From: Pigmentiphaga sp. | GTDB taxonomy: Bacteria > Pseudomonadota > Gammaproteobacteria > Burkholderiales > Burkholderiaceae_B | DNA length: 64,000 nt | Reading direction: 5' to 3' | NCBI GenBank assembly: GCA_023228945.1 | Contig: JALOAI010000027.1 | Location: forward strand, 542 to 64,541 | In this document: positions 1 through 64,000 of the stretch, one piece after another | How positions within the stretch are numbered: the stretch's first letter is position 1 | Layout of the letters: each line of letters begins with the position of its first letter | The notes under the pieces: generated by a model | The model's database searches: none | What the model was told of the DNA's origin: nothing | Seen by the model: the letters and a program-made list of their open reading frames with translations, nothing else | Position numbers and translations under genes: made by a program

Positions 1-226
1 CGGGCGGTGCGTCCAGCCCGCGCTCGCGGATCGAGGTCTTGATTTCCTCGTAGGCCGGGTTGCGCGTCACGCGTGGGTCATGTTCATAGGGGCGCAGCTC
101 GTCCAGCGTCACCACCATCGGTGTGTCGGCGATGGGGTCGGTCAACGCCGCGGCCGAAGGACCGTTGCGTTCGAAGCCCTTGGCCAGCAGCTTGGTGGCC
201 ATGTCCTGCGGCGTCGGATCAGCCAT
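1..226 (-). CDS. parB: ParB-like protein, N-terminal fragment (gene continues past the left edge)
   Basis: Reverse-strand ATG at 226-224. My translation is MADPTPQDMATKLLAKGFERNGPSAAALTDPIADTPMVVTLDELRPYEHDPRVTRNPAYEEIKTSIRERGLDAPP. It contains the ParB N-terminal box (L..l.PYEhdPR...N). There is no stop before position 1, and the start overlaps the stop of the upstream small ORF by 8 nt. Confidence 0.7.
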   Translation of the reverse strand, partial: MADPTPQDMATKLLAKGFERNGPSAAALTDPIADTPMVVTLDELRPYEHDPRVTRNPAYEEIKTSIRERGLDAPP

Positions 227-467
227 CGCTGCTCTCCCGAGATGCCGTCAGTGCCTGTCGATCGGCGCGGCGAAGCTGCGCGCGTGCGTTGCGGCTGGCG
301 CGGTGATCGCTCGCAGTCGAGCTGGTATAGATCGCGGCGCAGCCGGGCTTGGTGAACATCAGGTGCCCGCCGCGCGTGCGTTTCACGTGCCAACCTTCGC
401 CCAGCGCGAACTCGATCAGCGCGCGTAGCCGCGCATGGCCGCGGGCCAGTTCATGCGCGATCGCCAT
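219..467 (-). CDS. small 82-aa ORF between parA and parB
   Basis: An in-frame ATG at 467 inside track ORF 219..653 gives MAIAHELARGHARLRALIEFALGEGWHVKRTRGGHLMFTKPG... It overlaps the parA stop and the parB start, which suggests translational coupling. It sits where shi lies in the ICEclc parA-shi-parB operon; this is a positional analogy only. Confidence 0.5.
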   Translation of the reverse strand: MAIAHELARGHARLRALIEFALGEGWHVKRTRGGHLMFTKPGCAAIYTSSTASDHRASRNARAQLRRADRQALTASRESSDG

Positions 468-1317
468 GACTGGCTCCTCCTGCGCGGCCTCTGCCGGTAA
501 CGCATGCAAAGCGCTCCCGCCATGCCGGGAACAGCTCGCCAGCCAGCGCACGCATCGTCTCCAACGCCGCAGGCGCAGTACGGCCCACTGGTTGCCGGTA
601 TTCGACGCGATGCACTGGCAGCCCCCGTGTTGCGGCACGTGGGTAGGCTTCAATGGCCGGGACGTCGGTGCTCAGGACCTGTATGCCAGCGTGCGCCTGG
701 AACACTTGTCGCAGGGCCTGCTGGATCAGTCGGGCGTTCGACGAAACCGGATGCACACGGTTGATGAGCAAGCGCAGCGGTGGCGGCTCGATGCCGAGGT
801 GCCGATACGGAGCGATGTCCTCGATCAGTTGCAGCGTGCCGCGCCTCAGCTCACGCGCCGCCAGGATTTCCGGCGTCACCGGTGACAGCGCCAGACTGGA
901 GGCCAGTACCGCCATTTCCAGCAGCACACTGCGCGCTCCCTGGGTATCGATCAGCAGCAGGTCGTAGTGCGACGCCAGCGCGGGGAGCAGGTGACGCAGG
1001 CGCAGCCGACCGTCGGGTGCGTGCAGCAGCAGTGTGTTCAGTTCGCCGCGATGGTCGTTCGACACCACCAGGTCGAGACCCGCCACAGCGGTCTGCGAAG
1101 CCAATTGCTCGATACGCTGCTCATTGAAGGCCAGCATCTCATAGATGCCGGCAGGCGCATGCGTGCCGAGCGTGAAGTAGCTCGACAAGGTGGGCTGTAC
1201 GTCCAGGTCCAGCAGCAGCACGCGCAGTCCCGCATCGGCGATGAAGCCGCCCAGGTTCGCTGCGGTGGTCGTCTTGCCGACGCCACCCTTGGTCGAAATG
1301 ATGGATACCACCTGCAT
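451..1317 (-). CDS. parA: ParA/Soj-family partition ATPase (ICE-type, 288 aa)
   Basis: Deviant Walker A motif: MQVVSIISTKGGVGKTTTAANLGGFIADAGLRVLLLDLDVQPTLSSYF. Confidence 0.9.
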   Translation of the reverse strand: MQVVSIISTKGGVGKTTTAANLGGFIADAGLRVLLLDLDVQPTLSSYFTLGTHAPAGIYEMLAFNEQRIEQLASQTAVAGLDLVVSNDHRGELNTLLLHAPDGRLRLRHLLPALASHYDLLLIDTQGARSVLLEMAVLASSLALSPVTPEILAARELRRGTLQLIEDIAPYRHLGIEPPPLRLLINRVHPVSSNARLIQQALRQVFQAHAGIQVLSTDVPAIEAYPRAATRGLPVHRVEYRQPVGRTAPAALETMRALAGELFPAWRERFACVTGRGRAGGASHGDRA

Positions 1318-1357
1318 GGTGCGACTCCTCGTGGAAGGGATTCCGGGGGGCGCGGGC

Positions 1358-1585
1358 TCACGCCCGCTCCCTGAGTCGATCGGTGATCCACTGATCGATC
1401 TCCACCGAATCCCATCCGATGGCGCGTACCCCGAGGCGCAGGGGCTTAGGAAACTTGCCCTCCTTGATCAGGTTGTAGATGTGGGCGCGTTTGAAGCCGG
1501 TCTTGGCCTCGACTTCCGCGCGGCGCAGGATGCGGTGTTCGTTCGGCGTCGCGGTGGCGATGGTCTGGGCAATCACGAGGGACAC
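1358..1585 (-). CDS. alpA: AlpA-family phage/ICE transcriptional regulator (75 aa)
   Basis: The stretch ILRRAEVEAKTGFKRAHIYNLIKEGKFPKPLRLGVRAIGWDSVEIDQWI is the AlpA/MerR-like HTH signature. Confidence 0.85.
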   Translation of the reverse strand: MSLVIAQTIATATPNEHRILRRAEVEAKTGFKRAHIYNLIKEGKFPKPLRLGVRAIGWDSVEIDQWITDRLRERA

Positions 1586-1686
1586 TCCTTGGCGCTGTGT
1601 AGCGGCGGTGATGGAAGTGCCCCGTATTCAATAGCGCGGTTCCCGCGCGGTCACCGCAAGTGCAGACACGCCGTCTGCACTTGCAG

Positions 1687-2448
1687 TCAGCGGTCCTGGG
1701 TAGCGAGATGACGCTTGGCTGCCGAAAACTTCGCCCACAGCGTTCGCTCGCTGATTCCGGATTTGTCGCCGTAGTGGGCAACCAGCGCACTGATGACCGA
1801 TTCCAGCGTCTCGAAGGACGAATAGGGAACGCCATTGGGCGACTTGCCCAACAGCAGGGTCAGAAGGCCGCCAACGATGTTCAGGTAGGTGGACTCACTG
1901 CGGGCGCCCGGCATCCCGGAGCGCTTCTCGCGTTCCGCGCGTGCCTGGTGCTCCTGGCTGAGCGTCTGGAACTGGGCATAGAGCGCATCCCAGGCCTGCA
2001 CCCTGTCGGCAAGCTGGAGCTTCAACGCCTCGCGATCCATGATCAGTGCCTGCACGGCATCGACACTGACGGCCGGATGCAGGTGGCGCTCGAAGGCATC
2101 GAACAAAAAGGCCGGTCGCTGGTCGGGATAGAAACGAATCATCCAGGCCTTCAGGTCGACATGGCGGATCGTGAGGCCGGGGTCATCAAGCAAGGCGGGG
2201 TCGTTGCTCGTGATGCCATCCTTGCCGTAGGGAAGGTCGAGATGCACCAGTGCGTCGTAGATCCGTTCCGCGTTCAGGCGAAGCTGTGGCCAGCGCGCCA
2301 GTGCAGCGTGCTCCGGCAGCCGGTTCATCCCCTCGGCGACATCGAGGATACGGCGCTCGAAGCGTGACAGCCCCGCCCACTGGATGGCCGCCTCGATCGG
2401 ACGATAGAAGACCTTGGCTTGGGCGCCGGAAGAAGATGACTTTCTCAT
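1687..2448 (-). CDS. hypothetical 253-aa ICE-associated protein
   Basis: Clean ORF, co-directional with and immediately upstream of alpA-parA. No domain recognised by eye. It occupies the position bisR holds at the ICEclc end (from memory, unverified). Confidence 0.55.
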   Translation of the reverse strand: MRKSSSSGAQAKVFYRPIEAAIQWAGLSRFERRILDVAEGMNRLPEHAALARWPQLRLNAERIYDALVHLDLPYGKDGITSNDPALLDDPGLTIRHVDLKAWMIRFYPDQRPAFLFDAFERHLHPAVSVDAVQALIMDREALKLQLADRVQAWDALYAQFQTLSQEHQARAEREKRSGMPGARSESTYLNIVGGLLTLLLGKSPNGVPYSSFETLESVISALVAHYGDKSGISERTLWAKFSAAKRHLATQDR

Positions 2449-3093
2449 GGGCTACTCCCTGGTGAACGGGTTCAGGACATCGGCTTTTCTCGTGGTCTGG
2501 TCGACGCCATCCCACACCTTCGCGGCGCGGAGCGGTGGCGACTTGGCTTGTGGAAAGGTTGTAGTGACGGCGAATGGCTGCAATGCTCACCCCAGCAACC
2601 AGTCGATGTGGCACCTTCTCCACCAACACCGAGCCTCTGCGTGGCGGTATGCTTCAAGATGTTTCTCGCCCATGACGGGGAGGCTTGGTAGTGAGGTTTT
2701 GCTACAGATGCCATCGCGGCGAAAGACGCATTCAGTCTCTGCGCCCTCATGTCTGGGCATCACCCGCATGTCGGACGCCGATGGTCTTTCAGCAGACGCG
2801 GTTCGGGTGGCACCGGGCGCGGCGATGCCGCCGCGACGGGCAACGATGAAGCATCACGCCAGACGGTACGGGTCTTCTTTCAGATCAACAAAGAATGACG
2901 GGCGAATGTCATCGATTCGCCGGCAAGTCATAGAGCGGCAAGCGTTCCATTGCGGGCGGGGTCAATGCCGAATGGCTGCGATTCAGCACGAAGCGCGGGG
3001 CGCGGCCCGCGAACCCGGCGGCGGAACGCCGAGACGCTGGGCGGTTTGCCTTGCATTCGCTCATTAATTCAATAAATGTTGTAATATCGAACT

Positions 3094-3417
3094 ATGAAAG
3101 AAGATCAAGCCGTTTGCGCCCTGAGTGCCCTGGCCCATGCCCAGCGCCTGCGCGTGTTCCGCGCCCTGGTCATCGCCGGCCCCGAAGGGCGGACGCCCAG
3201 CGTGCTGGCCGAGCAACTGGACGTGGCCCGCAACACGCTGTCCTTTCACCTGAAGGAGCTGGCCCATGCCGGCCTCGTCACCATCGAGCAGCAGGGCCGC
3301 AACCTCATCTATCGCGCCGACTTTTTCCAGATGAACGAACTGCTCGGCTACCTGACCGAACACTGCTGCCAGGGCGGCGTGTGCGAGGTCACCGAATCCT
3401 CCCACTGCGACTGCTGA
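3094..3417 (+). CDS. arsR: ArsR-family arsenic-responsive repressor
   Basis: LSALAHAQRLRVFRALV...LSFHLKELAHAGLV HTH, with a Cys-rich C-terminus (HCCQGGVCEV...HCDC). First gene of the ars operon. Confidence 0.9.
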   Translation: MKEDQAVCALSALAHAQRLRVFRALVIAGPEGRTPSVLAEQLDVARNTLSFHLKELAHAGLVTIEQQGRNLIYRADFFQMNELLGYLTEHCCQGGVCEVTESSHCDC

Positions 3418-3421
3418 TGCC

Positions 3422-3919
3422 ATGACCACCGACACCACCTACAACGCACTGTTCATCTGCACGGGCAACTCGGCCCGTTCGATCCTCGCCGAAGGCATCC
3501 TCAACGGACTGGGCAAGGGGCGCTTTCACGCGTACTCGGCGGGCAGCCACCCCAAGGGAGAGGTGCATCCGCTGGCACTCGCTACGCTGGAGCGGCTGCA
3601 CATGCCGACGGCAGGCTACCGCAGCAAGAGCTGGGACGAGTTCGTGGCACCGGGCGCTCCGGTATTCGATTTCATCTTCACCGTCTGCGACAACGCCGCC
3701 GGCGAGGCGTGCCCGCTCTGGCCCGGCAAGCCGGTGTCCGCTCATTGGGGCGTGCCCGATCCCGCAGCGGTCGAAGGCTCCCAAGAGCAACAAGTCAAGG
3801 CCTTCAAGGACGCCGCATTGACCCTGCGCCGCCGCATCGAGCTGTTCCTGTCGCTGCCGCTGCAGCGCCTGGACGCCATGTCCTTGCAGCACGAACTGCG
3901 CGACATCGGCAAGCAGTGA
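3422..3919 (+). CDS. arsC: arsenate reductase, LMW-PTPase (thioredoxin-coupled) type
   Basis: The N-terminal sequence ALFICTGNSARSILAEG is the CX5R phosphatase P-loop. Confidence 0.9.
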   Translation: MTTDTTYNALFICTGNSARSILAEGILNGLGKGRFHAYSAGSHPKGEVHPLALATLERLHMPTAGYRSKSWDEFVAPGAPVFDFIFTVCDNAAGEACPLWPGKPVSAHWGVPDPAAVEGSQEQQVKAFKDAALTLRRRIELFLSLPLQRLDAMSLQHELRDIGKQ

Positions 3920-3926
3920 GGCGCCC

Positions 3927-5012
3927 ATGACCGCAGCGACTGAAACGGCCCGCTCCATGCCGGCCACCCCGACCATGAGTGTGTTCGAACGCTATCTGAC
4001 GGTGTGGGTTCTCCTGTGCATCGTTGTTGGCATTGCGCTGGGCCAATTCGCGTCCGGCGTGTTCCAGGCCATCGGCCATATGGAAGTGGCCCAGGTCAAC
4101 CTGCCGGTGGGCCTGCTGATCTGGGTCATGATCATTCCCATGCTGCTCAAGGTGGACTTCGGCGCGCTGGGCCAGGTCAAGCAGCACTGGCGTGGCATCG
4201 GCGTCACGCTGTTCATCAATTGGGCGGTCAAGCCGTTCTCAATGGCGCTGCTGGCGTGGGTCTTCATCCGCCACGTCTTCGCCGATGCGCTGCCCGCCGA
4301 CCAGCTCGACAGCTATGTCGCCGGCCTGATACTGCTGGCCGCCGCGCCCTGCACGGCCATGGTCTTCGTCTGGAGCCGGCTCACGGGCGGCGATCCGGTG
4401 TTCACGCTGTCGCAGGTGGCGCTGAACGACACCATCATGGTGTTCGCCTTTGCCCCCATCGTCGGCCTGCTGCTGGGCCTGTCGGCCATCACCGTGCCGT
4501 GGGATACGCTGCTGGTGTCGGTGGCGCTCTACATCGTCATCCCCGTCATTCTCGCGCAGGTCTGGCGTCGCGCCTTACTGCGGCGAGGCCAGGCCGCGTT
4601 CGATCGCGCCCTGGAGCGTATCGGCCCACTGTCCATCGCGGCGCTGCTGCTCACGCTGGTGCTGTTGTTCGCCTTCCAGGGCCAGGCCATACTGCAGCAG
4701 CCGCTGGTCATCGCCATGCTGGCCGTGCCGATCCTCATCCAGGTGTTCTTCAACTCCGGGCTGGCCTACTGGCTCAATCGCAAGGTGGGTGAGAAGCACA
4801 ACATCGCCTGTCCTTCGGCACTGATCGGCGCGTCCAACTTCTTCGAGCTGGCCGTGGCGGCAGCTATCAGCCTGTTCGGCTTCCAGTCAGGCGCAGCGCT
4901 GGCCACCGTGGTCGGCGTGCTGATCGAAGTGCCCGTCATGCTGCTGGTCGTGCGTGTCGTCAACCGGTCTCGCGGCTGGTACGAAGGCGACCCGAACCCA
5001 TCAACCCGATAA
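3927..5012 (+). CDS. acr3: ACR3-family arsenite efflux permease
   Basis: SVFERYLTVWVLLCIVVGIALG..., multi-TM protein, ACR3 family hallmark. The start could be an internal Met (M11 or M17). Confidence 0.9.
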   Translation: MTAATETARSMPATPTMSVFERYLTVWVLLCIVVGIALGQFASGVFQAIGHMEVAQVNLPVGLLIWVMIIPMLLKVDFGALGQVKQHWRGIGVTLFINWAVKPFSMALLAWVFIRHVFADALPADQLDSYVAGLILLAAAPCTAMVFVWSRLTGGDPVFTLSQVALNDTIMVFAFAPIVGLLLGLSAITVPWDTLLVSVALYIVIPVILAQVWRRALLRRGQAAFDRALERIGPLSIAALLLTLVLLFAFQGQAILQQPLVIAMLAVPILIQVFFNSGLAYWLNRKVGEKHNIACPSALIGASNFFELAVAAAISLFGFQSGAALATVVGVLIEVPVMLLVVRVVNRSRGWYEGDPNPSTR

Positions 5013-5025
5013 CCACGACATGCCC

Positions 5026-5448
5026 ATGAGCACCATCACGATCTACCACAATCCCGCCTGCGGCACGTCGCGCAACACGCTGGCGCTGATCCGCAACAGC
5101 GGCGAAGAGCCCGCGGTTATCGAGTACCTGAAGACGCCACCCGATCGCGCCACGCTGGTCAAGCTGCTGGCCGATGCGGGCCTTGGCGTGCGCAACGTGC
5201 TGCGCGAAAAAGGCACCCCCTATGCCGAACTCGGCCTGGGCGATCCGAAGTGGACGGATGAGCAGCTGCTCAATTTCATCGAGCAGCACCCCATTCTCAT
5301 CAACCGACCCATCGTGGTCACGCCGCTGGGCACGCGCCTGTGCCGCCCTTCGGAAACAGTACTGGACATCCTGCCGCAGCCCCAGCGCGGCGCGTTCAAC
5401 AAGGAAGACGGTGAGCCGGTGATCGACGCGGAGGGCCGCCGTGTCTGA
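5026..5448 (+). CDS. arsC: arsenate reductase, glutaredoxin-coupled (E. coli ArsC type)
   Basis: [26 protein letters not shown]...[23 protein letters not shown] is near-colinear with E. coli ArsC. The start was chosen at the internal ATG (5026) of track ORF 4954..5448. Confidence 0.9.
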
Positions 5449-6163
5449 AGCGCGACTTGACCTGCCCAACATCGACACAACGCTGTTTCAGGAACCGGAT
5501 ATAGCGCGGCTGCTGCCGCCCGAGCGCGGCAGCCATGCACCGCGCTTTCTGCTGCTCTATGGCTCGCTGCGGGAACGCTCATACAGCCGACTTTCCGCCG
5601 AGGAAGCCGCGCGCATCCTGCGCGCGCTCGGCGGCGAGACGCGCATGTTCAACCCCTCCGGCCTGCCGCTGGTGGATGATGCGCCGGGTGATCACCCCAA
5701 GGTCCAGGAACTGCATGCGCTCACGCAATGGGCCGAAGGCATGGTGTGGTGCTCGCCCGAGCGCCACGGCGCCATGACCGGCCTGATGAAGACCCAAATC
5801 GACTGGATTCCACTGTCGGTCGGCGCGGTGCGCCCGACCCAGGGCAAGACGCTGGCCGTGATGCAGGTCTCGGGCGGCTCGCAGTCCTTCAACGCCGTGA
5901 ACCAGATGCGCGTGCTGGGCCGTTGGATGCGCATGCTGACCATCCCCAACCAGTCCTCGGTTGCCAAGGCGTACCAGGAGTTCGACGAGGGCGGGCGCAT
6001 GAAGCCCTCGGCCTACTACGACCGCATCGTGGACGTGATGGAGGAGCTGATGAAGTTCACACTGCTCACGCGCGACGCGGCGCCGTACCTGGTGGATCGC
6101 TACAGCGAGCGCAAGGAGAGCGCCGAGGCGCTGTCCTTGCGCATGAAGCAAAGGGCTATTTGA
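5441..6163 (+). CDS. arsH: ArsH NADPH-dependent FMN reductase
   Basis: [18 protein letters not shown]...[25 protein letters not shown] start overlaps the arsC stop by 8 nt. Confidence 0.9.
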
Positions 6164-6725
6164 TGGGAGTGCCCAGCACCTCAGAGCGCAGCAGCGCCTG
6201 GCAGTTTTTCTATGGTTTTCCTGCGGTTGGGGCTGGCCAGCATCGCCAGCCGTACAAGCGCTCTCCGCTCATGACGACGAGAACGCCGTGCTACGGTGCA
6301 GGGAACTGAAACACCGGGCTCGTCCTGCACACACTGCACACCCTCGGCTTTCGGCGAAAGAGAAGCACGAGGCCCACAAGGGATGGAGGCGTCAGCGTGC
6401 AAAGCCGAATGGAGGGCCGATCATGTTCGCCTCGTCGAATACGAAGGAGCACAACGCGCCGAACACCTGACGTTTTCCAGATGAAATCGCTGCCGATCTG
6501 GAGGACGTTGGTATGGCGTACGCCCCAAACATCGGAGCAGCGAAACACAGTCTCGGCCCACAGGCGCATCTGAACATGACCCTGGTGGCTGTGCATGGAC
6601 GTTGCTGGGCGATGGCAGACGATCCCGGGTTGCCGGGCACGTGGGGCTGGTACATAATCTGGTCTAATTCCGTGGCGCTCACGGAAGAAACCCGTTATCA
6701 ATCAACGGGTTGAGTGCGGCGTGAT

Positions 6726-6744
6726 GTTCCCTTCACCCGCTCCA
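6726..6744 (+). repeat. isolated tRNA-Gly 3'-end fragment (GTTCCCTTCACCCGCTCCA); candidate ICE att repeat
   Basis: The sequence ends in acceptor-strand ...CACCCGC + T + CCA. The 76 nt upstream do not fold as a tRNA: there is no GCGGGTG 5' acceptor and no GTTCGA T-loop. Confidence 0.5.
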
Positions 6745-6760
6745 TTTCAGCCCGAAATGT

Positions 6761-7180
6761 CTAGTCCGGTGGGCTCCAGCCCGGTTTGCTGGCCTCTACC
6801 AAGGCGCTCCATTCGTCTGGCGGATTTCCACGTCCGAGCATTTTCTCGAACACCGCGTAAGGGTACGACTTGCTGCCCGATGACCCCAGAGTCTGCTCAT
6901 CGTTGACCCAAGCGTACACAATGATCTTCGCCTTCGAGTCGTAGCGGAAAAGCAGCCGGTATCGCCTTCCGAGCTTGGCCCGCCGCCAGTGGCGATAGAC
7001 CGGCCCCATGGTATTGCCTTGACGGCACTTGTCGCGCGCCAGCAGGGTCAGGAATGCGGCAATGGCAGGGTCTTCGTGATCGGCATCGGCGCGGGTCACA
7101 ACCACCTCTGCGCCCCGAAGCTCGAACGCAAGCTTGCTGCCGGTATCGGCACCCAGGGCCTGGCGGATGGATTTGGGCAA
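6761..7180 (-). pseudogene. prlF-yhaV type II TA remnant: antitoxin N-terminus fused in frame to toxin C-terminus
   Basis: The N-terminal half, LPKSIRQALGADTGSKLAFELRGAEVVVTRADADHEDPAIAAFLTLLARD, looks like an AbrB/SpoVT PrlF antitoxin. The C-terminal half, GRRYRLLFRYDSKAKIIVYAWVNDEQTLGSSGSKSYPYAVFEKMLGRGNPPDEWSALVEA, aligns by eye with E. coli YhaV residues about 90-150 (GRYRLFFRY...GWMNDENTLR...VFSKMLKRGHPPADW). The first roughly 70-90 YhaV residues are absent. The only start is TTG, and an ATG at about 7195 is out of frame. Confidence 0.6.
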
Positions 7181-7268
7181 GGTCGCCCTTGCGCGCCATC
7201 CGCGTCCGGCCGAGGACCTTTGTGGCCCGCATGCTCCAGAAGCGCCTGCCGATGAGGCCTCCTCAGGT

Positions 7269-7904
7269 TCAGACAGGATCCGCCAGATGTTGCAGGCCTG
7301 CTGCCCGGAACACCACGCTCAGGTTATTGGCCGGCATCTGCACCACGGGACCGCAGACCAGTCCCCGCTCCCGGGCTTGGACTTGCACCGCTTCCAGGTC
7401 TCGCACGCCGAAAGCCGGGTTCCTTGCCTTGAGCCAGAGCTCGAACTCGGCATTGCTGGGAGCAGTGTGTGCGCCGTTTCGGCGATAGGGGCCGTAGAGA
7501 TACAGCACGCCGTTGGGGCGCAGCACGCGTGCGGCGCCATCCAGCAACGCCAGTGTCGTCGTCCAAGGTGAATAGTGGATCACGTTGCAGCAGACAATGG
7601 CATCGACCGGGGGAATGTTCCAATCATCCGCGTTGACGTCGAGCAGGCGGGGCGGATCGATGTTGGGCAGGCCGGCGTGTTCGACCCAGGCCTGAATGGA
7701 GGGCAGCGCGTCCGGGTCGCCCTCGCTGGGCAGCCAGTGCCAGTCGGCAAGGGACCGGGCGAAAAAAACGGCATGTTCGCCGGTACCGCTGCCGATCTCC
7801 AGCGCGCGGCCGGAGGCGGGCAGCACTTCCTGCAATACGTCGAGGATGGGCTGGCGGTTGCGGGCGACGGCCGGGGCGTGGCGACGCGAATCCGTGGGTG
7901 GCAT
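7269..7904 (-). CDS. DUF938-type class I SAM-dependent methyltransferase
   Basis: APAVARNRQPILDVLQEVLP...ALEIGSGTGEHAVFFA (GxGxG SAM motif). The ATG at 7904 is preceded by GAGGAG. Confidence 0.75.
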   Translation of the reverse strand: MPPTDSRRHAPAVARNRQPILDVLQEVLPASGRALEIGSGTGEHAVFFARSLADWHWLPSEGDPDALPSIQAWVEHAGLPNIDPPRLLDVNADDWNIPPVDAIVCCNVIHYSPWTTTLALLDGAARVLRPNGVLYLYGPYRRNGAHTAPSNAEFELWLKARNPAFGVRDLEAVQVQARERGLVCGPVVQMPANNLSVVFRAAGLQHLADPV

Positions 7905-7965
7905 GGGGCTCCTCAGCATGGGTTGACCAAGTTCGTTCAGGTGTGAGACAAGGCCAGCCAGCATC

Positions 7966-8358
7966 TCAGTGCGTCAGTGTCAGCTGAGCGATGTAGCCTG
8001 AACTGCTCTCTCCCGCAGCCTTGGCCCGATGATCCAGTAGAGCCAGGATGCGGCGGGGCAAGGTGATGTTGACCCGCTCGATGGTGTCGTCGATCAAGGC
8101 CGGGTCAACCTCGGCAATTGCCCAGATCCAACCCTCGTACTCGCCGGACTTTTGCAGATCGGTGATGTTCGAGGGCTTTGGGATGGTTTCGCCGCTGGCA
8201 ATCGCTTCTTCGATCCAGAGAGCGATAGCTTCCTTGGCATTCTCGATGGCTTCGTCGATACCTTCGTCGGCGGCCGAGAAGCAACCGGGGAGGTCGGGTA
8301 CCACGACACCCCAAGCAGTGGTGTCGTTGCCCGGCTCGATAGCGATAGGGTATTTCAT
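7966..8358 (-). CDS. hicB: HicB-family antitoxin
   Basis: MKYPIAIEPGNDTTAWGVVVPDLPGCFSAADEGIDEAIENAKEAIALWIEE is the HicB N-domain. A C-terminal RHH-like stretch follows (RVNITLPRRILALLD). GGAG lies 7 nt upstream of the ATG at 8358. Confidence 0.85.
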   Translation of the reverse strand: MKYPIAIEPGNDTTAWGVVVPDLPGCFSAADEGIDEAIENAKEAIALWIEEAIASGETIPKPSNITDLQKSGEYEGWIWAIAEVDPALIDDTIERVNITLPRRILALLDHRAKAAGESSSGYIAQLTLTH

Positions 8359-8371
8359 GGTGGTCTCCATA

Positions 8372-8530
8372 TTTCAACCCAGCTTGACGCAGCAGCTTAT
8401 TGACCAGACCAATACCCAAATCCTTTTTGGGGTGAGGCACGCTGATGTGGCCAGGCAGTGTTGGGTGGCGGAAAGCGTGGTGCAATCCTTTGACGCCATT
8501 CGTCGCTAGAAGTTGGCTGTGAAAATTCAC
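8372..8530 (-). pseudogene. hicA: hicA toxin homologue lacking its stop codon (frame reads on to 8105 across hicB)
   Basis: The GTG frame gives NFHSQLLATNGVKGLHHAFRHPTLPGHISVPHPKKDLGIGLVNKLLRQAGLK, which is HicA-like. Where HicA proteins normally end (..AGLK) the codon is TAT, and the frame continues 88 Arg-rich codons out of frame through hicB. An upstream ATG (MNSE..) is in another frame, and the segment between ..NG and KG.HH is shorter than in HicA proteins I know. Confidence 0.5.
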
Positions 8531-8682
8531 TATTCATCGGATTATGGGGAGTCATGTGGTTTGGTAAGATAGATCAGGTTTCCTGATCCAACGTGCGAGG
8601 CGAGCTCAACTCGATCATGTTAGAAAGCGGAGTGGTAGTGTCACGTAGTGACCTTCAAAGGCCCCGCTCGAAGCTTTTGTTT

Positions 8683-9462
8683 TCAGCCCTTGACCAGACC
8701 GCCATCGACGATGAGGTTCTGGCCCGTGACGGCGCGTGCCCACGGCGAAGCGAAAAACAACACCGCATCGGCAAATTCGGCAGGCGTCGTCACGCGGCGC
8801 AGTGGCGTGCTGGCGGCGATCATGTCGAACACCGCTTCGGGCGTGGCAGCGGACGCATCGGTGGTGCGAAGCAACCCGCCCGAGACCATGTTGACCGTGA
8901 TGCCGGCTGGACCCAGGTCCTGCGACAGCGTGCGCGTCAACGACAGCAGCGCGGCCTTGGCCGCTGTGTAGTCGTGGTAGGGCACGACCGGGTTCTGGAA
9001 CAGGTTGGTGCCGACGTTGATGACGCGCCCGAAACCCGCCGCGCGCATACCCGGCAATGCCGCCTGCACGGTGTTCAAGGCGCCGCGCACGCTGCCTTCG
9101 AGTTGCTGCTGCAAATGTTCCCAGGTCAGCACATCGGCATGCGGGCGGGCGTCGCCGTTGAAGCTGAAGCTGGGCAGTGCGTTGTTGACGACGGTGGTCA
9201 CCGGCTTGACGAAGGTTTGTTGCGCCTGCTGCAGCATGGCTTGCACGGCCTGCCTATCACGCACATCGGCTTGCAGCGCAATGCCGCGCTCCGGCGATTG
9301 CGCGGCCAGCGCCTCGGCAGCCTCCCGGCTTTGGTGGTAGTTGATGATGACGCAGGCGCCCTGCGCCAGAAACGCCTTGCAGATGTCCACGCCCAGGCCG
9401 CGCGCGCCGCCCGTGACCAGAACAACCTGCTGTTGAAGGGAAAGGGAGGTGTTGTGCGGCAT
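8683..9462 (-). CDS. SDR-family oxidoreductase (FabG-like)
   Basis: VVLVTGGARGLG (TGxxxGxG), NNA, and the YxxxK catalytic pair in YHDYTAAKAAL. Confidence 0.85.
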   Translation of the reverse strand: MPHNTSLSLQQQVVLVTGGARGLGVDICKAFLAQGACVIINYHQSREAAEALAAQSPERGIALQADVRDRQAVQAMLQQAQQTFVKPVTTVVNNALPSFSFNGDARPHADVLTWEHLQQQLEGSVRGALNTVQAALPGMRAAGFGRVINVGTNLFQNPVVPYHDYTAAKAALLSLTRTLSQDLGPAGITVNMVSGGLLRTTDASAATPEAVFDMIAASTPLRRVTTPAEFADAVLFFASPWARAVTGQNLIVDGGLVKG

Positions 9463-10001
9463 GTGAACGTCCTTTTAGGGAAAAGACTGGCCGGGGGACG
9501 GCTTTCATGCCGACGATGCGCGGTGTGAAAACCAGGCCTCGCCTATGCGGACATCCCTACGCCAGTACGAGCTGAATCAGGTTCTACGGGTATGTTCTCA
9601 GCCCCACCGTCAGCGGATGGCGGCACCCCGTGTCGTGCTGCGCGAAGATAACATGGCTTGACGCCCGAAGCCCGATCGCCTGAAGTGCGCCACGGCCGGG
9701 ACGAAGCGATGAAGCCGCCGCAGACCTCCAGCATGTTGGTGGTCACGCTTGCCCAAGATGCTGATTCAATCCTCGGTGTCAAGGATGAACAAATGACGAT
9801 GCAAAGACGATAGTGATGTTCACGGTGGTGCTGCAACAGGTGCACGAGGCACAGCCTTACAGCACTGTCCCCAGCGACGCGGATAGGCGCAACACGAAGC
9901 CTCCAGAGCGTCATGCGCCGACACGGAAAGGACAGTCGAATGCTGGTCTCGGTATTCGCTTTTGATTATATTGAATACGTTGATCGCAACAGGATCCAGA
10001 C

Positions 10002-10265
10002 ATGCCCCGGACTACGACCACCACCATGACGGTTCGCCTCAGCGGACCGCTCAGCGATTTCGTCGCCGCCAACGTGGGCGAGCATGGCGATTACGAGAAC
10101 GTCAGCGAATACATGCGTGACCTGATCCGCCGCGACAAGGAGCGCAAGGAGCAGGCAGCCTTTGATCGGCTGAAGGCCGAGTTGACCCATGCTTTCGCGG
10201 CACCGGAGACCCCGTACGGCCCCCTGACGGCGGCCGAGGTGATCGCGCGCAACCAAGAAGGCTGA
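10002..10265 (+). CDS. parD: ParD-family (RHH) antitoxin
   Basis: TVRLSGPLSDFVAANVGEHGDYENVSEYMRDLIRRDKER is typical ParD/CopG-like. It ends 4 nt before the parE-like frame. Confidence 0.8.
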   Translation: MPRTTTTTMTVRLSGPLSDFVAANVGEHGDYENVSEYMRDLIRRDKERKEQAAFDRLKAELTHAFAAPETPYGPLTAAEVIARNQEG

Positions 10266-10269
10266 TGGC

Positions 10270-10577
10270 GTGTCCAAAGTCTTGATTCAGGAGGCCGCTT
10301 CCTGGCGGCTTGACGAAATCTATCGCTACACGCGCGACCGCTGGGGCACGGATCAAGCCGGCCACTACCTCACCGGCCTGTTCGAGGCCTTCGACGGCAT
10401 CGTCACTCTCCTGCACGAACGAATGCACCAACTCGACTGTTTTCGGGACGACTTCGGATCATGAGCGAATCCGTGGCTTCGCGGTCTATGGCATCGTCCC
10501 TGATGGTTCGGTGGAAAATTGAAGTGGTACGGGTGAAGAACCTGCGCGGGGCGACGGCGAGTATCCGGCATAAATAG
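10270..10577 (+). pseudogene. parE: parE toxin gene interrupted by apparently two frameshifts
   Basis: Frame 1 (GTG 10270) reads SKVLIQEAASWRLDEIYRYTRDRWGTDQAGHYLTGLFEAFDGI..., a ParE N-terminus, and stops at 10464. Frame 2 continues ..ERIRGFAVYGIVPDGSVEN*. Frame 3 continues KIEVVRVKNLRG...*, ending at 10577. The summed length of about 102 codons matches an intact ParE. Confidence 0.6.
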
Positions 10578-10685
10578 CCGGGCTAGTCTTCGACGATCCG
10601 ACTGGCGAACCGGGAAACGTTCGGCAAATGTGGAACAACACTGGCGGCCAACGAGGCTGAGAATCGCACAATTGGCTCATGGGGC

Positions 10686-11330
10686 TCACAACCCATCCTC
10701 CACCATCCGCAGCAACCGCGCGCCCAGCGCCGCCCGCGCTGCCTGCGGGGCGCGGCGCAACGGCCCGTCGATGATGAGGAGCGCCATGCCATGTACCGCC
10801 GACCACGCCAGGAACTCGGCGCCGGCCCGCCGGTCCGCCGGCAGCGCTCCCGCCTGCACCATTGCGTCCAGGGCGTAGCCCAGCAACTCGAAGGGGTTGA
10901 GACCTTTGTCGGCGGTGCGCGCCGGATCGGGAGGCAGTTCAACGTCGAACGCGCCCGAGGCGAACGCAGTGAGGAACCATCCCGTTTCCGCTTGTGCGAA
11001 GCTCAGGTAGCCGCGGCCCACGGCGGCCAGCATGCCGCGGGCGCGCTCGATCGGGTCGGATAGCGCCTCGGCCAGTTGCAGTTCGGCTTCGATCGCCTGT
11101 GCCAGCGCTCCCAGGGCCGCCGCGCGCACCGCTTCGAAGAGCGCCTGGTGGCCGGAGAAATGGCGGTAAGCGGCATTGGGCGCCACACCGGCGCGGCGCG
11201 TGGCCTCGCGTAACACCACCGCCTGCGGTCCGCCGTCACGTGCCAGCGCCAGGCCCGCTTCGATCAGTGCGGCGCGCAAGTCGCCGTGGTGGTAGGTCGT
11301 GCGGGGCTGGGTGCGGCGGGCCGAGGCCAT
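10686..11330 (-). CDS. TetR/AcrR-family transcriptional regulator
   Basis: TTYHHGDLRAALIEAGLALARDGGPQAVVLREATRRAGVAPNAAYRHF is a TetR HTH. The start was taken at the internal ATG (MASARR). Confidence 0.85.
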   Translation of the reverse strand: MASARRTQPRTTYHHGDLRAALIEAGLALARDGGPQAVVLREATRRAGVAPNAAYRHFSGHQALFEAVRAAALGALAQAIEAELQLAEALSDPIERARGMLAAVGRGYLSFAQAETGWFLTAFASGAFDVELPPDPARTADKGLNPFELLGYALDAMVQAGALPADRRAGAEFLAWSAVHGMALLIIDGPLRRAPQAARAALGARLLRMVEDGL

Positions 11331-11444
11331 AGAGTCCTTGCAGGCAAACAAAAATTTACAAACCACCCGGGTGTTCCATGTGGACAGTGTTCATTTTAAC
11401 GCCTAGCATGTGAACATCGTCCACACTGAAACGGAATCATTGCC

Positions 11445-11948
11445 ATGGCCCGCCTCGTCTCACGCTTTCAACCTTGCCTGTGGTTCGATACCCAGGCCGA
11501 AGAAGCCGCGAACTTCTATGTTGGTATCTTTCCCGACTCACGTATCCTCAGCGTGTCGTACTACAGCGAAGCGGGGCAGGAACACCACCGTAAACCCGTG
11601 GGGTCGGTAATGACCGTGTCTTTCACGCTCGAGAATCAGGCGATGCTGGCGCTGAACGGCGGGCCACTGTTTCAGTTCAGTCCCGCCGTATCGCTGATGA
11701 TCCTCTGCGATAGCCAGGCCGAGATCGATCATTACTGGAACGCTTTGAGCGAAGGCGGTGATCCCGCAGCCCAGCAGTGCGGCTGGCTGGCCGACCGCTA
11801 TGGCCTGTCGTGGCAAGTCACGCCGCGCGACTGGGAGCGCCTGATGAACGCGCCCGATCACGCCGCCTCGCAGCGTGCCCTGCTGGCCATGCACGAGATG
11901 AAGAAGCTCGACATCGGCGCGCTGCAAGCCGCCTTCGACGGGCGCTGA
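11445..11948 (+). CDS. VOC-superfamily protein (3-demethylubiquinone-9 3-methyltransferase-domain/PhnB-like)
   Basis: FQPCLWFDTQAEEAANFYVGIFPDSRI...CGWLADRYGLSWQV is the hallmark of this family. Confidence 0.75.
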   Translation: MARLVSRFQPCLWFDTQAEEAANFYVGIFPDSRILSVSYYSEAGQEHHRKPVGSVMTVSFTLENQAMLALNGGPLFQFSPAVSLMILCDSQAEIDHYWNALSEGGDPAAQQCGWLADRYGLSWQVTPRDWERLMNAPDHAASQRALLAMHEMKKLDIGALQAAFDGR

Positions 11949-11989
11949 GCCGGCGCCCGAACAGACTTTTCCCGACCTGGAGTCCCGAC

Positions 11990-12442
11990 ATGCAATTCGT
12001 TCCCTATCTCAACTTCGACGGCAATTGCGCCGAAGCCATGGCTTTCTACGCCAAGCTGTTTGGCGGCGAAATCGTTTTCCAGTCCACCTTCGGCGAAATG
12101 CCGCCAGAAGAAGGCATGCCGGCGCTGCCGGAGTCCGCCAAGAGTCGCCTGATGCACGCGCAGCTGAAAGTCGGCGCCCAAACACTGATGGCATCGGATG
12201 CGTTGCCTGCCATGCCGGGATTGGATCCCGAAGTCTGCGGCGGGGGCTACCGGAAGCCGCAAGGCCTGTGGGTCTCGATCGCTATCGAGACCGAAGCCGA
12301 GGGCAAGCGCGTGTTCGAGGGGTTGGCCGAGGGCGGCCAGGTGACCATGCCGTTCGCCAGAACCTTCTGGTCGCCTGGCTTCGGGATGGTAACGGATCGC
12401 TTCGGTACACCCTGGATGGTGAATGTCGCAACCCAACCCTGA
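11990..12442 (+). CDS. VOC-family/PhnB-like glyoxalase-fold protein
   Basis: MQFVPYLNFDGNCAEAMAFYAKLFGGEI...FGMVTDRFGTPWMVN. Start at the internal ATG 11990 of track ORF 11777..12442. Confidence 0.75.
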   Translation: MQFVPYLNFDGNCAEAMAFYAKLFGGEIVFQSTFGEMPPEEGMPALPESAKSRLMHAQLKVGAQTLMASDALPAMPGLDPEVCGGGYRKPQGLWVSIAIETEAEGKRVFEGLAEGGQVTMPFARTFWSPGFGMVTDRFGTPWMVNVATQP

Positions 12443-12525
12443 AGCAGGAGTCTCCCTGAACCCCAATCCCGTGGTCGGGTTCGAGAGCGCGCTGGCCCGG
12501 ACGCCAGCCTGGCATTGCAGTACGC

Positions 12526-13614
12526 TTGAGGCTGTATCTCAATGCCAGTTGGACAAGCGTGCAAGACGATCTGTTTGGAGACCTCATCCCTCAGCCTGTC
12601 GCCAAATCCCGGGCCAAGGCGGCTTCCCGTGCGGATTCGGCGCCGTCCGGCAACCCGGACACGGCCAAAGTGCTTCTCGCTCCCGCCGCGGAGGCTTGGC
12701 GCGAACTGGCGCAGCGGCTACCGGCGCAATTGCGGTTCGGGGGCTCCACCTGGTCTTACCCGGGCTGGCACGGACTGGTCTGGGACGGCAGTTACGATCC
12801 GGGCACGCTGTCGAAGTTCGGTTTGGAGGCTTACCATCGGCACCCGCTGCTGCGTACGGTTTGTGTCGACCGTACCTTCTGGCGTCCACTCACGGTAAGC
12901 CAGTATGCCGCTTATGCCCGCCAGGTGGATGAGGCTTTCCGCTTCGTCGTCAAATGTCCCGCCACCGTCACCGATGCCCAGCTTCGCGGCGAAGAAGGCA
13001 AGGCGCGTGAACTCAATCCGCATTTTCTCGATCCACGCCTGGCCATCGAGCACTTTGTGCAACCGACGCTCGCGGGCCTGGGCACCAAGCTGGGGGTCCT
13101 GGTTTTCCAGCTGAGCCCGCTGCCCTGGGGCATGATCCATCGTCCCGCTTCGTTGTGGAATCGACTCGATCAGATGCTGGCCGCCGTCCGCGACGCCTTG
13201 GCCGCGCATCCCTCCGTGATCGTCGCCGTGGAGGTCCGAGACCCCGAGCTATTGGGTCAGGCCCTGGTCGACACCCTCAGGGCGCACGGCGCCACCTTCT
13301 GCCTGGGCCTGCATGGCAAGATGCCGCCCATCGAGGAACAACTTCCGGTGCTGCGCGCGCTCTGGCCGGGGCCGCTCGTGTGCCGCTGGAACCTGAATCG
13401 CATCTTTGGCGCCTATGGCTACGCCGACGCGCAGAAAAAGCACGATCCCTTCAATGCCATCGTCAGTGAAGACCTCCACACGCGGACAGTGCTGGCGCGC
13501 ACCATTCGCGGCATCACGGGCGCGGGCCAGCCGGCCTACGTGACGATCAGCAACGATGCCGAGGGTTGTGCGCCGCTGTCCATTCAGATGCTCGCCCAAG
13601 CCGTTGCGGCGTAG
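12526..13614 (+). CDS. DUF72-family protein
   Basis: LRFGGSTWSYPGWHGLVW... is the DUF72 N-terminal motif. The start is uncertain: TTG at 12526, or GTG at 12670. Confidence 0.7.
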   Translation: MRLYLNASWTSVQDDLFGDLIPQPVAKSRAKAASRADSAPSGNPDTAKVLLAPAAEAWRELAQRLPAQLRFGGSTWSYPGWHGLVWDGSYDPGTLSKFGLEAYHRHPLLRTVCVDRTFWRPLTVSQYAAYARQVDEAFRFVVKCPATVTDAQLRGEEGKARELNPHFLDPRLAIEHFVQPTLAGLGTKLGVLVFQLSPLPWGMIHRPASLWNRLDQMLAAVRDALAAHPSVIVAVEVRDPELLGQALVDTLRAHGATFCLGLHGKMPPIEEQLPVLRALWPGPLVCRWNLNRIFGAYGYADAQKKHDPFNAIVSEDLHTRTVLARTIRGITGAGQPAYVTISNDAEGCAPLSIQMLAQAVAA

Positions 13615-13630
13615 CTTTTTTTGTCCGAAT

Positions 13631-14035
13631 CTATTCGTCTACCTTCCCCCGCCCCGCCTTCAACGAGGAACGCCGCGCCTTTCCCTCCAGGCGCCTGGCC
13701 ACGGAGGCGCGAGTCGGCCGGGTGGCGCGCCGGGCCTTGGGCGGCACCGCCACGCGATTGACCAGCTCTTCCAGTCGACGCAGGGCTTCGGCGCGGTTTT
13801 TCTCCAGGCTGCGGAATTGCTGCGCCTTGATGATCACGACGCCGTCTTTGCTGATGCGTTGGTCGCCCAATTGCAGCAGCCGCGCGCGGATTTCTTCCGG
13901 CAATGACGAGGCTTCGATATCGAAGCGCAGATGCACGGCGTTCGAGACTTTGTTCACGTTTTGCCCGCCCGAGCCTTGGGCTCGGATCGCGGTGATTTCG
14001 ATGTCGTCGGGCGAAATGATGATACGGGGTCGCAT
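13631..14035 (-). CDS. arfB: alternative ribosome-rescue factor ArfB (peptidyl-tRNA hydrolase, GGQ)
   Basis: IRAQGSGGQNVNKVSNAVHLRFDI plus a basic C-terminal tail (KARRATRPTRASVARRLEGKARRS). Confidence 0.85.
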   Translation of the reverse strand: MRPRIIISPDDIEITAIRAQGSGGQNVNKVSNAVHLRFDIEASSLPEEIRARLLQLGDQRISKDGVVIIKAQQFRSLEKNRAEALRRLEELVNRVAVPPKARRATRPTRASVARRLEGKARRSSLKAGRGKVDE

Positions 14036-14052
14036 GGTGATACGCCTTGCGC

Positions 14053-14907
14053 TCAGGGCTTGTCTGCCGCCGCCCGGCCTGCCTGGCGAGCGGCTTCTTC
14101 TCGGCGCGCCATCTCGATGATTTCCATCACCTCGTCGACGTCGGCGGGTCGATGTTCCGCCTTGACGATCCCGGTGAGCGTGCTATCGGGCCGAAGCTGA
14201 CCCGACTCATACAACGACCAGATCTCCCGGCCGTAGTCGGTGCTCAGGAGTGAGGGTGAAAACTGGCCGAAGTAGGTGGCCAGATTGGCGACATCGCGCT
14301 CGAGCATGCGGCGGGCATTGTTGTTGGCCGCGGCATCGACCGCCTGTGGCAGATCGATGATCACCGGCCCGTCGCTGTCGACCAGGACGTTGTACTCGGA
14401 GAGATCCCCATGCACGATGCCGGCACAGAGCATGCGCACCACCTGGCGTATGAGATCGGCATGAAAGCGATTGGCTTCCTCTTCACTCAGCGCAAGATCG
14501 TTGAGGCGCGGTGCCGGTTCGCCTGCTTCATCGGTCACCAGTTCCATCAGCAGCACGCCTTCATGAAAGTCATAGGGCGTGGGCACACGCACCCCCGCGT
14601 TGGCGAGCACGCGCAGCGCGTCCACTTCGGCGTGCTGCCAGGCGGCTTCCTGCTCCTGGCGACCGTAGCGCGATCCCTTGGCCATGGCCCGGGCTTGGCG
14701 GCTGTTCCGGGTCTTGCGGCCCTCGGTGTAATCGACCGCTTTATGGAACCCGCGTTTGTTGGCTTCTTTATAGACTTTGGCGCAGCGCACGACGTCGCCG
14801 CAGCGAACGACATATACCGTTGCCTCTTTGCCGCTCATCAACTGGCGGATAACGGCGTCGACAAGGCCATCGGTAACCAGGGGTTGGATTCTGCTGGGAA
14901 TTTTCAT
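14053..14907 (-). CDS. RIO1-like atypical protein kinase
   Basis: SGKEATVYVV...CAKVYK...LMELV...IVHGDLSEYNVLV...IIDLPQAV are the RIO kinase motifs. Start at the internal ATG (MKIPSRIQ). Confidence 0.8.
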   Translation of the reverse strand: MKIPSRIQPLVTDGLVDAVIRQLMSGKEATVYVVRCGDVVRCAKVYKEANKRGFHKAVDYTEGRKTRNSRQARAMAKGSRYGRQEQEAAWQHAEVDALRVLANAGVRVPTPYDFHEGVLLMELVTDEAGEPAPRLNDLALSEEEANRFHADLIRQVVRMLCAGIVHGDLSEYNVLVDSDGPVIIDLPQAVDAAANNNARRMLERDVANLATYFGQFSPSLLSTDYGREIWSLYESGQLRPDSTLTGIVKAEHRPADVDEVMEIIEMARREEAARQAGRAAADKP

Positions 14908-15012
14908 GCTTGGGGAGGGGCTCCTGGACGCTTTGCCGCGGATCGGGATCTGGCGGCACGTCATGGTATTCGGTCGTCGGGGGGATCGGTCAGTCGGCCT
15001 CGCTGTCATCGC

Positions 15013-16860
<1,848 letters not shown>

Positions 16861-16962
16861 GATGGCCTCTCAAGGAAACGGCGGACCGCCACAAGTATTC
16901 TGGCTTTCTGGGTGGCTGCCGACTATCGTAGTGCAACAAGTGGTGTCGCGGGAGCGCCGGAT

Positions 16963-17442
16963 TCAGACGCTGGCATCCGGCGCGGCTTCCTGCAATAACC
17001 AATCACGAAACGCCACCAGCCTGGGCAGGTGAGCGCATTCGGGCCGGTAGACAACGTAATAAGCCAGCGCGGATACCAATGGGATCTCGGGAAACAGCCG
17101 TACCACCCGCCCGGCCGCCAAGTCGTCGCCAGCCATCACGCTGCGCGCCAGGGCCACGCCCCGGCCTTCGATCACCGCTTGCAAGACGGCGGCCGAGTTG
17201 TTGATCTTCAGGCCGCGCGAGGTGGCGACGCCCGCGAGGCCTGCTTTTTTGCACCACATCTCCCAGGCGGACGTCGGTATCGGGACAGGCGGCCTGGAAG
17301 CGTTCGAAACGCGGCAGCAGCCGCTTGGCGGCAAACGCGGGACTGACCGTGACGGTCAGCACGCCGCCGCTGCCGGGAAGCTTTGATGGCGGGCGCTGGC
17401 TTCGAAGGCGCGCAAAGCATTCAGGTGCGCCGGATTGCTCAT
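16963..17442 (-). pseudogene. GcvA-like LysR regulator remnant with internal deletions and a frameshift
   Basis: The ATG at 17442 gives MSNPAHLNALRAFEASARHQSF, then a premature stop. A second frame has ..GVLTVTVSPAFAAKRLLPRFERFQAACPDTDVRL. A third has WCKKAGLAGVATSRGLKINNSAAVLQAVIEGRGVALARSVMAGDDLAAGRVVRLFPE... Only about 480 bp remain of an expected 900. Confidence 0.6.
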
Positions 17443-17643
17443 GGTGATAAAGATTTTCTTTGCGAGCGGGAAACTTTATCTCATTTGTGCGGAGCAATAT
17501 TATCGGCCAGAATCCGGGCGGGGTTCACGTCCTCGAGTGCCAGTCATGTCAAGCTTGAAGCGCGAATTCGCTCTCACGAGAGCAAACGCGGCAACGAAAA
17601 GTCAGCTTGGTGCCACGTGCGTAATCAAAAAAATTTGTTTCTT

Positions 17644-18876
17644 ATGGGTAACCACAACACAGCCTCCATGACCGACGCTGCTTCGCTTTTGCCGGAGCAC
17701 GTGCAGCAAGGCAACATCGCACGGCTTGCGATCGCCCAGGCGCTGGCGGGCGCGAACTCGGTGGTGGTTTACGCTACCGGATCCATCGTCGGCAACACCT
17801 TGGCGCCGACGCCGATGCTGGCGACGTTGCCGATCTCCATCTTCGTGGTGGGGATGGCGGCTTGCACGCTTCCCGTTGGCGTGGTCGCCAGGCGCTACGG
17901 CCGGCGTACGGCCTTCCTGTCCGGCACCGGGGCTGGCGTGCTGACCGGCTTGCTGGCCATGCTCGCGGTCATGATCGGGTCGTTCTGGCTATTTTGCCTG
18001 GCCACGTTCTTTGGCGGCGTATATGCGGCGGTGGTGTTGTCGTTCCGCTTTGCGGCGGCCGATGGTGTCGAGCCTAGGCGAAGGGCCCGCGCGCTCTCGC
18101 TGGTCATGGCCGGCGGTGTTGCCGCCGGCATCGTGGGGCCGCAATTGGTGACGTGGACCATGGATTTATGGCCGCCGTATCTGTTTGCCGCCACCTTTCT
18201 GGTGCAGGCCGCCGTTGCCGCGCTGTCGGCTCTCATCCTCCTGGGCGTACAGCTGCCCATGCCAACCGAGCGAGAGATGGCGGGAGGCCGGCCGCTTGCC
18301 GTCATCGCCAGGCAGCCGCGCTTTATCGCCGCCGTGATCTGCGGCGCGGTCTCCTATATGCTGATGAACTTTCTGATGACGGCGGCGCCTCTGGCCATGT
18401 ATATGTGTGGCCATTCGCAGCAGTCGGCCAATCTGGGTTTGCAGTGGCACGTCATCGCCATGTATGCGCCAAGCTTCTTTACGGGCAGCCTGATCGCGCG
18501 CTTCGGTGCCGGCCGCGTGGCGACGGCGGGGCTGGCGCTCACCGGGTTGTCCGCCGCCGTGGGGCTGGCGGGCATCGACGTCATGCATTTCTGGTGGGCG
18601 CTCATCCTGTTGGGCGTGGGATGGAACTTTGGTTTTCTGGGCGCCTCCGCCCTGGTGTTGGAGTGCCACCGGCCCGAGGAGAAAACGCGGGTGCAATCGC
18701 TCAACGACTTCATTGTTTTCGGGTTGATGGCCATTGGCTCGTTCTCGTCCGGAGGGCTGCTGGCGGCGTACGGATGGGATACCGTGCTCTGGGTGTCTTT
18801 TGCGCCGCTGGCGCTGTCGGTGGTGGCGCTTGCGCTGGCGATGCGCAGAACGACGCGCGATGCCGCCGGCGGCTAA
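17644..18876 (+). CDS. MFS transporter
   Basis: 12-TM-like hydrophobic profile with the loop motif GVVARRYGRRTAF. The start is uncertain (ATG 17644 or 17668). Confidence 0.8.
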   Translation: MGNHNTASMTDAASLLPEHVQQGNIARLAIAQALAGANSVVVYATGSIVGNTLAPTPMLATLPISIFVVGMAACTLPVGVVARRYGRRTAFLSGTGAGVLTGLLAMLAVMIGSFWLFCLATFFGGVYAAVVLSFRFAAADGVEPRRRARALSLVMAGGVAAGIVGPQLVTWTMDLWPPYLFAATFLVQAAVAALSALILLGVQLPMPTEREMAGGRPLAVIARQPRFIAAVICGAVSYMLMNFLMTAAPLAMYMCGHSQQSANLGLQWHVIAMYAPSFFTGSLIARFGAGRVATAGLALTGLSAAVGLAGIDVMHFWWALILLGVGWNFGFLGASALVLECHRPEEKTRVQSLNDFIVFGLMAIGSFSSGGLLAAYGWDTVLWVSFAPLALSVVALALAMRRTTRDAAGG

Positions 18877-18911
18877 TGTTTCACGGGGCGCGCTAAGGCG
18901 AACGATACGTC

Positions 18912-19745
18912 ATGATGGGTGTTGGTCCTTTTTCGATTCAGGCCGTGATCATCTTTGCCGCCATCCTCCTGGCCTGGCTGGCGGCGCGGGTGGCCGCGCG
19001 GGGCCTGCCCGATGGTGCGCACAAGAGGGCGGGCGCGATGGTCCTCGACGCCGTGATGTGGGGCCTGGTGGCGGCTCGCCTGGGCTACATTGCCCAATGG
19101 TGGGAGGAATACTCGGCTGCCCCCAGAGCCATGATCGCGATCGGCGATGGAGGGTTTTCGTGGCGGGTCGGCCTACTGGCGGCCCTGGCGTATGTGGGGT
19201 GGCGCAGCCGTCCGGCACCGCTGCTGCGCGGTCCGGTCCTCACCGGCCTCGTCGTGGGCGGCATGGCCTGGGTAGCCGCGCAAGGCGTGCTCGAACACCT
19301 GCGGCAGTCCGCCGCGCCGTTGCCAGACCTGCAGCTCATGGCGCTCGATGGGCGGCCCTTGGCATTACAGACGTATGCGGGGCGTCCCATCGTGCTCAAT
19401 CTGTGGGCCAGCTGGTGTCCGCCGTGCCGGCGCGAAATGCCGGTGTTCGAGCAAGCCCAAGAGGAGTTTCCGCACATTGCTTTCGTCATGATCAATCAGG
19501 GAGAAAGCGCGGCGCAGGCGCGGCGCTTTCTGACGAGCGAAGGGCTGGTGCTGCGGGATGTGCTGCTCGATCCTGCTTCCAGCGCCATGCGCGAGTTGCG
19601 GTCGAGCGGCCTGCCCACCACCTTGTTCTTCGATGCAGACGGGGCCTTGGTGCACTCGCATATGGGCGAGTTGACGATGGCGAGCCTCAAGAGCACGATC
19701 TTGCGCCGCTTCGCTCCGGCGGCCCCAGCCAGCGCGGCGCCATGA
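18912..19745 (+). CDS. TlpA/redoxin-family thiol:disulfide oxidoreductase with multi-TM N-terminal domain
   Basis: IVLNLWASWCPPCRREMP is the CxxC thioredoxin motif. The N-terminal roughly 130 aa are hydrophobic. Confidence 0.75.
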   Translation: MMGVGPFSIQAVIIFAAILLAWLAARVAARGLPDGAHKRAGAMVLDAVMWGLVAARLGYIAQWWEEYSAAPRAMIAIGDGGFSWRVGLLAALAYVGWRSRPAPLLRGPVLTGLVVGGMAWVAAQGVLEHLRQSAAPLPDLQLMALDGRPLALQTYAGRPIVLNLWASWCPPCRREMPVFEQAQEEFPHIAFVMINQGESAAQARRFLTSEGLVLRDVLLDPASSAMRELRSSGLPTTLFFDADGALVHSHMGELTMASLKSTILRRFAPAAPASAAP

Positions 19746-19841
19746 TGATCAAGGAGAGATCGTGCTGAAAGTGATCCTGCGGGACGGCTGGGTTGACAGC
19801 GGGGCGTAGCCCGTGGGGCACGGGCCTCTCAACTGTGGACC

Positions 19842-20858
19842 TTACTCGTACACCACGTTCGAGTGCGGTTCGAGATCAAAGGTTTGCTCGGCGGTAAGGT
19901 CGCCGAACATGAACAGCTTTTCGTGTATGCCATGCATGGATTGCGCCATGGTGGGATAGGTGCTGTTGCCGTACTTCTGCTGCCATTGATGCCAGAGGCG
20001 ATCGATATTGGTATGGTGCAGGAAGAATACGGGGTCGTTGGGCGACGACGCCGTTTGCATCTGGCCTCCCACCCACAGGTGCACCACATTGTGCATGGCG
20101 CTGTGTTGGCCTGGGCCGCGGAAGCCTTCGAGGTAGTTGCGCATGCTCAGGCGAGGATCGGCCGTCGTGTCGTAGGGCGCCACATCGTACAGACGGGGTG
20201 TTGCGAGCAGGTCTGCAACTTCGGCCAACGTTGGCATCGCGCCAAGCTCTTCCGCCCAATCGAACTTGCGTTGCAGGCCGGCGGGGTCGAGCTGCATGTC
20301 GGGATCGATCTCGTCGTCCCATTCGTCGTCGGTATCGTCGTAGTTTTCGGCCATGGTCCACTGGCCTTTGCGAAAGGGGCCGGCCTTGACGAAGAAGTTC
20401 TCGTTCGGATCGCCGTCGCCACCCATGAAATCGTCTCTGAAGATCCGTTCGATCGATCCCGGCTCGGTCCAGTCCCAATAGGGCAAGGTCATCTTCGGGT
20501 TGCCCGAGGCACGGCGCATTTCCTCTTCGAAGCGGCGCAGGAACTCGCGGTGCCAGGGCAGGAAGCCGGGCGCCATATGGGCGCCGCTGTGATGGTCGTC
20601 GAACGCCAGCACATGCAGATCTACGAAGTAATCGTAGGCATTGAGGCTGGAGTGGTATTGCGACGGTAGTTGCTTCATTTTGTGCAAGGTTTGCACAAAC
20701 TCCTGCCGCTCTTGCGGCGTGAGGCTGGTGGCGCTTTTCCGAGCGGGAGGCGGTTCGGGCAAGTCGCCGTCATCGCCGCCGCAGGCGGCCATCAGCAGGG
20801 CTGTGAAGAGGCCGCCGAGGGCAAGGTTCCGCAGGGGACGTCGTCTCTGGATTGACAT
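19842..20858 (-). CDS. tyrosinase-family type-3 copper protein, predicted Tat/lipoprotein
   Basis: CuA region HVLAFDDHHSGAHMAPGFLPWHREFL. CuB region HNVVHLWVGG...DPVFFLHHTNIDRLW. N-terminus MSIQRRRPLRNLALGGLFTALLMAAC has a twin-Arg plus a lipobox-like Cys. Confidence 0.85.
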   Translation of the reverse strand: MSIQRRRPLRNLALGGLFTALLMAACGGDDGDLPEPPPARKSATSLTPQERQEFVQTLHKMKQLPSQYHSSLNAYDYFVDLHVLAFDDHHSGAHMAPGFLPWHREFLRRFEEEMRRASGNPKMTLPYWDWTEPGSIERIFRDDFMGGDGDPNENFFVKAGPFRKGQWTMAENYDDTDDEWDDEIDPDMQLDPAGLQRKFDWAEELGAMPTLAEVADLLATPRLYDVAPYDTTADPRLSMRNYLEGFRGPGQHSAMHNVVHLWVGGQMQTASSPNDPVFFLHHTNIDRLWHQWQQKYGNSTYPTMAQSMHGIHEKLFMFGDLTAEQTFDLEPHSNVVYE

Positions 20859-21087
20859 GATTATGGATTCTCATTGAAAAGGCTGCCGCGGTGGCATGGC
20901 TCGCGGCTTGCGGATTGTAAGTGGACTTGCGGGATGTAGAAAGGCAGCGGATCATCCCCGGACAAGCGCAGTGCGTTCGCGGGCGTTTGGCCGCCCGCCA
21001 CGCGAGCGGCAAGCCTGGAGGCTTTATCGTCCGGCTTGCCGCTCAAGGTATGAAGCCCCTTGCATTATTTGAGTCCAGGGATAAACC

Positions 21088-21645
21088 ATGTCGTCAAAAT
21101 GTCTCGTCAAACTCCGACCGCTGGAACGGGAGGATCTCCGCTTCGTGCACCAGCTGGACAACAACGCCAGCGTGATGCGCTACTGGTTTGAAGAGCCTTA
21201 TGAAACCTTCGTCGAACTTACCTCGCTCTACGATGCGCATATCCACGATCAGGGCGAGCGCCGCTTCGTGGTGGAGTCCAATGGAGAGAAGGTCGGGCTG
21301 GTGGAGCTGGTCGAGATCGACCACATCCACCGGCGGGCCGAGTTCCAGATCATCATCATCCCCGAGCACCAGGGCAAAGGCCTGGCGGCGCGAGCGGCCA
21401 AGCTGGCGATGGATTACGGCTTCAGCGTGCTCAACCTCTACAAGCTGTATCTCATCGTGGACAAGGAAAATAAAAAGGCCATCCACATCTACACGAAGCT
21501 GGGCTTCAAAGTCGAGGCCCAGCTGGTGCACGAGTTCTTCATCCATGGCGAGTACCGCGATGCCACCCGAATGTATCTGTTCCAGCATGAGTACTTGGCT
21601 GGGCAGAAGAAGGGCGGAGACATGGTGACGCCGCTGGCGCAGTGA
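21088..21645 (+). CDS. speG: spermidine/spermine N-acetyltransferase SpeG
   Basis: [33 protein letters not shown]...[19 protein letters not shown]...[24 protein letters not shown] is nearly colinear with E. coli SpeG as I remember it. Confidence 0.85.
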
Positions 21646-21770
21646 GCGCCGGAACGGATAGGGGGCGGAGTGGAGAGGCCCCGGCCACCGCGCCGGGCTC
21701 GCGATAGCCTGGAAGACCGGTTTGTGGCCGCTGGCGAGGCGTTGTCGCTTCCTGGTTATTATGCCTCCGG

Positions 21771-21799
21771 TTGCATATTCCCTTGAAAGCATATATCAT
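21771..21799 (+). promoter_or_regulatory. sigma70-like promoter candidate TTGCAT-N17-TATCAT
   Basis: The hexamers are read directly, inside an AT-rich island (about 21755-21815) in otherwise GC-rich DNA. They are bracketed by the 9-bp inverted repeat TATGCCTCC (21760-68) / GGAGGCATA (21801-09). Confidence 0.4.
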
Positions 21800-21888
21800 T
21801 GGAGGCATATATTGATGGCCGTCGCAGGCGGCCACAGGTCCTGGCAAAAGCTTCGTCCGTCTCGCGGTTGCTAAAACCTGCCGGATTC

Positions 21889-21940
21889 GCCAGGCATGGA
21901 GCCCAGTTGCGCGGGCTCCATGCCTGGCTCATCCTTTTTT
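21889..21940 (+). terminator. intrinsic terminator (16-bp perfect stem plus T-tract)
   Basis: GCCAGGCATGGAGCCC-agttgcgc-GGGCTCCATGCCTGGC followed by tcatccTTTTTT. Confidence 0.7.
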
Positions 21941-22027
21941 AGGCGATGCCAAGCAAGGTGTTTTCGGCCGGAAGGGTCATGCCCAGGCATTGCGCCACTC
22001 CAGGTCGTCACTCAGCAAACGATTCCC

Positions 22028-22417
22028 ATGCCCAAGAAGCCCAGGAAGACGAAAACAGTACCTACCACCGCTCATCCCACATTAGTCGACAGCAATCCCG
22101 TCGTTCCGCCCGAGATCTCCGCCGTCAAGGTTGCCACGCTCAAAGAGTTGCGCAAGGCCACGCACCATACCCAGGACGACCTGGCCGAAACCATGGGCGT
22201 GGGGCAGGGCACGATATCCCGAATCGAAAAGCGCGACGACATGCTGGTGTCCACGTTGCAGCATTACGTAGAGGGCATCGGCGGCACTTTGCGAATTCTC
22301 GTCACCTTCCCCGACCGCCCGGCCCTGATGGTCGAGCGGCTAGGCAAAAAAACCAACCCTTACACCAAGGACACACATAAAAAATCCGCCAGTTCCAACA
22401 GCCAGGCGGGCCCCTGA
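22028..22417 (+). CDS. XRE-family HTH transcriptional regulator
   Basis: LKELRKATHHTQDDLAETMGVGQGTISRIEKRDD is a Cro/C1 HTH. Start at ATG 22028. The longer track ORF would begin inside the terminator hairpin. Confidence 0.7.
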   Translation: MPKKPRKTKTVPTTAHPTLVDSNPVVPPEISAVKVATLKELRKATHHTQDDLAETMGVGQGTISRIEKRDDMLVSTLQHYVEGIGGTLRILVTFPDRPALMVERLGKKTNPYTKDTHKKSASSNSQAGP

Positions 22418-22423
22418 TCCACG

Positions 22424-23527
22424 ATGCACACCATACCGACACCGTATTACCTGATCGATAAGCCGGCGCTGCAGCGCAACCTGGAGATCATCGACTACGT
22501 CCGCAAGCAGTCGGGCGCCAAGCTCTTGCTGGCGCTCAAGTGTTTTGCCACTTGGTCGGTGTTCGACATGATGCGCGAATACATGGACGGCACCACGTCG
22601 TCGTCGCTGTACGAAGTGAAGCTGGGCTACCAGAAGTTCGGCGGCGAAACCCATGCCTACAGCGTGGCCTATGCCGACCACGAAATCGAAGACGTCGTCG
22701 CGCATTGCGACAAGATCATTTTCAACTCGGTCAATCAGCTCGAGCGCTATGCCCGGTTTGCCCAGGGCAAGCCGATCGGCCTGCGGCTGAATCCCGGCGT
22801 CAGTTGCGCGGGCTTCGACCTTGCCGATCCCGCCCGCGCCTTCAGTCGTCTGGGAGAGAGCGATCCGGAACGCATCCTCGCCGTCCTCGACCGCCTCGAC
22901 GGCGTGATGATCCACAACAACTGCGAAAACGACGATCTGGAGCGCTTCGATGTGTTGCTCGGCCAGGTCGAGGAACGCTACGGCGAGATTTTGCGGCGCC
23001 TGAAGTGGGTCAGCCTGGGTGGGGGCATCAGTTTTACCGCCAAGGGCTATCCCGTGGATGCCTTTTGCAAGCGCCTGCGTGAATTCGCCCAAAAATACGA
23101 CGTGCAGGTTTACCTGGAGCCGGGCGAGGCGGCGGTGCGCCATAGCGCGACGCTCGAGGTCAGCGTCCTGGATGTAGGGTTCAACGGCAAGCATCTGGCG
23201 GTGGTCGATGCCTCCACCGAAGCCCATATGCTGGATCTCCTGATCTACCGCGAGACAGCGCCCCTGGGCGCCGATGCGGGCGATCATGCCTACATGGTCT
23301 GCGGCAAAACCTGCCTGGCGGGCGACATCTTCGGTGAAGGCCGTTTTGCCTCTCCCCTGCAAGTCGGCGATCGGATTTCGATAGGCGACGCCGCAGGCTA
23401 CACGATGGTCAAGAAAAACTGGTTCAACGGCGTCAACATGCCTTCGATTGCCCTGAAGGAAGCCGATGGGTCCGTGCGCGTCGTGCGCGAATTTTCCTTT
23501 GACGATTACGTCAACAGTCTGTCCTGA
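22424..23527 (+). CDS. nspC: carboxynorspermidine/carboxyspermidine decarboxylase
   Basis: PTPYYLIDKPALQRNLEII...LALKCFATWSVFDMM...GTTSSSLYE...SLGGGI...CLAGD are NspC family features. Confidence 0.9.
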   Translation: MHTIPTPYYLIDKPALQRNLEIIDYVRKQSGAKLLLALKCFATWSVFDMMREYMDGTTSSSLYEVKLGYQKFGGETHAYSVAYADHEIEDVVAHCDKIIFNSVNQLERYARFAQGKPIGLRLNPGVSCAGFDLADPARAFSRLGESDPERILAVLDRLDGVMIHNNCENDDLERFDVLLGQVEERYGEILRRLKWVSLGGGISFTAKGYPVDAFCKRLREFAQKYDVQVYLEPGEAAVRHSATLEVSVLDVGFNGKHLAVVDASTEAHMLDLLIYRETAPLGADAGDHAYMVCGKTCLAGDIFGEGRFASPLQVGDRISIGDAAGYTMVKKNWFNGVNMPSIALKEADGSVRVVREFSFDDYVNSLS

Positions 23528-23567
23528 GGGCAGTACTGCTCATACACAAAACTTGGGGGGTTATCCA

Positions 23568-24866
23568 ATGAAACGCAACGTTCTGATTATCGGTGCGGGT
23601 GGTGTGGCGCATGTCGCGGCGCACAAGTGCGCCCAAAACAACATCCTGCTGGGCGACATCCACATCGCTTCGCGCACGCTGGCCAAATGCCAGGCGATCA
23701 TCGAGTCCATCAAGGAAAAAGGCAACCAGCGCGGCCCGGGCCAGCTCAAGGCCCACCAACTCGACGCCATGGATGTCGAGGCCACCAAGGCGCTGATCCG
23801 CGAGACGGGCAGCCAGATCGTCCTCAACCTCGGCTCGCCGTTCCTGAACATGTCGGTGATGACGGCGTGCATCGAAACCGGCGCGGCCTACCTGGATACC
23901 GCCATCCACGAAGATCCCAACAAAGTTTGCGAAACGCCGCCGTGGTACGCCAACTACGAATGGAAGCGTCGTGAGGCTTGCCGCGAGGCCGGCGTTACCA
24001 CGATCCTGGGCGTGGGTTTCGATCCCGGCGTGGTCAACGCCTATGGACGTTTCGCGCTGGATACCTATTTCGACGAGGTCGAGTCCATCGATATCATCGA
24101 TATCAATGCGGGCAGCCACGGTCGATACTTCGCTACCAACTTCGATCCCGAGATCAACTTCCGCGAGTTCACCGAAACGGTCTGGTCGTGGGAGAACGGC
24201 AAGTGGAAGGCCAACGAAATGTTCGAGCACCGCAAAGACTGGGACATGCCCATGGTGGGCAAAAGCACGACGTATCTCACCGGCCACGACGAACTGCATT
24301 CCATGTCCAAGAACCTGGGTGTGCCCAACATCCGCTTCTGGATGGGTTTCGGCGATCACTACATCAATGTGTTCACGGTGCTCAAGAACCTCGGCCTGCT
24401 CTCCGAGAAGCCGGTGCGTACCGCCGAAGGCCTGGAAGTCGTGCCGCTCAAGGTCGTCAAGGCCGTTCTGCCCGACCCCGCTTCACTCGCGCCGGGCTAC
24501 AGCGGCAAAACCTGCATCGGCGATCTGGTCAAGGGCACGAAAAACGGCGAGCCGCGTGAAGTACTCATCTACAACATCTGCGACCACAAGCAGAGCTATG
24601 CAGAAGTCGGCAGCCAGGCGATCTCCTACACGGCGGGCGTACCCGCGGTGGCTGCGGCGATGCTGATCGCCGATGGCGTATGGGACGTCGGCCAGATGGT
24701 CAACGTCGAAGAGCTCGATCCCAAGCCGTTCATCGAATTGATGAACCGGATCGGACTGGTCACCCGCGTGCGCGACGAGCGAGGCGACCGCGTGCTGGAT
24801 CCGGCCCAGGAAGCGCCGGCGGTGGCCAAGCACCGGGAGTCGGTGGCGGGCGTTCCCGCCGAGTAA
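23568..24866 (+). CDS. carboxynorspermidine synthase (saccharopine dehydrogenase-family, CANSDH)
   Basis: MKRNVLIIGAGGVAHVAAHKCAQ is a Rossmann fold. ...LDTAIHEDP...PPWYANYEW...GFDPGVVNA are typical of CANSDH. It sits adjacent to nspC. Confidence 0.9.
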   Translation: MKRNVLIIGAGGVAHVAAHKCAQNNILLGDIHIASRTLAKCQAIIESIKEKGNQRGPGQLKAHQLDAMDVEATKALIRETGSQIVLNLGSPFLNMSVMTACIETGAAYLDTAIHEDPNKVCETPPWYANYEWKRREACREAGVTTILGVGFDPGVVNAYGRFALDTYFDEVESIDIIDINAGSHGRYFATNFDPEINFREFTETVWSWENGKWKANEMFEHRKDWDMPMVGKSTTYLTGHDELHSMSKNLGVPNIRFWMGFGDHYINVFTVLKNLGLLSEKPVRTAEGLEVVPLKVVKAVLPDPASLAPGYSGKTCIGDLVKGTKNGEPREVLIYNICDHKQSYAEVGSQAISYTAGVPAVAAAMLIADGVWDVGQMVNVEELDPKPFIELMNRIGLVTRVRDERGDRVLDPAQEAPAVAKHRESVAGVPAE

Positions 24867-24889
24867 GCGCTGCGGCCGTCCGCGGGCGA

Positions 24890-26401
24890 TCACTCGATCC
24901 ACACGATGTCGCCCGCCGCCCGCGCATAGTCCAGCGCATAGGCAAGCTCGCCCGGCGACTGCGCATGCAGGAGCAGCAAAGGCTGGCCGGGAACCACCGT
25001 GTCGCCCAGGCGTATGTGCAGCGACACGCCGGCGGCCGGGCTTTCGGGGGCGCCGGCGAGCTTCGCCAGCCGTGAAAGCTTGCGATTATCGATGCGGGTC
25101 ACGCGGCCGTGGCGAGCGGCGGCCAGCGGCTCCACATGGCTTGCCCGTGGCGGAGTGCGCAGACCACCCTGTGCGGTACAAATGCGTTGAAAGCGCTCCC
25201 AGGCGCGGCCGTCGGCCAGCGTGTCGCTCGCCAGCCGCGGCCCATCGCCCGCCGCCGCGGCGCCACCGAGTTCCAGAACCGCGCCGGCAATCAGCACTGC
25301 GCGCTCTCGCAGATCGGGCGGCGCGTCGGGAGCGCCTTGCAGCACCGCCAGCACATCGTAGGCCTCCAGCGCGGGACCGATGCCGCGGCCCACCGGTTGC
25401 TTGCCATCGGTGAATAGGCAGCGCAGGGCCAGACCGAAATGCGCCGCGGTCTCGGACAAGCGGTCCGCGAGCTGTTGGGCCGCTTCGCGGCTGCGTACCT
25501 TGGCGGTGGGCCCGATCGGAATGTCGATCACGACGTGGGTGGCTCCGGCGGCTACCTTCTTGGACAGCACCGAGGCAACCAGTTGGCCTTCGGTGTCGAT
25601 GTCCAGTTCGCGCTCGATGCGCACGAAGTAGTCGTCGGCCGGGCTCAGGGACATCGCACCGCCCCAGACCAGGCAGCCGCCTTCGGCCTCCACCACCCGG
25701 CGCAGCTCGGCGGTATCGAGCTCCACCCGGGTCAGCGTTTCCATGGTGTCGGCCGTGCCGGCCGGCGACGTGATCGCGCGTGACGAAGTTTTGGGCATGA
25801 CCAGCCCGTTGGCGGCGGCGATGGCCACCACCAACGGCGAGGTGCGATTGCCCGGCAAGCCGCCGACACAGTGTTTGTCGACCACCACCGGCACCGGCCA
25901 CTGCAAGCGCTGGCCGACGTCGACCATCGCGCGCGTGAGATGGAAGGTCTCGTCGGCATCCAGCGGCAAGGCGGCGGTGGCCGTGAGGAAGGCCGCCAGG
26001 TGGACGTCGGTGTATCGTCCGTCGACGACGTCGCGAACGATGGCGTCGAGGTCCTGCGCGCTCAGGCGCTGGCCGTGGATCCGCCGGCGGACCCCGGCCA
26101 GCGAGGGCAGCATCGGCGAGTGCCGAACCATGACGTTGTCGCCCTCGCGAAGGGCCAAGGCCTGCCAGGCGGCTTCCGACAGCGCGACCTGGCCGGGCGC
26201 GAGCAGCTCGCCATCGATCTGATAGAGCAGGGCTTGCACTTCGCGCCCGCCCGACGTGATCAGCACCTGGGAGCGCGGGGCCAGCCCTTCGGCATGGCCA
26301 ACGTGGCAATCGGTGCGCATCAGGGCGATGGGCTGATGCTGGGTGTGCAGGCGCAAGCGGGTGGCGCGCAGGGGCGGCGGTGGCCGCGGCCTATCGTTCA
26401 C
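24890..26401 (-). CDS. thymidine phosphorylase-family protein, archaeal-type/AMP-phosphorylase-like branch (503 aa)
   Basis: VDKHCVGGLPGNRTSPLVVAIAAANGLVMPKTSSRAITSPAGTADTMETL. The GG.PGN.. and KTSSRAITSPAGTAD motifs resemble the archaeal AMP phosphorylase branch as I recall it. The GTG start overlaps the upstream stop (GTGA). Confidence 0.8.
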   Translation of the reverse strand: MNDRPRPPPPLRATRLRLHTQHQPIALMRTDCHVGHAEGLAPRSQVLITSGGREVQALLYQIDGELLAPGQVALSEAAWQALALREGDNVMVRHSPMLPSLAGVRRRIHGQRLSAQDLDAIVRDVVDGRYTDVHLAAFLTATAALPLDADETFHLTRAMVDVGQRLQWPVPVVVDKHCVGGLPGNRTSPLVVAIAAANGLVMPKTSSRAITSPAGTADTMETLTRVELDTAELRRVVEAEGGCLVWGGAMSLSPADDYFVRIERELDIDTEGQLVASVLSKKVAAGATHVVIDIPIGPTAKVRSREAAQQLADRLSETAAHFGLALRCLFTDGKQPVGRGIGPALEAYDVLAVLQGAPDAPPDLRERAVLIAGAVLELGGAAAAGDGPRLASDTLADGRAWERFQRICTAQGGLRTPPRASHVEPLAAARHGRVTRIDNRKLSRLAKLAGAPESPAAGVSLHIRLGDTVVPGQPLLLLHAQSPGELAYALDYARAAGDIVWIE

Positions 26402-27756
26402 AGTTCGAACTCCTGGTTCTGCAAGGGCACCGAAGCCGGCCAGCCGAGCTCGCGCCCGATGCGTTCGCGCAGGGCTTCGGAGGCCGTGGGCTCGCCGTGG
26501 ACGATGAACACGCGCCGCGGCGCGTGCTGGAAGCCCGAAAGCCAGCGCAGCAGCTCGTTGCTATCGGCGTGGGCCGACAGCATGGGCAACTCGGCGATCT
26601 CGGCATTGATCGGTACCCATTGGCCATAGGCCTTGGTTTCGCGGGCGCCATCGAGCAGCTTGCGCCCGCGCGTGCCCGCCGCCTGGAAGCCCGAAAAGAG
26701 CAGGGTATTCTGGTGGCCGGGCCCGAAAGCGGCGATATGGTGCAGCACCCGCCCGCCGGTGGCCATGCCGCTGGCCGAAAGAATCACTTTAGGAAAGCGG
26801 CTGGCCGACAAAGCCTTCGACTCCTCCACGTCGCGCACATAGGTAACGGCATTGCAGGCGGCTTCGTAGTCGCGGGCGGCCAGCTTGTGTTCGGCGGCGT
26901 GGCGATGCAGCAGTTCGGTGGCGCTGGTGGCCATGGGACTGTCGAGATAGACCGGAATATTGCGCAGGCCGCCACGCTGGCGCAGCAGCCAGAGATCATG
27001 GATCAACGACTGCGCCCGGCCAACGGCGAAAGCCGGGATCACCACCGTGCCGCCGCGCTGCACGGTGCGCTCGATGATTTCACCCAGGGCTTCGACAGGG
27101 TCGGAGCGATCATGGACTCGATCGCCGTAGGTCGATTCGACGACGATGTAGTCGGCCTCTGGAACAGGCTCGGGGTCGTGCAGGATCGGGTCGTCGTAGC
27201 GGCCGAGATCACCCGAAAACACGATGCGCTTGCCGCCGATGTCGATCTGGACCGTGGTCGCGCCCAGGATATGGCCGGCGCGGCGCAGCAAGAGCCTGGC
27301 GCCGCCGGGCAAGGCGGCTTCACGATGCAACGGCGTGGCCTGGAACCGCGACAGTGTGCGCTCCGCGTCTTTTACCCGGTACAAGGGCAAGGCTGGCTGG
27401 TGCTTGGAGAACCCTTTGCGGTTGGCGAACTCCGCGTCTTTCTCCTGCAGCCAGGCGCTGTCGAGGAGGATCAGTTCGGCCACGTCGCGGGTGGCGGGAG
27501 TGGCGAAGACGGGGCCCGCAAAGCCGTCGAGCATCAAGCGCGGCAGATAACCGCAATGGTCCAGGTGGCCGTGAGTCAGGACGACCGCATCGATATCGCG
27601 CGGGGGCACGGACAGCCGCTGCCAGTTGAGTTCGCGCAGATTCTTCAGACCCTGGAAGAGTCCGCAGTCGACCAGAATGCGGGTGTCGTTAAAGGTCAGG
27701 AGGTGTTTGGAGCCGGTGACCGTGCCAGCGCCGCCGAGGCTGGTGAAGGTGAGCAT
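26398..27756 (-). CDS. MBL-fold beta-CASP family hydrolase (RNA-metabolising nuclease type)
   Basis: VDCGLFQG...VVLTHGHLDHCGYLP (HxHxDH), ...VVESTYGDR..., ...SAHADSNELLRWL... Start at the internal ATG 27756 (MLTFTSLGGAG). Confidence 0.85.
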   Translation of the reverse strand: MLTFTSLGGAGTVTGSKHLLTFNDTRILVDCGLFQGLKNLRELNWQRLSVPPRDIDAVVLTHGHLDHCGYLPRLMLDGFAGPVFATPATRDVAELILLDSAWLQEKDAEFANRKGFSKHQPALPLYRVKDAERTLSRFQATPLHREAALPGGARLLLRRAGHILGATTVQIDIGGKRIVFSGDLGRYDDPILHDPEPVPEADYIVVESTYGDRVHDRSDPVEALGEIIERTVQRGGTVVIPAFAVGRAQSLIHDLWLLRQRGGLRNIPVYLDSPMATSATELLHRHAAEHKLAARDYEAACNAVTYVRDVEESKALSASRFPKVILSASGMATGGRVLHHIAAFGPGHQNTLLFSGFQAAGTRGRKLLDGARETKAYGQWVPINAEIAELPMLSAHADSNELLRWLSGFQHAPRRVFIVHGEPTASEALRERIGRELGWPASVPLQNQEFEL

Positions 27757-27788
27757 GAGGTTTCTTCTTTGAGGACTGGGAATCCGCG

Positions 27789-30164
27789 TCAGGCGCCGCT
27801 GGCGATGTCGGCCGGATTGCCGATGCCATCCAGGGCGCGCCGGAAGACGGCGTCGAGAACGTCGTCCCGCCGCCAGGAAGCGACGGCGGCCGCCGCTTCT
27901 ACCGCGTGGGCCCAGGTGCAGCGGTTGGCGAACAACATGCCGGGAACGTCGAGCGTGCCGCCGCGGCTGATATAGCCCAGGGCGCGGGTCTTGGCCGGCC
28001 CGTCGTCGAGGCGGCGCAGGATGCCGAGCATGGGCTCGGGCCGGGTATGGCTGAGCAGGACTCGTGGCAGGCCCGGCGGAAACAGGGCGTGCAGGGTGTC
28101 GTCGCGATCCACGAAGCGGGCTTCCCAGGCATCGCGCGGCAGGCGCAGCCGGCCGGGCTCGATCACCACGCTGACGCACGACGCGCGACCCAGCCGTGCC
28201 AGGTGGTCATGCGCCTTGAGGGCTTCCTCCAACTGATAGGCGCCGATGGCGACGAATTGCACTTCGGCCCGGGCGGGATCGCCGGCGACGAGTGCCGCGC
28301 CTTGTTCGATCAACGCCTGCGCCGCCGCGGCGTCGAAACGGTGTGCGACGTCGCGTTTGGATACCACCACGCAAGCCACTTGCCCGCGTCCCGCATAGAC
28401 GTCGCGCAGCGCGGCCATCGCGGTGTTGCCGTCCACCGGGAACAGCACGCGCGCGGTGTCCGACATTTCGCCCAGCAAGGCCTCGCCGATGGAGGGATCC
28501 TGGTGCGATTGTTCGTTTTTGGCGTTCTCCCATGTGTGCGAGGTGACGATCAAGGGCACCGACAGCCAGCCGGGCGGCTGGCCGATCTCGGTCTGGCGCC
28601 GGGCAAAGATGACTTCCTGGCGTAAAAGACCCAGCATTTTCATGGCGAAGGCTTCGTAGCTGACGATCAGATTCAGCCCGCCTTTGTTGCCCAGCGCCGC
28701 GCCCGCCACGGCTTCTTCATTGAGCGCGGTGATCACCGCGCCGTCCAGGGCCTCGGGCACGCCGGCCTCGGGCTCGTTGACTCGATGCTTGAGCAGCGCC
28801 AGCGTGTCTCCCATCTTGTTGCTGGCCAGTTCGTCGGGGTTGCCGACACGGATGCGCAGGGCGGGATTGGCCCGGGCCAGCGCGACGAACCAGCCGTCGA
28901 GGGCAGCCATGGCGCTGCCCTCGTCTCCTGTCGGCTCCCAGGCTGGCTCGGGCAGCACAGGGGTGGCGGGATGGCGATGGGCCATGGGATGCGCGCTTTC
29001 GGGACGCCGCTGGGTCCGGGCATGGTTGGCGAGGGTCGCGAGCGCGGCGTCCAGTTCGGCGGGGGCGACGAACAGCGCGCGGGCGCCGGCATTGAAGGCC
29101 TCGCGCGCGGGAGCGTCCCGCCGGGGGTTGCCCGCCAGCGGCAGGTTGTGGGCGGCATTGGTACCCGCTCCCGGAAAGCCGAAGCCCTTTTCGGTTTCGG
29201 CGATCACATAAGGCAGGGGCGCCGGATATCGGCGCTGGGGATGACTGGCGAACCGCTGCAAGGCCTCCTCGGCATGGATGATGGCCCAGGCGAAAGCGGC
29301 GGGGTCGCGGCCGTCGATGATCACCGGATCGAAGCCGTTGTGGCGCAGGTCTTCGGCCAGCCAGGGGGCGCCGCCTTCCTGCACGATCTGCGTGCGCTGC
29401 TCGATCCGGCGGCCATTGAGAATCATCACCGGCACCGCGAAACCGCTGTCGTTGGTGCGCCACCAGCGCGTGGCCCAGTCGGAGCCCCGCTGTTCTTCGA
29501 AGGCGCCATCGCTGAGGAAGGCGACCAGGCGCTCGCCCGGCAGCGGCATATGGATGTACTGCAACTCGGCGAAGCCGAGATAGCCGCCTTCGGATATCGC
29601 GCCCGCCGTGTTGGGGCCGGCGTGGCTGCCCACCGGAACGGCCGGATGGCCGAAGCTGTCGATGGCATAGGAATAAAAATCGCGGATCAGTTGCGACAGG
29701 CCGGCCTCGCTGCGATCGTAGCGGCCGCGCTGGGCCGGCGAGAGATCGCCCGTGAGTGCGTTGACGGCCTCGATCGCCGCCACGCAGTGGCCCTGGCCCA
29801 TCAGCCAGCCGCGGGTATGGCCGGTAAGCGCGTTGGCCAGCAAATATCCGACGAAGGCCGGCACCATGTTCAGCGAGCCGCCGGTGTGGCCTTCGGGTGT
29901 GGGTTTGAAGTCGTTGGCTGTCAGAGGTTCGCCCGCGAGGTTGATGCGCAGGGCGTAGGTCATGTGGGCCACCACGTTCATCGCCATGCAGGCCAGTCGA
30001 TCGGCCGCCGCCAGCAGGGCGTAGGCGTCGTCGAGGCCGCCCAGGCGATTATCGGCCGCCAGGCGGGCGACCATCGCTTCGATGCGCTCCACGGTAGTGG
30101 GCGCGTGGCTGATGGGGCCATGGCCGGCGCGCCAACGCGACCGCGGATCGGGCTGTGGATTCAT
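27789..30164 (-). CDS. phosphoketolase-family ThDP enzyme, divergent (791 aa)
   Basis: Length and colinearity fit Xfp. The PROSITE-type signatures are altered, however: ISEGGYLGF instead of EGGELGY, and LSDGAFEE instead of GDGE. Confidence 0.8.
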   Translation of the reverse strand: MNPQPDPRSRWRAGHGPISHAPTTVERIEAMVARLAADNRLGGLDDAYALLAAADRLACMAMNVVAHMTYALRINLAGEPLTANDFKPTPEGHTGGSLNMVPAFVGYLLANALTGHTRGWLMGQGHCVAAIEAVNALTGDLSPAQRGRYDRSEAGLSQLIRDFYSYAIDSFGHPAVPVGSHAGPNTAGAISEGGYLGFAELQYIHMPLPGERLVAFLSDGAFEEQRGSDWATRWWRTNDSGFAVPVMILNGRRIEQRTQIVQEGGAPWLAEDLRHNGFDPVIIDGRDPAAFAWAIIHAEEALQRFASHPQRRYPAPLPYVIAETEKGFGFPGAGTNAAHNLPLAGNPRRDAPAREAFNAGARALFVAPAELDAALATLANHARTQRRPESAHPMAHRHPATPVLPEPAWEPTGDEGSAMAALDGWFVALARANPALRIRVGNPDELASNKMGDTLALLKHRVNEPEAGVPEALDGAVITALNEEAVAGAALGNKGGLNLIVSYEAFAMKMLGLLRQEVIFARRQTEIGQPPGWLSVPLIVTSHTWENAKNEQSHQDPSIGEALLGEMSDTARVLFPVDGNTAMAALRDVYAGRGQVACVVVSKRDVAHRFDAAAAQALIEQGAALVAGDPARAEVQFVAIGAYQLEEALKAHDHLARLGRASCVSVVIEPGRLRLPRDAWEARFVDRDDTLHALFPPGLPRVLLSHTRPEPMLGILRRLDDGPAKTRALGYISRGGTLDVPGMLFANRCTWAHAVEAAAAVASWRRDDVLDAVFRRALDGIGNPADIASGA

Positions 30165-30199
30165 GGTGCTGTGCCTCCCGGGTGCTACGGTTGTTCTGG

Positions 30200-30952
30200 T
30201 CAGGCCGCGGTGTAGCCGCCGTCGGCGAGCAAGGCGCTACCGGTCACGAAGCTGGCGGCATCGGAGAGCAGGAAGGCGACGGCATGGGCGATTTCGTCGG
30301 GTCGGCCCAGGCGGCCGATGGGGTGGCGGCTGACCAGTCCCGCGCGGGTATCGGCGTCCAGGCCATCGAGGATCGGGGTTTCCACATAGCCGGGATGAAT
30401 GGAGTTGATGCGGATGCCCCGGGCGGAATAGGCCAGCGCCGCCGAGCGCGTGAGCCCCGTGACGCCGTGCTTGGCGGCGACATAGGCGGTGGCGTGGGCG
30501 TCGCCCACCACACCCAGAATGGACGACATGTTGACGATGGCGCCGCCGCCGGCGTCCAGAATGGCGGGAATCTGATAGCGCAGGCCGTGCGCGACGCCGC
30601 TGAGGTTGATATCGATCACCCGCTGCCAATCGGCCTCGGGGAGTTCGCCCGCCGGGAGCAGGGCGCCGCCGATGCCGGCATTATTGAAGGCGAAGTGCAG
30701 GGCTCCGAAGGTTTTCACCGCGAGCTCGACCGCCGCCTCGACTTGAGCCGCCCGGGCGACGTCGGTCACATTGGGCACGGCGCTGCCGCCGGCGGCGACG
30801 ATGGCCTCGGCGACGCGAGCCGCCGCATCGGCCTGGACGTCGGAGACGACGACATTCAAGCCATTGGCGGCCAGCAGGCGGGCGGTGGCTTCGCCGATGC
30901 CCGAGGCGGCACCGGTAACCAGCACGGTTTTGCCGGAAAACGAATACTTCAT
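30200..30952 (-). CDS. SDR-family oxidoreductase
   Basis: KTVLVTGAASGIGEA, NNAG, SSILGVVGDAHATAYVAAKHG (S...YxxxK). Confidence 0.85.
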   Translation of the reverse strand: MKYSFSGKTVLVTGAASGIGEATARLLAANGLNVVVSDVQADAAARVAEAIVAAGGSAVPNVTDVARAAQVEAAVELAVKTFGALHFAFNNAGIGGALLPAGELPEADWQRVIDINLSGVAHGLRYQIPAILDAGGGAIVNMSSILGVVGDAHATAYVAAKHGVTGLTRSAALAYSARGIRINSIHPGYVETPILDGLDADTRAGLVSRHPIGRLGRPDEIAHAVAFLLSDAASFVTGSALLADGGYTAA

Positions 30953-31102
30953 GGGAACACTCCTTTCAGCGCAGGGCGCGGCACGCACGCGGAGCGAGGT
31001 GCCGCGGGAAGCCGGCGCCAGCGGTGGAACCCTGGCGCTTGCGCCGACGTTACCATGACGCCATGGCGAGCAGGAGAGGGCGCGCGGGCGGCCAGGGCCG
31101 CG

Positions 31103-31939
31103 TTACGGCTGCGGCCTTGCGCCGGACTCCGGCTCCTCCTTCGGTTCGGCCCCGGATCCCGGTAGAAACGCGCGTGGCGTCACGCCCAAGGTGCGGCGGA
31201 ACATCGTCGAGAAGGCACTGGGGCTGTCATAGCCGAGATCCAGGGCGACGCGCGTTACCGCGTCACCCGCGCTGAGCCGGCGAACCGCGTGAAGCAGGCA
31301 GGCCTGTTTGCGCCACTGCACGAAGCTGAGACCGGTTTCGGCCTGGAACCGGCGGTACAGTGTCCGGGCGCTGGCCACCGCCGGCCCTTCATCGCCGCGA
31401 CGTGCCGGTTGTTGCATCAGCTTGTCGCACATTTCGAGCAGATCAGGGCTGGAGGGCAAGGGCAACTCGAGCGCGCAGATGGGCAGCCGGCTGATTTCAA
31501 GCACCGTCAGGCGTCCGATCAGATCGGCGGCTTGCTCATGGCCAGCCAGATCGTCCGAGGTGATGCGCAGGATCAGTTCGCGCAGCAACGGCGTCACGTC
31601 GAGCGCGACGCAGCGCCGGGGCAGGCTTTCGGCGCTGGCGGCATTCAGATAAAGCGAGCGCATTTGCAATTCGCCATGCGCATCGATCGCATGTTCCAGC
31701 CCCGCCGGGATCCACAGGGCGCGGCTGGGCGGCACCAGCCAGGCGTGGCCGGCGGTCCGCACGAACATGGTGCCGGCGGTGGCGAACAGAAACTGACCGC
31801 GCGGATGGCGGTGGGGAGCGATGTGGGTGCCGGCAGGAAAGGCCTCGCGCTTCGCCACCAGCAGCGGTCCTTCATCGGCCGCCGGCAAGGGAAAGGGGCT
31901 GCCCGTGGGCGGGCCGCCGTGTACGACCAGCATGTCCAT
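31103..31939 (-). CDS. AraC-family regulator with N-terminal cupin domain
   Basis: PHRHPRGQFLFATAG is cupin-like. The C-terminal sequence VALDLGYDSPSAFSTMFRRTLGVTPRAF is an AraC HTH. Only the last 278 codons of track ORF 31103..32740 are credited. Confidence 0.8.
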   Translation of the reverse strand: MDMLVVHGGPPTGSPFPLPAADEGPLLVAKREAFPAGTHIAPHRHPRGQFLFATAGTMFVRTAGHAWLVPPSRALWIPAGLEHAIDAHGELQMRSLYLNAASAESLPRRCVALDVTPLLRELILRITSDDLAGHEQAADLIGRLTVLEISRLPICALELPLPSSPDLLEMCDKLMQQPARRGDEGPAVASARTLYRRFQAETGLSFVQWRKQACLLHAVRRLSAGDAVTRVALDLGYDSPSAFSTMFRRTLGVTPRAFLPGSGAEPKEEPESGARPQP

Positions 31940-32002
31940 TTTGCGATGATATGGCAGAAAATATCGAAAGACGGTTAGCGCCAACTTTGCCAGACTAACG
32001 GC

Positions 32003-33346
32003 ATGAAGACAAAGAACGCAATGCCGACCCTGCCCCTCGCCTTGGCCGGCGACTCTATCGCCATGCGGCGGTCCTCCTCCGGCGATCCTGGCGGACCCGG
32101 CGCCGTCCAGCCTGCCCTCGTTCCGGCGGCCGGCCTCGGCCAAGATGCCGGAATCCCCGACCATCCCCGCGATGTGGCGTTGCTGCTCAACATCGCCCAC
32201 GCCCTCGATCATTTGTTCCTCTTGATCTTCGCCACCGCCGTGGGCGCCATCGCCGCCGAGTTCGGATTTTCCAACTGGGAAGACCTGATGCCGTACAGCG
32301 TGGGAGCCTTCCTGCTGTTCGGCCTGGGCGCCGTGCCAGCCGGACGTCTCGGCGATCTGTGGGGGCGGCGGCCCATGATGCTGATCTTTTTCTTCGGCCT
32401 GGGGGCGGCGGCGCTGCTCACGGCCTTGGCGCAGGGGCCTTGGCAATTGGCCGGGGGCCTGGCGCTGATCGGCCTCTTCGCCGCGATCTACCACCCGGTC
32501 GGTATTCCCATGCTGGTGCAGCGGACCAGCCGGCCGGGCGTGGTCATCGGCATCAACGGCCTGGCCGGCAACCTTGGCGTGGCGGGCGCGGCGTTGCTCA
32601 CGGGCCTTCTGGTTCAATGGTGGGGGTGGCGCGCGGCTTTTGTCGTTCCCGGGCTGGCGTCGCTGGCGTGCGGCGTGCTGTTTGCCATGCGCTGCGGCCC
32701 GCAGGGGCCGGCACCGGGCCGCACCCGCAAACCGCCTCAAGTGGTGCTGTCGCCCACCGACCTGGCGCGCGCCTTGTTCGTCATGACGGCGGCGGCGATC
32801 ACGAGCGCCTTGCTTTTCAACTTCACCACCAACGGCAACACACAGTTCATGGTCGAACGCTTCGACGGCCTGATCCAGAATCCCGCGATGATCGGCCTGC
32901 TGTTGGCCGTGATCTATACCTTGGCATCACTGACACAGGTGGTAGTGGGGCATTGGATCGACAGAATCCCGCTCAAGCGTCTGTATTTCGTCATGGTGCT
33001 GGCGCAGATCCCGTGGCTGGCGCTGTCGGCGGTGGCCAGCGGCTGGTGGCTCTTCGCCGCCCTGCTCGGCGTGATGGTGTTCATTTTCGGCTGCATTCCC
33101 TTTACCGATGCCATGATCGTGAAGTACGTAGACGACAGCGTGCGTTCTCGTGTGGCGGGTATGCGGCTGGCGGTGTCTTTCGGGGTGAGTTCGCTGGCGG
33201 TGTGGCTGCTCGGCCCGGTGGTCAAAGCCTCGAGCTTCACCTCGTTGTTCCTGGCCATGACGGTCATCGCGGCCGCCACGGCGGCGCTGGTCTTGATGTT
33301 GCCGTCGGACGCAACTGCCGTGCGCGCGGCGCGCACCGAGACGTAA
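32003..33346 (+). CDS. MFS transporter
   Basis: GRLGDLWGRRPMM loop motif with 12-TM-like hydrophobicity. Divergent from the AraC gene. Confidence 0.8.
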   Translation: MKTKNAMPTLPLALAGDSIAMRRSSSGDPGGPGAVQPALVPAAGLGQDAGIPDHPRDVALLLNIAHALDHLFLLIFATAVGAIAAEFGFSNWEDLMPYSVGAFLLFGLGAVPAGRLGDLWGRRPMMLIFFFGLGAAALLTALAQGPWQLAGGLALIGLFAAIYHPVGIPMLVQRTSRPGVVIGINGLAGNLGVAGAALLTGLLVQWWGWRAAFVVPGLASLACGVLFAMRCGPQGPAPGRTRKPPQVVLSPTDLARALFVMTAAAITSALLFNFTTNGNTQFMVERFDGLIQNPAMIGLLLAVIYTLASLTQVVVGHWIDRIPLKRLYFVMVLAQIPWLALSAVASGWWLFAALLGVMVFIFGCIPFTDAMIVKYVDDSVRSRVAGMRLAVSFGVSSLAVWLLGPVVKASSFTSLFLAMTVIAAATAALVLMLPSDATAVRAARTET

Positions 33347-33380
33347 AACCGCCTGAAAGCCGTGTCGTTGTGAACGAGCC

Positions 33381-34316
33381 TCAGGGGGCTGGCATGGGAT
33401 CGGCGAGCGGGGTCTCGGCCAGGGTTGCCCTCAGGGTTTCGATGAACACCAGCGTGCGCTGCGGCAGCAGGCGCCGGCCGGGAGTCACGCACCAGACCGT
33501 CGTCACCGGCAGGCTCCAATCGGGCAGGATGCGCTGGATGGCGCCTTGCTGCGTCAGGGTCGCGGCAAAGCGGGCGGAGATGGCGGCGATACCCAGGCCT
33601 TGGGCCGCCAGCGCCTGGTGCAGCCCCATCGAATTGGCGGCAAGGGTGTGGCGCGGCAGTCCTTCCCACCGTTCGGTGGCGCGGGAGAGCCGCCAGGATT
33701 GGCGCTCTCCGCCGCTGGTGACGAGTACCAGGCCGGTGTGCCGCAGCAGGTCGGAGGGTTCGCGGGGAACCCCGTGCTGCTCGAGATAGGTAGCGCTGGC
33801 ATACAGGCCATTCTGCAGCGTGGTGATGTGGCGGGCCACCAGCGTACGGTCGTCGGGCAGTTCGGTGGCGACTCGCACGGCCACGTCGAAACGTTCGGCG
33901 ATCAAGTCTACCCTCCGTGCCGAAAGGTCCAGCTCCAGGTGAACATCGGGGTACTGCTTGGAGAACACGCTCAGGCAGTGCACCAGTGACAATTCCTGGA
34001 AGTCGGGAGGCAGCGACACGCGCAGCGTACCGCGCGGCGTGATCTGCCGATGCGAAGCCAGCGCGGCGGCGGCTTCGGTTTCGTCCACCAGGCGCTTGGC
34101 ATGTTCAAGAATGCTGTCGCCGAATTCCGTCAGCACCAAGCGCCGTGTGCTGCGCTGCATCAGGCGTTCACCCAGGGATTTTTCGAGATCGGAGAGCCGG
34201 CGCGAAAGCGTGGAAGTAGGCAGGCCGGTTTGCTCCGATGCCCGGGTGAAGCTGCCTGCGCTGACAACGTGGGCGAAGAGAATCAGATCATTGGCATGCA
34301 AACTGATGGCTGGCAC
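33381..34316 (-). CDS. LysR-family transcriptional regulator
   Basis: LHANDLILFAHVVSAGSFTRASEQTGLPTSTLSRRLSDLEKSLGERLMQRSTRRLVLTEFG. GTG 34316 is preferred over GTG 34379, because the extra 21 codons are AT-rich and atypical for this genome. Confidence 0.8.
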   Translation of the reverse strand: MPAISLHANDLILFAHVVSAGSFTRASEQTGLPTSTLSRRLSDLEKSLGERLMQRSTRRLVLTEFGDSILEHAKRLVDETEAAAALASHRQITPRGTLRVSLPPDFQELSLVHCLSVFSKQYPDVHLELDLSARRVDLIAERFDVAVRVATELPDDRTLVARHITTLQNGLYASATYLEQHGVPREPSDLLRHTGLVLVTSGGERQSWRLSRATERWEGLPRHTLAANSMGLHQALAAQGLGIAAISARFAATLTQQGAIQRILPDWSLPVTTVWCVTPGRRLLPQRTLVFIETLRATLAETPLADPMPAP

Positions 34317-34406
34317 CCGGCTTTCCTTATTTTCCCATTTATGGTATAATGTTATCCGATATATTGGGTTTATACCCACTTATATATTCAATAGAATATC
34401 CGTAAT

Positions 34407-34451
34407 CCTTTGAGCGGCCGGCCTTCGAGAGGCCGGCCGCTCAAGGTTTTT
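34407..34451 (+). terminator. orphan intrinsic-terminator-like hairpin
   Basis: ccttTGAGCGGCCGGCC-ttcgaga-GGCCGGCCGCTCAagg followed by TTTTT. There is no plus-strand gene upstream of it. Confidence 0.55.
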
Positions 34452-34791
34452 CCGGCGGCGGGTACTGTATCTGGCCGTACCCGCGCCAGCTCCCAGCCGT
34501 TCCCATCATCTCTCCCGCGCGGTTCTTCTTGGCGTCGGTAGGTCGCGGCGTGGAATGACCACGGGCTCCAGCGCAAGCCTCGTCGTTCACGGCGAGGTCA
34601 GCGAGGCCCAATCTGCTGGAGCCGAAGGCTCCCCCTAATGGTGGCGGAGAAGCCCAGGCCGAAAGGTCGGGGTTCTTCACAGGTCTCGGCCATGCCAAGC
34701 ATGGCGGATATCGCCGATTGGGATTGCGGAGGGGGCCGGCAAACTTCCGTGCGCCGATCGCGGCCAGAATTTCTTTAGAGGAGGGGTGCCT

Positions 34792-35727
34792 ATGATGCAG
34801 TCGGTACTGCAACTGATCGAGGAATACGGTTTGATCGCCGTCTTCCTCAATGTGCTGGTCGAACAGGCCGGGGCGCCCATTCCTGCCTATCCGGTCTTGG
34901 TGCTCACCGGCGCCCTGTCGGCAAGCGCGGGCTATTCGACGCTGGCCTTGTTGGCCATCGCCGTCTGCGCGGCGTTGCTGGCGGATTATGGCTGGTACCT
35001 GGCTGGCCGCCGTTATGGCGGGAAGATGCTCTCGACCTTGTGCCGGGTTTCGTTGTCGCCGGATTCCTGCGTGAAGCAAACCGAATCGATCTACCTGCGT
35101 TGGGGGCCGCCGTCTTTGATGGTGGCGAAGTTCATCCCGGGTTTTGCCTCCATCGCGAGCGTCTTGGCGGGAGCGCTGGGGACGCGCACGCGCAGCTTCC
35201 TGTGCTTCGATGTCATCGGCGCAGCGCTGTGGGCCGGCTCCGCGATATTCCTTGGCTCGCTGTTCAGCACGGCGGTCGATGAGCTGTTGAGCGTGCTGGT
35301 AAGCCTGGGCCGCTGGGGCGTGATGCTGCTGGTGGCGGCGCTTGCGGTGTTCTTGGCCAATAAGTGGTGGCAGCGCCAGCGCTTCGCCAAGGCCGCGGCA
35401 ACGGATCGCATCACGGTGGACGAGCTGCACGCGTTGTTGCAATCCGGAGCCCACCCGCCCATTCTCGACGCGCGGTCCGCACGCTTGCAGGCGCGAGGCC
35501 GGATTCCGGGCGCGATTCCCGTGACGGCCAAGGGGGGCGCCATGACGGAACTCCAGGCGGACGAAGTGATCGTTTATTGTGATTGTCCCAACGAAGCTTC
35601 GGCGGCGGCGGTCTCGCGCCGGCTGAGGCGAAAGGGCTATGGTCGGGTCAGGCCTTTAGTGGGCGGCCTCGAGGCTTGGCGCGAGGCTGGGTACTCGATC
35701 GAGGATGGCCCCGCATCGATGGCATGA
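34792..35727 (+). CDS. DedA-family membrane protein fused to a C-terminal rhodanese domain
   Basis: The N-terminal roughly 200 aa are DedA/SNARE-associated (GAPIPAYPVLVLTGAL...WGPPSLMVAKFIPGF). The C-terminal part is rhodanese (ILDARSARLQARGRIPGAI...VIVYCDCPNEASAA...GGLEAWREAG). GAGGAGGGG precedes ATG 34792. Confidence 0.8.
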   Translation: MMQSVLQLIEEYGLIAVFLNVLVEQAGAPIPAYPVLVLTGALSASAGYSTLALLAIAVCAALLADYGWYLAGRRYGGKMLSTLCRVSLSPDSCVKQTESIYLRWGPPSLMVAKFIPGFASIASVLAGALGTRTRSFLCFDVIGAALWAGSAIFLGSLFSTAVDELLSVLVSLGRWGVMLLVAALAVFLANKWWQRQRFAKAAATDRITVDELHALLQSGAHPPILDARSARLQARGRIPGAIPVTAKGGAMTELQADEVIVYCDCPNEASAAAVSRRLRRKGYGRVRPLVGGLEAWREAGYSIEDGPASMA

Positions 35728-35824
35728 TTCTGCCGCAAGCACAGGCTTCGCGCCTTGAGGCGACGCTTGCCGGGTGGCAGAGGGTAGCGGTGCTCCGGCG
35801 CAAGGCCCGAGCACCGCGTGCCGC

Positions 35825-36424
35825 TTACGCCGCGAGCTTGGTGGCGATTTGCGCCACGTGGCGGCCCTGGTAGCGGGCGCCCTCCAGCTCGACCTGGCTG
35901 GGTTGGCGCGAGCCGTCGCCGGCTGCGATGGTGGAGGCGCCATAGGGCGAGTTGCCCATCACTTCATCCACTCCCATCTGGCCCTGGAAGGCATAGGGCA
36001 GGCCAACCACCACGAAGCCGAGGTGCAGCAATACGGGATGGAAGGTGAGGATGGTGGATTCCTGACCACCGTGCTGGGTGGCGCTGGACGCAAAGACCGA
36101 ACCGACCTTGCCCACCAGTGCGCCGCTGGCCCAGAGCGAGCCGGTCTGGTCGATGAAGTTTTTCATCTGCGCCGTCATGTTGCCATAGCGGGTTCCCGTG
36201 CCAAAAATGATGGCGTCGTACTCGGGCAGTTCCTGCACGGTGGCAATCGGGGCCGGCTGATCCATCTTGTAGCCGGACTTTCTGCAGATTTCTTCCGGGA
36301 CCAGCTCGGGCACGCGCTTGACCACCGCTTCGGCACCCGCTTCGCGCGCGCCTTCCGCCACGGCGTACGCCATGGTTTCGATGTGTCCGTAGGATGAGTA
36401 GTAAAGCACCAGAACTTTTGCCAT
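35825..36424 (-). CDS. wrbA: NAD(P)H:quinone oxidoreductase WrbA
   Basis: [19 protein letters not shown]...[10 protein letters not shown]...GGQESTI is the WrbA flavodoxin-like signature. Confidence 0.9.
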
Positions 36425-36511
36425 GGTTACGTCTCCTGGCGATGGGGGAGGAAAACGGTTGGTGCGGAAGGTAAAAGGCCGGCACCACATGGCGCCGGCC
36501 CGGGAGCCAGC

Positions 36512-38011
36512 TTAGGCCTCGCTCATTCCCGCCGCGGGCTCGGGCGCCTTGCCGCTGCGAACCTTCTCTTCGATGCGCCGGCCGACATCGGCGTCGACGC
36601 TCTTCCAGTACTCGAAGGCGCGTTCGAGCACCGGGCTGCGCACGCCGCCGAGCAGGGCGCCGGCTACCGTTTCGATGAGCTGGGCGCGTTGGGCGTCGTT
36701 GAACACCTCGCGCACCAACGCGCCGGGTTGGCCGAAGTCGTCGTCTTCGGCATGCAGGTTGTAGGCGCTGCGCACCATGTCGCCGTCGGTTTCCCAGCCG
36801 TCTTCCATCTTGCCGGTTTCGTCGGCCCAGCTGCGGTCGTGGGAGTTGGGCGCATACACGGGCTTGTTGCCGCTGTGCTCATAGGCCATCTGGCCGTCGA
36901 ACATATACGTGTTGACGGGTACCTTGGGCTTGTTGACCGGCAACTGGTGGAAGTTGGTGCCGATGCGGTTGCGCTGCGCGTCGGCGTAGGCAAAGGCGCG
37001 CCCCAGCAGCATTTTGTCGGGAGAAAGCCCGATGCCGGGCACGGTATTGCCCGGCGAGAACGCCGCCTGCTCGATCTCGGCGAAGAAGTTCTCCGGATTG
37101 CGATTGAGCGTCATTTTGCCCACTTCGATCAGGGGATAGTCTTTGTGCGACCAGGTTTTGGTGAGATCGAAGGGATTGAAGCGATACGTTTTGGCGTCGG
37201 TGTAGGGCATTACCTGGACCGACATGATCCAACTGGGATGATCACCGCGGGCAATGGCATCGAACAGGTCGCGGCGATGATAGTCGGCGTCGAGGCCGGC
37301 TTTTTCTTGGGCCTGGGCGTTGCTGAAGAACTCCATGCCCTGCTGGGTATGGAAGTGGTACTTGACCCAGAACCGCTCGCCCTTGGCGTTGATCCACATA
37401 TAGGTGTGCGAGCCGTAGCCGTTCATGTGGCGCCAGGTGCGCGGCAGGCCGCGTTCGCCCATGAGGTAGGTGACCTGGTGGGCGGTTTCGGGATTGTTGG
37501 TCCAGAAGTCCCACTGCATGTGGTTGTCGCGCAGGCCCGAATCCGGCAGGCGCTTTTGGCTGCGGATGAAGTGCGGGAACTTCATGGGATCGCGCACGAA
37601 GAAGATCGGCGTGTTGTTGCCGACCAGATCGTAGTTGCCTTCGCTGGTGTAGAACTTGAGCGAGAAGCCGCGCACGTCGCGCCAGGTATCGGGGCTGCCC
37701 GCCTCGCCGGCCACGGTGGAGAAGCGCGCGAGCATTTCGGTGGAACAGCCCTTTTGGAACAGTGCGGCCTTGGTGTAGGCCGAGACATCGGCGGTGGTTT
37801 CGAAAACCCCGAAAGCGCCGGATCCTTTGGCGTGCGGCTGCCGCTCGGGCACTTTCTCGCGATTGAAGTGCGCCATCTGCTCGAGAAAATGAACATCGTG
37901 GAGCAGGATGGGGCCGTTGGCGCCCAAGGTAAGCGAGTTGCGATCGCTGGGAGCCGGAGCTCCGGATCCCATGGTCGAGCCGGTGGCGGCGCTGTCTTTC
38001 GGAGTTGACAT
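36512..38011 (-). CDS. katA: monofunctional haem catalase (small-subunit type)
   Basis: [23 protein letters not shown]...RFSTVAGE...RGFSLKFYT...PIFFVRDP are the catalase proximal and distal motifs. Confidence 0.95.
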
Positions 38012-38164
38012 GACGTACCTCTGAGATGATGCAGGTGCGGGGAAGACCAGCGGTGGATGAAGAACGAACCGCTCTACGATACATTAGTTACCGGACAACA
38101 TGAAGGCAGCGTGTAACGAATACCGCCAGTGCGGAGCCCGGCGCCGGCCGAAAAGCCCGGGGCC

Positions 38165-39685
38165 TTACGACGGCCCGTCGCCGCCGTGCGCCAGCCTGTC
38201 ATTCACCTTGTCGATGTTCGTCCGGTGGGCGTCGAGCATTTCGCCCAGCTCGTGCACGATCTCGGGATCGGCCACCATCGGCATCAGCTCGCGCAGTTTC
38301 CGTACCACCCAGCCCTGGCCACGGTTGAGGAAGGCCAGGCGTTCGGGGAGATCGCCGATGCCGATGGCCTTGTCGTAGAAGGCGCCGGTGCGCGTGCTGG
38401 GTGTGCCATGCAGTTTGCGGATCTGGCGAGCCAGCATGGCGCACCACTTGACTTCGTCGTGATGGACGAGGTCGACCAGCTCGCGCAGCGAGTCATCCTG
38501 GAGCTCGGCGGCGGTACGCAAGGTGAGGCGGGCGCCGGCCCGCTCCGCTTCCAGCAGTTCGTCGAGCCGGGCCAGGATCTGCGGCCGAAGCGCTTCCGTT
38601 GTTTGATCGTCACCCGTTTCGTCGGCGTAGCACACCGGCGAAGCCACTCCCACCGCGGCTCGGCGCGCCTTACCGCGAGCCGCGACTGCCTCGGCCACGA
38701 TGCTGGCCACGCGTTGGCCGGCGGGCACGATCTCGCGGATATGCTCGACACCGCAACCCGCATACAGCGCCATGGCCTCGTAATCGCCGGTCATCGTCCG
38801 GAGCGGGGAGTCGGTGCTGAATAGATAGATGGGGCGCTCGAGCTCATGGCCGATAACGGTGGCCGGACTGCGGAACGGATCGCCGCGCTGGCCGCTGGTG
38901 ACGCTGTTCTTGAGCACCCGGACCGGTGCGTTTGGCGGCCAGTTGACGTGAAAAGCCTCGGTGAGAATTGTGTCGGTGGCCCGGGCCTGGACGACGCGCA
39001 ATTTGTGGAAATCGTGCGCGAAAGACTCGCGGGTGGCCAAGAGCGCGGTGCCCAAGACCGCCGCCTGGGCGCCCTGCGTCAGCAGCCGGGCAACATCCGC
39101 GCCCGCGGCGATGCCACCGGCGGCTGCCACCGGAATGCCGGCCACGGCCAGGACTTTCGGCAGCAGCTCGTCAAGGCCTTGGCGACTGCGAACGTGGCCG
39201 CCGGCTTCGGTGCCCTGGACGATCAAAGCGTGGGCGCCCGCTTCCTGGGCCTGCAAGGCCTCGGCCACGGAACCCACCTGATGGACGACTTTGATGCCGG
39301 CCGCGCGCAATGCGCCGATCACCGAGGGCGAGACGTTCCAGAACAGGCCCACCACCGGCACCGCCAAGGCGATGCAGAGCTCGACCTGCCGCGTCAGGAG
39401 TCCGGGCTCGGTGGCGGCTGGAATCAGGTTCACGCCAAAGGCCGCGGAGGTGCCTTGCCGGACTTTGGCCACTTCTTCCTGGATGAGCTCCGGCGGCTCG
39501 CGCACCATGCCCAGGAAGCCGAACGCGCCCGCCAGCGTGACCGCCGTGACCAGCTCCGCCCGGGCCACGCCGCCCATGCCGGCCAGAATCAAGGGATAAC
39601 GGCAGCCGAGCAGATCGCAGAGCGGTGTGTGTAGCAGATCGTCGGAGAGCTCGTCGACGGAGGGTAGCGGCATGGCGGGCCTCAT
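38165..39685 (-). CDS. nitronate monooxygenase (NMO/2-nitropropane dioxygenase-like) with about 150-aa helical C-terminal extension
   Basis: YPLILAGMGGVA...GVNLI...IVQGTEAGGH...AAGGIA is a TIM-barrel FMN enzyme. The C-terminal part, LDELLEAERAGARL...DEVKWCAMLARQI...LAFLNRGQGWVVRKL, resembles a separate domain I remember as DUF6306 (unverified). Confidence 0.8.
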   Translation of the reverse strand: MRPAMPLPSVDELSDDLLHTPLCDLLGCRYPLILAGMGGVARAELVTAVTLAGAFGFLGMVREPPELIQEEVAKVRQGTSAAFGVNLIPAATEPGLLTRQVELCIALAVPVVGLFWNVSPSVIGALRAAGIKVVHQVGSVAEALQAQEAGAHALIVQGTEAGGHVRSRQGLDELLPKVLAVAGIPVAAAGGIAAGADVARLLTQGAQAAVLGTALLATRESFAHDFHKLRVVQARATDTILTEAFHVNWPPNAPVRVLKNSVTSGQRGDPFRSPATVIGHELERPIYLFSTDSPLRTMTGDYEAMALYAGCGVEHIREIVPAGQRVASIVAEAVAARGKARRAAVGVASPVCYADETGDDQTTEALRPQILARLDELLEAERAGARLTLRTAAELQDDSLRELVDLVHHDEVKWCAMLARQIRKLHGTPSTRTGAFYDKAIGIGDLPERLAFLNRGQGWVVRKLRELMPMVADPEIVHELGEMLDAHRTNIDKVNDRLAHGGDGPS

Positions 39686-39830
39686 GAAGCGGTGGTAGGG
39701 GGCGCCGGTCAGGCGGCGTTCGCAAGGCCCGCGGGGGCGGCCTCGGCATGAGCCTTATTTTTGGCCTGGGTTTCATGGTTGGCAAACGAATTATTATTTG
39801 AATTGAGACCAAAATAATTGTTATGAAATC

Positions 39831-40727
39831 GTGGATATCGAGCTTGCCCGCACCTTCTTGGCCGTGGTCGATGCCGGCAGCTTCATCGCGGCCGCCGAAC
39901 GCCTGCATCTGACCCAGACCGCGGTCAGCGCCCGCATCCGCACCTTGGAACAGCAATTCGGCAGGCTGCTGTTCGTGCGTAATAAGGCGGGGGCGCGCCT
40001 CACGCCGGCGGGCGAGCGCTTCGTGCGCTATGCCGTCAGTCTGGTGCAGGGCTGGGAGCGGGCGCGCCAGCATGTGGCGCTGCCGCCGGGCCGGGAAGCG
40101 GGGCTGAGCCTCGGAGCGGAATTCAGTATCTGGCATCCGCTGCTGGCCGATTGGCTGGCCTGGATGCATCACGTGTGCCCCGAGGTGGCCCTGAGGACCG
40201 AAGTGGAGACGCCGCAGCGTCTGCTTGATGGCGTGCAGGACGGCTCTCTCGACATGGCGCTGCTCTACAGCCCGCCGCAGCGACCGGGCCTGGTGTGCGA
40301 GCTTCTGTTGGAAGAAAAGCTGGTGATGGTCACCACCGCCGCGGATGGCATGTTGCGCTGGAGCGAGTATGTGGACGTGGATTGGGGCGCGGCATTCGCC
40401 GCCAACCGCGAGGCGGCCTTTCCGGATCGCCCCAATCCGCCGGTGGCGATTTCGCTGGGGCCGCTGGCGCTTTCCTATCTCCTGCAGGTGGGCGGCACGG
40501 GATACTTTCGCGCGGGCAGCATCACGGATTTGATTCGTGATGGCGTGTTGTTCCGGGTCCGGGGGGCGCCCGAGTTCTCCCATTCGGCGTATGTCGTGTA
40601 TGCCGCCCAATACGACGGCGAGGTGCTATCGCGGGCCCGTGAAGGGCTGCACGTGGTGGCCCGTCGTCAAACGGAGCGGGAGGTGCCGGCCCTTCCGGCC
40701 CGGGATAGGTACGCACCGGGATCGTAG
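39831..40727 (+). CDS. LysR-family transcriptional regulator
   Basis: [52 protein letters not shown] start. Divergent from the NMO gene. Confidence 0.85.
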
Positions 40728-40839
40728 GCCCGGTAAAGGAAGACTCTGGCGCGGCCATGCGCCGCGTGGCCGCGGGTGTCCCTACAATAACGTGATGGGT
40801 GGAGAAACCGTCTCCATCGATTTCGGAGCCTGTCCGGCC

Positions 40840-41769
40840 ATGTCGTCTTCCGTGTCATCGCAAACCGCAGTTGAGCAGCTTTTACCCCGGCCCTTGACCT
40901 TCGATGTGGTCTCGGTGCAGTCGCAAGTGGTTTACGGCCGGGTGGGCAATAACGTTGCCGTGCCCACCCTGGGGGCGCTGGGCCTGTCGGTGGCCGCGGT
41001 GCCCACCGTGGTGCTGAGCAATACACCGCACTATCCAACGATGCACGGTGGCGCCATGCCGCTGGAGTGGTTCGAGGGCTATTTGCAAGATTTATCGGCG
41101 CGCGGCGCTTTGGGGGCCTTGCGGGCGGTGGTGGTCGGATATCTGGGCAACCCCGCCCAAGCCGAGGCGCTGGCGGGCTGGTGCGAGGCGATGCTTGCCG
41201 AACGCCCCGACGTCCGGATCGTCATCGATCCGGTGATTGGCGACCACGATCATGGCATTTACGTCGATCCCGGCATGATCGACGCTTACCGGCGCCATCT
41301 CTTGCCCCGCGCTCATGGCCTGACGCCCAATGGCTTTGAGCTGGAGCACCTGACGGGCCGAACCGTCACCAATATGGCGGAGACGGTGGCTGCCGCGCGC
41401 ACGCTCCTGGTGGGTGGAACCCAGTGGGTCGCGGTGACCAGCGCCGCACCCGAAGCCTGGCCCGGTGGGCGGATGCAGGTGGTGTTTGTGACTCGCGCGG
41501 AGGCATACGTTATCACCCATGCGCGCCTGGACGTCACGCCCAAGGGCACCGGCGATCTGTTCAGCGCCGCCCTGACCGGGCATTGGCTCAACGGTGTTGC
41601 CTTGCCCGAGTGCGCCGCCAGGGCCTGCCAGCAGATCGTGCGGGCCTTGCGCCTCACCGCCGAGCAGCATTGTGCCGAACTCCTGCTGCCGCCGATGCTG
41701 GGCGGCGACGAGAGAGACGAGGGCGGCGACATGCCGTCTTGCGAGCGCTTGCCAGGGCCGGACTCCTGA
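40840..41769 (+). CDS. pdxY: pyridoxal kinase (PdxY-like, ribokinase fold)
   Basis: [26 protein letters not shown]...VVGYLGN...IDPVIGD...[12 protein letters not shown]...[11 protein letters not shown]. Confidence 0.8.
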
Positions 41770-41770
41770 C

Positions 41771-42793
41771 ATGGGAAATCTAGCGCTCGCGCGTAGCCAC
41801 CAGTTCCTCCCAACTTGCGTCGAACAACGACAAGAAGCGCATGGCCACTTGCGACAAAGGTTTGTGCCTGTGGCCTTCTCCACAATGGCGCAAGCCGCGT
41901 GGCCGGAACGACCGATCAAAATCGTCGTGCCCTATGGCCCCGGCTCCACGCCGGACGCGTTGGCTCGGGTGATCTTCGAGCAGGTTTCCACGACCACCGG
42001 CCAGCCGGCGATCATCGAGAATCGGCCGGGGGGCGCGGGCATGATTGGTGCAGCCGCCGTCGCCAAGGCAACGCCCGATGGCTACACACTGCTGCTCAGC
42101 GCCGCGGGGCCGCTGGTAACCAACACGCTGCTGTACTCGTCGATGACCTACGACCCCCTGAATGATCTTTCCCCTATCGCGCTCGTGGCCGAAACGCCCA
42201 CGGTTCTTGTTAAGAGCCGCGGGGTCAAATCCCAGAACATCACCGATCTGCTTCAGGAAATGAAAGCCCGTGAGGATGACTTCGCCTACGCCTCGGCGGG
42301 AAATGGCACCTTGGGCCACTTATCCATGGCGTACCTGGTTTCCAAAGCCGACGCTGCCATTCCACACGTCCCTTACGGGGGTTCACCACAGATCCTGACG
42401 TCCATGGTAGCGGATGACATTCAACTCGCTTCCTTGCCTCCGCTGGCGGTCGCTCCTCTGATCAGCGCCGGCCGCATTGAACCAGTAGCCGTGATCGGGC
42501 CGCGCCGCAATGCCTTGTTGCCAGAGCTGGCCACGTTGCAGGAACAAGGTCTTGATTTTGCTCCCGTCGGTTGGTTCGGCGTTGCCGCCCCTGCCGGTGT
42601 TCCAGCCGATGTCGCAGGGAGAATCTATGAAGCCATTGCCAAAGCTTTGGAATCCGACACGGTGAAGGCCTATTACCAAGCGCAGGGCATGGATATCACC
42701 AGCTTGGGGCCTGCTGCGTTCGCCGACTATCTTCAGAACGAGCTGAAGCTGTGGAAACCGGTCGTGGAAGAAAACAGGATCTCACTGGACTAA
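41771..42793 (+). CDS. Bug-family (tripartite tricarboxylate transporter) substrate-binding protein
   Basis: WPERPIKIVVPYGPGSTPDALARV...ENRPGGAGMIGAAAVAKATPDGYTLL. The start is uncertain (ATG 41771, TTG 41849). The signal-peptide h-region, FVPVAFSTMAQA, is unusually short. Confidence 0.75.
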   Translation: MGNLALARSHQFLPTCVEQRQEAHGHLRQRFVPVAFSTMAQAAWPERPIKIVVPYGPGSTPDALARVIFEQVSTTTGQPAIIENRPGGAGMIGAAAVAKATPDGYTLLLSAAGPLVTNTLLYSSMTYDPLNDLSPIALVAETPTVLVKSRGVKSQNITDLLQEMKAREDDFAYASAGNGTLGHLSMAYLVSKADAAIPHVPYGGSPQILTSMVADDIQLASLPPLAVAPLISAGRIEPVAVIGPRRNALLPELATLQEQGLDFAPVGWFGVAAPAGVPADVAGRIYEAIAKALESDTVKAYYQAQGMDITSLGPAAFADYLQNELKLWKPVVEENRISLD

Positions 42794-42805
42794 ATTGACG
42801 TTTAA

Positions 42806-43489
42806 TCAGGGCTCCCGGCGCCGGGTGCCGGGCAGCACGTAGCGCCGTTCCAGGTGGCGCGCCGCAAGTACCACCAGCGACACCAGCAACAGGTAGACGG
42901 CGCCCGCCACCAGATAGGCATCGAAGAAGCGGAAGCTGCGCACCGCGAGATCCTGCATCTGCGCGAAGAACTCCGTGTACTGGATCAGGAAGGCCACCGA
43001 ACTATCCTTGACGTTGAGGATGGCCTGGTTGGACAGCGCCGGCACCGACAGGCGCATCACCTGCGGCAGGGTGATCAGCCGGAACACCTGGCCATCGCTG
43101 AAGCCCTGGGCGCGCGCGGCCTGGAGTTCGTCGGGATCCAGGCCGCGATAGGCCGTGGCCAGATAGCGGGCGTTATAGGCCGAGACGTTCATGGTAAAGC
43201 CGATGATGGACACGGTAAGCGGCGACATCTGCACGCCCCATTGCGGCAGGCCGTAGTACATCAGGAACAGCAGGACGATCAGCGGCGTGCCGATGAAAAA
43301 CGAAATGTAGGCTTCGGTGAGCCGGCGGCAGACACGGTTGGCGCTGAGGCTGAGATAGAACACCAGAATGCCGCCCAGCAGGCCGGTGATGGTGACGATC
43401 ACCGCCAGCAGCACGGTGTTGCCGAGCCCGGACAGCACTTGCGGCCAGTAATCGGCCATCCGTTGCAGGAAGGCGAGCATGCTGCTCAC
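42806..43489 (-). CDS. polar amino-acid ABC transporter permease
   Basis: HisM/GlnP-type permease with the EAA-like loop AARAQGFSDGQVFRLITLPQ. Confidence 0.85.
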   Translation of the reverse strand: MSSMLAFLQRMADYWPQVLSGLGNTVLLAVIVTITGLLGGILVFYLSLSANRVCRRLTEAYISFFIGTPLIVLLFLMYYGLPQWGVQMSPLTVSIIGFTMNVSAYNARYLATAYRGLDPDELQAARAQGFSDGQVFRLITLPQVMRLSVPALSNQAILNVKDSSVAFLIQYTEFFAQMQDLAVRSFRFFDAYLVAGAVYLLLVSLVVLAARHLERRYVLPGTRRREP

Positions 43490-44244
43490 GGCGCGGCCTC
43501 GGTCGGGGCGCGTTCCTCGCGCTCCTGGCGGAAGAAGGCGCGCACGCGCGGGTCGGCATGCTCGCCAAAGAGGTCCTCGGCGTTGCCTTCGAGGAGGATG
43601 CGGCCCTGGTCCAGGAACAGCAGCCGCCCGCCCACGGCCCGCGCCAGATAGAGGTCGTGGGTGACGCAGAGCATCGACACGCCGTCGCGGCGCAATTGCT
43701 GCAGGATGTTGACGACTTCACGCGCCATCAGGGGATCCAGGGCCGAGGTGGGCTCGTCGAAGAACAGCACGGCGGGATCCATGGCCAGCGCGCGGGCGAT
43801 CGCCACGCGCTGCTTTTGGCCACCAGACAACTGGCTGGGGTACTTGCGCTCATGCTCGACCATGTTCATGCGGCGTAACTCCTGCCGGGCGCGTTCATCG
43901 GCTTCGGCGGCGGACATGCCGCGCAGCTTGCGCAGCCCGAGGGTGACGTTTTGCAGCGCGGTGAGGTGGCGGTACAGGGCGAAATGCTGGAAGACGAAGC
44001 CGATGCGCTGGCGCAGCGCCCGAACGTCGGTATCGGGGCGGAGGATGTCTTCACCCTGGAAAATGACTTGTCCGGAGGTGGGCGTGGCGAGCCGGTTCAG
44101 GCAGCGCAAGAGGGTGGACTTGCCCGATCCCGATGGCCCCATCACGACCTTGAGTTCGCCCTCCGCCAGATCGAAGTCGACGCCGTCGAGGGCGTTGCGG
44201 CCCTCGTAGGTCATGATCAGGTTGCGCACCGTCAGCAGGGGCAT
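43486..44244 (-). CDS. polar amino-acid ABC transporter ATP-binding protein
   Basis: GPSGSGKST, LSGGQKQRVAIARAL, VLFFDEPTSALD. Confidence 0.9.
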   Translation of the reverse strand: MPLLTVRNLIMTYEGRNALDGVDFDLAEGELKVVMGPSGSGKSTLLRCLNRLATPTSGQVIFQGEDILRPDTDVRALRQRIGFVFQHFALYRHLTALQNVTLGLRKLRGMSAAEADERARQELRRMNMVEHERKYPSQLSGGQKQRVAIARALAMDPAVLFFDEPTSALDPLMAREVVNILQQLRRDGVSMLCVTHDLYLARAVGGRLLFLDQGRILLEGNAEDLFGEHADPRVRAFFRQEREERAPTEAAP

Positions 44245-44250
44245 GGTTCT

Positions 44251-44904
44251 TCAGTGTCCGGTCAGCCCGGGAACGCGGTAGCGCTTTTCGAGCGCCCAGA
44301 CCGCGGAGACCAGGATCTTGTAGATGGCGAAGTACAGCAGCCCGACGCCCAGGTAGATCTCTACGCCGCGCAGCGTGGCGGCCGAGAGCGCCATGGCTTC
44401 TTTCATGACGTCGGGGATGCCCACCGTATAGGCGAAGGGCGAATATTTGAGCACGGTGGTGAACTCGTTGATCATGCCGGGCACGGCAAAGCGCAGCATC
44501 TGCGGCAGTTCGATGTGCAGCAGCACCTGCAGCCGGCTCATACCCATGGCCTCGGCGGCCAGGACCTCATTGCGATCGACCGAATCGAAGGCGCCGCGGA
44601 ACACTTCGCCCAGGTAGGCGCCGGCGATCACGCCCAGGCTGAGCATCATCGACACCAGGGGCGGCACGCGCAGGCCCAGATTGGGCAGACCGAAGAACAC
44701 GATGAACAGCAGCACCAGCACCGGCAGGCCGCGGAAGACGTAGGTAAAGGTGCGCAGCAACGGTTGGAGTGGCCGCCAGTCCAGGCGGTAGAGCATGGCG
44801 ATCGCCAGCCCCACGACCATACCGGTGGCGCTGCAGGCCACAGTGACCATCAGCGTATAGCCGGTGCCCTTGAACAGCAGCGCCAGGATCTGCAGGAAAT
44901 CCAT
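44251..44904 (-). CDS. polar amino-acid ABC transporter permease
   Basis: Second HisQ/GlnP-type permease: AAEAMGMSRLQVLLHIELPQ. Confidence 0.85.
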   Translation of the reverse strand: MDFLQILALLFKGTGYTLMVTVACSATGMVVGLAIAMLYRLDWRPLQPLLRTFTYVFRGLPVLVLLFIVFFGLPNLGLRVPPLVSMMLSLGVIAGAYLGEVFRGAFDSVDRNEVLAAEAMGMSRLQVLLHIELPQMLRFAVPGMINEFTTVLKYSPFAYTVGIPDVMKEAMALSAATLRGVEIYLGVGLLYFAIYKILVSAVWALEKRYRVPGLTGH

Positions 44905-44938
44905 CGTCCAGTGGTCGTTTTTTCAGCCTCCGCGCGGC

Positions 44939-45085
44939 CGCCCGAAGGAGGCTGAAGCCCCCTCGGGGGGCAGCGAACGCAGTGAGCGTGGGGGCAGTTT
45001 TATCTTTCCGCTCGGTCGCCCGAAGGAGGCTGAAGCGCCCTTGGGGGGCAGCGAACGCAGTGAGCGTGGGGGCAGTTTCATCTCA
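44939..45085. repeat. two tandem copies of a roughly 69-bp element (78-bp period) between the binding-protein and permease genes
   Basis: Copy 1 is 44939-45007 and copy 2 is 45017-45085: CGCCCGAAGGAGGCTGAAGC(C/G)CCCT(C/T)GGGGGGCAGCGAACGCAGTGAGCGTGGGGGCAGTTT... There are about 6 mismatches. Each copy holds a GCCCCC/GGGGGC hairpin, and copy 1 is extended by the 8-bp inverted repeat CAGCCTCC...GGAGGCTG (44924-44954). Confidence 0.8.
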
Positions 45086-45094
45086 GGCGCTAGT

Positions 45095-45838
45095 TCAATC
45101 GAGCCATTTGTCGATCAGGGCCTGGCGGTCTTCGGGCTTGAGTTCGTTGCTAAGGTATTCGTCGACGTCTTCGCGCAGCTTGCTGCCTTTGGGAAAGGCG
45201 AAGCCGAAACGATCGAAGCCGGTGAACACGTAGCTGTCGCGCACGGGCAGCGTTTTGCGGTACACCGAGGCCACCGTGCCGTCGAGAAAGGCGAGGTCTA
45301 GGTTGCCGTTCTGCAGATCGGCCAGCACTTCGTTGTACGAGGGATAGAGCTTGACCTGGTCGAGGTTGTAGATGCCCTTGGGCTGCAGATCGTTGCGAAT
45401 GAAGTCGCTGTAGGCCATGCCGCGCGGATAGCCGATGCTGTATTGCTTGAGTTCGGAAAGGTCGTCCAGCTCGATGTTGCGGCTGTTCAGGCTGACCAAG
45501 TTCCAGGTGTTCTCCATATAGGGCTGGGAGAAATCCATCACTTCCTTGCGGGCATCGGTGATCGAAATCCCTGAAAAAGCGACATCGACCTGTTTGCTGA
45601 CCACCGCGCCCAGCATGCCTTGCCAATCGTAGGCGGTGATCTGCAAAGTGCAGCCGCGAGCCTTGCAATAGCCTTCGAAGAGTTCGAGGTCGAGCCCGAC
45701 GGTACGGCCGTTTTCTTCATACAAATTGGGCGGCGAAGCCGGGGTCACGGCAACCCGAATGACGTTGTCGGCGTCTTTGGAAGAGCAGCCGGCCAAGAAC
45801 AACAGGACGATACCGAGCAGAGCGGTGATGCCACGCAT
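45095..45838 (-). CDS. polar amino-acid ABC transporter substrate-binding lipoprotein
   Basis: MRGITALLGIVLLFLAGCSS has a perfect lipobox. The family-3 SBP core is present (DVAFSGISITDARKEVMDFSQPY). Confidence 0.85.
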   Translation of the reverse strand: MRGITALLGIVLLFLAGCSSKDADNVIRVAVTPASPPNLYEENGRTVGLDLELFEGYCKARGCTLQITAYDWQGMLGAVVSKQVDVAFSGISITDARKEVMDFSQPYMENTWNLVSLNSRNIELDDLSELKQYSIGYPRGMAYSDFIRNDLQPKGIYNLDQVKLYPSYNEVLADLQNGNLDLAFLDGTVASVYRKTLPVRDSYVFTGFDRFGFAFPKGSKLREDVDEYLSNELKPEDRQALIDKWLD

Positions 45839-46013
45839 GGGTGCCTCGCTTGTGGGGATGAAGAAGACGTGCCAAAAAAACCAGCTCAGCGATGGTAGCA
45901 GACTCTTTTTGTGCCCGGAATCACCGAAATATGGGAGATGTTGTTATGATTGCCGTTGTGGCGATACGCTAGACAGCGTAGCGTCTACATTGCGTCCGGC
46001 AAAGTGCCGGCGT

Positions 46014-46213
46014 GGGATCGGGAGAGTTCGTGCCAGTTTGCGCTGGCCGGCGCCGAAGGAGCAACCGCCCCGGAATCTCTCAGGCCAATGGACCGGACCA
46101 CGAGCGAACGCACTCTGAAGAGAACTGGGCGGCATCGTCGGCCCAGCGCACCGAAGGAGCAAGCGAGGCGTCCTCCACGCCTCGTGAATCTCTCAGGTTC
46201 CAAACAGAGGGGG
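46014..46213 (+). promoter_or_regulatory. tandem glycine riboswitch (two aptamers)
   Basis: Aptamer 1 reads GGGAGAG..(P3)..GGCGCCGAAGGAGCAACCGCCCCGGAATCTCTCAGGCCAATGGACCGG. Aptamer 2 reads CACTCTGAAGAGAAC....GCGCACCGAAGGAGCAAGCGAGG...GAATCTCTCAGGTTCCAAACAGAGGGG. Both carry the conserved GGAGAG / ACCGAAGGrGCAA / CUCUCAGG / GGAC-or-ACAG cores of the gcvT motif. It ends 55 nt before the ATG of the next gene. Confidence 0.85.
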
Positions 46214-46267
46214 TGTCCGTCACACAGCCGTGTGCGGGCTACTTTCCCCGACGGTTGGAGCCTATTC

Positions 46268-47527
46268 ATGAAATCCCTCGCAGTCATCGGTGGTGGCATC
46301 ACGGGTGTTACCACGGCCTACGCGCTCGTCCGGCGCGGATTCGACGTCACCTTGTTCGAGCGGCATCGCTACGCCGCCATGGAAACCTCGTTCGCCAATG
46401 GCGGGCAACTGTCGGCCTCCAACGCCGAGGTATGGAACCACCCCTCGACCCTGCTCAAAGGCATCAAGTGGATGCTCAAGAGCGACGCGCCGCTGCTGGT
46501 CAACCCCAAGCCCAGCTGGCACAAGCTGTCGTGGTTCGCGGAATTCATCGCCAAGCTGCCGCAATATGAACGCAACACCGTGGAAACCGCGCGCCTGGCC
46601 ATCGTGGCACGGCAGCATTTGTTTTCCTGGGCCGAAGCCGAGGGCATCGATTTCGACCTGAAGCGCGAAGGGATCCTGCACATCTATCGCGACAAGGCCG
46701 GCTTCGACCACGCCGCGCGGGTGTCGCAGTTGCTGGCTCGTGGCGGGCTCGAGCGGCGTGCCGTCACGCCATCCGAAATGCGCCAGATCGAGCCGACGCT
46801 GGCGGGCGATTACTACGGTGGTTACTACACCGAGAGCGATTCCACCGGCGACATCCATCGCTTCACCATGGGTCTGGCGGCGGCCGCCGCCAGATTGGGC
46901 GTCGCTTGCCGCTACGATCAAGACGTCCGGGAAGTGCGCCGCGACGGCGGGCGGATTACCGTGGCCGTCGGGGCGGGCGATGGCCTGGCGCGCTCATCCT
47001 TCGATGGGGTCGTGATCTGCGCCGGTACGGCCAGCCGCGCACTGGCGGCCAGCCTTGGCGATCGGGTGAATGTCTACCCCGTAAAGGGCTACTCCATCAC
47101 GGTCAACCTCGAAGACGAAGCCAGCCGGCTGGCCGCGCCCAACGTCAGCCTGCTCGACGACGAAACCAAATTGGTCAGCAGCCGGCTGGGGCCCGATCGC
47201 TTCCGCGTGGCGGGCACGGCCGAATTCAACGGCTTCAATCGCGACATCCGCGCCGACCGCATCCGGCCGCTGGTGGAATGGGTGCAGCATTGCTTCCCGG
47301 GCGTCAACACGCACAACGTGGTGCCCTGGGCCGGCTTGCGCCCCATGATGCCCGACATGATGCCGCGAGTGGGGCGTGGCCGGGCGCCGGGGGTGTTCTA
47401 CAACACCGGGCATGGCCATTTGGGCTGGACATTGTCCGCCGCCACCGCGGATCTGGTTGCGGAGGTGGTGCAAGGCACCATGGAGCAGCCGGCGGTGCCG
47501 GTGCGCCAGCCGGCGGTGGCGGGGTAG
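46268..47527 (+). CDS. FAD-dependent D-amino-acid dehydrogenase-family oxidoreductase (DadA-like)
   Basis: MKSLAVIGGGITGVTTAYALVRRGFDVTLFE is a GxGxxG FAD fold. ...FNTGHGHLGWTL is the C-terminal DadA motif. GGAG lies 9 nt upstream. Confidence 0.85.
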   Translation: MKSLAVIGGGITGVTTAYALVRRGFDVTLFERHRYAAMETSFANGGQLSASNAEVWNHPSTLLKGIKWMLKSDAPLLVNPKPSWHKLSWFAEFIAKLPQYERNTVETARLAIVARQHLFSWAEAEGIDFDLKREGILHIYRDKAGFDHAARVSQLLARGGLERRAVTPSEMRQIEPTLAGDYYGGYYTESDSTGDIHRFTMGLAAAAARLGVACRYDQDVREVRRDGGRITVAVGAGDGLARSSFDGVVICAGTASRALAASLGDRVNVYPVKGYSITVNLEDEASRLAAPNVSLLDDETKLVSSRLGPDRFRVAGTAEFNGFNRDIRADRIRPLVEWVQHCFPGVNTHNVVPWAGLRPMMPDMMPRVGRGRAPGVFYNTGHGHLGWTLSAATADLVAEVVQGTMEQPAVPVRQPAVAG

Positions 47528-47608
47528 CTTCCATTTCGGGGCCGACGCTTGGCGGCCTGGCCCGGAGCAAGCGCCATCGCGCCTTACGGGAACGTACGCC
47601 GCCCGTTT

Positions 47609-48742
47609 TCAGCCCTGGGCGCCGCGGTTTCGGGCGCCGAGCGACAGGCAGGCTTGCAGGACCGCCACCCGGCTTTGGGCCGCCACCATGCCGCGCCAGG
47701 TGTCGTCATCCTGGTAGAACGCTGCCACCATGTCCTGACGGATGCGGTCGGCCAGGTCGGGGGGGGCCTCGGGATGGCCATGCAACCAGTGATCACCGCG
47801 CACCGCATCGAGGAAATTCTCATAGGGTACGGTGCCGAACTCCAGGGCGATGCTGAGCAACTCGGTGTCGGGACATTCCTCCTGCGCGCTCAAGGTCAGG
47901 AAGCCGAGTACTTGCTCCGAAGCCGAGCCGCCCTCCCACGCCGCCACGACGTCGGCGCCCCAGGTGGCGCGACCGGCGGCCAGGGCCGTCGCGTTGGGCG
48001 GGCCGGCGTGGATTTTTTCGCCGTGCCCCCAGGGGCCGAGACCGGTGTGCAGGTCGACCCAGGCCAGAGCAGGCCGTGCGGCGGCATGGCGGCGCAAAAG
48101 ATCGCGTACCACCCGGTTGCTCCAGGTGGGTCGGTTGCCCGCATAGAACATGCCATCCGGGTGGTTGCGCTGGCCAGCGGTAACGGCTTGCCGATACGCC
48201 GCCGCGCCATGCTGCGCAATATAGGCCTGGAGGGCCTGGGTGACCTCGTGAGCGGGCGGCCAAGTGGCCGGCAGCAGAAGGTCATGCAGGTCGGCATACG
48301 CCAGGTTGGCGTCGCGCGGTGGCGCCGCGAAATCGAGGAAGTTGCGGTTAAGGTCGACGTTGTCCTCGTTGGCGCGGCGCCAATAGGAGAAGCCGTGGGG
48401 ATTGAGCGCATGCAGAAACAGCAGATCGACCCCCTGGCGCGAAGCCTTGGCCAGGAGATCGGCGTCGTTGAGCATCGCGACTTGGCAACCCGAGCCGCAG
48501 ATCCCCTCGACGCCATGGATTCCGGAAGACACCACGACCAGGGGACCGCCAGGCTGTTCGCTGGGCAGCAGGGCGGCGTCCAGCGCCAGCTCCTCTCCCT
48601 CGCGGCCCAGGTGGCCGGGCAGGACATGATGCTCCAGCGTGGCGGTAGCCTGGCTGGCAACGCGCAGGAAGTTGGCGCGGGCCTGCGCATAGCTGGGGCT
48701 GAAGTCCGCCTGGGGGCGGGGCGCGGCGAAAGCGGGGCTCAT
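47609..48742 (-). CDS. DUF2817/M14-like zinc carboxypeptidase-fold protein
   Basis: VVVSSGIHGVEG...LHALNPHGFSYWRRANEDNVDLNRNF matches the M14/succinylglutamate-desuccinylase-like zinc-site layout (HxxE ... NRNF). Confidence 0.7.
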   Translation of the reverse strand: MSPAFAAPRPQADFSPSYAQARANFLRVASQATATLEHHVLPGHLGREGEELALDAALLPSEQPGGPLVVVSSGIHGVEGICGSGCQVAMLNDADLLAKASRQGVDLLFLHALNPHGFSYWRRANEDNVDLNRNFLDFAAPPRDANLAYADLHDLLLPATWPPAHEVTQALQAYIAQHGAAAYRQAVTAGQRNHPDGMFYAGNRPTWSNRVVRDLLRRHAAARPALAWVDLHTGLGPWGHGEKIHAGPPNATALAAGRATWGADVVAAWEGGSASEQVLGFLTLSAQEECPDTELLSIALEFGTVPYENFLDAVRGDHWLHGHPEAPPDLADRIRQDMVAAFYQDDDTWRGMVAAQSRVAVLQACLSLGARNRGAQG

Positions 48743-49731
48743 TGCGGCTGGAATCCGATTTTTTCGATGATGGAGGACCAGGTCTCCGAAGCCTGCCGGA
48801 TATTGCTCCGCACGCCGTCGGGACCGGTGTAGTCGGGCTCCATCCCCAGGGCGGCGAGTTTGTCGCGCAGGCCGGGATCCTGCAGCACGCGGCTCAAGGC
48901 GGTGTTGTAGCGCTGAATGACATCCTCGGGCGTACCGGCCGGCGCGAACAGAGACAGGAAGTTGGACAGCTCCAGTCCCTCGATGCCTTCCTCGATGAAG
49001 GTGGGGACATTGGGCAGTAGCGGCGAGCGTTCGGTTCCGGAGACGGCGATGATGCGGATGCCGCCCGCTTGCTCATGCTGTAGAAGTTCGCTCGGGGCCG
49101 TGATGCCGGCATGGATCTGGCCGGCGAGAAGGTCTAGGGCCATAGGAGCGCCGCCCCGATAAGCGATCGGGTTGGCCTCGATATCGAGTTTGTCGGCGAT
49201 CAGGTTCACGGCAAACTCGGGCACGCTGGCCGGCGCGGGTACGCCGACATTCGCCTGTTGCGCATTCTGGCGCGCCCAGGCGGCGAACTCCTGCAGATTG
49301 GTCGCCCGGGTGGACGGGTGGACGGCAAAGCCCATGGCGATCTGCGCGACATTGCCGATCGGCGCAAGATCCGCGGCGGGATCGAAGCCGGGGTCTTTGG
49401 TGGTGAGAGGGATGATGACCACCGTATGATCGTTGGAGAGGAACAGCGTCTGGCCGTCGGGCGCCGCTTGCGTTAGCGCTATGGCCGCGATCTTGCCGCC
49501 CGCACCGGCACGGTTTTCTACGATAAAGGGTTGGTTCAGTTCCCGACCCAGGGCATCGGCCAAATGACGAGCAACGGCGTCGACGCCGCCGCCGGGCGCG
49601 AAGCCGACCAGAATGCGCACCGGGGCGGAGGACGACTGGGCAAAGCAGGCGGTGCTGGCGGCCAGGCCGGTGGCGAGCGCCACGGTGTAGGCGCCGCGTT
49701 TCAGCCAGGAAAGGGGGGCAATGAAAGGCAT
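48739..49731 (-). CDS. Bug-family substrate-binding protein
   Basis: Signal peptide ...VALATGLAASTACFAQS, then PVRILVGFAPGGGVDAVARHLA...ENRAGAGGKIAA. Its stop overlaps the DUF2817 start (ATGA). Confidence 0.8.
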   Translation of the reverse strand: MPFIAPLSWLKRGAYTVALATGLAASTACFAQSSSAPVRILVGFAPGGGVDAVARHLADALGRELNQPFIVENRAGAGGKIAAIALTQAAPDGQTLFLSNDHTVVIIPLTTKDPGFDPAADLAPIGNVAQIAMGFAVHPSTRATNLQEFAAWARQNAQQANVGVPAPASVPEFAVNLIADKLDIEANPIAYRGGAPMALDLLAGQIHAGITAPSELLQHEQAGGIRIIAVSGTERSPLLPNVPTFIEEGIEGLELSNFLSLFAPAGTPEDVIQRYNTALSRVLQDPGLRDKLAALGMEPDYTGPDGVRSNIRQASETWSSIIEKIGFQPQ

Positions 49732-49893
49732 GGCGTATCCTCGGGTCCAGACGGGGTTGAAGGCAGAGCTGCGCGGCCGAGTGTAGGAAGCGAGGCAGAA
49801 AAACAAAAGACAAAAATCTAGGGGTATCGATAAAATTATTTATTCACCCTGGTCATGCGGTGTCACAGATGCGGGCAAGGCCCGGGAGGGTCC

Positions 49894-50829
49894 ATGAACG
49901 GAGAGCCACAAGATTCTGGCCAGCGGCCGAAGTTGAACCTGAACCATCTGGCTGTTTTCCAGGTGGTTGCCGATTGCGGCAGCATCCGCGCGGCGGCGCG
50001 CCAGCTTGGTTTCACGCAGCCGGCCGTGACCTATGTGATGCGCGAACTGGAGCGCAGTGCCGGAGCCGAACTGCTGCATCGGGGCAGCAAGGGTATCGTC
50101 CTCACCGAGCTGGGCGTGGCCTTGTATCGCCGGGCGCAATTGCTGCTCTCGGAAATGCGCCGAACCGAAGATGAGCTGGAACAACTGCGGGAGGGGATGG
50201 GCGGCAGCCTATGCGTGGCCTTCAGTTCGGGAGCGGCAATGCGTTTGATGGTGCCGACCCTGAATCGCTTTCGGCGCCTGCGCCCCGGTGTTCATCTTGA
50301 ACTGCACGAAATCACTGTCATCGGTTGGCAGAAGCCATGGCAAAGTGGTGTTTATGACCTTGCGGTCATCAGTGAGTTGGACGATGTCGAGTCCGACGAT
50401 GGGCTGCAGCGTCAGGTGCTGTTCACTTCGCCCATGGTGGTAACGGCGAGGGAGGGTCATCCGCTGGCGGGCGCCCGTTCGCTTCTCGACCTGCGTTCTT
50501 GTGCCTGGGTGATGCCTGGCTACGGGCCACAATTGATGGCCAGATTGCTGCGGCGACTGGGCGCCCCACCGCCGCAAGACCTGATACTTTGCCAGTCGCT
50601 GCAGTTTTCGTTATCCATCCTGCGAGGCTCGGATACGCTTACGCTCTATTCGAGCGCGCTGCATGAGGATCCCCTCGTGTTCGGCGGATTGGTGGGCATT
50701 CCGGTCCAGGAGTGCCTGCCTTCTTTGCGCGTCTCTTTGGTGGTGCGCAACCCGGCCTCGCTGACTCCCGCGGCCCGTTTGTTCATACAATGCCTTACCG
50801 AGGAGTCGATGGAGGTGGCGCAGCCTTGA
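49894..50829 (+). CDS. LysR-family transcriptional regulator
   Basis: LNLNHLAVFQVVADCGSIRAAARQLGFTQPAVTYVMRELERSAGAELLHRGSKGIVLTELG. Confidence 0.8.
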   Translation: MNGEPQDSGQRPKLNLNHLAVFQVVADCGSIRAAARQLGFTQPAVTYVMRELERSAGAELLHRGSKGIVLTELGVALYRRAQLLLSEMRRTEDELEQLREGMGGSLCVAFSSGAAMRLMVPTLNRFRRLRPGVHLELHEITVIGWQKPWQSGVYDLAVISELDDVESDDGLQRQVLFTSPMVVTAREGHPLAGARSLLDLRSCAWVMPGYGPQLMARLLRRLGAPPPQDLILCQSLQFSLSILRGSDTLTLYSSALHEDPLVFGGLVGIPVQECLPSLRVSLVVRNPASLTPAARLFIQCLTEESMEVAQP

Positions 50830-50845
50830 ATCGCCGCGACCTGCT

Positions 50846-51337
50846 TTAGTCGGTGTCCGTCGCCGGCTGGCCCGCGTAGCGGCCGAGATCGTCGAGCAGG
50901 CGGATCAGGTTATTCCCGCCAATGGCATCGGCCATCTCCTGCTGGGCCAGCGACACCGCCTCGCCGAAGGCGTCCAGCCACGCGAGGCCGCCCGGCGTGA
51001 AACGTACGATACGCACGCGCCTATCGGAAGGGTCGGCCACCCGCTCCACCAGGCCGAGCAGCACACATTGGTCGATGAGTTCCGTCATCGCGGCATTGGT
51101 CATCGCGGCACGGCGCGCCAATTCTGTGATGCGGGTACCGTCGAGATCGAGATGGCGCGTGAGGTTCACATGCGAGCGCCGCGTATGCGAGTGGCCCGCG
51201 GCGCTCATCAGTTCCATGACCCGTTCTTCGAACCGGTGTAGCGCGTTGCTGAGCGCCCGGCCGGGGTTGTGCGTACGCCAGCCGTAGGGCGGCGCATCGA
51301 GGGTGGCCGCCAGCGGGGAGTTTTGGCTTGCGTTCAT
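50846..51337 (-). CDS. MarR-family transcriptional regulator
   Basis: LTRHLDLDGTRITELARRAAMTNAAMTELIDQCVLLGLVERVADPSDRRVRIVRFTPGG is a winged helix. Only the last 163 codons of track ORF 50846..51703 are credited. Confidence 0.8.
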   Translation of the reverse strand: MNASQNSPLAATLDAPPYGWRTHNPGRALSNALHRFEERVMELMSAAGHSHTRRSHVNLTRHLDLDGTRITELARRAAMTNAAMTELIDQCVLLGLVERVADPSDRRVRIVRFTPGGLAWLDAFGEAVSLAQQEMADAIGGNNLIRLLDDLGRYAGQPATDTD

Positions 51338-51389
51338 GAATATGCTTTGGTAGCCTAAGTAAATCCACTTAACCCAATAAGGATAGCGG

Positions 51390-53147
51390 ATGTCTGAGGA
51401 GAACCAAACCGCCAGGGTCGGCCACGCGGCAGCCGCGCAAACGCCACGGAGCAGCGCCGGCCGGGGGGCTGGCGTGATGCAAACGGATGTTCTGATCGCT
51501 GGCGGCGGGCCTTGCGGCCTGATGCTGGCCAATGAACTGGGCCGTCGCGGCATCCGCTGCCTCCTGGTCGATGCCAAACCCGATACTGCGTTCAATCCGC
51601 AGGCCAACGCCACGCAGGCGCGAACCATGGAACATTTTCGCCGGCTGGGGTTCGCGCACGAGATCCGCGCCTTGGGACTGCCTGCCGACCACCCCACGGA
51701 CATCGCCTACTTTACGCGTTATGCGGAGCACGAGCTGGCGCGCATCGAACTGCCTACGGCGGCCGAGGCCACGGTCAAGATCCGGAGTCTGGGGGGGTCA
51801 TGGAGCGCGGCGGAGTTGCCGCACCGGGTGTCGCAGAAGTTTGTCGAGGCCGCCATGCGCCGCCATGCGCAATCCTGGCCGGCGGCCGACGTGCGCTATG
51901 GCTGGACGCTGGAGCAGTTCACCCAGGACGAAAACGGCGTAAGCGCCGTCGTGCGGCCTACCGAGGGCGGCGAGGCGGTTGCGGTGCGCGCCGCCTTCCT
52001 GGTGGGGGCGGACGGGGCCCGCAGCTTCGTGCGCCGCGAACTCGACATCGAATGGGGCGGAGAAACCGGCATCCGGCGGCAGTTCATGGGTGGCAAGATG
52101 TTCGCCGTCTACCTGCGCGCGCCCCACTTCCTCTCTGTTCTGCAACATCCCAGGGCCTGGATGTATGTGGCCGTCAATCATCAGCGCCGGGCTTTCATGG
52201 CATCGGTGGATGGCAAGTCGGAGTACGCTTTCCATGCCGCGCTGCACCCGGGCGAGGACGCCGACAACTGGACGGAAGCAGACGCACGCCGCGTATTCTG
52301 CGAAGCGGTGGGTCGCGAAGTGCCCATCGAGATCCTGTCCATGGGGACGTGGTTGGCCGGACATGCCCTGGTGGCGCGGCGCTTCCAGCACGGCCGCGTC
52401 TTCATCGCGGGCGATGCCGCGCATTTGTTCACTCCCACGGGAGGGCTGGGCTACAACACGGCCGTCGAAGACGCCGTCAATCTGGCCTGGAAGCTGGCCA
52501 GCGTGGTGCGCGGCGTGGCGCCGCTCGGCCTGCTCGATAGCTATGAGGCCGAGCGCAAGCCGCTGGCCGAGCGCAACACGGGCTACGCGCGCCATTTTGC
52601 CGACTCCGTGGGCCTGTTCGCGGCCTTGCCGGAGCTGGATGAGGATTCGCCGTGTGGCCAGGCGGCGCGCGAGCAGGCGGCGGAGCACTTGAACCGGCAC
52701 GCGCGGCTGGAGTTCAATATTCCGGGAGTCACATTCGGAGGCCGCTACGATGGCTCGCCCATCATCGTTGCCGACGGCGCCCCGTTGCCGCCCGACCAGG
52801 CCAATGTGTACGTGCCAACCGCAAGCCCCGGCGGGCGTCCGCCGCATGCCTGGCTCGAAGATGGGCGATCGTTGTTCGATTTGTTCCATCGCGAGTGGAC
52901 GCTGCTAGCCCTGGGCGAGGCGCCACCCGCCACGGAGCCGTTCGAGCGGGCGGCGGGCGAACTCGGCCTGGACCTGCAGGTGGTACGCTTGCCCGACCCT
53001 TCCCTTCCAGCCTTGTATGAAGCGCCACTGGCCCTGATCCGGCCGGATCAGATCGTTGCCTGGCGCGGTGCGGATGCCGATGGCGCGCTGGCCGTACTGG
53101 CGCAGTCGATCGGCCGCGCGGATACGATGCCGATAGACCATCGTTAA
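51390..53147 (+). CDS. FAD-dependent aromatic-ring monooxygenase (PheA/TfdB-type phenol hydroxylase family)
   Basis: DVLIAGGGPCGLMLANELGRRGI (GxGxxG), GRVFIAGDAAHLFTPTGGLGYNTAVEDAVNLAWKL (DG/GD motifs). An alternative start is ATG 51477. Confidence 0.85.
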   Translation: MSEENQTARVGHAAAAQTPRSSAGRGAGVMQTDVLIAGGGPCGLMLANELGRRGIRCLLVDAKPDTAFNPQANATQARTMEHFRRLGFAHEIRALGLPADHPTDIAYFTRYAEHELARIELPTAAEATVKIRSLGGSWSAAELPHRVSQKFVEAAMRRHAQSWPAADVRYGWTLEQFTQDENGVSAVVRPTEGGEAVAVRAAFLVGADGARSFVRRELDIEWGGETGIRRQFMGGKMFAVYLRAPHFLSVLQHPRAWMYVAVNHQRRAFMASVDGKSEYAFHAALHPGEDADNWTEADARRVFCEAVGREVPIEILSMGTWLAGHALVARRFQHGRVFIAGDAAHLFTPTGGLGYNTAVEDAVNLAWKLASVVRGVAPLGLLDSYEAERKPLAERNTGYARHFADSVGLFAALPELDEDSPCGQAAREQAAEHLNRHARLEFNIPGVTFGGRYDGSPIIVADGAPLPPDQANVYVPTASPGGRPPHAWLEDGRSLFDLFHREWTLLALGEAPPATEPFERAAGELGLDLQVVRLPDPSLPALYEAPLALIRPDQIVAWRGADADGALAVLAQSIGRADTMPIDHR

Positions 53148-53160
53148 CCAGGAGAGCACG

Positions 53161-54009
53161 ATGATCAATCTCGACCACCACACCATTACCGAAGCCGTGC
53201 TGGCGCGCCAGGCGGGCATGGCCGACCCTCGCCTGCGCGAGATCCTGGACAGCCTGGTGAAGCACCTGCACGCGTTTGCGCGCGAGGTGCATCTCACCGA
53301 GGCGGAATGGTTCCAGGGCATCGAGTTCCTCACCCGCTGTGGGCACATCACCGACGACAAACGCCAGGAGTTCATCCTGCTCTCGGACGTGCTGGGTCTC
53401 TCGATGCTCACGGTGGCGCAGAACCACGACAAGCCGGCGGGCTGTACCGAGGCCACGGTGTTCGGGCCCTTTCATGTGGAAGGCGCGCCGCACTACGAAC
53501 TGGGCGCCGACATCGCCAACGGCGCCCAGGGCATCGCCTGCCTGGTGCGCGGCACGGTGCGCGGCATCGATGGCGAACCGGTGGCCAATGCGATGCTCGA
53601 CGTCTGGCAGTCCGACGAGGCGGGGCTCTACGACGTGCAGAAGCCCGGGCTGGAGCAGGCGCAGGCCAGAGGTATCCTGCATACCGATGCGCAGGGACGC
53701 TTCCATTTCCGTTCCATCCTGGCCGTGCCCTACGCCATTCCGCACGATGGCCCGGTGGGCGATCTGCTCACGGCAACGGGCCGCCATCCCTGGCGGCCGG
53801 CGCACCTGCACTTCATGATCCAGGCGCCGGGCTACGAAACGCTGATCACCCACGTGTTTCGCCGTGACGATCCCTACCTGGAGGCCGACGCCGTCTTTGG
53901 CGTGCGCCAGTCGCTGATCGCCGACTGGCTGCCCCAGGAGGATGGCACTTATCTGGTGGAGTACGATTTCGTGCTCCATCCCCAGGGCGGCACGGCCAAA
54001 GCGGAGTGA
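53161..54009 (+). CDS. hydroxyquinol 1,2-dioxygenase (intradiol dioxygenase)
   Basis: GPFHVEGAP...VWQSDEAGLYD...GRFHFRSILAVPYAIPHDGPVG...GRHPWRPAHLHFMI. The intradiol Fe ligands Y,Y,H,H are in context. Confidence 0.85.
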   Translation: MINLDHHTITEAVLARQAGMADPRLREILDSLVKHLHAFAREVHLTEAEWFQGIEFLTRCGHITDDKRQEFILLSDVLGLSMLTVAQNHDKPAGCTEATVFGPFHVEGAPHYELGADIANGAQGIACLVRGTVRGIDGEPVANAMLDVWQSDEAGLYDVQKPGLEQAQARGILHTDAQGRFHFRSILAVPYAIPHDGPVGDLLTATGRHPWRPAHLHFMIQAPGYETLITHVFRRDDPYLEADAVFGVRQSLIADWLPQEDGTYLVEYDFVLHPQGGTAKAE

Positions 54010-54014
54010 GTCAG

Positions 54015-55088
54015 ATGAAGGACTTCATTTATCAAGGCCAGCCTTCGCGGGTGGTGTTTGGCGCCGGTTCGCTGGCCCACCTCGAGCGCGAGATCGAACG
54101 GCTGGGCGCGCGGCGCGCGCTGGTGCTCTCCACGCCCGGGCAGCGCGCGCAGGCCGAAGCGGTTGCCGAGCGACTGGGCGGGCGCGCCGCGGGCGTGTTT
54201 GCCCGCGCCGTGATGCACGTGCCGATCGAGACGGCCCGAGAGGCGCGTGAAGAGGCCCGCCGGCTGGGCGCCGATTGTGCAGTGGCCATCGGCGGCGGCT
54301 CAACCACTGGCCTGGGCAAGGCCATCGCGCTGGAGTCGGGTCTGCCCATCCTGGCGATCCCCACCACCTATGCCGGCAGTGAGATGACGCCGATCTTCGG
54401 CATCACCGAGGCGGGCCTGAAGAAGACCGGTCGCGACGCGCGGGTGCTGCCGCGCACGGTGATCTACGACCCGGAGCTGACGGTGGGCCTGCCGGTGGGG
54501 CTGAGCGTGACCAGCGGCATCAATGCCATCGCGCATGCCGCCGAGGGCCTGTATGCCCGCGATGGCAATCCGGTGATGGATCTCATGGCCGCCGAGGGCA
54601 TTCGCGCCCTGGCGCATGCGCTGCCGGCGATCCGCGCGCGCGGCGACGATCTCGAGGCTCGCGGCGCGGCTTTGTACGGCGCCTGGCTATGCGGCAGCGT
54701 GCTGGGCAATGTGGGCATGGCCCTGCACCACAAGTTGTGCCACACACTGGGCGGCAGCTTCGATCTGCCGCATGCCGACGTGCACACGGTGGTGCTGCCT
54801 CAGGCACTGGCCTTCAATGCCTCGGCGGCGCCCGATGCCATGGCGCGCATGGCCGAGGCGCTGGGCGCGGCGGGCCGCAGCGCGGCGGCGGCCGTCTTCG
54901 ACCTGGCGCGCGACAACGGCGCGCCCGTGGCGCTGCGTGAGCTCGGCATGCGCGAGGCCGACCTGGACCGCGCCGCCGAGATCGCGGTGAGCAATCCCTA
55001 CTGGAATCCGCGGCCCATCGGGGCGGAGCAGCGGGGAGAGATCCGGGCGTTGTTGCAGGATGCCTACGAGGGTGCGCGGCCGGCCTAA
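54015..55088 (+). CDS. maleylacetate reductase (iron-containing alcohol dehydrogenase fold)
   Basis: FIYQGQPSRVVFGAGS...AIGGGSTTGLGKAIA...IPTTYAGSEMT...HHKLCHTLGG. Confidence 0.85.
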   Translation: MKDFIYQGQPSRVVFGAGSLAHLEREIERLGARRALVLSTPGQRAQAEAVAERLGGRAAGVFARAVMHVPIETAREAREEARRLGADCAVAIGGGSTTGLGKAIALESGLPILAIPTTYAGSEMTPIFGITEAGLKKTGRDARVLPRTVIYDPELTVGLPVGLSVTSGINAIAHAAEGLYARDGNPVMDLMAAEGIRALAHALPAIRARGDDLEARGAALYGAWLCGSVLGNVGMALHHKLCHTLGGSFDLPHADVHTVVLPQALAFNASAAPDAMARMAEALGAAGRSAAAAVFDLARDNGAPVALRELGMREADLDRAAEIAVSNPYWNPRPIGAEQRGEIRALLQDAYEGARPA

Positions 55089-55222
55089 ACCAGACTAGCC
55101 GGCGTCACGACCGTACCGAATGTGCAGGCAAAAACGTCGGGGTGGCCATTCGCCTTGCGGGGTCGCCCTAGGGCATGGCGGCCCGCCGTGGGTGGGCGGG
55201 CCCCCGTTATGCCGGGCGGTTT

Positions 55223-57616
55223 TCAGAACCGGCCAGTGACCGACAACAGAAAAGCCCGCGGCGGACCGTAGTAGCTATTGCCGGTGGTTGTGTAGTACGC
55301 CTTGTCGAACAGGTTATAGATATTCAACGAGGCCGAGAGCGAATCGTTGAAGTCATAGCGCGCGAGCAGATCCACCACGGCGTAGGCGGGCTGGGTGAAG
55401 GTGGCTTTGGCGGGGCCCAGGTTTTCCGTGAAGATCTTGCTTTGCCAGCGCACGCCGCCGCCCACGGTCAGGCCGTTGAGCACCTTGTTCAGCCGATAGG
55501 TGGTAAAGAGCTTGGCCATCGACTGCGGCACGTTGGTGACGATGCGCTTGCCTTCGCGGTCTTTGGTGCTGTTATGGGCGAAGCTGGCGGCGATTTCCCA
55601 GCCCGGCTGCAGCTGGCCCGACAATTCCACCTCGAAGCCCCGGGTGCGCGTGCCCGATTTTGCCTCGTAGGCTTGCGAGCCGTCGGGCGCGTAGGTGTCG
55701 GGAATCGCGATCGCTTTGTTGTTCTCGCGGATCTGATAAACGGCTGTGTTGAAATTGAGCTGGTTGTTGAAGAAGGCGGCCTTGAGGCCGGCTTCGTAGC
55801 TTTCGCCGCTCAAGGGGTCGATGTAGTCGCCGGTAATGGTCTTGAAGTTTTGCGGCGCGAAGATCGTGGTGTAGCTGGTATAGGCCGTCCAATGATCTGA
55901 CAAATCGTAAGTAATGGCCGCGTAGGGCACGAACTTGCGTTCGGCGCGCAGGATGCCGCTGTTGACGCCGGTATCGTAGCGATACGAAAGCTGGTCGCGA
56001 CGCCAGTCGACCCAGCGCGTGCCCACGATCACCGCCAGGGCGTCGGTGGGGCGCAGGCGCAGTGAGCCATACAGGCCGTTGTTGCGTTCGTCGATGCCGT
56101 GCTTGCCCACCGAGGGGTTGTCGGGCGGCGCGGGATAGCTGCCGTCCCAGGTGTAAATATCGGGGATCATCGGGTCCCAGCCGGCGTGTGTCCAATTGGT
56201 GTACGAGGGGCTGTCGTAACGGGTGCGCGACCAGTTGGCGCCGAAGGCGGCTTCGTGCTCGCGGCCGAACAGGGTGAACGAGCCGTTGGCGGTGAGGTTC
56301 AGCGCATCCTGTTTGGGCTTATAGACCCACCGGGTGGCCCAGATCTGGGCGCCCGCGCCGGTGAGGCGATCGGGCGTGCCTCCGGCATACCCGACCAGCT
56401 CATCCGAGTCGGTGATCGTATGGGCGGCGCTGAGCTTCAACTGCCAGTCGTTGAGCAGTTGGTGTTCCAGTTCGGCGAACATCGACGTCACGCGGCGGTG
56501 CGAGTAAGCCCAATCGGCCGCCGCGGAATCCGAGCGCGACCAGTACAGCCGTTCGCCGTCGGTGGCATAGGCCGGCAGACCGCCACGCGAATGACCGCTC
56601 AGGTCGTGGCGCTGGTGGCTGATCCCGCCGCGCAGCAGTGTGCGCGCGCCCAGATCGGCCTCGACCACGCCATAGAACACCTTGCGCTTGTCGTTGAAGC
56701 GATCGATATAGGAGTCGGAATCCTGCAGGGCCACCACCATGCGGCCACGTACCGAGCCCGATTCGTTGAGCGGCGTGGAGAGGTCCGCCAGGCCGCGCTT
56801 GTAGCGCCAGGAGCCGGCTTCGAGTGTGGCCGAGGCGCGAAAGTCGCGAAACGGCTTTTTGCGCACCATATTGATCGCGCCGCCCGGCGTGCCCACGCCG
56901 TTCATCATCCCCGAGGCGCCGCGCACGATTTCGACGCGATCGTACAGGCTCATGTCCTGGCTCTGGAAAATGCTGGAATAGGGGGACACCATCTTGACGC
57001 CATCGACCATGTAGGTGTCGATCGAGAAGCCCCGCGAATAGATCGGCGAACTATCGGAGCCGACGTTACCGCTTTGCGTTACCACCAACCCCGGCGTCTG
57101 TGCGGCCACGTCGGTCAACTGCGTCAGGTTCTGGTCTTTCATCCGCTGCTCGGTGATCACGCTGACCGACTGCGGCGTTTCGCGCAGGGACAAATCCAAG
57201 CCCGACGATAGCGAGCTGGGGCCGGTGGCGGTATAGGCGCCGCTGCCGTCGGTACGGGCGTCGCCCAGGCCTTGTACCACCACGGGCGCGAGCTGGGTGG
57301 CGTTATCACTGGCCGCGGCTCGCGAAAGCGAGACCCGGCTGCCATCACGCCGGAACTGGATGCCGGTGCCGGCCAGCAACCGCTGCAGCGCCTGATCCGC
57401 CGTGAGCTCGCCCGACAGCGCCGGGGCGCGGACGCCACGTACCGTTTCGGGAAGGTAGAGGATTTGCAGCGAGGCCTGCTCGCCCAATTGCAGCAAGGCG
57501 TTGTCCAAGGATTGGGCCGGCAGATCGATGCGGATGGCCGCGTCCTGCGCGCCGGCAAGGCCGGGTACGACGCTGAAGGCCATCGCCATTGCCAGGGCGA
57601 GAGCCTGGAGAGTCAT
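55223..57616 (-). CDS. TonB-dependent siderophore receptor with N-terminal signalling (STN) domain (FecA-type transducer)
   Basis: Signal peptide MTLQALALAMAMAFSVVPGLAGA. STN domain IDLPAQSLDNALLQLGEQASLQILY...LTADQALQRLLAGTG. Plug and barrel follow, ending in terminal ...LLSVTGRF. An alternative ATG is at 57676. Confidence 0.9.
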   Translation of the reverse strand: MTLQALALAMAMAFSVVPGLAGAQDAAIRIDLPAQSLDNALLQLGEQASLQILYLPETVRGVRAPALSGELTADQALQRLLAGTGIQFRRDGSRVSLSRAAASDNATQLAPVVVQGLGDARTDGSGAYTATGPSSLSSGLDLSLRETPQSVSVITEQRMKDQNLTQLTDVAAQTPGLVVTQSGNVGSDSSPIYSRGFSIDTYMVDGVKMVSPYSSIFQSQDMSLYDRVEIVRGASGMMNGVGTPGGAINMVRKKPFRDFRASATLEAGSWRYKRGLADLSTPLNESGSVRGRMVVALQDSDSYIDRFNDKRKVFYGVVEADLGARTLLRGGISHQRHDLSGHSRGGLPAYATDGERLYWSRSDSAAADWAYSHRRVTSMFAELEHQLLNDWQLKLSAAHTITDSDELVGYAGGTPDRLTGAGAQIWATRWVYKPKQDALNLTANGSFTLFGREHEAAFGANWSRTRYDSPSYTNWTHAGWDPMIPDIYTWDGSYPAPPDNPSVGKHGIDERNNGLYGSLRLRPTDALAVIVGTRWVDWRRDQLSYRYDTGVNSGILRAERKFVPYAAITYDLSDHWTAYTSYTTIFAPQNFKTITGDYIDPLSGESYEAGLKAAFFNNQLNFNTAVYQIRENNKAIAIPDTYAPDGSQAYEAKSGTRTRGFEVELSGQLQPGWEIAASFAHNSTKDREGKRIVTNVPQSMAKLFTTYRLNKVLNGLTVGGGVRWQSKIFTENLGPAKATFTQPAYAVVDLLARYDFNDSLSASLNIYNLFDKAYYTTTGNSYYGPPRAFLLSVTGRF

Positions 57617-57808
57617 CCGCGCGCGTCGTGCGTCTGATGGATGTGAGATATTGTCGATCACGTTATCGCCCACCATGAATACCTTATGAAAATGAGATCG
57701 GTTGGACGCACCAGCGCCCGGTTTCCGGGAGGCGCCGCGCGGCCCGGCTGGGTCCGACGGTCCTTCCGTCCTTCAAAAAGAAAGACGTCCGGGAAGGAAA
57801 TTTTCCGG

Positions 57809-57827
57809 AATGATTCTCAAAATCATT
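57809..57827. promoter_or_regulatory. Fur-box-like 7-1-7 palindrome upstream of the receptor gene
   Basis: AATGATTCTCAAAATCATT contains TGATTCT-C-AAAATCA. This matches 10/14 of the TGATAAT-N-ATTATCA consensus. Confidence 0.35.
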
Positions 57828-57855
57828 TTGAAACGAGATGTTGCTGAACGGCGGA

Positions 57856-58845
57856 TTAGCGTGGCGCCAGCGTTGCTCGGCCATCCAGGCCGCGGATCAC
57901 GACGATGGGCGCAATGAGGGGCAGAAGGTCGAGCGCGGCTTCGGGAGCGTCGATGCTCAGCGTGCCCGAGATACGCAGCCGGGCCAGGCCGGCGTCGGCT
58001 AGGCGCACCGGTTGGGGCAGGTAGCGATTGAGCTCGCTGGCCACTTGGCTTAGAGGCGTATCGCGGAACATCAGCCGGCCGCGTTGCCAGGCGGCGATGG
58101 ACTCGACGTGATCGGGGTAGGGCGGCACCACCCCTTCGGCTTTTGTGGCCACGGCGACTTGCCCCGCCGACACGACTTCTCGGCCGCGACGCCACCATGG
58201 GCCGGCGGAAAGCTTGACGGCGCCATCGGTGACGGCGACCTGCACGCTATCCGGGTCGTGGCGCACATTGAATCGGGTACCCATCACCCGCACACAGGCT
58301 TCTCCCGCCACCACGGTAAAGGGGCGCGCGGCGTCGGCATGCACCGAAAACAAGGCTTCGCCCGTTTGCAGCGTGGCAACCCGACCATTCTCGTAATAGG
58401 CGATCGTGGCTTCGCTGGCGGTATTCAGATCCAGCACGCTGCCATCGGGCAAGGTGATGCGGCGACGCTCGCCGCGGGCGGTGCTGAATCGGCCTGAAAA
58501 CTGCGGGGGCGCTTGCCAGGCTTGCCGTCCGGCCAGACCGGCGGCCAGGAGAGCGCAACCGGCCCCGGCGCCGATCAAGAGGCGGCGCCGGAGGTTACGG
58601 GCCGGCACGGCGCCTTCGTCGCGCCGCAGGATGGCCCGGGCATCCTCGAGCGACAAATGGTCGGTCAATTGCCAGATTTCCTGGAGCGCTTCGAACTGCC
58701 GCCGATGTTCGGGGGCGGCGGCCAGCCAGGCTTCGAGGGCGCGCTGTTCCGCCGGCCCGAACGGACCAAGTCGCTTCCTGGAGAACCAATCCACGGCCTG
58801 TTCCCGTATCGTCTGGGCGGCGTTGGCGGTGTCGGGATCGATCAT
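57856..58845 (-). CDS. fecR: FecR-family anti-sigma/sigma regulator
   Basis: REQAVDWFSRKR...EQRALEAWLAAAPEHRRQFEAL, a single TM (LLIGAGAGCALLAAGLAG), and a periplasmic FecR domain. Confidence 0.85.
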   Translation of the reverse strand: MIDPDTANAAQTIREQAVDWFSRKRLGPFGPAEQRALEAWLAAAPEHRRQFEALQEIWQLTDHLSLEDARAILRRDEGAVPARNLRRRLLIGAGAGCALLAAGLAGRQAWQAPPQFSGRFSTARGERRRITLPDGSVLDLNTASEATIAYYENGRVATLQTGEALFSVHADAARPFTVVAGEACVRVMGTRFNVRHDPDSVQVAVTDGAVKLSAGPWWRRGREVVSAGQVAVATKAEGVVPPYPDHVESIAAWQRGRLMFRDTPLSQVASELNRYLPQPVRLADAGLARLRISGTLSIDAPEAALDLLPLIAPIVVIRGLDGRATLAPR

Positions 58846-58920
58846 GGCGAAGATCCGGTGCGGGCTTGATGTTGGAGCGTTGCAGGGCGGCAGGGAGGGT
58901 CGACGGGAACTCGATCCGGA

Positions 58921-59427
58921 TCAAGGGGAGGCATGCTGTTGCAGCCGGTCGCGCAGGTGGTTCAAGGCACGCTTCATGTGTTTCTCCACCATGCTCGATG
59001 TGAGCCCCAGCCTCTGAGCGATTTCTTCCTGGGTGTAACCCTCGATCTTATTCCAGAGGAAGACCTGCTGGGATTTCAAAGGCAGCTCGGCGAGTGCCGC
59101 CTTCAGCGCCCGGGCCAACTGGTCCGCCCGCAGCGTGGCCTCGGGATCGCCGGTGCTGGGATGTTCTTCTTCCGCCAGCGTGTCGAGCGACAGGAAGTTG
59201 CCGCGGGCCTGCCGGCGGATCTCGCTCACCAGGCGGTTACGGGCGCAACGAAAAAGATAGGCTTTGCGATCGAGCACCGCGGCCGGATCGTTGGCGAGCA
59301 GATGCGCCATGGAATCCTGGGCGGCATCGCTGGCATCGTGGGCAAGCGGGTTGCCTCGCGCCCAGGTACCGATCAGTTCGCGATAATGGGCGAGCCAGCC
59401 TTTATCGAAAGGGCGGGGGCGGGACAT
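58921..59427 (-). CDS. fecI: ECF sigma-70 factor (FecI-like, iron-starvation type)
   Basis: Region 2 is DASDAAQDSMAHLL...YLFRCARNRLVSEIRR. Region 4 is YTQEEIAQRLGLTSSMVEKHMKRAL. Confidence 0.9.
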   Translation of the reverse strand: MSRPRPFDKGWLAHYRELIGTWARGNPLAHDASDAAQDSMAHLLANDPAAVLDRKAYLFRCARNRLVSEIRRQARGNFLSLDTLAEEEHPSTGDPEATLRADQLARALKAALAELPLKSQQVFLWNKIEGYTQEEIAQRLGLTSSMVEKHMKRALNHLRDRLQQHASP

Positions 59428-59472
59428 GAGGGAACCCGGACGAGAGCGGGCTGGTGGTCAAAAGAGGCTCAT

Positions 59473-59491
59473 GATAGCAATGATTCTCATT
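59473..59491. promoter_or_regulatory. candidate Fur box upstream of the ECF sigma gene
   Basis: GATAGCAATGATTCTCATT. The core AATGATTCTCATT matches 11/13 of AATGATAATCATT. It lies 46-64 nt upstream of the sigma start. Confidence 0.4.
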
Positions 59492-59584
59492 TCTGGGTGG
59501 GTCATCCGCCCGCCGTGGCCGTCGCGCACGTGCGCTTCATCCCGCCCGCGGCGGGCCGCTCGTCGGCGGCCCGGCGCGCCGCCT

Positions 59585-59914
59585 TTACTCCGTGCGCTCC
59601 CACATGACATCGACCTGGCGGGCCTGCGCCTTGCGCAGCATCTCCAGCAGCGGAAACGCGCGCTGGTCGAGGTCGACGTGCTGCCGCGCCTTGGCGGCTT
59701 CGTCGGGATCGTCTTCGTTGAAGCTGGCGGGCGGCGTGGCGGCGATGCGCGCCTCCAGTCGGGCGATGGCGTCGCCCAGTTGGTCCGCGGTGAAGACCCC
59801 GCGGACTGCGCTGGCGACCCCCGGACTTTTGCCGGCGGCCTCGAGCAGTGGTCGGGCATGGTTGCCAAGCATGAGGATCTCGGCCGCGGCCTTGGACCGA
59901 AACGTATAAAGCAT
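59585..59914 (-). CDS. DUF1840-family small protein
   Basis: MLYTFRSKAAAEILMLGNHARPLLEAAGK... matches the DUF1840 N-terminus as I recall it. Start at the internal ATG of track ORF 59585..59944. Confidence 0.65.
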   Translation of the reverse strand: MLYTFRSKAAAEILMLGNHARPLLEAAGKSPGVASAVRGVFTADQLGDAIARLEARIAATPPASFNEDDPDEAAKARQHVDLDQRAFPLLEMLRKAQARQVDVMWERTE

Positions 59915-60044
59915 GAGGCTCTCCTGCAATGATGAAGGGCTCATTCTCGCATTGCGCGGCTGAAACTGGATACCTGGAGGCGCGCTTCACGATGCCTGGG
60001 CTTGCGGCAAGCCAAACTGACGCTTTGAATGTCTGGAGTGGAAA

Positions 60045-63000
60045 ATGGGCCGAGAGGGCGGCGGGCCTATGGGTCGAAACGAGGCGCGCAAGGGCTTGCG
60101 GCGGCGGGCGCGGCGCAGGGTTGGCGCCGAGCGGAGCCGGGTGTGGGTGTCGGCGGCGTGGGCGGCGCGCATCAGGGCGGCAGGAGCGGTGGTGGTCGCC
60201 TTGGTCCTGCTGCTCGCATCCGCTGATGCCATGGAGCCGTCCGCGGCCGACTGGAGCTGTGGCCCTCCCGCCCTGGGCGCGCCATGCCCCCAGGGCGGGC
60301 CGGCCACCCTGCCCTTGGGCGACGGCACGCCCAGCGGCCTGGGCAATCCGGTCAGCTTGACCAACGGCCATAAATACCAGCGTGAAGTCGATTGGCATGC
60401 CTACGCCGGCGAGTTGGGGCTCGAGGTCGTGCGCCATTATCATTCCGCCGATCTCCGCGACACCGGGTTGGGGCGCGGCTGGCGGTTGTCGTACGACACC
60501 CGGCTCTATCCCGTTGGGCGCGGCTGGCAGATCGTCCAGGCCGATGGCTCCCGTCTCGTTTTTGCGCCGCCCGGCGCGCCGGGCGAATCTTGCCGGGCGG
60601 TGGGGGCCGACGCCGGCGAGCTCCGGCCGCAGCTCGATGGCGGCTATCTATGGCAATGGCCTACCGGGCGCCAGTTGCGGTTCAACGCCCAGGGCAGGCT
60701 GGTGGAGATCCGGACCGCCGGCGGTGCGGCGCTATCCCTGCACTACGGCGCAGTGCCCGGCCGCCATGACTTCGGCAGATTGTTGCGGGTGCGCGATCCG
60801 CACGGTCGCGAAATGCTCTTGCATTACCGCAACGATCGGCTGGCGGAAATCGAGCTGCCCGATGGCCGTTTGCAATACTGGCATACCGCCGCCCGCCAAC
60901 TGCGCGGGGTGGCTTATCCGTCGGGTCGCGCCCGTCTGTATGCCTACGAGGCTGGGCACCAGGGCGGGCAAGCGGGCGGCGAGCCCGATCTGGCCGGCGC
61001 GCGGATAACGGCTACCTGGTGGTGGGACCCAATGCAGGGGTTGCTGCCGCGCTGGGCCTGGAGCTACGACGAGCAGGGGCGCGTCGTGGCGGTGTTCGCG
61101 GGCGGCCGGCGGTCGGGCCGGCACGTGGCCTTGCATTATCCGGCGAGTGCCGAAGCCTGGCAGGTCGCCATCACCGCCGGCCCGGCAACGCATACCTGGA
61201 GGCCGCACGATCTCCGCCCGCCTCCGGCGGCCGACGCCGGGCTCCGGGGGATCGGCAAGCCCCGGCGGCTCTCCCTACCCAGCGTGGTGGCGGGGCGCCG
61301 CCGGTACCTGGAGTTCGATTGGAGCGGGCCAGCCGACTTCGCCGCCCATCGGCCCGGCCTGCCCTGGCGGGTGGTCGAAACCGGTTGGCGGCCGCCGGAT
61401 GCCTCCACTCCGGCCTTGCCGGTGCGGCGCGAATGGAGCTGGGAGCGCACCGCTCCCGCGCCGGCGCCGCCGCAGGGCGCCGAGGCGGGCACCGGCTGGC
61501 AACTGACGCGGCGCGGGCCGCCGGTTGCCGTGGGGCTTGGCGGCAAAGCCCGGGGCGCGATGGCGGGTGGGAACGGATGGCCCGGGCTACGGATATGGCG
61601 CGATGATCTCGGCGGCGTCTGGCGCTGGAGTAGCGCCGTGACCGGCCGGTTCGTGCGCGAACCCGTGGCACACGACGCGTCGGCCGAAGCGTGGCATTTT
61701 GCCAATAAAGATGTCTGGACATTCCACTTCGACGCTCACGGGCTGCTGCGGCAATGGCTGAGGCGTTCGGGGCAGGGGAGCGAAGATCGCGTGAACATCA
61801 TCCCGGCGCCGGGACGCCTGCGCATCGAGCACTCCCACGAAAACCAAGATTGGATCTTTCCGGCGGATGAGGCGGGATTGGCGCGGCGGCGGATCGAGCG
61901 GCCCGCCCTGAGCGGCGCCCCGGCCTGGCACTACGAAGAATCCTTCCGGCTCGACGCCGCCGGCCGCATCCTGAGCCACGAACTGCCGGAGGGCGGCCAA
62001 CTGGAGTATCTGCGCGACACCGAAGGAAGGCTGCGGCGCATCACTTGGCTGCCGCCGGCGGGACCGGCTCGCGTGCTGTACCAGCAGACGGCCACCGGCC
62101 TGCTCCTGGCCAACGGTAGCCGAGTGGGCAGCGTGTTCCAGGAAGGCCGTCTGGTCTTTCTGTGGCAAAGCCATCATGGGCGGCCGCTATTGGCGCACCG
62201 GCGAACCTACGATGCCGACGGAAGGCCGAGTCACGAATCGATCCGGGTGGCGGGAGGCGCGGCGATGCATCGCGGATTCGGCTACGACGCCGCCGGCCGG
62301 CTGGCGGTGGTGGCCACGCCCGGGGGCACCGAGTGGCGGGCCTGGGAAGCCTCGGGCGAGGCGCGCGCACGGCAAACGCGGGGTGAAGAACTCCGGCCTC
62401 CCGGCCGGAGCTTCTCCGCCACCCGCGAGGTGGACGGGGCTGACGCTTTGGCCCGTGGTCAAAGCGCCGGGGGCCTGGTAGCGCGCCGCGATCCCTCCGG
62501 CTTGCCACTGGAGGCGGACGGTTGGCGGCTGCGCTATGGGGCGGATCGCCGTCTGGCTGAAGCCGAACAGCCCGGCGGGCCCCGGGTTCGCTATTTTCGC
62601 AACGCGTTTGGCGAACTCATCGGTCGCGACGATGGTCAAGACATGCGTCAGATGCTGTACGTCGGCCACCAGCGGGTGGCGGAATGGGGTTGGCGGCGCG
62701 GCGCGTGGGGCGTGCTGCGCCGGCTGGTGCTGGCCGACGAGTTGCCCGTGGCCTGGATCGAATACGGGGCTGCCGATACCGGCCGCGGCGCCATGGCTCT
62801 GGCCGCGCAAGATGCCAGCCCCGTGGATCGCGGGCGCAAGGTACTGCCCGGTGGCTGGGTGCATGGCCGTCGCCAGCCGGATGGCCGAGGCGTCCCAGCC
62901 TCGGGGCCGGATCTGTTCACGCTGCATGCCGATGCCATGGGAATCCCCCTGGCGGCTACCGATGATGCCGGACGGCTGCGCTGGAGTGCCGACGTCGACG

Positions 63001-64000
63001 CGTGGGGCCGCCGGATCCGGAACCGTGGGGCGTTGGATCCGGCCCTGCGCCTGCCGGGGCAGTGGGCCGACCCTCTCACGGGCTGGCACGACAATTACCA
63101 GCGCACCTATCATCCGGAATGGGGTCATTATCTGGAGCCCGACCCGGCCGGACCGCCAGGTATCCTGGCACCCGGCATGGGCTCCGACACCGCCTACGGC
63201 TATGCCGGCCACCAGCCGCGCCGCTGGCTCGATCCCACCGGCCTGGTGCTGTTTGCCTTCGATGGCACGCTGCAATCGGCGGCCAGCGGCGCCAACGTCT
63301 ATCGATTGAGCCTTTGGTACCGCGACCAGGCCGCCATCGCCGCCGGCCTGCAATCCGCCTACTACGAAGCCGGGCCCGGCGGATGGCCCATGATCGATCT
63401 CGATGCCGCGGTGGGATGGTCCGCCGATCGCATCCTGCAAACCCAGTGGGATCGGTTGCTGCGGCATCTCAGCGCCTTCGAGGCCGCGCCGGATCCGGTG
63501 GCGCTCGATCTGCTCGGTTATTCGCGGGGAGCGGCCCTCGCCCGGCATTTCGCCAACCTCATCCTCGGCAAAGTGCGCCAAGGCCGCTTCTGGGACTGGG
63601 ACCATGAGCTGGGTACCGTCACGGCCTGCGTCGATACCCGCTTTCTCGGTCTATTCGATACGGTGGCGCAGTTCGGCGTGCTCGGGGCGCGCAACGATGT
63701 CTTCGACTTCACCGTCGATTCCGCCTGGCGCGGGGTGGCGCACGCCGTGGCGCTGCACGAACGGCGCAGTTTCTTCCCCCTGCTGTCCATCGACCAGATC
63801 GGGCAGGCCTGGCCCGAAGGGTGGGCGGAGCAGCCCTTCATCGGAGCGCATGGCGACATCGGCGGCGGGTTGCTGTTGCCTACCGACCTGGCGCCCGACG
63901 AAGCCGCCTTGTCCGACGTCAGCCTGCGCTGGATGGCGGAGCAGGCCGAGGCGGTCGGCCTATGGCTCGACCGTAACGGCGATCCGCTGGCCGCCGGCGC
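60045..64000 (+). CDS. Rhs-family (YD-repeat) polymorphic toxin with C-terminal DUF2235/Tle1-like lipase domain; 3' end beyond the window
   Basis: The frame (codon starts divisible by 3) is open from the TGA at 60018 to the window end. It is absent from the ORF track because it has no stop. The N-terminus is signal-like. GNPVSLTNGHKYQREVDW..GRGWRLSYD is an Rhs N-terminal motif. YD-type repeats include YDEQGRVVAV, LDAAGRILSHELPEGGQLEY, YDADGRP and YDAAGRLAVV. The core end is LPGQWADPLTGWHDNYQRTYHPEWGHYLEPDPAGP....WLDPTGL. After that come VLFAFDGT, GYSRGA, FDTVAQFG, HERRSFFP and GAHGDIGGG. Confidence 0.85.
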   Translation, partial: MGREGGGPMGRNEARKGLRRRARRRVGAERSRVWVSAAWAARIRAAGAVVVALVLLLASADAMEPSAADWSCGPPALGAPCPQGGPATLPLGDGTPSGLGNPVSLTNGHKYQREVDWHAYAGELGLEVVRHYHSADLRDTGLGRGWRLSYDTRLYPVGRGWQIVQADGSRLVFAPPGAPGESCRAVGADAGELRPQLDGGYLWQWPTGRQLRFNAQGRLVEIRTAGGAALSLHYGAVPGRHDFGRLLRVRDPHGREMLLHYRNDRLAEIELPDGRLQYWHTAARQLRGVAYPSGRARLYAYEAGHQGGQAGGEPDLAGARITATWWWDPMQGLLPRWAWSYDEQGRVVAVFAGGRRSGRHVALHYPASAEAWQVAITAGPATHTWRPHDLRPPPAADAGLRGIGKPRRLSLPSVVAGRRRYLEFDWSGPADFAAHRPGLPWRVVETGWRPPDASTPALPVRREWSWERTAPAPAPPQGAEAGTGWQLTRRGPPVAVGLGGKARGAMAGGNGWPGLRIWRDDLGGVWRWSSAVTGRFVREPVAHDASAEAWHFANKDVWTFHFDAHGLLRQWLRRSGQGSEDRVNIIPAPGRLRIEHSHENQDWIFPADEAGLARRRIERPALSGAPAWHYEESFRLDAAGRILSHELPEGGQLEYLRDTEGRLRRITWLPPAGPARVLYQQTATGLLLANGSRVGSVFQEGRLVFLWQSHHGRPLLAHRRTYDADGRPSHESIRVAGGAAMHRGFGYDAAGRLAVVATPGGTEWRAWEASGEARARQTRGEELRPPGRSFSATREVDGADALARGQSAGGLVARRDPSGLPLEADGWRLRYGADRRLAEAEQPGGPRVRYFRNAFGELIGRDDGQDMRQMLYVGHQRVAEWGWRRGAWGVLRRLVLADELPVAWIEYGAADTGRGAMALAAQDASPVDRGRKVLPGGWVHGRRQPDGRGVPASGPDLFTLHADAMGIPLAATDDAGRLRWSADVDAWGRRIRNRGALDPALRLPGQWADPLTGWHDNYQRTYHPEWGHYLEPDPAGPPGILAPGMGSDTAYGYAGHQPRRWLDPTGLVLFAFDGTLQSAASGANVYRLSLWYRDQAAIAAGLQSAYYEAGPGGWPMIDLDAAVGWSADRILQTQWDRLLRHLSAFEAAPDPVALDLLGYSRGAALARHFANLILGKVRQGRFWDWDHELGTVTACVDTRFLGLFDTVAQFGVLGARNDVFDFTVDSAWRGVAHAVALHERRSFFPLLSIDQIGQAWPEGWAEQPFIGAHGDIGGGLLLPTDLAPDEAALSDVSLRWMAEQAEAVGLWLDRNGDPLAAG

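Follow-up and report, generated by a model that had tools for sequence, protein, structure and literature searches.

A block of four co-directional genes in the analysed window (the whole stretch of 64,000 nucleotides) combines a divergent phosphoketolase-fold enzyme with a beta-CASP nuclease and an archaeal-type phosphorylase. We tentatively read this block as a single operon, gained horizontally, that represents an abridged version of a mobile stress module common among proteobacteria, with the predicted function of converting RNA ribose to ATP under energy stress. The relevant features are:

24890..26401, minus strand: phosphorylase gene (503 aa, GTG start), NP-II, glycosyltransferase family 3, archaeal type
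26398..26401, minus strand: GTGA stop/start overlap at the nuclease/phosphorylase junction, read from the sequence
26398..27756, minus strand: beta-CASP nuclease gene (452 aa), TTHA0252/CPSF73 type
27789..30164, minus strand: gene for a phosphoketolase-fold ThDP enzyme (791 aa), divergent homologue
30200..30952, minus strand: SDR oxidoreductase gene (250 aa), heading the co-directional block
31103..31939, minus strand: gene for an AraC-family regulator, preceding the block in the same direction

The three open reading frames of the ketolase, nuclease and phosphorylase are intact on the minus strand, and the positions, 32-nt gap and GTGA overlap given in the original prediction were all confirmed, as were its quoted motifs (ISEGGYLGF, LSDGAFEE, GGLPGNRTS and KTSSRAITSPAGTADTME), which are present in the translations. 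The ketolase stop codon (TGA, 27791-27789) lies 32 nt from the nuclease ATG at 27756, and nuclease orthologues align from residue 2 of a 453-aa query begun one codon upstream. The phosphorylase GTG (26401-26399) overlaps the nuclease TGA (26400-26398) and is preceded at a distance of 8 nt by AGGAG (26414-26410); a GGGAGG site serves the ketolase ATG. Translational coupling was claimed for the trio as a whole, but the genes overlap at the last junction only; the 32-nt gap is compatible with an operon and does not amount to coupling. Likewise, the trio is tightly packed, but the SDR gene, whose stop codon is 35 nt from the ketolase ATG, makes the block one of four genes. Tight spacing, the SD-preceded GTGA overlap and the lack of a convincing terminator within the examined block sequence thus argue for one operon.

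The SDR oxidoreductase (adh_short_C2, 217 bits) reaches no NCBIfam equivalog in profile searches; its closest homologues (71-76%) are encoded in three module loci of other genera (L017, L019 and L023), and the best same-genus match is at 55-56%. The AraC-family gene is separated from the SDR start by 150 nt, and its product shows weak, C-terminal matches to AraC-family HTH models. Its 62% orthologues in same-genus genomes adjoin neither an SDR nor a ketolase gene, and it is an unproven candidate for a link to the block.

The phosphorylase contains the Pfam domains Glycos_trans_3N, Glycos_transf_3 and PYNP_C. Of the two family placements at issue in the original prediction, TIGR02645 was reached (572.8 bits, cut-off 434.6) but the AMP phosphorylase equivalog TIGR03327 (AMP_phos) was missed (478.9 bits, cut-off 535); NF003338 was also exceeded (664 versus 434 bits). 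The best solved relative is the T. kodakarensis AMP phosphorylase (4GA5, 335 bits), and structures of TP and PyNP enzymes score at most 135 bits (human TP 135, E. coli TP 91), in agreement with the predicted position in the archaeal AMP/NMP branch and not with DeoA. The alignment begins in the N-terminal domain of 4GA5, the N-terminal extension is present, and the active-site block is near-identical to that of the Thermococcus NMP phosphorylase, which phosphorolyses AMP, CMP and UMP to ribose-1,5-bisphosphate (R15P; PMC9700705). Taken at face value, the names of NF003338 and TIGR02645, '(putative) thymidine phosphorylase', together with the missed AMP phosphorylase equivalog, would denote a plain thymidine or pyrimidine nucleoside phosphorylase beside a nuclease of nucleic-acid repair or processing, both unlinked to the ketolase. 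The gap between 335 bits and the 91-135 bits of true thymidine phosphorylases, the strongly conserved synteny of the phosphorylase with the ketolase and a special PRPP synthase (Prs), and the failure to find, in this and five other module-bearing genomes, a DeoB that could use ribose-1-phosphate or deoxyribose-1-phosphate make this annotation very unlikely to be the right one.

The nuclease exceeds the Pfam cut-offs for its Lactamase_B, Beta-Casp and RMMBL domains, and both the MBL motifs (1-4) and the beta-CASP motifs (A-C) are present. It matches the RNase TTHA0252 (2DKF) with 233 bits, in an alignment that brings together the HxHxDH, GH, GD, E, H and H motifs of the two proteins. Identity as RNase J was rejected (RNase J1 model, 18 bits versus a cut-off of 820), so that only the CPSF half of the earlier 'RNase J/CPSF-like' description holds.

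The ketolase is recognised by Pfam XFP (PF03894, 137 bits) and XFP_N (PF09364, 46 bits), XFP_C was not detected in the Pfam profile search, and the cut-off of every NCBIfam phosphoketolase model is missed widely (best model 133 bits versus 962). Nevertheless, its AF2 model (pLDDT 83.5, pTM 0.86) is that of a full phosphoketolase fold: every one of the top 20 PDB matches is a phosphoketolase, with TM scores of 0.73-0.78 over the full length, and transketolases reach 0.54-0.60. Residues H93, H126, H181, H339, E483, Y503, N550, H554 and K603, together with D219/N250, align to the reference catalytic and ThDP residues of B. longum/B. breve (H64, H97, H142, H320, E479, Y501, N549, H553 and K605; D182/N215), and the SHQVP histidine is also kept. 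Of the reference residues, H64, H142, H320 and H553 are mutated in published structures, according to PDB titles. As the original prediction had stated, both signatures are altered, with EGGYLGF and SDGA invariant or almost so throughout the ketolase clade in place of EGGELGY and G-D-G-E, the PROSITE phosphoketolase signatures as quoted there. The clade is separate (53-80% identity inside, at most 30% to canonical enzymes) and shares family-wide changes beside catalytic residues (numbered as in B. longum: W65T, H152S, E156Y, Y159F, G181S, E184A and H548K).

These changes, the low model scores and the lack of a known R15P consumer among the genes found in six module-bearing genomes could point to a non-canonical substrate supplied by the neighbouring enzymes, e.g. 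a 1-phosphorylated ketopentose or a pentose bisphosphate derivative, which would close the metabolic gap inside the operon. We consider this improbable. The ketolase often occurs with acetate kinase (AckA) and no phosphorylase, and its substrate must therefore be generally available. In addition, the divergent enzyme replaces the canonical one across relatives: among 41 of them the two never occur together (0/9 versus 15/32; Fisher p = 0.015, for kin that are not independent of one another). Conversion of R15P to a ketose bisphosphate would also depend on an isomerase, for which no candidate turned up in the genomes searched. With all aligned catalytic residues kept and the enzyme also encoded apart from the other two genes, the earlier suggestion of a substrate other than Xu5P/F6P is not indicated. 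The product would be acetyl-phosphate, which fits the AckA genes adjoining the ketolase gene in many relatives.

Co-conservation of the trio, as originally predicted, is found in many alpha-, beta- and gammaproteobacteria, with the order ketolase>nuclease>phosphorylase (XFP>MBL>TP) in 49 of the 69 related loci with sufficient flanking DNA, a gene order beyond chance. Across loci, identity to the window copies co-varies among the three proteins (r = 0.93-0.96). Adjacency is kept where the order differs from the XFP-MBL-TP of the window, as in the MBL-TP-Prs-XFP arrangement of three genomes (G155, G198 and G218) and the MBL-TP-Prs-XFP-AckA arrangement of a fourth (G009). The genomic context of the block changes from genus to genus and is commonly a metal-resistance neighbourhood, as would be the case for unrelated genes hitch-hiking on a mobile island or adjacent by chance; such an origin is hardly credible for an order and spacing retained in 49/69 loci and an adjacency that survives rearrangements.

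The acetate kinase gene directly precedes that of the ketolase in 14/78 loci and lies no more than 8 kb away in 31/80, and such AckA-ketolase pairs also exist without the nuclease and phosphorylase; overall, the ketolase lacks both partners in 13/69 loci and in four of nine relatives. In an even sample of the bacterial order, 18 phosphorylase genomes contain the special Prs as a partner in 15 cases and the nuclease in 11, but the ketolase accompanies the phosphorylase in just three, and 11 have no phosphoketolase detectable with the window ketolase query, which weakens the original reading. The module is thus a nuclease and phosphorylase (and special Prs) unit that has repeatedly been joined to a ketolase (and AckA) unit, and since the two are separable, the ketolase would be an optional exit from nucleotide breakdown and not an obligatory part of it.

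This separability is also what would be expected if an ordinary phosphoketolase and an independent RNA-turnover or nucleotide-recycling unit were merely co-regulated because both are needed in the same stress state, with the nuclease and phosphorylase yielding bases and R15P and, in genomes that have the special Prs, PRPP in turn. The location of the phosphoketolase-family gene bll2518 apart from bll3115-3117 in B. diazoefficiens, and the failure to find an enzyme joining R15P to ketose phosphates in the window's genome and five other carriers, are in line with co-regulation. Yet the units were joined more than once, giving several gene orders across three proteobacterial classes, and since phosphoketolases naturally act on pentose phosphate, a metabolic link assumes nothing more than the missing step. 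Co-regulation without a shared pathway therefore appears rather unlikely, although it is the strongest of the alternatives.

In the RNA-salvage scheme that we favour, the RNase would break RNA into 5'-NMPs, as suggested by homology to TTHA0252, and the phosphorylase, judged by its closeness to the Thermococcus enzyme, would use phosphate to convert NMPs to base and R15P, or nucleosides to base and ribose-1-phosphate. The pentose phosphate would then enter the pentose-phosphate pool, through an enzyme that constitutes the gap in the scheme, and the ketolase, given its conserved aligned residues, may split a ketose phosphate to acetyl-phosphate, from which AckA/Pta, encoded as a pair on another contig (C54) unlinked to the block, could form ATP or acetyl-CoA. 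Searches of the window's 99.4%-complete genome gave no IF-2B-type R15P isomerase (PF01008), RuBisCO (PF00016), PhnN or DeoB, which leaves the line from RNA to acetyl-phosphate with an unexplained middle step; IF-2B (PF01008) and DeoB were likewise not found in five further module-bearing genomes. Furthermore, the special Prs (NF005537), present in 46/50 trio loci elsewhere, was not found in this genome, where just the housekeeping Prs was detected (142 bits versus a cut-off of 322). The original proposal of an RNA-to-acetyl-phosphate line is therefore partly supported: family assignments and co-linear synteny agree with it, but its isomerisation step has no candidate enzyme in the window's genome. 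The missing step, the absence of a special Prs here and the pairing of ketolase and phosphorylase in only 3/18 genomes weaken the salvage reading and account for our caution. Another improbable reading is that the block itself consumes RNA-derived R15P via the remodelled ketolase-fold enzyme or the beta-CASP hydrolase, which would define a bacterial pentose-bisphosphate route to acetyl-phosphate and ATP that is free of both RuBisCO and isomerase.

The inducing condition may be low oxygen. In B. diazoefficiens, bll3115-3117 (annotated as MBL, Prs and TP-family) and bll2518 are induced under microoxia at both protein and transcript level and are marked as outside the direct FixK2 regulon in the Bradyrhizobium table (PMC6515984). 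The low-oxygen-induced lxa locus of B. cenocepacia includes a 'metal-dependent RNase', ackA and pta, but the main text of that paper names neither a phosphoketolase nor a thymidine phosphorylase (PMC3721108). The earlier notion of a low-oxygen link finds support in these papers at the level of annotated gene types.

If the salvage reading is correct, many aerobic proteobacteria could draw ATP from their own RNA by substrate-level phosphorylation once respiration fails. Carriers of the module include Achromobacter, Bordetella, Variovorax, rhizobia and Hyphomonadaceae, and such a capacity would bear on how they persist where oxygen is scarce, for instance in wastewater, landfill, nodules and chronic infection. 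The archaeal NMP phosphorylase would also gain a new, RuBisCO-free pathway setting in bacteria. The window copy is informative in this respect, as neither the special Prs nor a recognisable enzyme consuming R15P or R1P was found in its host genome; it shows that the trio can be retained without the special Prs and indicates where the missing chemistry must sit.

Several known systems resemble parts of this module. The Bradyrhizobium microoxia set and the lxa locus share annotated gene types with it, a likeness by annotation names only, and in contrast to these regulons the window sequence around the operon shows neither an FNR-type box nor USP genes or further features of a hypoxia island. Compared with the Xfp and acetate kinase pathway of Bifidobacterium and Lactococcus (3AI7, 3AHC and 6GUA), the ketolase likewise has a full-length predicted fold, shares the His/Glu/Tyr/Asn/Lys catalytic residues and the (S)DG...N ThDP-Mg motif and often neighbours AckA in module relatives, but it is only about 20-27% identical, with altered motifs, missed NCBIfam cut-offs and no XFP_C. 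The nuclease agrees with Thermus thermophilus TTHA0252 and CPSF73-type nucleases in the arrangement of its three domains and in every metal and beta-CASP motif; TTHA0252 is not known to have a nucleotide phosphorylase as a fixed partner, whereas the module nuclease, a predicted RNase, has one. In the archaeal NMP shunt, or pentose bisphosphate pathway, the closest counterpart of the phosphorylase (TK0352; 4GA4-6), which shares its N-terminal extension and active-site block, works with the R15P isomerase TK0185 and the RuBisCO TK2290, and among haloarchaea only species that have RuBisCO carry NMP phosphorylase homologues (PMC9700705). Neither the R15P isomerase nor RuBisCO was found in the window's genome, and in bacteria the phosphorylase has other partners, namely a beta-CASP RNase, a special Prs and a phosphoketolase-fold enzyme, but the archaeal shunt and the proposed bacterial module are alike in idea, in that both would feed nucleotide ribose into central metabolism.

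In the window sequence the block comprises four intact genes, flanked on one side by a gene of AraC type and on the other by a polyamine gene in convergent orientation:

30200-30952, minus strand: SDR oxidoreductase, first gene of the block
27789-30164, minus strand: phosphoketolase homologue (ketolase), 791 aa
26398-27756, minus strand: beta-CASP metallo-beta-lactamase (nuclease), 452 aa
24890-26401, minus strand: archaeal-type phosphorylase, 503 aa

Re-reading of the sequence bore out all coordinates, spacings and motifs of the original prediction, which described the last three genes as a translationally coupled trio; a true overlap exists at one junction only, and the SDR gene, a fourth block member, had been missed. 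The SDR and ketolase genes are spaced by 35 nt, with GGGAGG 9 nt ahead of the ketolase ATG, and the ketolase and nuclease genes by 32 nt. The nuclease/phosphorylase junction is a GTGA overlap with AGGAG 8 nt ahead of the phosphorylase GTG, and the convergent gene ends 23 nt from the phosphorylase stop. No convincing internal terminator or promoter was identified in the block, with sigma-70 and terminator matches at or below the level of shuffled sequence. Rfam elements gave no match across window positions 24000-32500, and PADLOC defence models none to any of the four block proteins. The AraC-type regulator gene (31103-31939, minus strand) and an MFS transporter gene (32003-33346, plus strand) are divergently oriented, and the orthologues of the regulator in same-genus genomes (62%) are unlinked to the ketolase block. 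The source genome is metagenome-assembled and 99.4% complete; DNA near-identical to window 24890-31000 (half or more of sampled words) occurs, apart from the probable source sample, in metagenome runs of landfill, fertilizer and unspecified origin that belong to three studies.

The ketolase contains the Pfam domains XFP and XFP_N and widely misses all NCBIfam phosphoketolase models (best 133 bits, cut-off 962). Its AlphaFold model (pLDDT 83.5, pTM 0.86) matches solved phosphoketolases over the full length (TM 0.73-0.78) and transketolases only at TM 0.54-0.60. In a HMMER alignment to the B. longum phosphoketolase, the corresponding residues (B. longum = ketolase) are H64 = H93, H97 = H126, H142 = H181, D182/N215 = D219/N250, E437/S440 = E445/S448, E479 = E483, Y501 = Y503, N549 = N550, H553 = H554 and K605 = K603, and the SHQVP histidine is ketolase H339. 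These residues are invariant in a 26-sequence alignment, one canonical enzyme among them, except for D219, which is nearly so. H64, H142, H320 and H553 have been mutated in published phosphoketolase structures (PDB titles); the other aligned residues are putatively catalytic or ThDP-binding. We read the ketolase as a functional ThDP enzyme that carries out phosphoketolase chemistry. Beside the aligned residues lie clade-fixed or near-fixed changes (W65T, H152S, E156Y, Y159F, G181S, E184A and H548K). We regard a non-canonical ketolase substrate as improbable.

The relatives of the ketolase form two groups, orthologues with 53-80% identity and canonical phosphoketolases with at most 30%. Across 41 related genomes, whose kin are not independent, an orthologue and a canonical phosphoketolase occur together in none (0/9 vs 15/32, Fisher p = 0.015), and the ketolase most likely replaces the canonical enzyme. 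No characterised member of the clade was found. In public databases its members are called 'phosphoketolase family protein' or, oddly, 'xylulose 5-phosphate 3-epimerase'; the latter (NCBI, UniRef; many of proteins P0004-P0123) misfits the fold and seems to be a misnomer that has propagated.

The nuclease has the three Pfam domains together with every metal and beta-CASP motif. RNase J, one half of the proposed RNase J/CPSF-like identity, gave no match and was discarded; among solved proteins the nuclease is closest to RNase TTHA0252 (233 bits), with Cas14 and CPSF73-type enzymes next. The phosphorylase passes TIGR02645 and NF003338 and falls below the AMP phosphorylase equivalog TIGR03327 (479 vs a cut-off of 535). 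Its nearest solved structure is the Thermococcus AMP/NMP phosphorylase (335 bits, the alignment taking in part of the N-terminal domain), compared with 135 bits to human TP and 91 to E. coli TP, and the motif block quoted in the original prediction is nearly identical to that of the archaeal enzyme. The assignment to the archaeal AMP-phosphorylase branch, not DeoA, is thus upheld. The Thermococcus enzyme converts AMP, CMP and UMP by phosphorolysis to ribose-1,5-bisphosphate (R15P; PMC9700705).

Among the 41 relatives, the co-linear trio occurs in three other genera, while in a fourth the order is rearranged and the nuclease gene is broken. Same-genus genomes encode ketolases of only 60-62% identity and lack the phosphorylase, whereas an 80% copy is found in a different genus, which points to acquisition of the block by horizontal transfer. 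A species-representative scan identified the ketolase in at least 576 genomes; of the 80 closest loci, 69 have enough downstream DNA, and 49 of these keep the ketolase-nuclease-phosphorylase order. Carriers of this order include Variovorax, Thauera, Achromobacter, Luteimonas, Brevundimonas, Mesorhizobium, Xanthobacter, Paracoccus and Hyphomonas. The identities of the three trio proteins to those of the window co-vary (r = 0.93-0.96). In an unbiased neighbour census, 46 of the 50 trio loci carried a PRPP-synthase paralogue (special Prs; NF005537, 430 bits), and acetate kinase (AckA) was the immediate upstream neighbour of the ketolase in 14/78 loci and occurred at some position within the locus in 31/80. 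Loci from Variovorax, Azonexus, Thauera, Parapusillimonas and an 'Anaerolineae' MAG (L019-L024, P0122) share equal protein identities to the window and equal gene spacing, and one ketolase sequence is MULTISPECIES on 124 contigs, which points to a single mobile element that spread very recently. The flanks of related loci (L011-L090) often contain P-type ATPase (20/80), multicopper oxidase, HlyD/RND, MgtC and LpxR genes, and look like metal-resistance island content; the window's block has no neighbours of this type. Furthermore, the G009 nuclease (C1:944241-945580) is broken by TAA, the G155 ketolase (C1:1740308-1742656) has an in-frame TGA, and single stops occur in Prs copies of G083, G127, G195 and G198.

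The reverse question was asked of 200 genomes sampled evenly across the order, 18 of which encode a TIGR02645 phosphorylase. This gene adjoins the special Prs in 15/18 and lies beside the nuclease, or at most ~1 kb away, in 11/18, but adjoins the ketolase in only 3/18, with a ketolase fragment in a fourth genome; no phosphoketolase was detectable with the window ketolase as query in 11 of the 18. Conversely, the ketolase stands alone or with AckA only in 13/69 loci. The module is therefore two units, nuclease-phosphorylase-Prs and ketolase-AckA, joined repeatedly (XFP-MBL-TP, Prs-XFP-MBL-TP, MBL-TP-Prs-XFP and MBL-TP-Prs-XFP-AckA, where XFP, MBL and TP denote ketolase, nuclease and phosphorylase). 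Given this separability, the ketolase would be an optional exit.

The window's copy lacks the special Prs: tblastn with a Prs-like protein matched only the housekeeping Prs on contig C10 of its genome and nothing on the block contig, and genomes G017 and G022 likewise encode the housekeeping Prs only. The SDR gene occupies the position usual for Prs or AckA. Its closest relatives (71-76%) belong to module loci in other genera, compared with 55-56% for the best same-genus SDRs, so it probably arrived together with the block; the block's flanking genes are not common to other carriers. An ackA-pta pair is located on another contig. No IF-2B-type R15P isomerase, RuBisCO, PhnN or DeoB was found in this 99.4%-complete genome, nor IF-2B or DeoB in five further carriers, and no known consumer of R15P or ribose-1-phosphate (R1P) was detected in the six. 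A phosphopentomutase of the PGM family may be present in the window's genome.

In the proposed pathway, RNA would be degraded to NMPs, these to ribose phosphate and then ketose phosphate, which would yield acetyl-phosphate and finally ATP. The last steps are supported by AckA adjacency and the kept catalytic residues; for the middle step, which would bring R15P or R1P into the pentose-phosphate pool, there is no candidate enzyme. We judge co-regulation without a shared pathway unlikely, and tentatively favour a modular RNA/nucleotide-to-acetyl-phosphate route as a quite possible reading. The original prediction was correct as an observation and is partly supported as an interpretation.

A possible low-oxygen link of the module is suggested, through gene names, by neighbouring Bradyrhizobium genes and by the Burkholderia lxa locus. 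The B. diazoefficiens values, matched by name only, come from the one paper found on the module's gene types and oxygen, which places them outside the direct FixK2 regulon (PMC6515984):

Low-oxygen response of same-named B. diazoefficiens genes (protein log2 fold change; transcript fold change)
bll3115: 2.9; 15.4
bll3116: 4.4; 7.7
bll3117: 2.1; 5.1
bll2518: 4.3; 8.2

The suggested co-occurrence in low-oxygen loci of Burkholderia finds partial support: a 'metal-dependent RNase' is encoded in the lxa locus along with ackA and pta, but no phosphoketolase or TP is named in the main text (PMC3721108). A search for FNR/Anr/FixK boxes (TTGAT-N4-ATCAA, up to one mismatch) found none upstream of the block, and the two matches in the window equal the shuffle expectation. 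One FNR-like box, TTGATATCGATCAC (30606-30619, one mismatch), lies within the SDR coding region, ~440 nt before the ketolase gene begins. Upstream boxes occur in a minority of related loci (8/78 vs ~2% background).

Most loci whose ketolase lacks a downstream nuclease and phosphorylase (L011, L013, L014, L016, L018 and L038; AckA directly upstream in five of the six) encode a 39-42% nuclease paralogue ~2.6-4 kb upstream. An ABC-2 transporter gene family is found in 15/80 loci. This gene content recalls BCAM0300-0305 of the Burkholderia lxa locus.

Follow-up and report, generated by a model that had tools for sequence, protein, structure and literature searches.

The leader at 46009-46267 of the window (the whole 64,000-nucleotide stretch of DNA analysed here) is highly likely to be a translational ON switch, in which a tandem glycine riboswitch drives a DadA6-type enzyme that converts glycine to glyoxylate. 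Two glycine aptamers lie directly in front of the gene, the encoded protein is orthologous to DadA6 of Cupriavidus necator, the pairing of this RNA with this gene is conserved among relatives, and bases inside the second aptamer covary with the Shine-Dalgarno (SD) region. The original prediction of a tandem glycine riboswitch in front of a DadA-like dehydrogenase gene is confirmed as an observation and was largely right in its interpretation, but the arrangement is not new, and both the link to a neighbouring ABC operon and the choice of the regulatory helix had to be corrected.

A search of the window with Infernal and the Rfam 15 model RF00504, whose gathering score is 32 bits, placed aptamer 1 at 46009-46105 (+) with 52.6 bits (E = 6e-8 over the whole window). 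Aptamer 2, at 46105-46217 (+), scored 40.2 bits when 46100-46270 was scanned alone, and the whole-genome search reports both. Scans of the whole window, by gathering score or by E-value, gave aptamer 1 alone because base 46105 belongs to both hits and the lower-scoring of two overlapping hits is dropped. Both aptamers exceed the gathering score, as expected of the tandem form, and all the core motifs first quoted for them are present in the sequence. The elements of the two aptamers are as follows.

46020-46026 (+), aptamer 1 motif GGGAGAG
46051-46064 (+), aptamer 1 motif CGCCGAAGGAGCAA
46074-46085 (+), aptamer 1 motif AATCTCTCAGGC
46090-46095 (+), aptamer 1 motif GGACCG
Aptamer 1 J1/2 (+), GGAGAG
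46058-46061 and 46077-46081 (+), aptamer 1 pocket strands GGAG and CUCUC
46068-46071 (+), poly-C of the aptamer 1 P3b loop
46113-46122 (+), aptamer 2 motif CTCTGAAGAG
46149-46162 (+), aptamer 2 motif CACCGAAGGAGCAA
46187-46197 (+), aptamer 2 motif AATCTCTCAGG
46204-46209 (+), aptamer 2 motif ACAGAG
46113-46117 with 46205-46209 (+), aptamer 2 P1, CUCUG with CAGAG
46156-46159 and 46190-46194 (+), aptamer 2 pocket strands GGAG and CUCUC
46210-46213 (+), poly-G run directly 3' of aptamer 2, the 3' strand of the P5 pseudoknot with the poly-C at 46068-46071

The glycine site is formed by the GGAG and CUCUC pocket strands (Torgerson et al. 2020, PMC7161355). We defined the pocket as GG(A/G)G together with CUCUC carrying a bulged U, the choice of the bulged U being our own reading, and found GGAG and CUCUC in both aptamers; in aptamer 2 the two strands are invariant among 74 family leaders. 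Aptamer 2 deviates from the usual sequence at two junctions, J1/2 being AAGAG (usually GAGAG) and J3/1 being UUCCAAA (usually AAAAGGA), and both deviations are kept throughout the dadA6-type family. Most ON-type tandem switches have a P5 pseudoknot between the P3b poly-C of aptamer 1 and a poly-G after aptamer 2 (PMC7161355), and both elements of this ON-type feature are found here, CCCC at 46068-46071 and GGGG at 46210-46213. GGGGG is invariant in 75/75 leaders and CCGCCCCGG is present in 29 of the 31 parseable leaders; as both strands are invariant, P5 offers no countable covariation. Judged from its sequence, 46009-46217 is genuinely a glycine riboswitch of the tandem form.

The gene behind the riboswitch is the following.

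46268-47527 (+), dadA6-type FAD enzyme gene, 419 aa, Pfam DAO, NF009074

Its start ATG at 46268 lies seven bases past a GGAG (46257-46260), and 51-59 nt separate this ATG from aptamer 2, depending on the choice of the aptamer end, which makes the 55 nt originally given a fair value. A longer in-frame ORF starting with TTG at 45950 was rejected as the gene because relatives align from residue 1. The next gene, at 47609-48742 (-), is convergent and encodes a DUF2817 (M14-like) protein (375 bits), so that the riboswitch-controlled gene is monocistronic. A plus-strand ORF at 47549-48832 was also considered as a second operon gene and rejected, as it has no family match and the overlapping minus-strand ORF has the DUF2817 match and the higher GC3.

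The 419-aa protein matches Pfam DAO (PF01266) with 6e-72 and, over residues 1-405, the NCBIfam equivalog NF009074/PRK12409 with 734.2 bits, well above the cut-off of 494. Its score for canonical DadA (NF001933/PRK00711), 350.4 bits, stays below the cut-off of 383, and its score for ThiO (TIGR02352), 146.8 bits, is below the cut-off of 250.8, showing that the protein is not a ThiO. When NF009074 was run on 151 genomes sampled evenly from the order, four gave 697-740 bits and the rest 363 bits or less; this gap between two score groups (363 to 697 bits) indicates that the NF009074 clade is well separated. The paralogues in the same genome are 41% and 37% identical to the protein, and the nearest solved structures by sequence are the glycine oxidases 7cyx, 4ysh and 1ryi (E values from 7e-19 to 3e-11).

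C. necator DadA6 is UniProt Q0K3W9, and primers for checking the deletion of its gene have been published (Nat Microbiol 2025). The forward primer matches 2 of 77 Cupriavidus genomes, and in one of these, G025, the reverse primer is found as well. The two primers bracket G025:C2:496092-499634, and the protein of the only gene at the centre of this interval is 82% identical to the window protein over 403 residues, the next paralogue in that genome reaching 38%. Directly upstream of this dadA6 locus lies the same tandem riboswitch, with 62.3 and 41.8 bits. As far as sequence can tell, the window protein is the orthologue of C. necator DadA6. In C. necator, deletion of dadA6 ends growth on glycine and deletion of the glycine cleavage genes does not; DadA6 also allows an E. 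coli glyoxylate auxotroph to grow on glycine, and its oxidation of glycine to glyoxylate has been shown in vivo, for the C. necator protein only (bioRxiv 10.1101/2020.03.11.987487). The idea that the enzyme is induced by glycine and forms glyoxylate is borne out for this 82%-identical orthologue, and by analogy the 419-aa enzyme is very probably a glycine-induced, glyoxylate-making enzyme as well. The riboswitch is not mentioned in the DadA6 papers (Claassens et al. 2020 preprint; Nat Microbiol 2025).

The 80 closest relatives of the gene belong to Comamonadaceae, Cupriavidus, Massilia, Janthinobacterium, Stutzerimonas and Halopseudomonas. Two CCGAAGG-type and two CTCTCAGG motifs were found upstream in all of them with enough upstream DNA, except L021 (Tepidimonas aquatica), where the leader is degenerate and aptamer 1 is lost. 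Of 16 loci sampled, 15 had aptamer 1 above the Rfam cut-off with 55-77 bits, and aptamer 2 had 34-49 bits where it was listed. Given these family-wide lower scores of aptamer 2 relative to aptamer 1, and its non-consensus J1/2 and J3/1, glycine binding by aptamer 2 is treated here as an assumption. Among the 151 evenly sampled genomes, a riboswitch precedes 4/4 NF009074-type genes. The divergent polar-amino-acid ABC transporter at 42806-45838, which had been suggested as a possible part of the same physiology, is not conserved beside the gene: a match was found in 3 of the 80 relative loci, at 23-25% identity, and the transporter was rejected as a member of the module because it is not syntenic in relatives.

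The part of the leader that would connect the aptamers to the ribosome-binding site contains the following elements, together with one in aptamer 2.

46195-46203 (+), anti-SD stretch AGGUUCCAA, within the P3 closing pairs and J3/1 of aptamer 2
46255-46263 (+), SD region UUGGAGCCU, containing GGAG 46257-46260, partner of the anti-SD stretch
46214-46242 (+), central platform hairpin, including CACAC 46221-46225 with GUGUG 46230-46234
46250-46253 (+), conserved GACG just 5' of the SD, complementary to CGUC
46136-46139 (+), conserved CGUC in the P2 loop of aptamer 2, nearly invariant

In the minimum-energy fold of 46190-46300, a 9-bp helix between 46195-46203 and 46255-46263 covers the SD, and folding the entire 281-nt leader to minimum energy gives this helix again. 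Both pairings originally put forward as a possible expression platform, CCCC/GGGG and CACAC/GTGTG, are present in the predicted fold, the former pairing about 46209-46213 with 46246-46249 and the latter lying in the central hairpin, but the key regulatory helix is the 9-bp helix over the SD. RNAalifold on the family leaders gave compensatory changes for 8/8 consensus pairs of the central hairpin.

On the MAFFT alignment of the platform, RNAalifold missed the anti-SD helix because the J3/1 types differ by a one-base register; the helix was hence tested by duplex energies and permutation instead of alignment consensus. The J3/1 consensus is CAAAAGGAC, and the dadA6-type family shows 18 J3/1 variants, each of which matches its own SD flank. 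Examples of such matched changes of J3/1 and SD flank are UCCAGAAC with GUUCUGGA, UCCGGAAAC with GUUUCCGGA, UCCAGCAC with GUGCUGGA, and CUCCAAAC with GUUUGGAG. With one representative leader per J3/1 type (n = 18), the mean duplex energy of the anti-SD stretch was -12.6 kcal/mol with its own SD region vs -8.8 kcal/mol with foreign ones; the own-partner mean was reached in 0 of 5000 permutations, a count that overstates independence because the leader sequences are related to each other. The helix thus covers the SD, excludes the folded aptamer and covaries, as is expected of an SD-sequestering platform. No terminator-like site was found in 46009-46267, the sequence past the hairpin being CUACUUUCCCCGACGG, and the leader has no platform of the B. 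subtilis gcvT terminator type, in which a GC-rich stem is followed by a U-tract.

The conserved CGUC and GACG could also pair with each other. For this pair, 97.5% of cells pair vs 96.1% in shuffles, with one double change (CGCC with GGCG, in L051), a formal count that is weak because both motifs hardly vary. Wobble changes are tolerated, and CGUC and GACG are lost together in one Polaromonas-like group. The two motifs may form a candidate loop-linker contact of the dadA6-type subclass, or their complementarity may be a coincidence.

From these elements, we infer the glycine-bound state of the leader, its translational mode of action and the fate of glycine as follows. When glycine is absent, the aptamer 2 bases 46195-46203 would pair with the SD region 46255-46263 and the poly-G 46210-46213 would pair with the CCCC at 46246-46249, and the two pairings together would make one long hairpin masking the ribosome-binding site. 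When glycine is present, the aptamers would fold, P1 of aptamer 2 would form (46113-46117 with 46205-46209), and the poly-G would form the P5 pseudoknot with the poly-C loop of the first aptamer; the folded aptamer 2 and P5 would then withdraw the anti-SD stretch and leave the ribosome-binding site free. Since aptamer 2 in its folded form (P1 paired, J3/1 ordered, poly-G bound in P5) is incompatible with the SD-occluding hairpin, glycine should open the ribosome-binding site and the leader should act as an ON switch. The DadA6-type flavoenzyme switched on in this way would convert glycine to glyoxylate and ammonia, and would remove or use excess glycine.

Sequestration of an SD commonly exposes the leader to Rho. 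Control might be exerted mainly at the level of the transcript, for example by Rho-dependent termination in the untranslated leader or by mRNA decay, and not by SD occlusion alone, which we consider possible but rather unlikely. The dadA6 transcript of C. necator increases ~200-fold on glycine, an increase that pure translational control alone would not predict, but these data are from an evolved strain across different carbon sources, so that other regulators may act (Claassens et al., bioRxiv 10.1101/2020.03.11.987487). On the other side, no intrinsic terminator was found in the leader, and it is the SD that the covarying helix covers. We prefer translational control by SD occlusion, to which Rho-dependent termination, decay of the mRNA or a regulatory protein may add in the induction of the gene. 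The riboswitch is a simple explanation on offer for the strong induction of dadA6, which is relevant to the engineering of the reductive glycine pathway.

It is improbable that D-amino acids are the real substrates of the enzyme, with glycine being only a side substrate or a signal of cell-wall or D-alanine stress. The NCBIfam name of the NF009074 family is indeed D-amino acid dehydrogenase, the reports on DadA6 give no substrate range, and glycine disturbs peptidoglycan synthesis (cited in PMC6944388). However, the family is clearly apart from canonical DadA, as seen from the sub-threshold NF001933 score, and a glycine riboswitch precedes 4/4 members of the family and 0 of the canonical DadA genes checked by position. 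In addition, no alanine racemase lies beside the gene, and C. necator without dadA6 does not grow on glycine. The presence of a glycine riboswitch before essentially every member, together with the experiments on C. necator DadA6, points to glycine as the physiological substrate of NF009074 enzymes, a result of value for annotation because these genes are named 'D-amino acid dehydrogenase'. The reverse logic, an OFF switch through which glycine represses the gene, is known from some tandem glycine riboswitches, those of transporters (PMC7161355), but is most improbable here, because the anti-SD lies inside the aptamer 2 core and makes the folded aptamer and the occluded SD mutually exclusive, and because the better-conserved aptamer 1 and the poly-C/poly-G P5 are described ON-type traits (PMC7161355) and the C. 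necator orthologue is induced by glycine, all of which agree with an ON switch.

The source of the window is a landfill-metagenome MAG of 88 contigs, 99.4% complete with 2.9% contamination, which falls in the neighbourhood of Comamonadaceae. A separate riboswitch-controlled gcvTHP, which the original prediction had considered might exist elsewhere in the genome, was not found in the MAG: the whole-genome RF00504 search returned a single tandem glycine riboswitch, the P-protein family PF02347 (gcvP) had no match, and no convincing gcvT was present. The best GCV_T match, 33 bits, belongs to a 321-aa ORF that we take for a putative YgfZ-like folate-binding protein, and a stand-alone GcvH is present. 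Because the genome is a MAG, the missing gcv genes could sit on unbinned contigs. The best match to glyoxylate carboligase in the MAG had 339 bits against a cut-off of 711, and a contig edge carries the C-terminal third of malate synthase G; with this fragment and no carboligase reaching the cut-off, glycine could plausibly be routed by way of glyoxylate to malate. The riboswitch-controlled enzyme may be the main means of glycine disposal in the source organism. Among public sequencing runs, this stretch occurs in DNA metagenomes only; RNA runs contain 4-5% of the words sampled from it. As a tentative extension, the dadA6-type leaders might constitute an undescribed subclass, characterized by J3/1 of aptamer 2 acting as the anti-SD and possibly by the CGUC/GACG contact, which may contribute to setting the switch; the RNA-enzyme pair would be the only dedicated glycine disposal in genomes that, like the MAG, lack the P and T proteins.

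A literature search on glycine riboswitches combined with D-amino acid dehydrogenase or glycine oxidase gave nothing relevant. The placement of a glycine riboswitch before dadA, originally presented as a departure from the classical gcv targets, has nevertheless been on record since 2013: Sun et al. (2013; BMC Genomics 14:597, Additional file 1; RegPrecise) list 'gcvTHP-sdaA; dadA' under a glycine riboswitch in R. eutropha H16 and C. taiwanensis, and also list dadA in the glycine-riboswitch regulons of B. vietnamiensis G4 and P. stutzeri A1501. The pairing of riboswitch and dadA is real, conserved and already catalogued, and the present case is a sound, fairly ordinary example of it that opens no new field. 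What is added here is the tie to DadA6, a probable translational platform with an anti-SD embedded in the aptamer, and the observation that the MAG apparently lacks the glycine cleavage system. The platform would illustrate neatly, in a natural RNA, how a tandem ON switch can work through SD occlusion by aptamer bases.

Compared with known systems, the RegPrecise dadA entry describes the same RNA family before a dadA-annotated gene, and the H16-type locus was confirmed directly in this study; the entry is, however, a catalogue only, with a main text silent on the function of the enzyme and on the expression platform, and the MAG adds one more genome to those it lists. C. necator DadA6 shares with the window the NF009074 family, 82% identity and the upstream tandem riboswitch, whereas C. 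necator also has gcvTHP under riboswitch control and a route through glyoxylate carboligase, neither of which is seen in the MAG. The ThiO/GO glycine oxidases have the DAO fold family and the chemistry from glycine to iminoacetate/glyoxylate in common with the window enzyme, but the window gene has no thiamine gene context and its product falls below the TIGR02352 cut-off. The gcvT-type switch of Cupriavidus (L086), from the same genus as DadA6, belongs to the same RNA family and has the same tandem architecture, yet its aptamer 2 has retained the canonical GGAGAG and GGAC, and the switch is closed by a terminator consisting of a stem and a U-tract. The B. subtilis gcvT switch, an ON switch working by transcription termination, resembles the window leader in its two aptamers, its ON logic, its better-conserved first aptamer and a poly-C/poly-G P5 pseudoknot that competes with the platform. 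In contrast, the window leader is without a terminator, its aptamer 2 has AAGAG in J1/2, and its SD would be sequestered by J3/1 of that aptamer.

Within aptamer 2, the P2 loop carries a conserved CGUC (46136-46139) that is complementary to a conserved GACG (46250-46253) lying 5' of the Shine-Dalgarno region, and we regard the two segments as a candidate tertiary contact. Both are missing, having been lost jointly, in a Polaromonas-like group of leaders, and a single compensatory change (n = 1) was observed, in another dadA6-type leader (L051). The A of CCGAAGG, at the alignment column of window position 46154, is strongly conserved in the Rfam consensus; among the aligned aptamer-2 sequences of dadA6-type leaders it is replaced by C, G or U in many members (e.g., CACCGCAGGAGCAA), and in the window it is retained.

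A reduced form of the leader was found in Tepidimonas aquatica (L021:3700-4003), where a dadA6-type gene is preceded by the 3' half only, that is, the aptamer-2 core, the anti-SD and the platform. Unrelated sequence stands in place of aptamer 1 and the CUCUGAAGAG strand, and no RF00504 match above the cut-off was detected in this interval. This leader may be a natural switch that has decayed or been rearranged.

Other features of the window are as follows.
9537-9640, minus strand: TPP riboswitch, scoring 62.8 bits with RF00059 (cut-off, 54.3).
47609-48742, minus strand: gene facing the dadA6-type gene in convergent orientation; it scores 375 bits for the DUF2817/M14-like zinc carboxypeptidase family.
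The plus-strand ORF overlapping the latter (47549-48832, 427 aa) had no family match and looks spurious.

In the window's own genome, a landfill MAG, matches were obtained to GcvH, GCV_T and malate synthase G (C83:57458-57811, C9:238649-238885 and C50:5-502). GcvH (112 bits) stands alone, GCV_T is only a 33-bit match, of malate synthase G only a C-terminal piece is present, located at the edge of a contig, and no P-protein match was found in this genome. Glycine cleavage seems to be absent from this 99.4%-complete MAG.

Cupriavidus carries a second tandem glycine riboswitch (C. campinensis, L086:1501-1800), located upstream of a 375-aa ORF that we take to be gcvT from the regulon list of Sun et al. 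It has a classic terminator platform, with a stem and a U-tract; therefore, two different expression platforms serve the same aptamer family within one genus.

Follow-up and report, generated by a model that had tools for sequence, protein, structure and literature searches.

Does an Rhs shell that carries a Tle1-like lipase belong to a type VI secretion system (T6SS)? To our knowledge, work on Rhs proteins has dealt almost exclusively with carriers of the T6SS or Tc-toxin type, whose toxins can be exchanged and come with cognate immunity genes. In this frame the initial annotation of the 64,000-nt stretch of Pigmentiphaga (Alcaligenaceae) DNA analysed here (the window) described a gene at its right end as an Rhs cage with a DUF2235 lipase as encapsulated toxin, and expected an immunity gene downstream. 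We propose a different setting for the same domains, namely that the gene encodes a Sec-exported, self-cleaving Rhs-lipase whose Tle1-like cargo is sequestered and then released, and which is neither delivered by a T6SS nor a polymorphic toxin; we put the probability of this reading at roughly 70%.

Reading frame and domains

A single ORF holds both the Rhs shell and the lipase; its frame is open from 60021 to 64000 and runs past the window end. That the gene leaves the window, as had been claimed, is borne out by the source contig (JGI 3300015214 Ga0172382_10000639, locus L001), on which the complete gene lies at 6589..2363 of the minus strand and continues for 295 nt beyond the window. With the 3' end recovered by this extension, which the initial annotation had called for, the protein comes to 1408 aa, and the part noted beforehand makes up the 3' third of its gene. 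There are three start candidates, ATG 60045, ATG 60069 (the call of the JGI record) and GTG 60141. The reading frame is well beyond chance, and its GC3 of 0.81 is typical of real genes in this window of 65% GC. One frame through 63051 encodes every peptide quoted beforehand, LPGQWADPLTGWHDNYQRTYHPEWGHYLEPDPAGP...YGYAGHQPRRWLDPTGL, VLFAFDGTLQS, LLGYSRGAALARHF, FLGLFDTVAQFG, HAVALHERRSFFP and FIGAHGDIGGG, and the ORF matches the Pfam families PF20148, PF05593, PF03527 and PF09994. The predicted domain order is a putative Sec-type signal peptide, a Cys pair, DUF6531, a YD-repeat Rhs shell, a core ending in DPTGL and a 349-aa DUF2235 hydrolase. The features, in window positions, are:

59585..59944, minus strand: DUF1840 gene, the divergently transcribed left neighbour (PF08895, E 1e-28)
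60069..64000, plus strand: Rhs-DUF2235 gene, 1408 aa in full, with its stop at the window-equivalent position 64295
60069..60230, plus strand: signal-peptide-like N-terminus with an Arg-rich n-region, the hydrophobic core AAGAVVVALVLLLA and a putative signal-peptidase site between SADA and MEP
60258..60287, plus strand: conserved Cys pair C64..C73 (CGPPALGAPC), directly after the leader
60342..60563, plus strand: DUF6531, the N-terminal element of the shell (PF20148, E 2.9e-15)
60564..62996, plus strand: YD/RHS-repeat shell (PF05593, E 6.5e-15; TIGR01643, E 5.4e-11)
62997..63245, plus strand: Rhs-associated core (TIGR03696, Rhs_assc_core), with DPTGL at 63231-63245
63141-63143 and 63231-63233, plus strand: aspartates D1025 (gac) and D1055 (gat) of the predicted self-cleaving protease, by alignment to Tse15
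63246..64000, plus strand: DUF2235/Tle1-like alpha/beta-hydrolase (PF09994, E 1.7e-24), 349 residues long, of which residues 1-251 lie in the window
63261..63269, plus strand: DGT motif of the Rhs-fused homologues, cargo residues 6-8, on the first hydrolase strand
63522..63524, plus strand: nucleophile Ser of GYSRG, cargo residue 93, codon tcg, aligned to EAEC Tle1 S197
63657..63659, plus strand: triad Asp of LFDTV, cargo residue 138, aligned to EAEC Tle1 D245
63849..63851, plus strand: triad His of GAHGDIGGG, cargo residue 202, aligned to EAEC Tle1 H310

A short hydrophobic leader with an AxA-like end opens all orthologues (~60 species), and from its sequence we infer that it is cleaved as a signal peptide. 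Counted from the annotated ATG, the n-region of about 36 aa is unusually long and the true start is uncertain, so that the leader might instead be an uncleaved membrane anchor. The cysteines that follow recur as Cx6-11C upstream of an NP[VIL] motif in 62 of the 67 full-length homologues, and C64 and C73 possibly form a periplasmic disulfide. Within DUF6531, NPVSLTNGHK occupies the position of PVxxxxGE, the N-terminal cleavage motif of T6SS Rhs proteins (bioRxiv 10.1101/2024.02.26.582050). The window protein does not have this motif but PVSLTNGH, with His replacing Glu; the Glu position is N in 49 homologues, whereas 8 have E and 3 have H.

The shell matches PF05593 with 55.5 bits against a cutoff of 22. 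Its AF2 model consists almost entirely of beta-hairpins (pLDDT 79.6, pTM 0.61), and a Foldseek search with this model retrieved Tse5 8CP6 as the best match (E 4.9e-37), followed by RhsA 7Q97 and Tse15 8UXT; the matches to Rhs shells range from E 1e-37 to 1e-31, yet their TM scores are low (0.2-0.43), so that a closed beta-hairpin cocoon is a putative feature of this shell. The end of the Rhs core was correctly placed by the initial annotation at 63051-63245. The TIGR03696 profile search that it had suggested gave a significant match (E 2.1e-12, 47.4 bits against a cutoff of 32.5) that covers residues 985-1067 of the ORF numbered from 60045 and stops exactly at DPTGL, nt 63245. D1025 and D1055, neither of which varies among the 26 aligned homologues, align with D1369 and D1391 of Tse15 (chains 8UY4/8UXT), the pair altered by mutation in the cleavage-dead structure. 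The first cargo codon comes directly after DPTGL, and the hydrolase thus begins exactly at the predicted cleavage site, as had been noted.

The whole cargo is 349 aa (38 kDa); the part beyond the window includes a C-terminal extension of ~115 aa that is conserved in the family. On sequence and structure prediction, it is a DUF2235/Tle1-like serine hydrolase with an intact Ser-Asp-His triad, in agreement with the earlier claim of a Tle1 catalytic fold. The PF09994 match lies well above the cutoff (87.1 vs 27 bits), and an AF2 model built from 250 window residues (pLDDT 84.3, pTM 0.89) retrieved P. aeruginosa Tle1 4O5P as the top Foldseek match (E 5.2e-9), the structure proposed for the comparison, with a TM score of 0.69 on the query and 0.26 on the target; the window cargo spans only about a quarter of 4O5P. 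EAEC Tle1 (6SJL/6SKI) and TleB (9J3F) followed within the first five ranks. In the Rhs-fused homologues the DGT motif, which by analogy with other alpha/beta-hydrolases may serve the oxyanion hole, is nearly invariant (D 76/76, G 75/76, T 75/76). Likewise, the Ser, at the very codon of the GxSxG motif given before, and the Asp and His, all placed by alignment to EAEC Tle1 chain 6SJL_D, are each invariant in 76/76 homologues. S197, D245 and H310 reportedly make up the triad of EAEC Tle1 (Flaugnatti et al. 2016). The toxicity of P. aeruginosa Tle1 depends on its triad (bioRxiv 10.64898/2025.12.24.696360).

A fixed slot beside argS

In place of the expected immunity gene, argS is the next gene, 190 nt downstream of the rhs-lipase gene (L001), and the gap contains no coding-strand ORF of at least 40 aa. 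On the other side, DUF1840 adjoins the rhs gene in L002-L068, save where the contig ends before it. We considered DUF1840 as the immunity protein and rejected it, because it lacks a signal peptide, which makes a periplasmic immunity role improbable. In L009 and L053, additional DNA separates rhs from argS and was rejected in the same role; its genes lie on the opposite strand and, judged by ORF translations only, resemble acyl-CoA dehydrogenase and methyltransferase. Sister Rhs-DUF2235 genes of other betaproteobacteria are followed by a conserved lipoprotein, a candidate immunity protein for which Pfam has no family. This lipoprotein is absent from all Alcaligenaceae loci; tblastn with its family found nothing in the window or among L001-L068.

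Nor did we find partners for type VI secretion. Scanned against Pfam, 20 window proteins, chosen for their size or their closeness to the gene, included neither VgrG nor any other T6SS family; in the ~65 syntenic loci, the genes beside rhs-lipase never include vgrG, an Eag/DUF1795 chaperone gene or a T6SS gene; and Pfam and NCBIfam searches gave no PAAR match in the window protein. For T6SS, T2SS and immunity genes the view of the genome was 64 kb wide, and such genes may lie elsewhere in it.

The slot DUF1840, rhs-lipase, argS is fixed in ~65 Alcaligenaceae species (L002-L068, L072), and in ~60 species the ORF is kept intact at 1150-1400 aa. Carriers with complete genomes include Neopusillimonas aromaticivorans (CP128233) and Pusillimonas sp. 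T7-7. Pairwise identities of the cargo follow those of ArgRS closely (Mantel r 0.86, a value reached by 0/999 permutations). Mean pairwise identity is 0.76 for ArgRS, 0.51 for the cargo and 0.39 for the shell, and in 99.8% of pairs the cargo is better conserved than the shell. Horizontal transfer, considered for the high GC of the rhs gene (0.69-0.73 vs 0.65), was rejected given the synteny and co-divergence. Every cargo in the Alcaligenaceae clade is DUF2235, and the mark of a polymorphic toxin, a conserved delivery part with an exchangeable C-terminal toxin, is not found within this clade. The rhs-lipase gene is a single-copy, vertically inherited Alcaligenaceae orthologue, unlike a polymorphic toxin in its behaviour. 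At three loci (L058, L063, L072) the shell is lost while signal peptide and lipase are kept in the unchanged slot, and at two others (L017 and L028) the shell is disrupted.

How does the type VI framing fare in this light? It would have a VgrG-loaded Rhs cage deliver the Tle1 lipase to the periplasm of rivals, with the immunity gene out of view. The Pfam family of the cargo is indeed named after T6SS Tle1, the nearest solved structures of both cargo and shell are T6SS effectors or T6SS Rhs proteins, and the 64-kb view leaves room for distant partner genes. However, the protein opens with a hydrophobic leader and an AxA-like site instead of PAAR or prePAAR, the catalytic Glu of PVxxxxGE is replaced, and T6SS genes are missing both beside the gene in ~65 loci and among the 20 window proteins. 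Moreover, no immunity ORF follows the recovered gene end, and three species have just a signal peptide and a lipase in the same slot. Taken together, these data make a type VI effector very unlikely.

A second reading is a resident envelope or secreted enzyme, engaged in lipid scavenging or in outer-membrane or vesicle remodelling, for which the shell would be an export or folding container or an adhesin-like carrier. Such an enzyme would fit the fixed slot by argS, the co-divergence with ArgRS and the strictly conserved catalytic triad, as well as a cargo better conserved than its shell, the opposite of what polymorphic toxins show. The locus has no immunity gene, and the shell-less variants of signal peptide and lipase persist without one. 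On the other hand, all characterised relatives in the hydrolase family are toxins, the lipoprotein of the sister genes is tightly linked in the manner typical of effector-immunity pairs, and a shell of ~1000 aa is a high price to pay for carrying an ordinary enzyme. The disrupted shells of L017 and L028, in addition, imply that the gene is dispensable. We regard a resident enzyme as rather unlikely.

These two disrupted shells, and the absence here of the immunity gene of the sister clades, could also be read as decay, the gene being an old polymorphic-toxin gene that was stranded by argS and has lost its function. Against such an inactive remnant stand the intact ORFs of 1150-1400 aa in ~60 species, the invariance of Ser, Asp, His and both cleavage aspartates, and a GC3 typical of expressed genes, and we give it next to no credence.

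Comparison with known Rhs and Tle1 proteins

The initial annotation had also taken the union of Rhs shell and Tle1 fold to be uncharacterised, and had itself named a common, database-described architecture as the finding that would speak against it. The Rhs-DUF2235 architecture is already known and common. Tox-ABhydrolase-1 (Pfam DUF2235) was listed on RHS polymorphic toxins by Zhang et al. 2012 (PMC3482391), with 'T2SS, T6SS' as trafficking and no immunity family in their table. An identical protein (P0028), from a Pigmentiphaga sp. MAG, is already annotated in NCBI. The DPxGL/LFAFDGT junction is common to 76 of the 80 best related genome loci, and ~103 of the best 150 cluster representatives (50% identity) are at least 900 aa long with a C-terminal match. 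The architecture alone thus adds little, and it is the Alcaligenaceae clade that may matter. What is less usual is that the gene is conserved in Alcaligenaceae, encodes a putative signal peptide and has neither a type VI link nor an immunity gene at the locus; a literature search for signal-peptide Rhs proteins and DUF6531 returned no description of this clade.

The closest counterparts are found in Thauera. Tmz1t_2699 of Thauera sp. MZ1T (PMC3482391) likewise consists of RHS repeats followed by a C-terminal DUF2235, and the Thauera homologues L075 and L076 share with the window protein the junction (DPLGL/ILFAFDGT) and a predicted signal-peptide N-terminus. Thauera-type proteins are, however, 1700-1900 aa long and not syntenic, whereas those of the window's clade measure 1150-1400 aa and keep the fixed slot by argS. 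A conserved lipoprotein gene lies 10-30 nt downstream of the Thauera-type genes, and the window's clade is without it.

With Tle1 (PA3290 4O5P; EAEC 6SJL/6SKI) the cargo has the catalytic fold and the Pfam family in common, and Ser, Asp and His align residue for residue. Tle1 enzymes are stand-alone proteins of 560-742 aa that are loaded onto VgrG, whereas the window domain is 349 aa, fused to an Rhs shell and without a VgrG or Tli neighbour. P. aeruginosa Tle1 has in addition the domains D2-D4, which anchor it to the membrane, and is paired with Tli1 immunity proteins, which are lipoproteins (bioRxiv 10.64898/2025.12.24.696360).

The shells of the T6SS Rhs proteins Tse5 (8CP6), RhsA (7Q97), Tse15 (8UXT) and Rhs1 (7PQ5) show the same YD shell, DPxGL core and Asp pair. 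T6SS Rhs effectors have PAAR/VgrG-binding N-termini, PVxxxxGE, immunity genes and small, mostly cytoplasm-acting toxins (bioRxiv 10.1101/2024.02.26.582050). In contrast, the window protein has a putative signal peptide, a motif without Glu, a 38-kDa enzyme predicted to act on membrane lipids and no adjacent immunity gene. Gram-positive WapA, a Sec-exported Rhs/YD protein, is built from a signal peptide, a YD shell and a C-terminal toxin. The window protein has this order in common with WapA, a protein that is the subject of a report on Streptococcus suis (PMC12704120). WapA proteins are polymorphic toxins with adjacent immunity genes that act from the Gram-positive cell wall, whereas the window protein comes from a Gram-negative host and has a fixed cargo and no adjacent immunity gene.

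Proposed sequestration and release, and the possible role of the shell

In the Sec-exported Rhs-lipase that we favour, the signal peptide would carry the protein over the inner membrane, as its sequence and conservation suggest. The YD shell would then fold round the C-terminal domain, and D1025 and D1055 would cut after DPTGL, a step to which the family motif and the invariance of both residues point. The freed 38-kDa lipase would remain sequestered, and sequestration in the shell would explain the absence of an adjacent immunity gene. T2SS, vesicles or lysis are candidate routes for release from the cell, after which Ser93-Asp138-His202 would hydrolyse the acyl esters of membrane phospholipids, with substrate and target presumed by analogy to Tle1 enzymes.

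Two observations bear on the sequestration step. Firstly, the shell-less, immunity-less variants suggest that the enzyme may not be self-toxic, which weakens the idea of a cage that replaces immunity. Secondly, the volume of the cargo can be estimated at ~46,000 cubic angstroms (37,968 Da x 1.21), while a T6SS Rhs core of known structure and comparable length measured ~25,000 cubic angstroms (bioRxiv 10.1101/2024.02.26.582050). By this comparison the lipase domain may not fit fully inside, and we doubt that the shell encloses the 38-kDa cargo completely.

As for the origin of the gene, we tentatively suggest, as an idea more doubtful than the export model, that the Alcaligenaceae have domesticated an Rhs cage: a formerly polymorphic, immunity-linked toxin would have become fixed, vertically inherited and Sec-exported, with the shell replacing the immunity protein. 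If so, this would be the first immunity-free, non-T6SS Rhs container in Gram-negatives, its membrane-acting cargo would be about as large as an Rhs shell can accept, and the shell-less derivatives would offer a natural view of container loss. The clade presents three comparable states, namely ~65 orthologues with a fixed 38-kDa lipase and no immunity gene, the lipoprotein-linked sisters, and three natural shell deletions. With these states, one could test both the shell as a substitute for immunity and the maximum cargo size per shell. Lastly, the wider shell family is polymorphic, with DUF6765 as cargo in Delftia and Lautropia.

The rhs-lipase gene and its C-terminal hydrolase

On translation, the frame containing position 63051 stays open from 60021 to the end of the window, and all the peptides quoted in the initial annotation were found in it. 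Its third-position GC content of 0.81 is in line with the real genes elsewhere in this window of 65% GC. Pfam assigns DUF6531, RHS_repeat, RHS and PF09994 (T6SS_Tle1-like_cat) to the protein, the last scoring 87.1 bits (gathering cutoff 27) in a scan restricted to the C-terminal part. The NCBIfam Rhs-associated core match covers residues 985–1067 and ends exactly at DPTGL (nt 63245), so that the first codon of the hydrolase directly follows the predicted site of self-cleavage. Frame, GC3, Pfam and NCBIfam thus confirm an Rhs core and a DUF2235 hydrolase in one ORF, and the domains and their junction had been read correctly.

The missing 3' end was taken from JGI metagenome 3300015214, contig Ga0172382_10000639 (65,444 bp, the window plus 1.4 kb), which we found via the DUF1840 neighbour protein, on record on one contig. 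The stop codon lies 295 nt past the window end, giving a full protein of 1408 aa with 349 aa of cargo (37.97 kDa, pI 5.2) after DPTGL; NCBI holds an identical protein (P0028 in our set of database proteins) as 'MAG: DUF2235 domain-containing protein [Pigmentiphaga sp.]', which places the window in an Alcaligenaceae genome.

Sequence comparison of the cargo with PDB chains found EAEC Tle1 (6SJL_D, E 1.5e-8), and the cargo motifs GYSRG, FDTV and GAHGD align to S197, D245 and H310 of that chain, which we take to be the EAEC Tle1 catalytic triad. Ser93, Asp138 and His202 of the cargo are invariant in the Rhs-fused homologues (76/76), and toxicity of P. aeruginosa Tle1 is known to need a Ser-Asp-His triad (bioRxiv 10.64898/2025.12.24.696360). 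An AlphaFold2 model of the 250 cargo residues in the window was confident (pLDDT 84.3, pTM 0.89); its closest PDB structure was P. aeruginosa Tle1 4O5P (E 5.2e-9, TM 0.69 on query), with EAEC Tle1 6SJL and 6SKI and TleB 9J3F also among the best. The cargo is a minimal version of the Tle1-type domain: it spans about one quarter of 4O5P and is without the membrane-anchoring domains of Tle1. At its C-terminus it carries a conserved extension of its own, ~115 aa long.

The combination was first put forward as one not known to be characterised; it is, in fact, already catalogued and not new. Zhang et al. (PMC3482391) give Tmz1t_2699 from Thauera sp. as an RHS-DUF2235 toxin, and their table lists this type of toxin domain with RHS repeats and 'T2SS, T6SS' trafficking. 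With each species represented by one genome, our scan gave 506 relatives, and DPxG[LM] is followed directly by [LIVM]LFAFDGT in 76 of the best 80 loci. HMMER over 1.84 billion cluster representatives gave 326 matches at E ≤ 1e-10 (~103 of the best 150 have at least 900 aa and the match at the C-terminus), the precomputed Pfam set PF20148, PF05593, PF25023, PF03527 and PF09994 holds at least 55 protein clusters, and some orthologues carry the UniRef name 'Phospholipase effector Tle1 domain-containing protein', so the architecture is both common and described in databases. No experimental or structural work on any Rhs-DUF2235 protein turned up in the literature searched.

Shell, cleavage motifs and N-terminus

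The cleavage-dead Tse15 structure (PDB 8UXT) carries D1369N and D1391N, and these two aspartates align to D1025 (EPDP) and D1055 (DPTGL) of the rhs-lipase protein, both unchanged in all 26 homologues aligned. As modelled, the mature shell (1005 aa) consists almost entirely of beta-hairpins (pLDDT 79.6, pTM 0.61), and the model matches solved Rhs shells with E 1e-37 to 1e-31, but with TM-scores of only 0.2–0.43, and we therefore do not claim a verified closed cage. Where T6SS Rhs proteins carry their N-terminal cleavage motif PVxxxxGE (bioRxiv 10.1101/2024.02.26.582050), the protein has PVSLTNGH, and the last position of the motif, Glu in T6SS Rhs proteins, is Asn in most homologues. With a pI of 9.8 the mature shell (window 60231–63245) is strongly basic, in contrast to the acidic cargo (63246–64000 and beyond); since solved T6SS Rhs cores reportedly carry negative charge on their inner and outer sides, the shell/cargo charge relationship may be inverted here.

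The N-terminus combines a stretch rich in Arg, the hydrophobic core AAGAVVVALVLLLA and SADA|MEP, followed after the leader by a conserved cysteine pair (CGPPALGAPC) and then DUF6531; this kind of start is shared by essentially all full-length homologues, whatever their size. Pfam and NCBIfam gave no PAAR match in the protein, and no T6SS family was found among the 20 window proteins scanned, all of them metabolic, transport or regulatory. The type VI context originally proposed is thus contradicted, and the sequence evidence says that the product is probably not a type VI effector.

A fixed cargo and the question of immunity

On the same strand, argS (arginyl-tRNA synthetase) comes next, after a gap of 190 nt that contains no ORF of at least 40 aa; the immunity gene expected downstream does not follow on the extended contig. 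The order DUF1840 (divergent), rhs-lipase, argS holds wherever the flank suffices in the clade loci (L002–L068 and L072), with an rhs-argS gap of only ~50–250 nt. These loci come from Pigmentiphaga, Pusillimonas, Pollutimonas, Castellaniella, Candidimonas, Kerstersia, Alcaligenes, Eoetvoesiella, Bordetella sputigena and from Alcaligenaceae/Burkholderiaceae MAGs. Across 57 species, pairwise identities of ArgRS and cargo are strongly correlated (Mantel r 0.86, reached by 0 of 999 permutations), mean identity is 0.76 for ArgRS, 0.51 for the cargo and 0.39 for the shell, and in 99.8% of pairs conservation is higher in the cargo than in the shell. This is the reverse of the conservation of a polymorphic toxin and, together with the ArgRS correlation, indicates a fixed cargo, vertically inherited under purifying selection.

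Several loci deviate from the common layout. In L058 (8850–10097), L063 (9656–10972) and L072 (1143–2477) nothing but a signal peptide, a ~90-aa linker and the lipase lies between DUF1840 and argS, the entire Rhs shell being deleted in frame; database proteins P0011, P0014 and P0015 share this layout. The shell ORF is interrupted in L017 (9914–11011) and L028 (8591–10987), leaving ORFs of 365 and 798 aa, which suggests pseudogenisation or sequencing frameshifts. Between rhs and argS, the additional DNA of L009 and L053 carries unrelated genes on the opposite strand; within the L053 stretch 11078–12290, the inserted gene is methyltransferase-like, judged by ORF translation alone, and the ORF after it (12072–12290) is a short duplicate of the rhs 3' end that looks like an insertion footprint.

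Sister Rhs-DUF2235 genes (Thauera, Thiobacillus, Roseateles and others) encode 1700–1900 aa with a signal peptide and are not syntenic. Each is followed, 10–30 nt past its stop, by the start of a conserved 180–220-aa protein with a lipoprotein signal (L-x-G-C), which by position and localisation signal is a candidate immunity protein for the DUF2235 toxins.

Candidate immunity lipoproteins of the sister clades (also in L071, L073 and L074)
L069: 11076–11675
L070: 11078–11677
L075: 11091–11633
L076: 11091–11633
L077: 11128–11760
L079: 11104–11763

This lipoprotein has no Pfam family and 91 relatives in the protein database, with no Alcaligenaceae among those whose source is named. Tblastn with the sister-clade lipoproteins gave no match in the window or any Alcaligenaceae locus, and so the clade has lost, or has never had, the linked immunity gene, within 10 kb at least. 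In sister signal-peptide/DUF6531 Rhs proteins of Delftia, Lautropia and others (P0079, P0085–P0092) the place of DUF2235 is taken by DUF6765 (PF20551); taken together, the shell family is thus polymorphic, whereas the Alcaligenaceae clade is not.

Alongside the observed domain identities, motifs, synteny and conservation, the best-supported reading is a four-step scheme: the protein would be exported by Sec, the shell would fold and D1025 and D1055 would cut after DPTGL, the lipase would be sequestered and, once released, its Ser-Asp-His triad would hydrolyse phospholipid acyl esters. The cargo's own volume of ~46,000 cubic angstroms exceeds the ~25,000 determined for an Rhs core structure of similar length (the largest Rhs toxin listed there has 38 kDa; bioRxiv 10.1101/2024.02.26.582050), and shell-less variants persist without immunity. 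Both points weaken a simple account in which the cage replaces immunity, and lend some weight to an alternative that we consider unlikely: a resident enzyme, secreted or of the envelope, and not a weapon. The conserved Sec-type clade of Alcaligenaceae without the immunity gene, together with its shell-less derivatives, forms a modestly interesting comparative system, holding no surprise for specialists.

Other features of the window

Two further gene groups were recognised.

49855–55088: what looks like an aromatic-compound degradation cluster (LysR regulator, FAD aromatic-ring hydroxylase, intradiol dioxygenase of catechol/hydroxyquinol type, iron-containing alcohol-dehydrogenase-family protein)
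55223–59427: typical cell-surface signalling iron-uptake module (ECF sigma factor, FecR-like anti-sigma factor, TonB-dependent receptor with STN)

In this genome the iron-uptake module immediately precedes the DUF1840/rhs pair.
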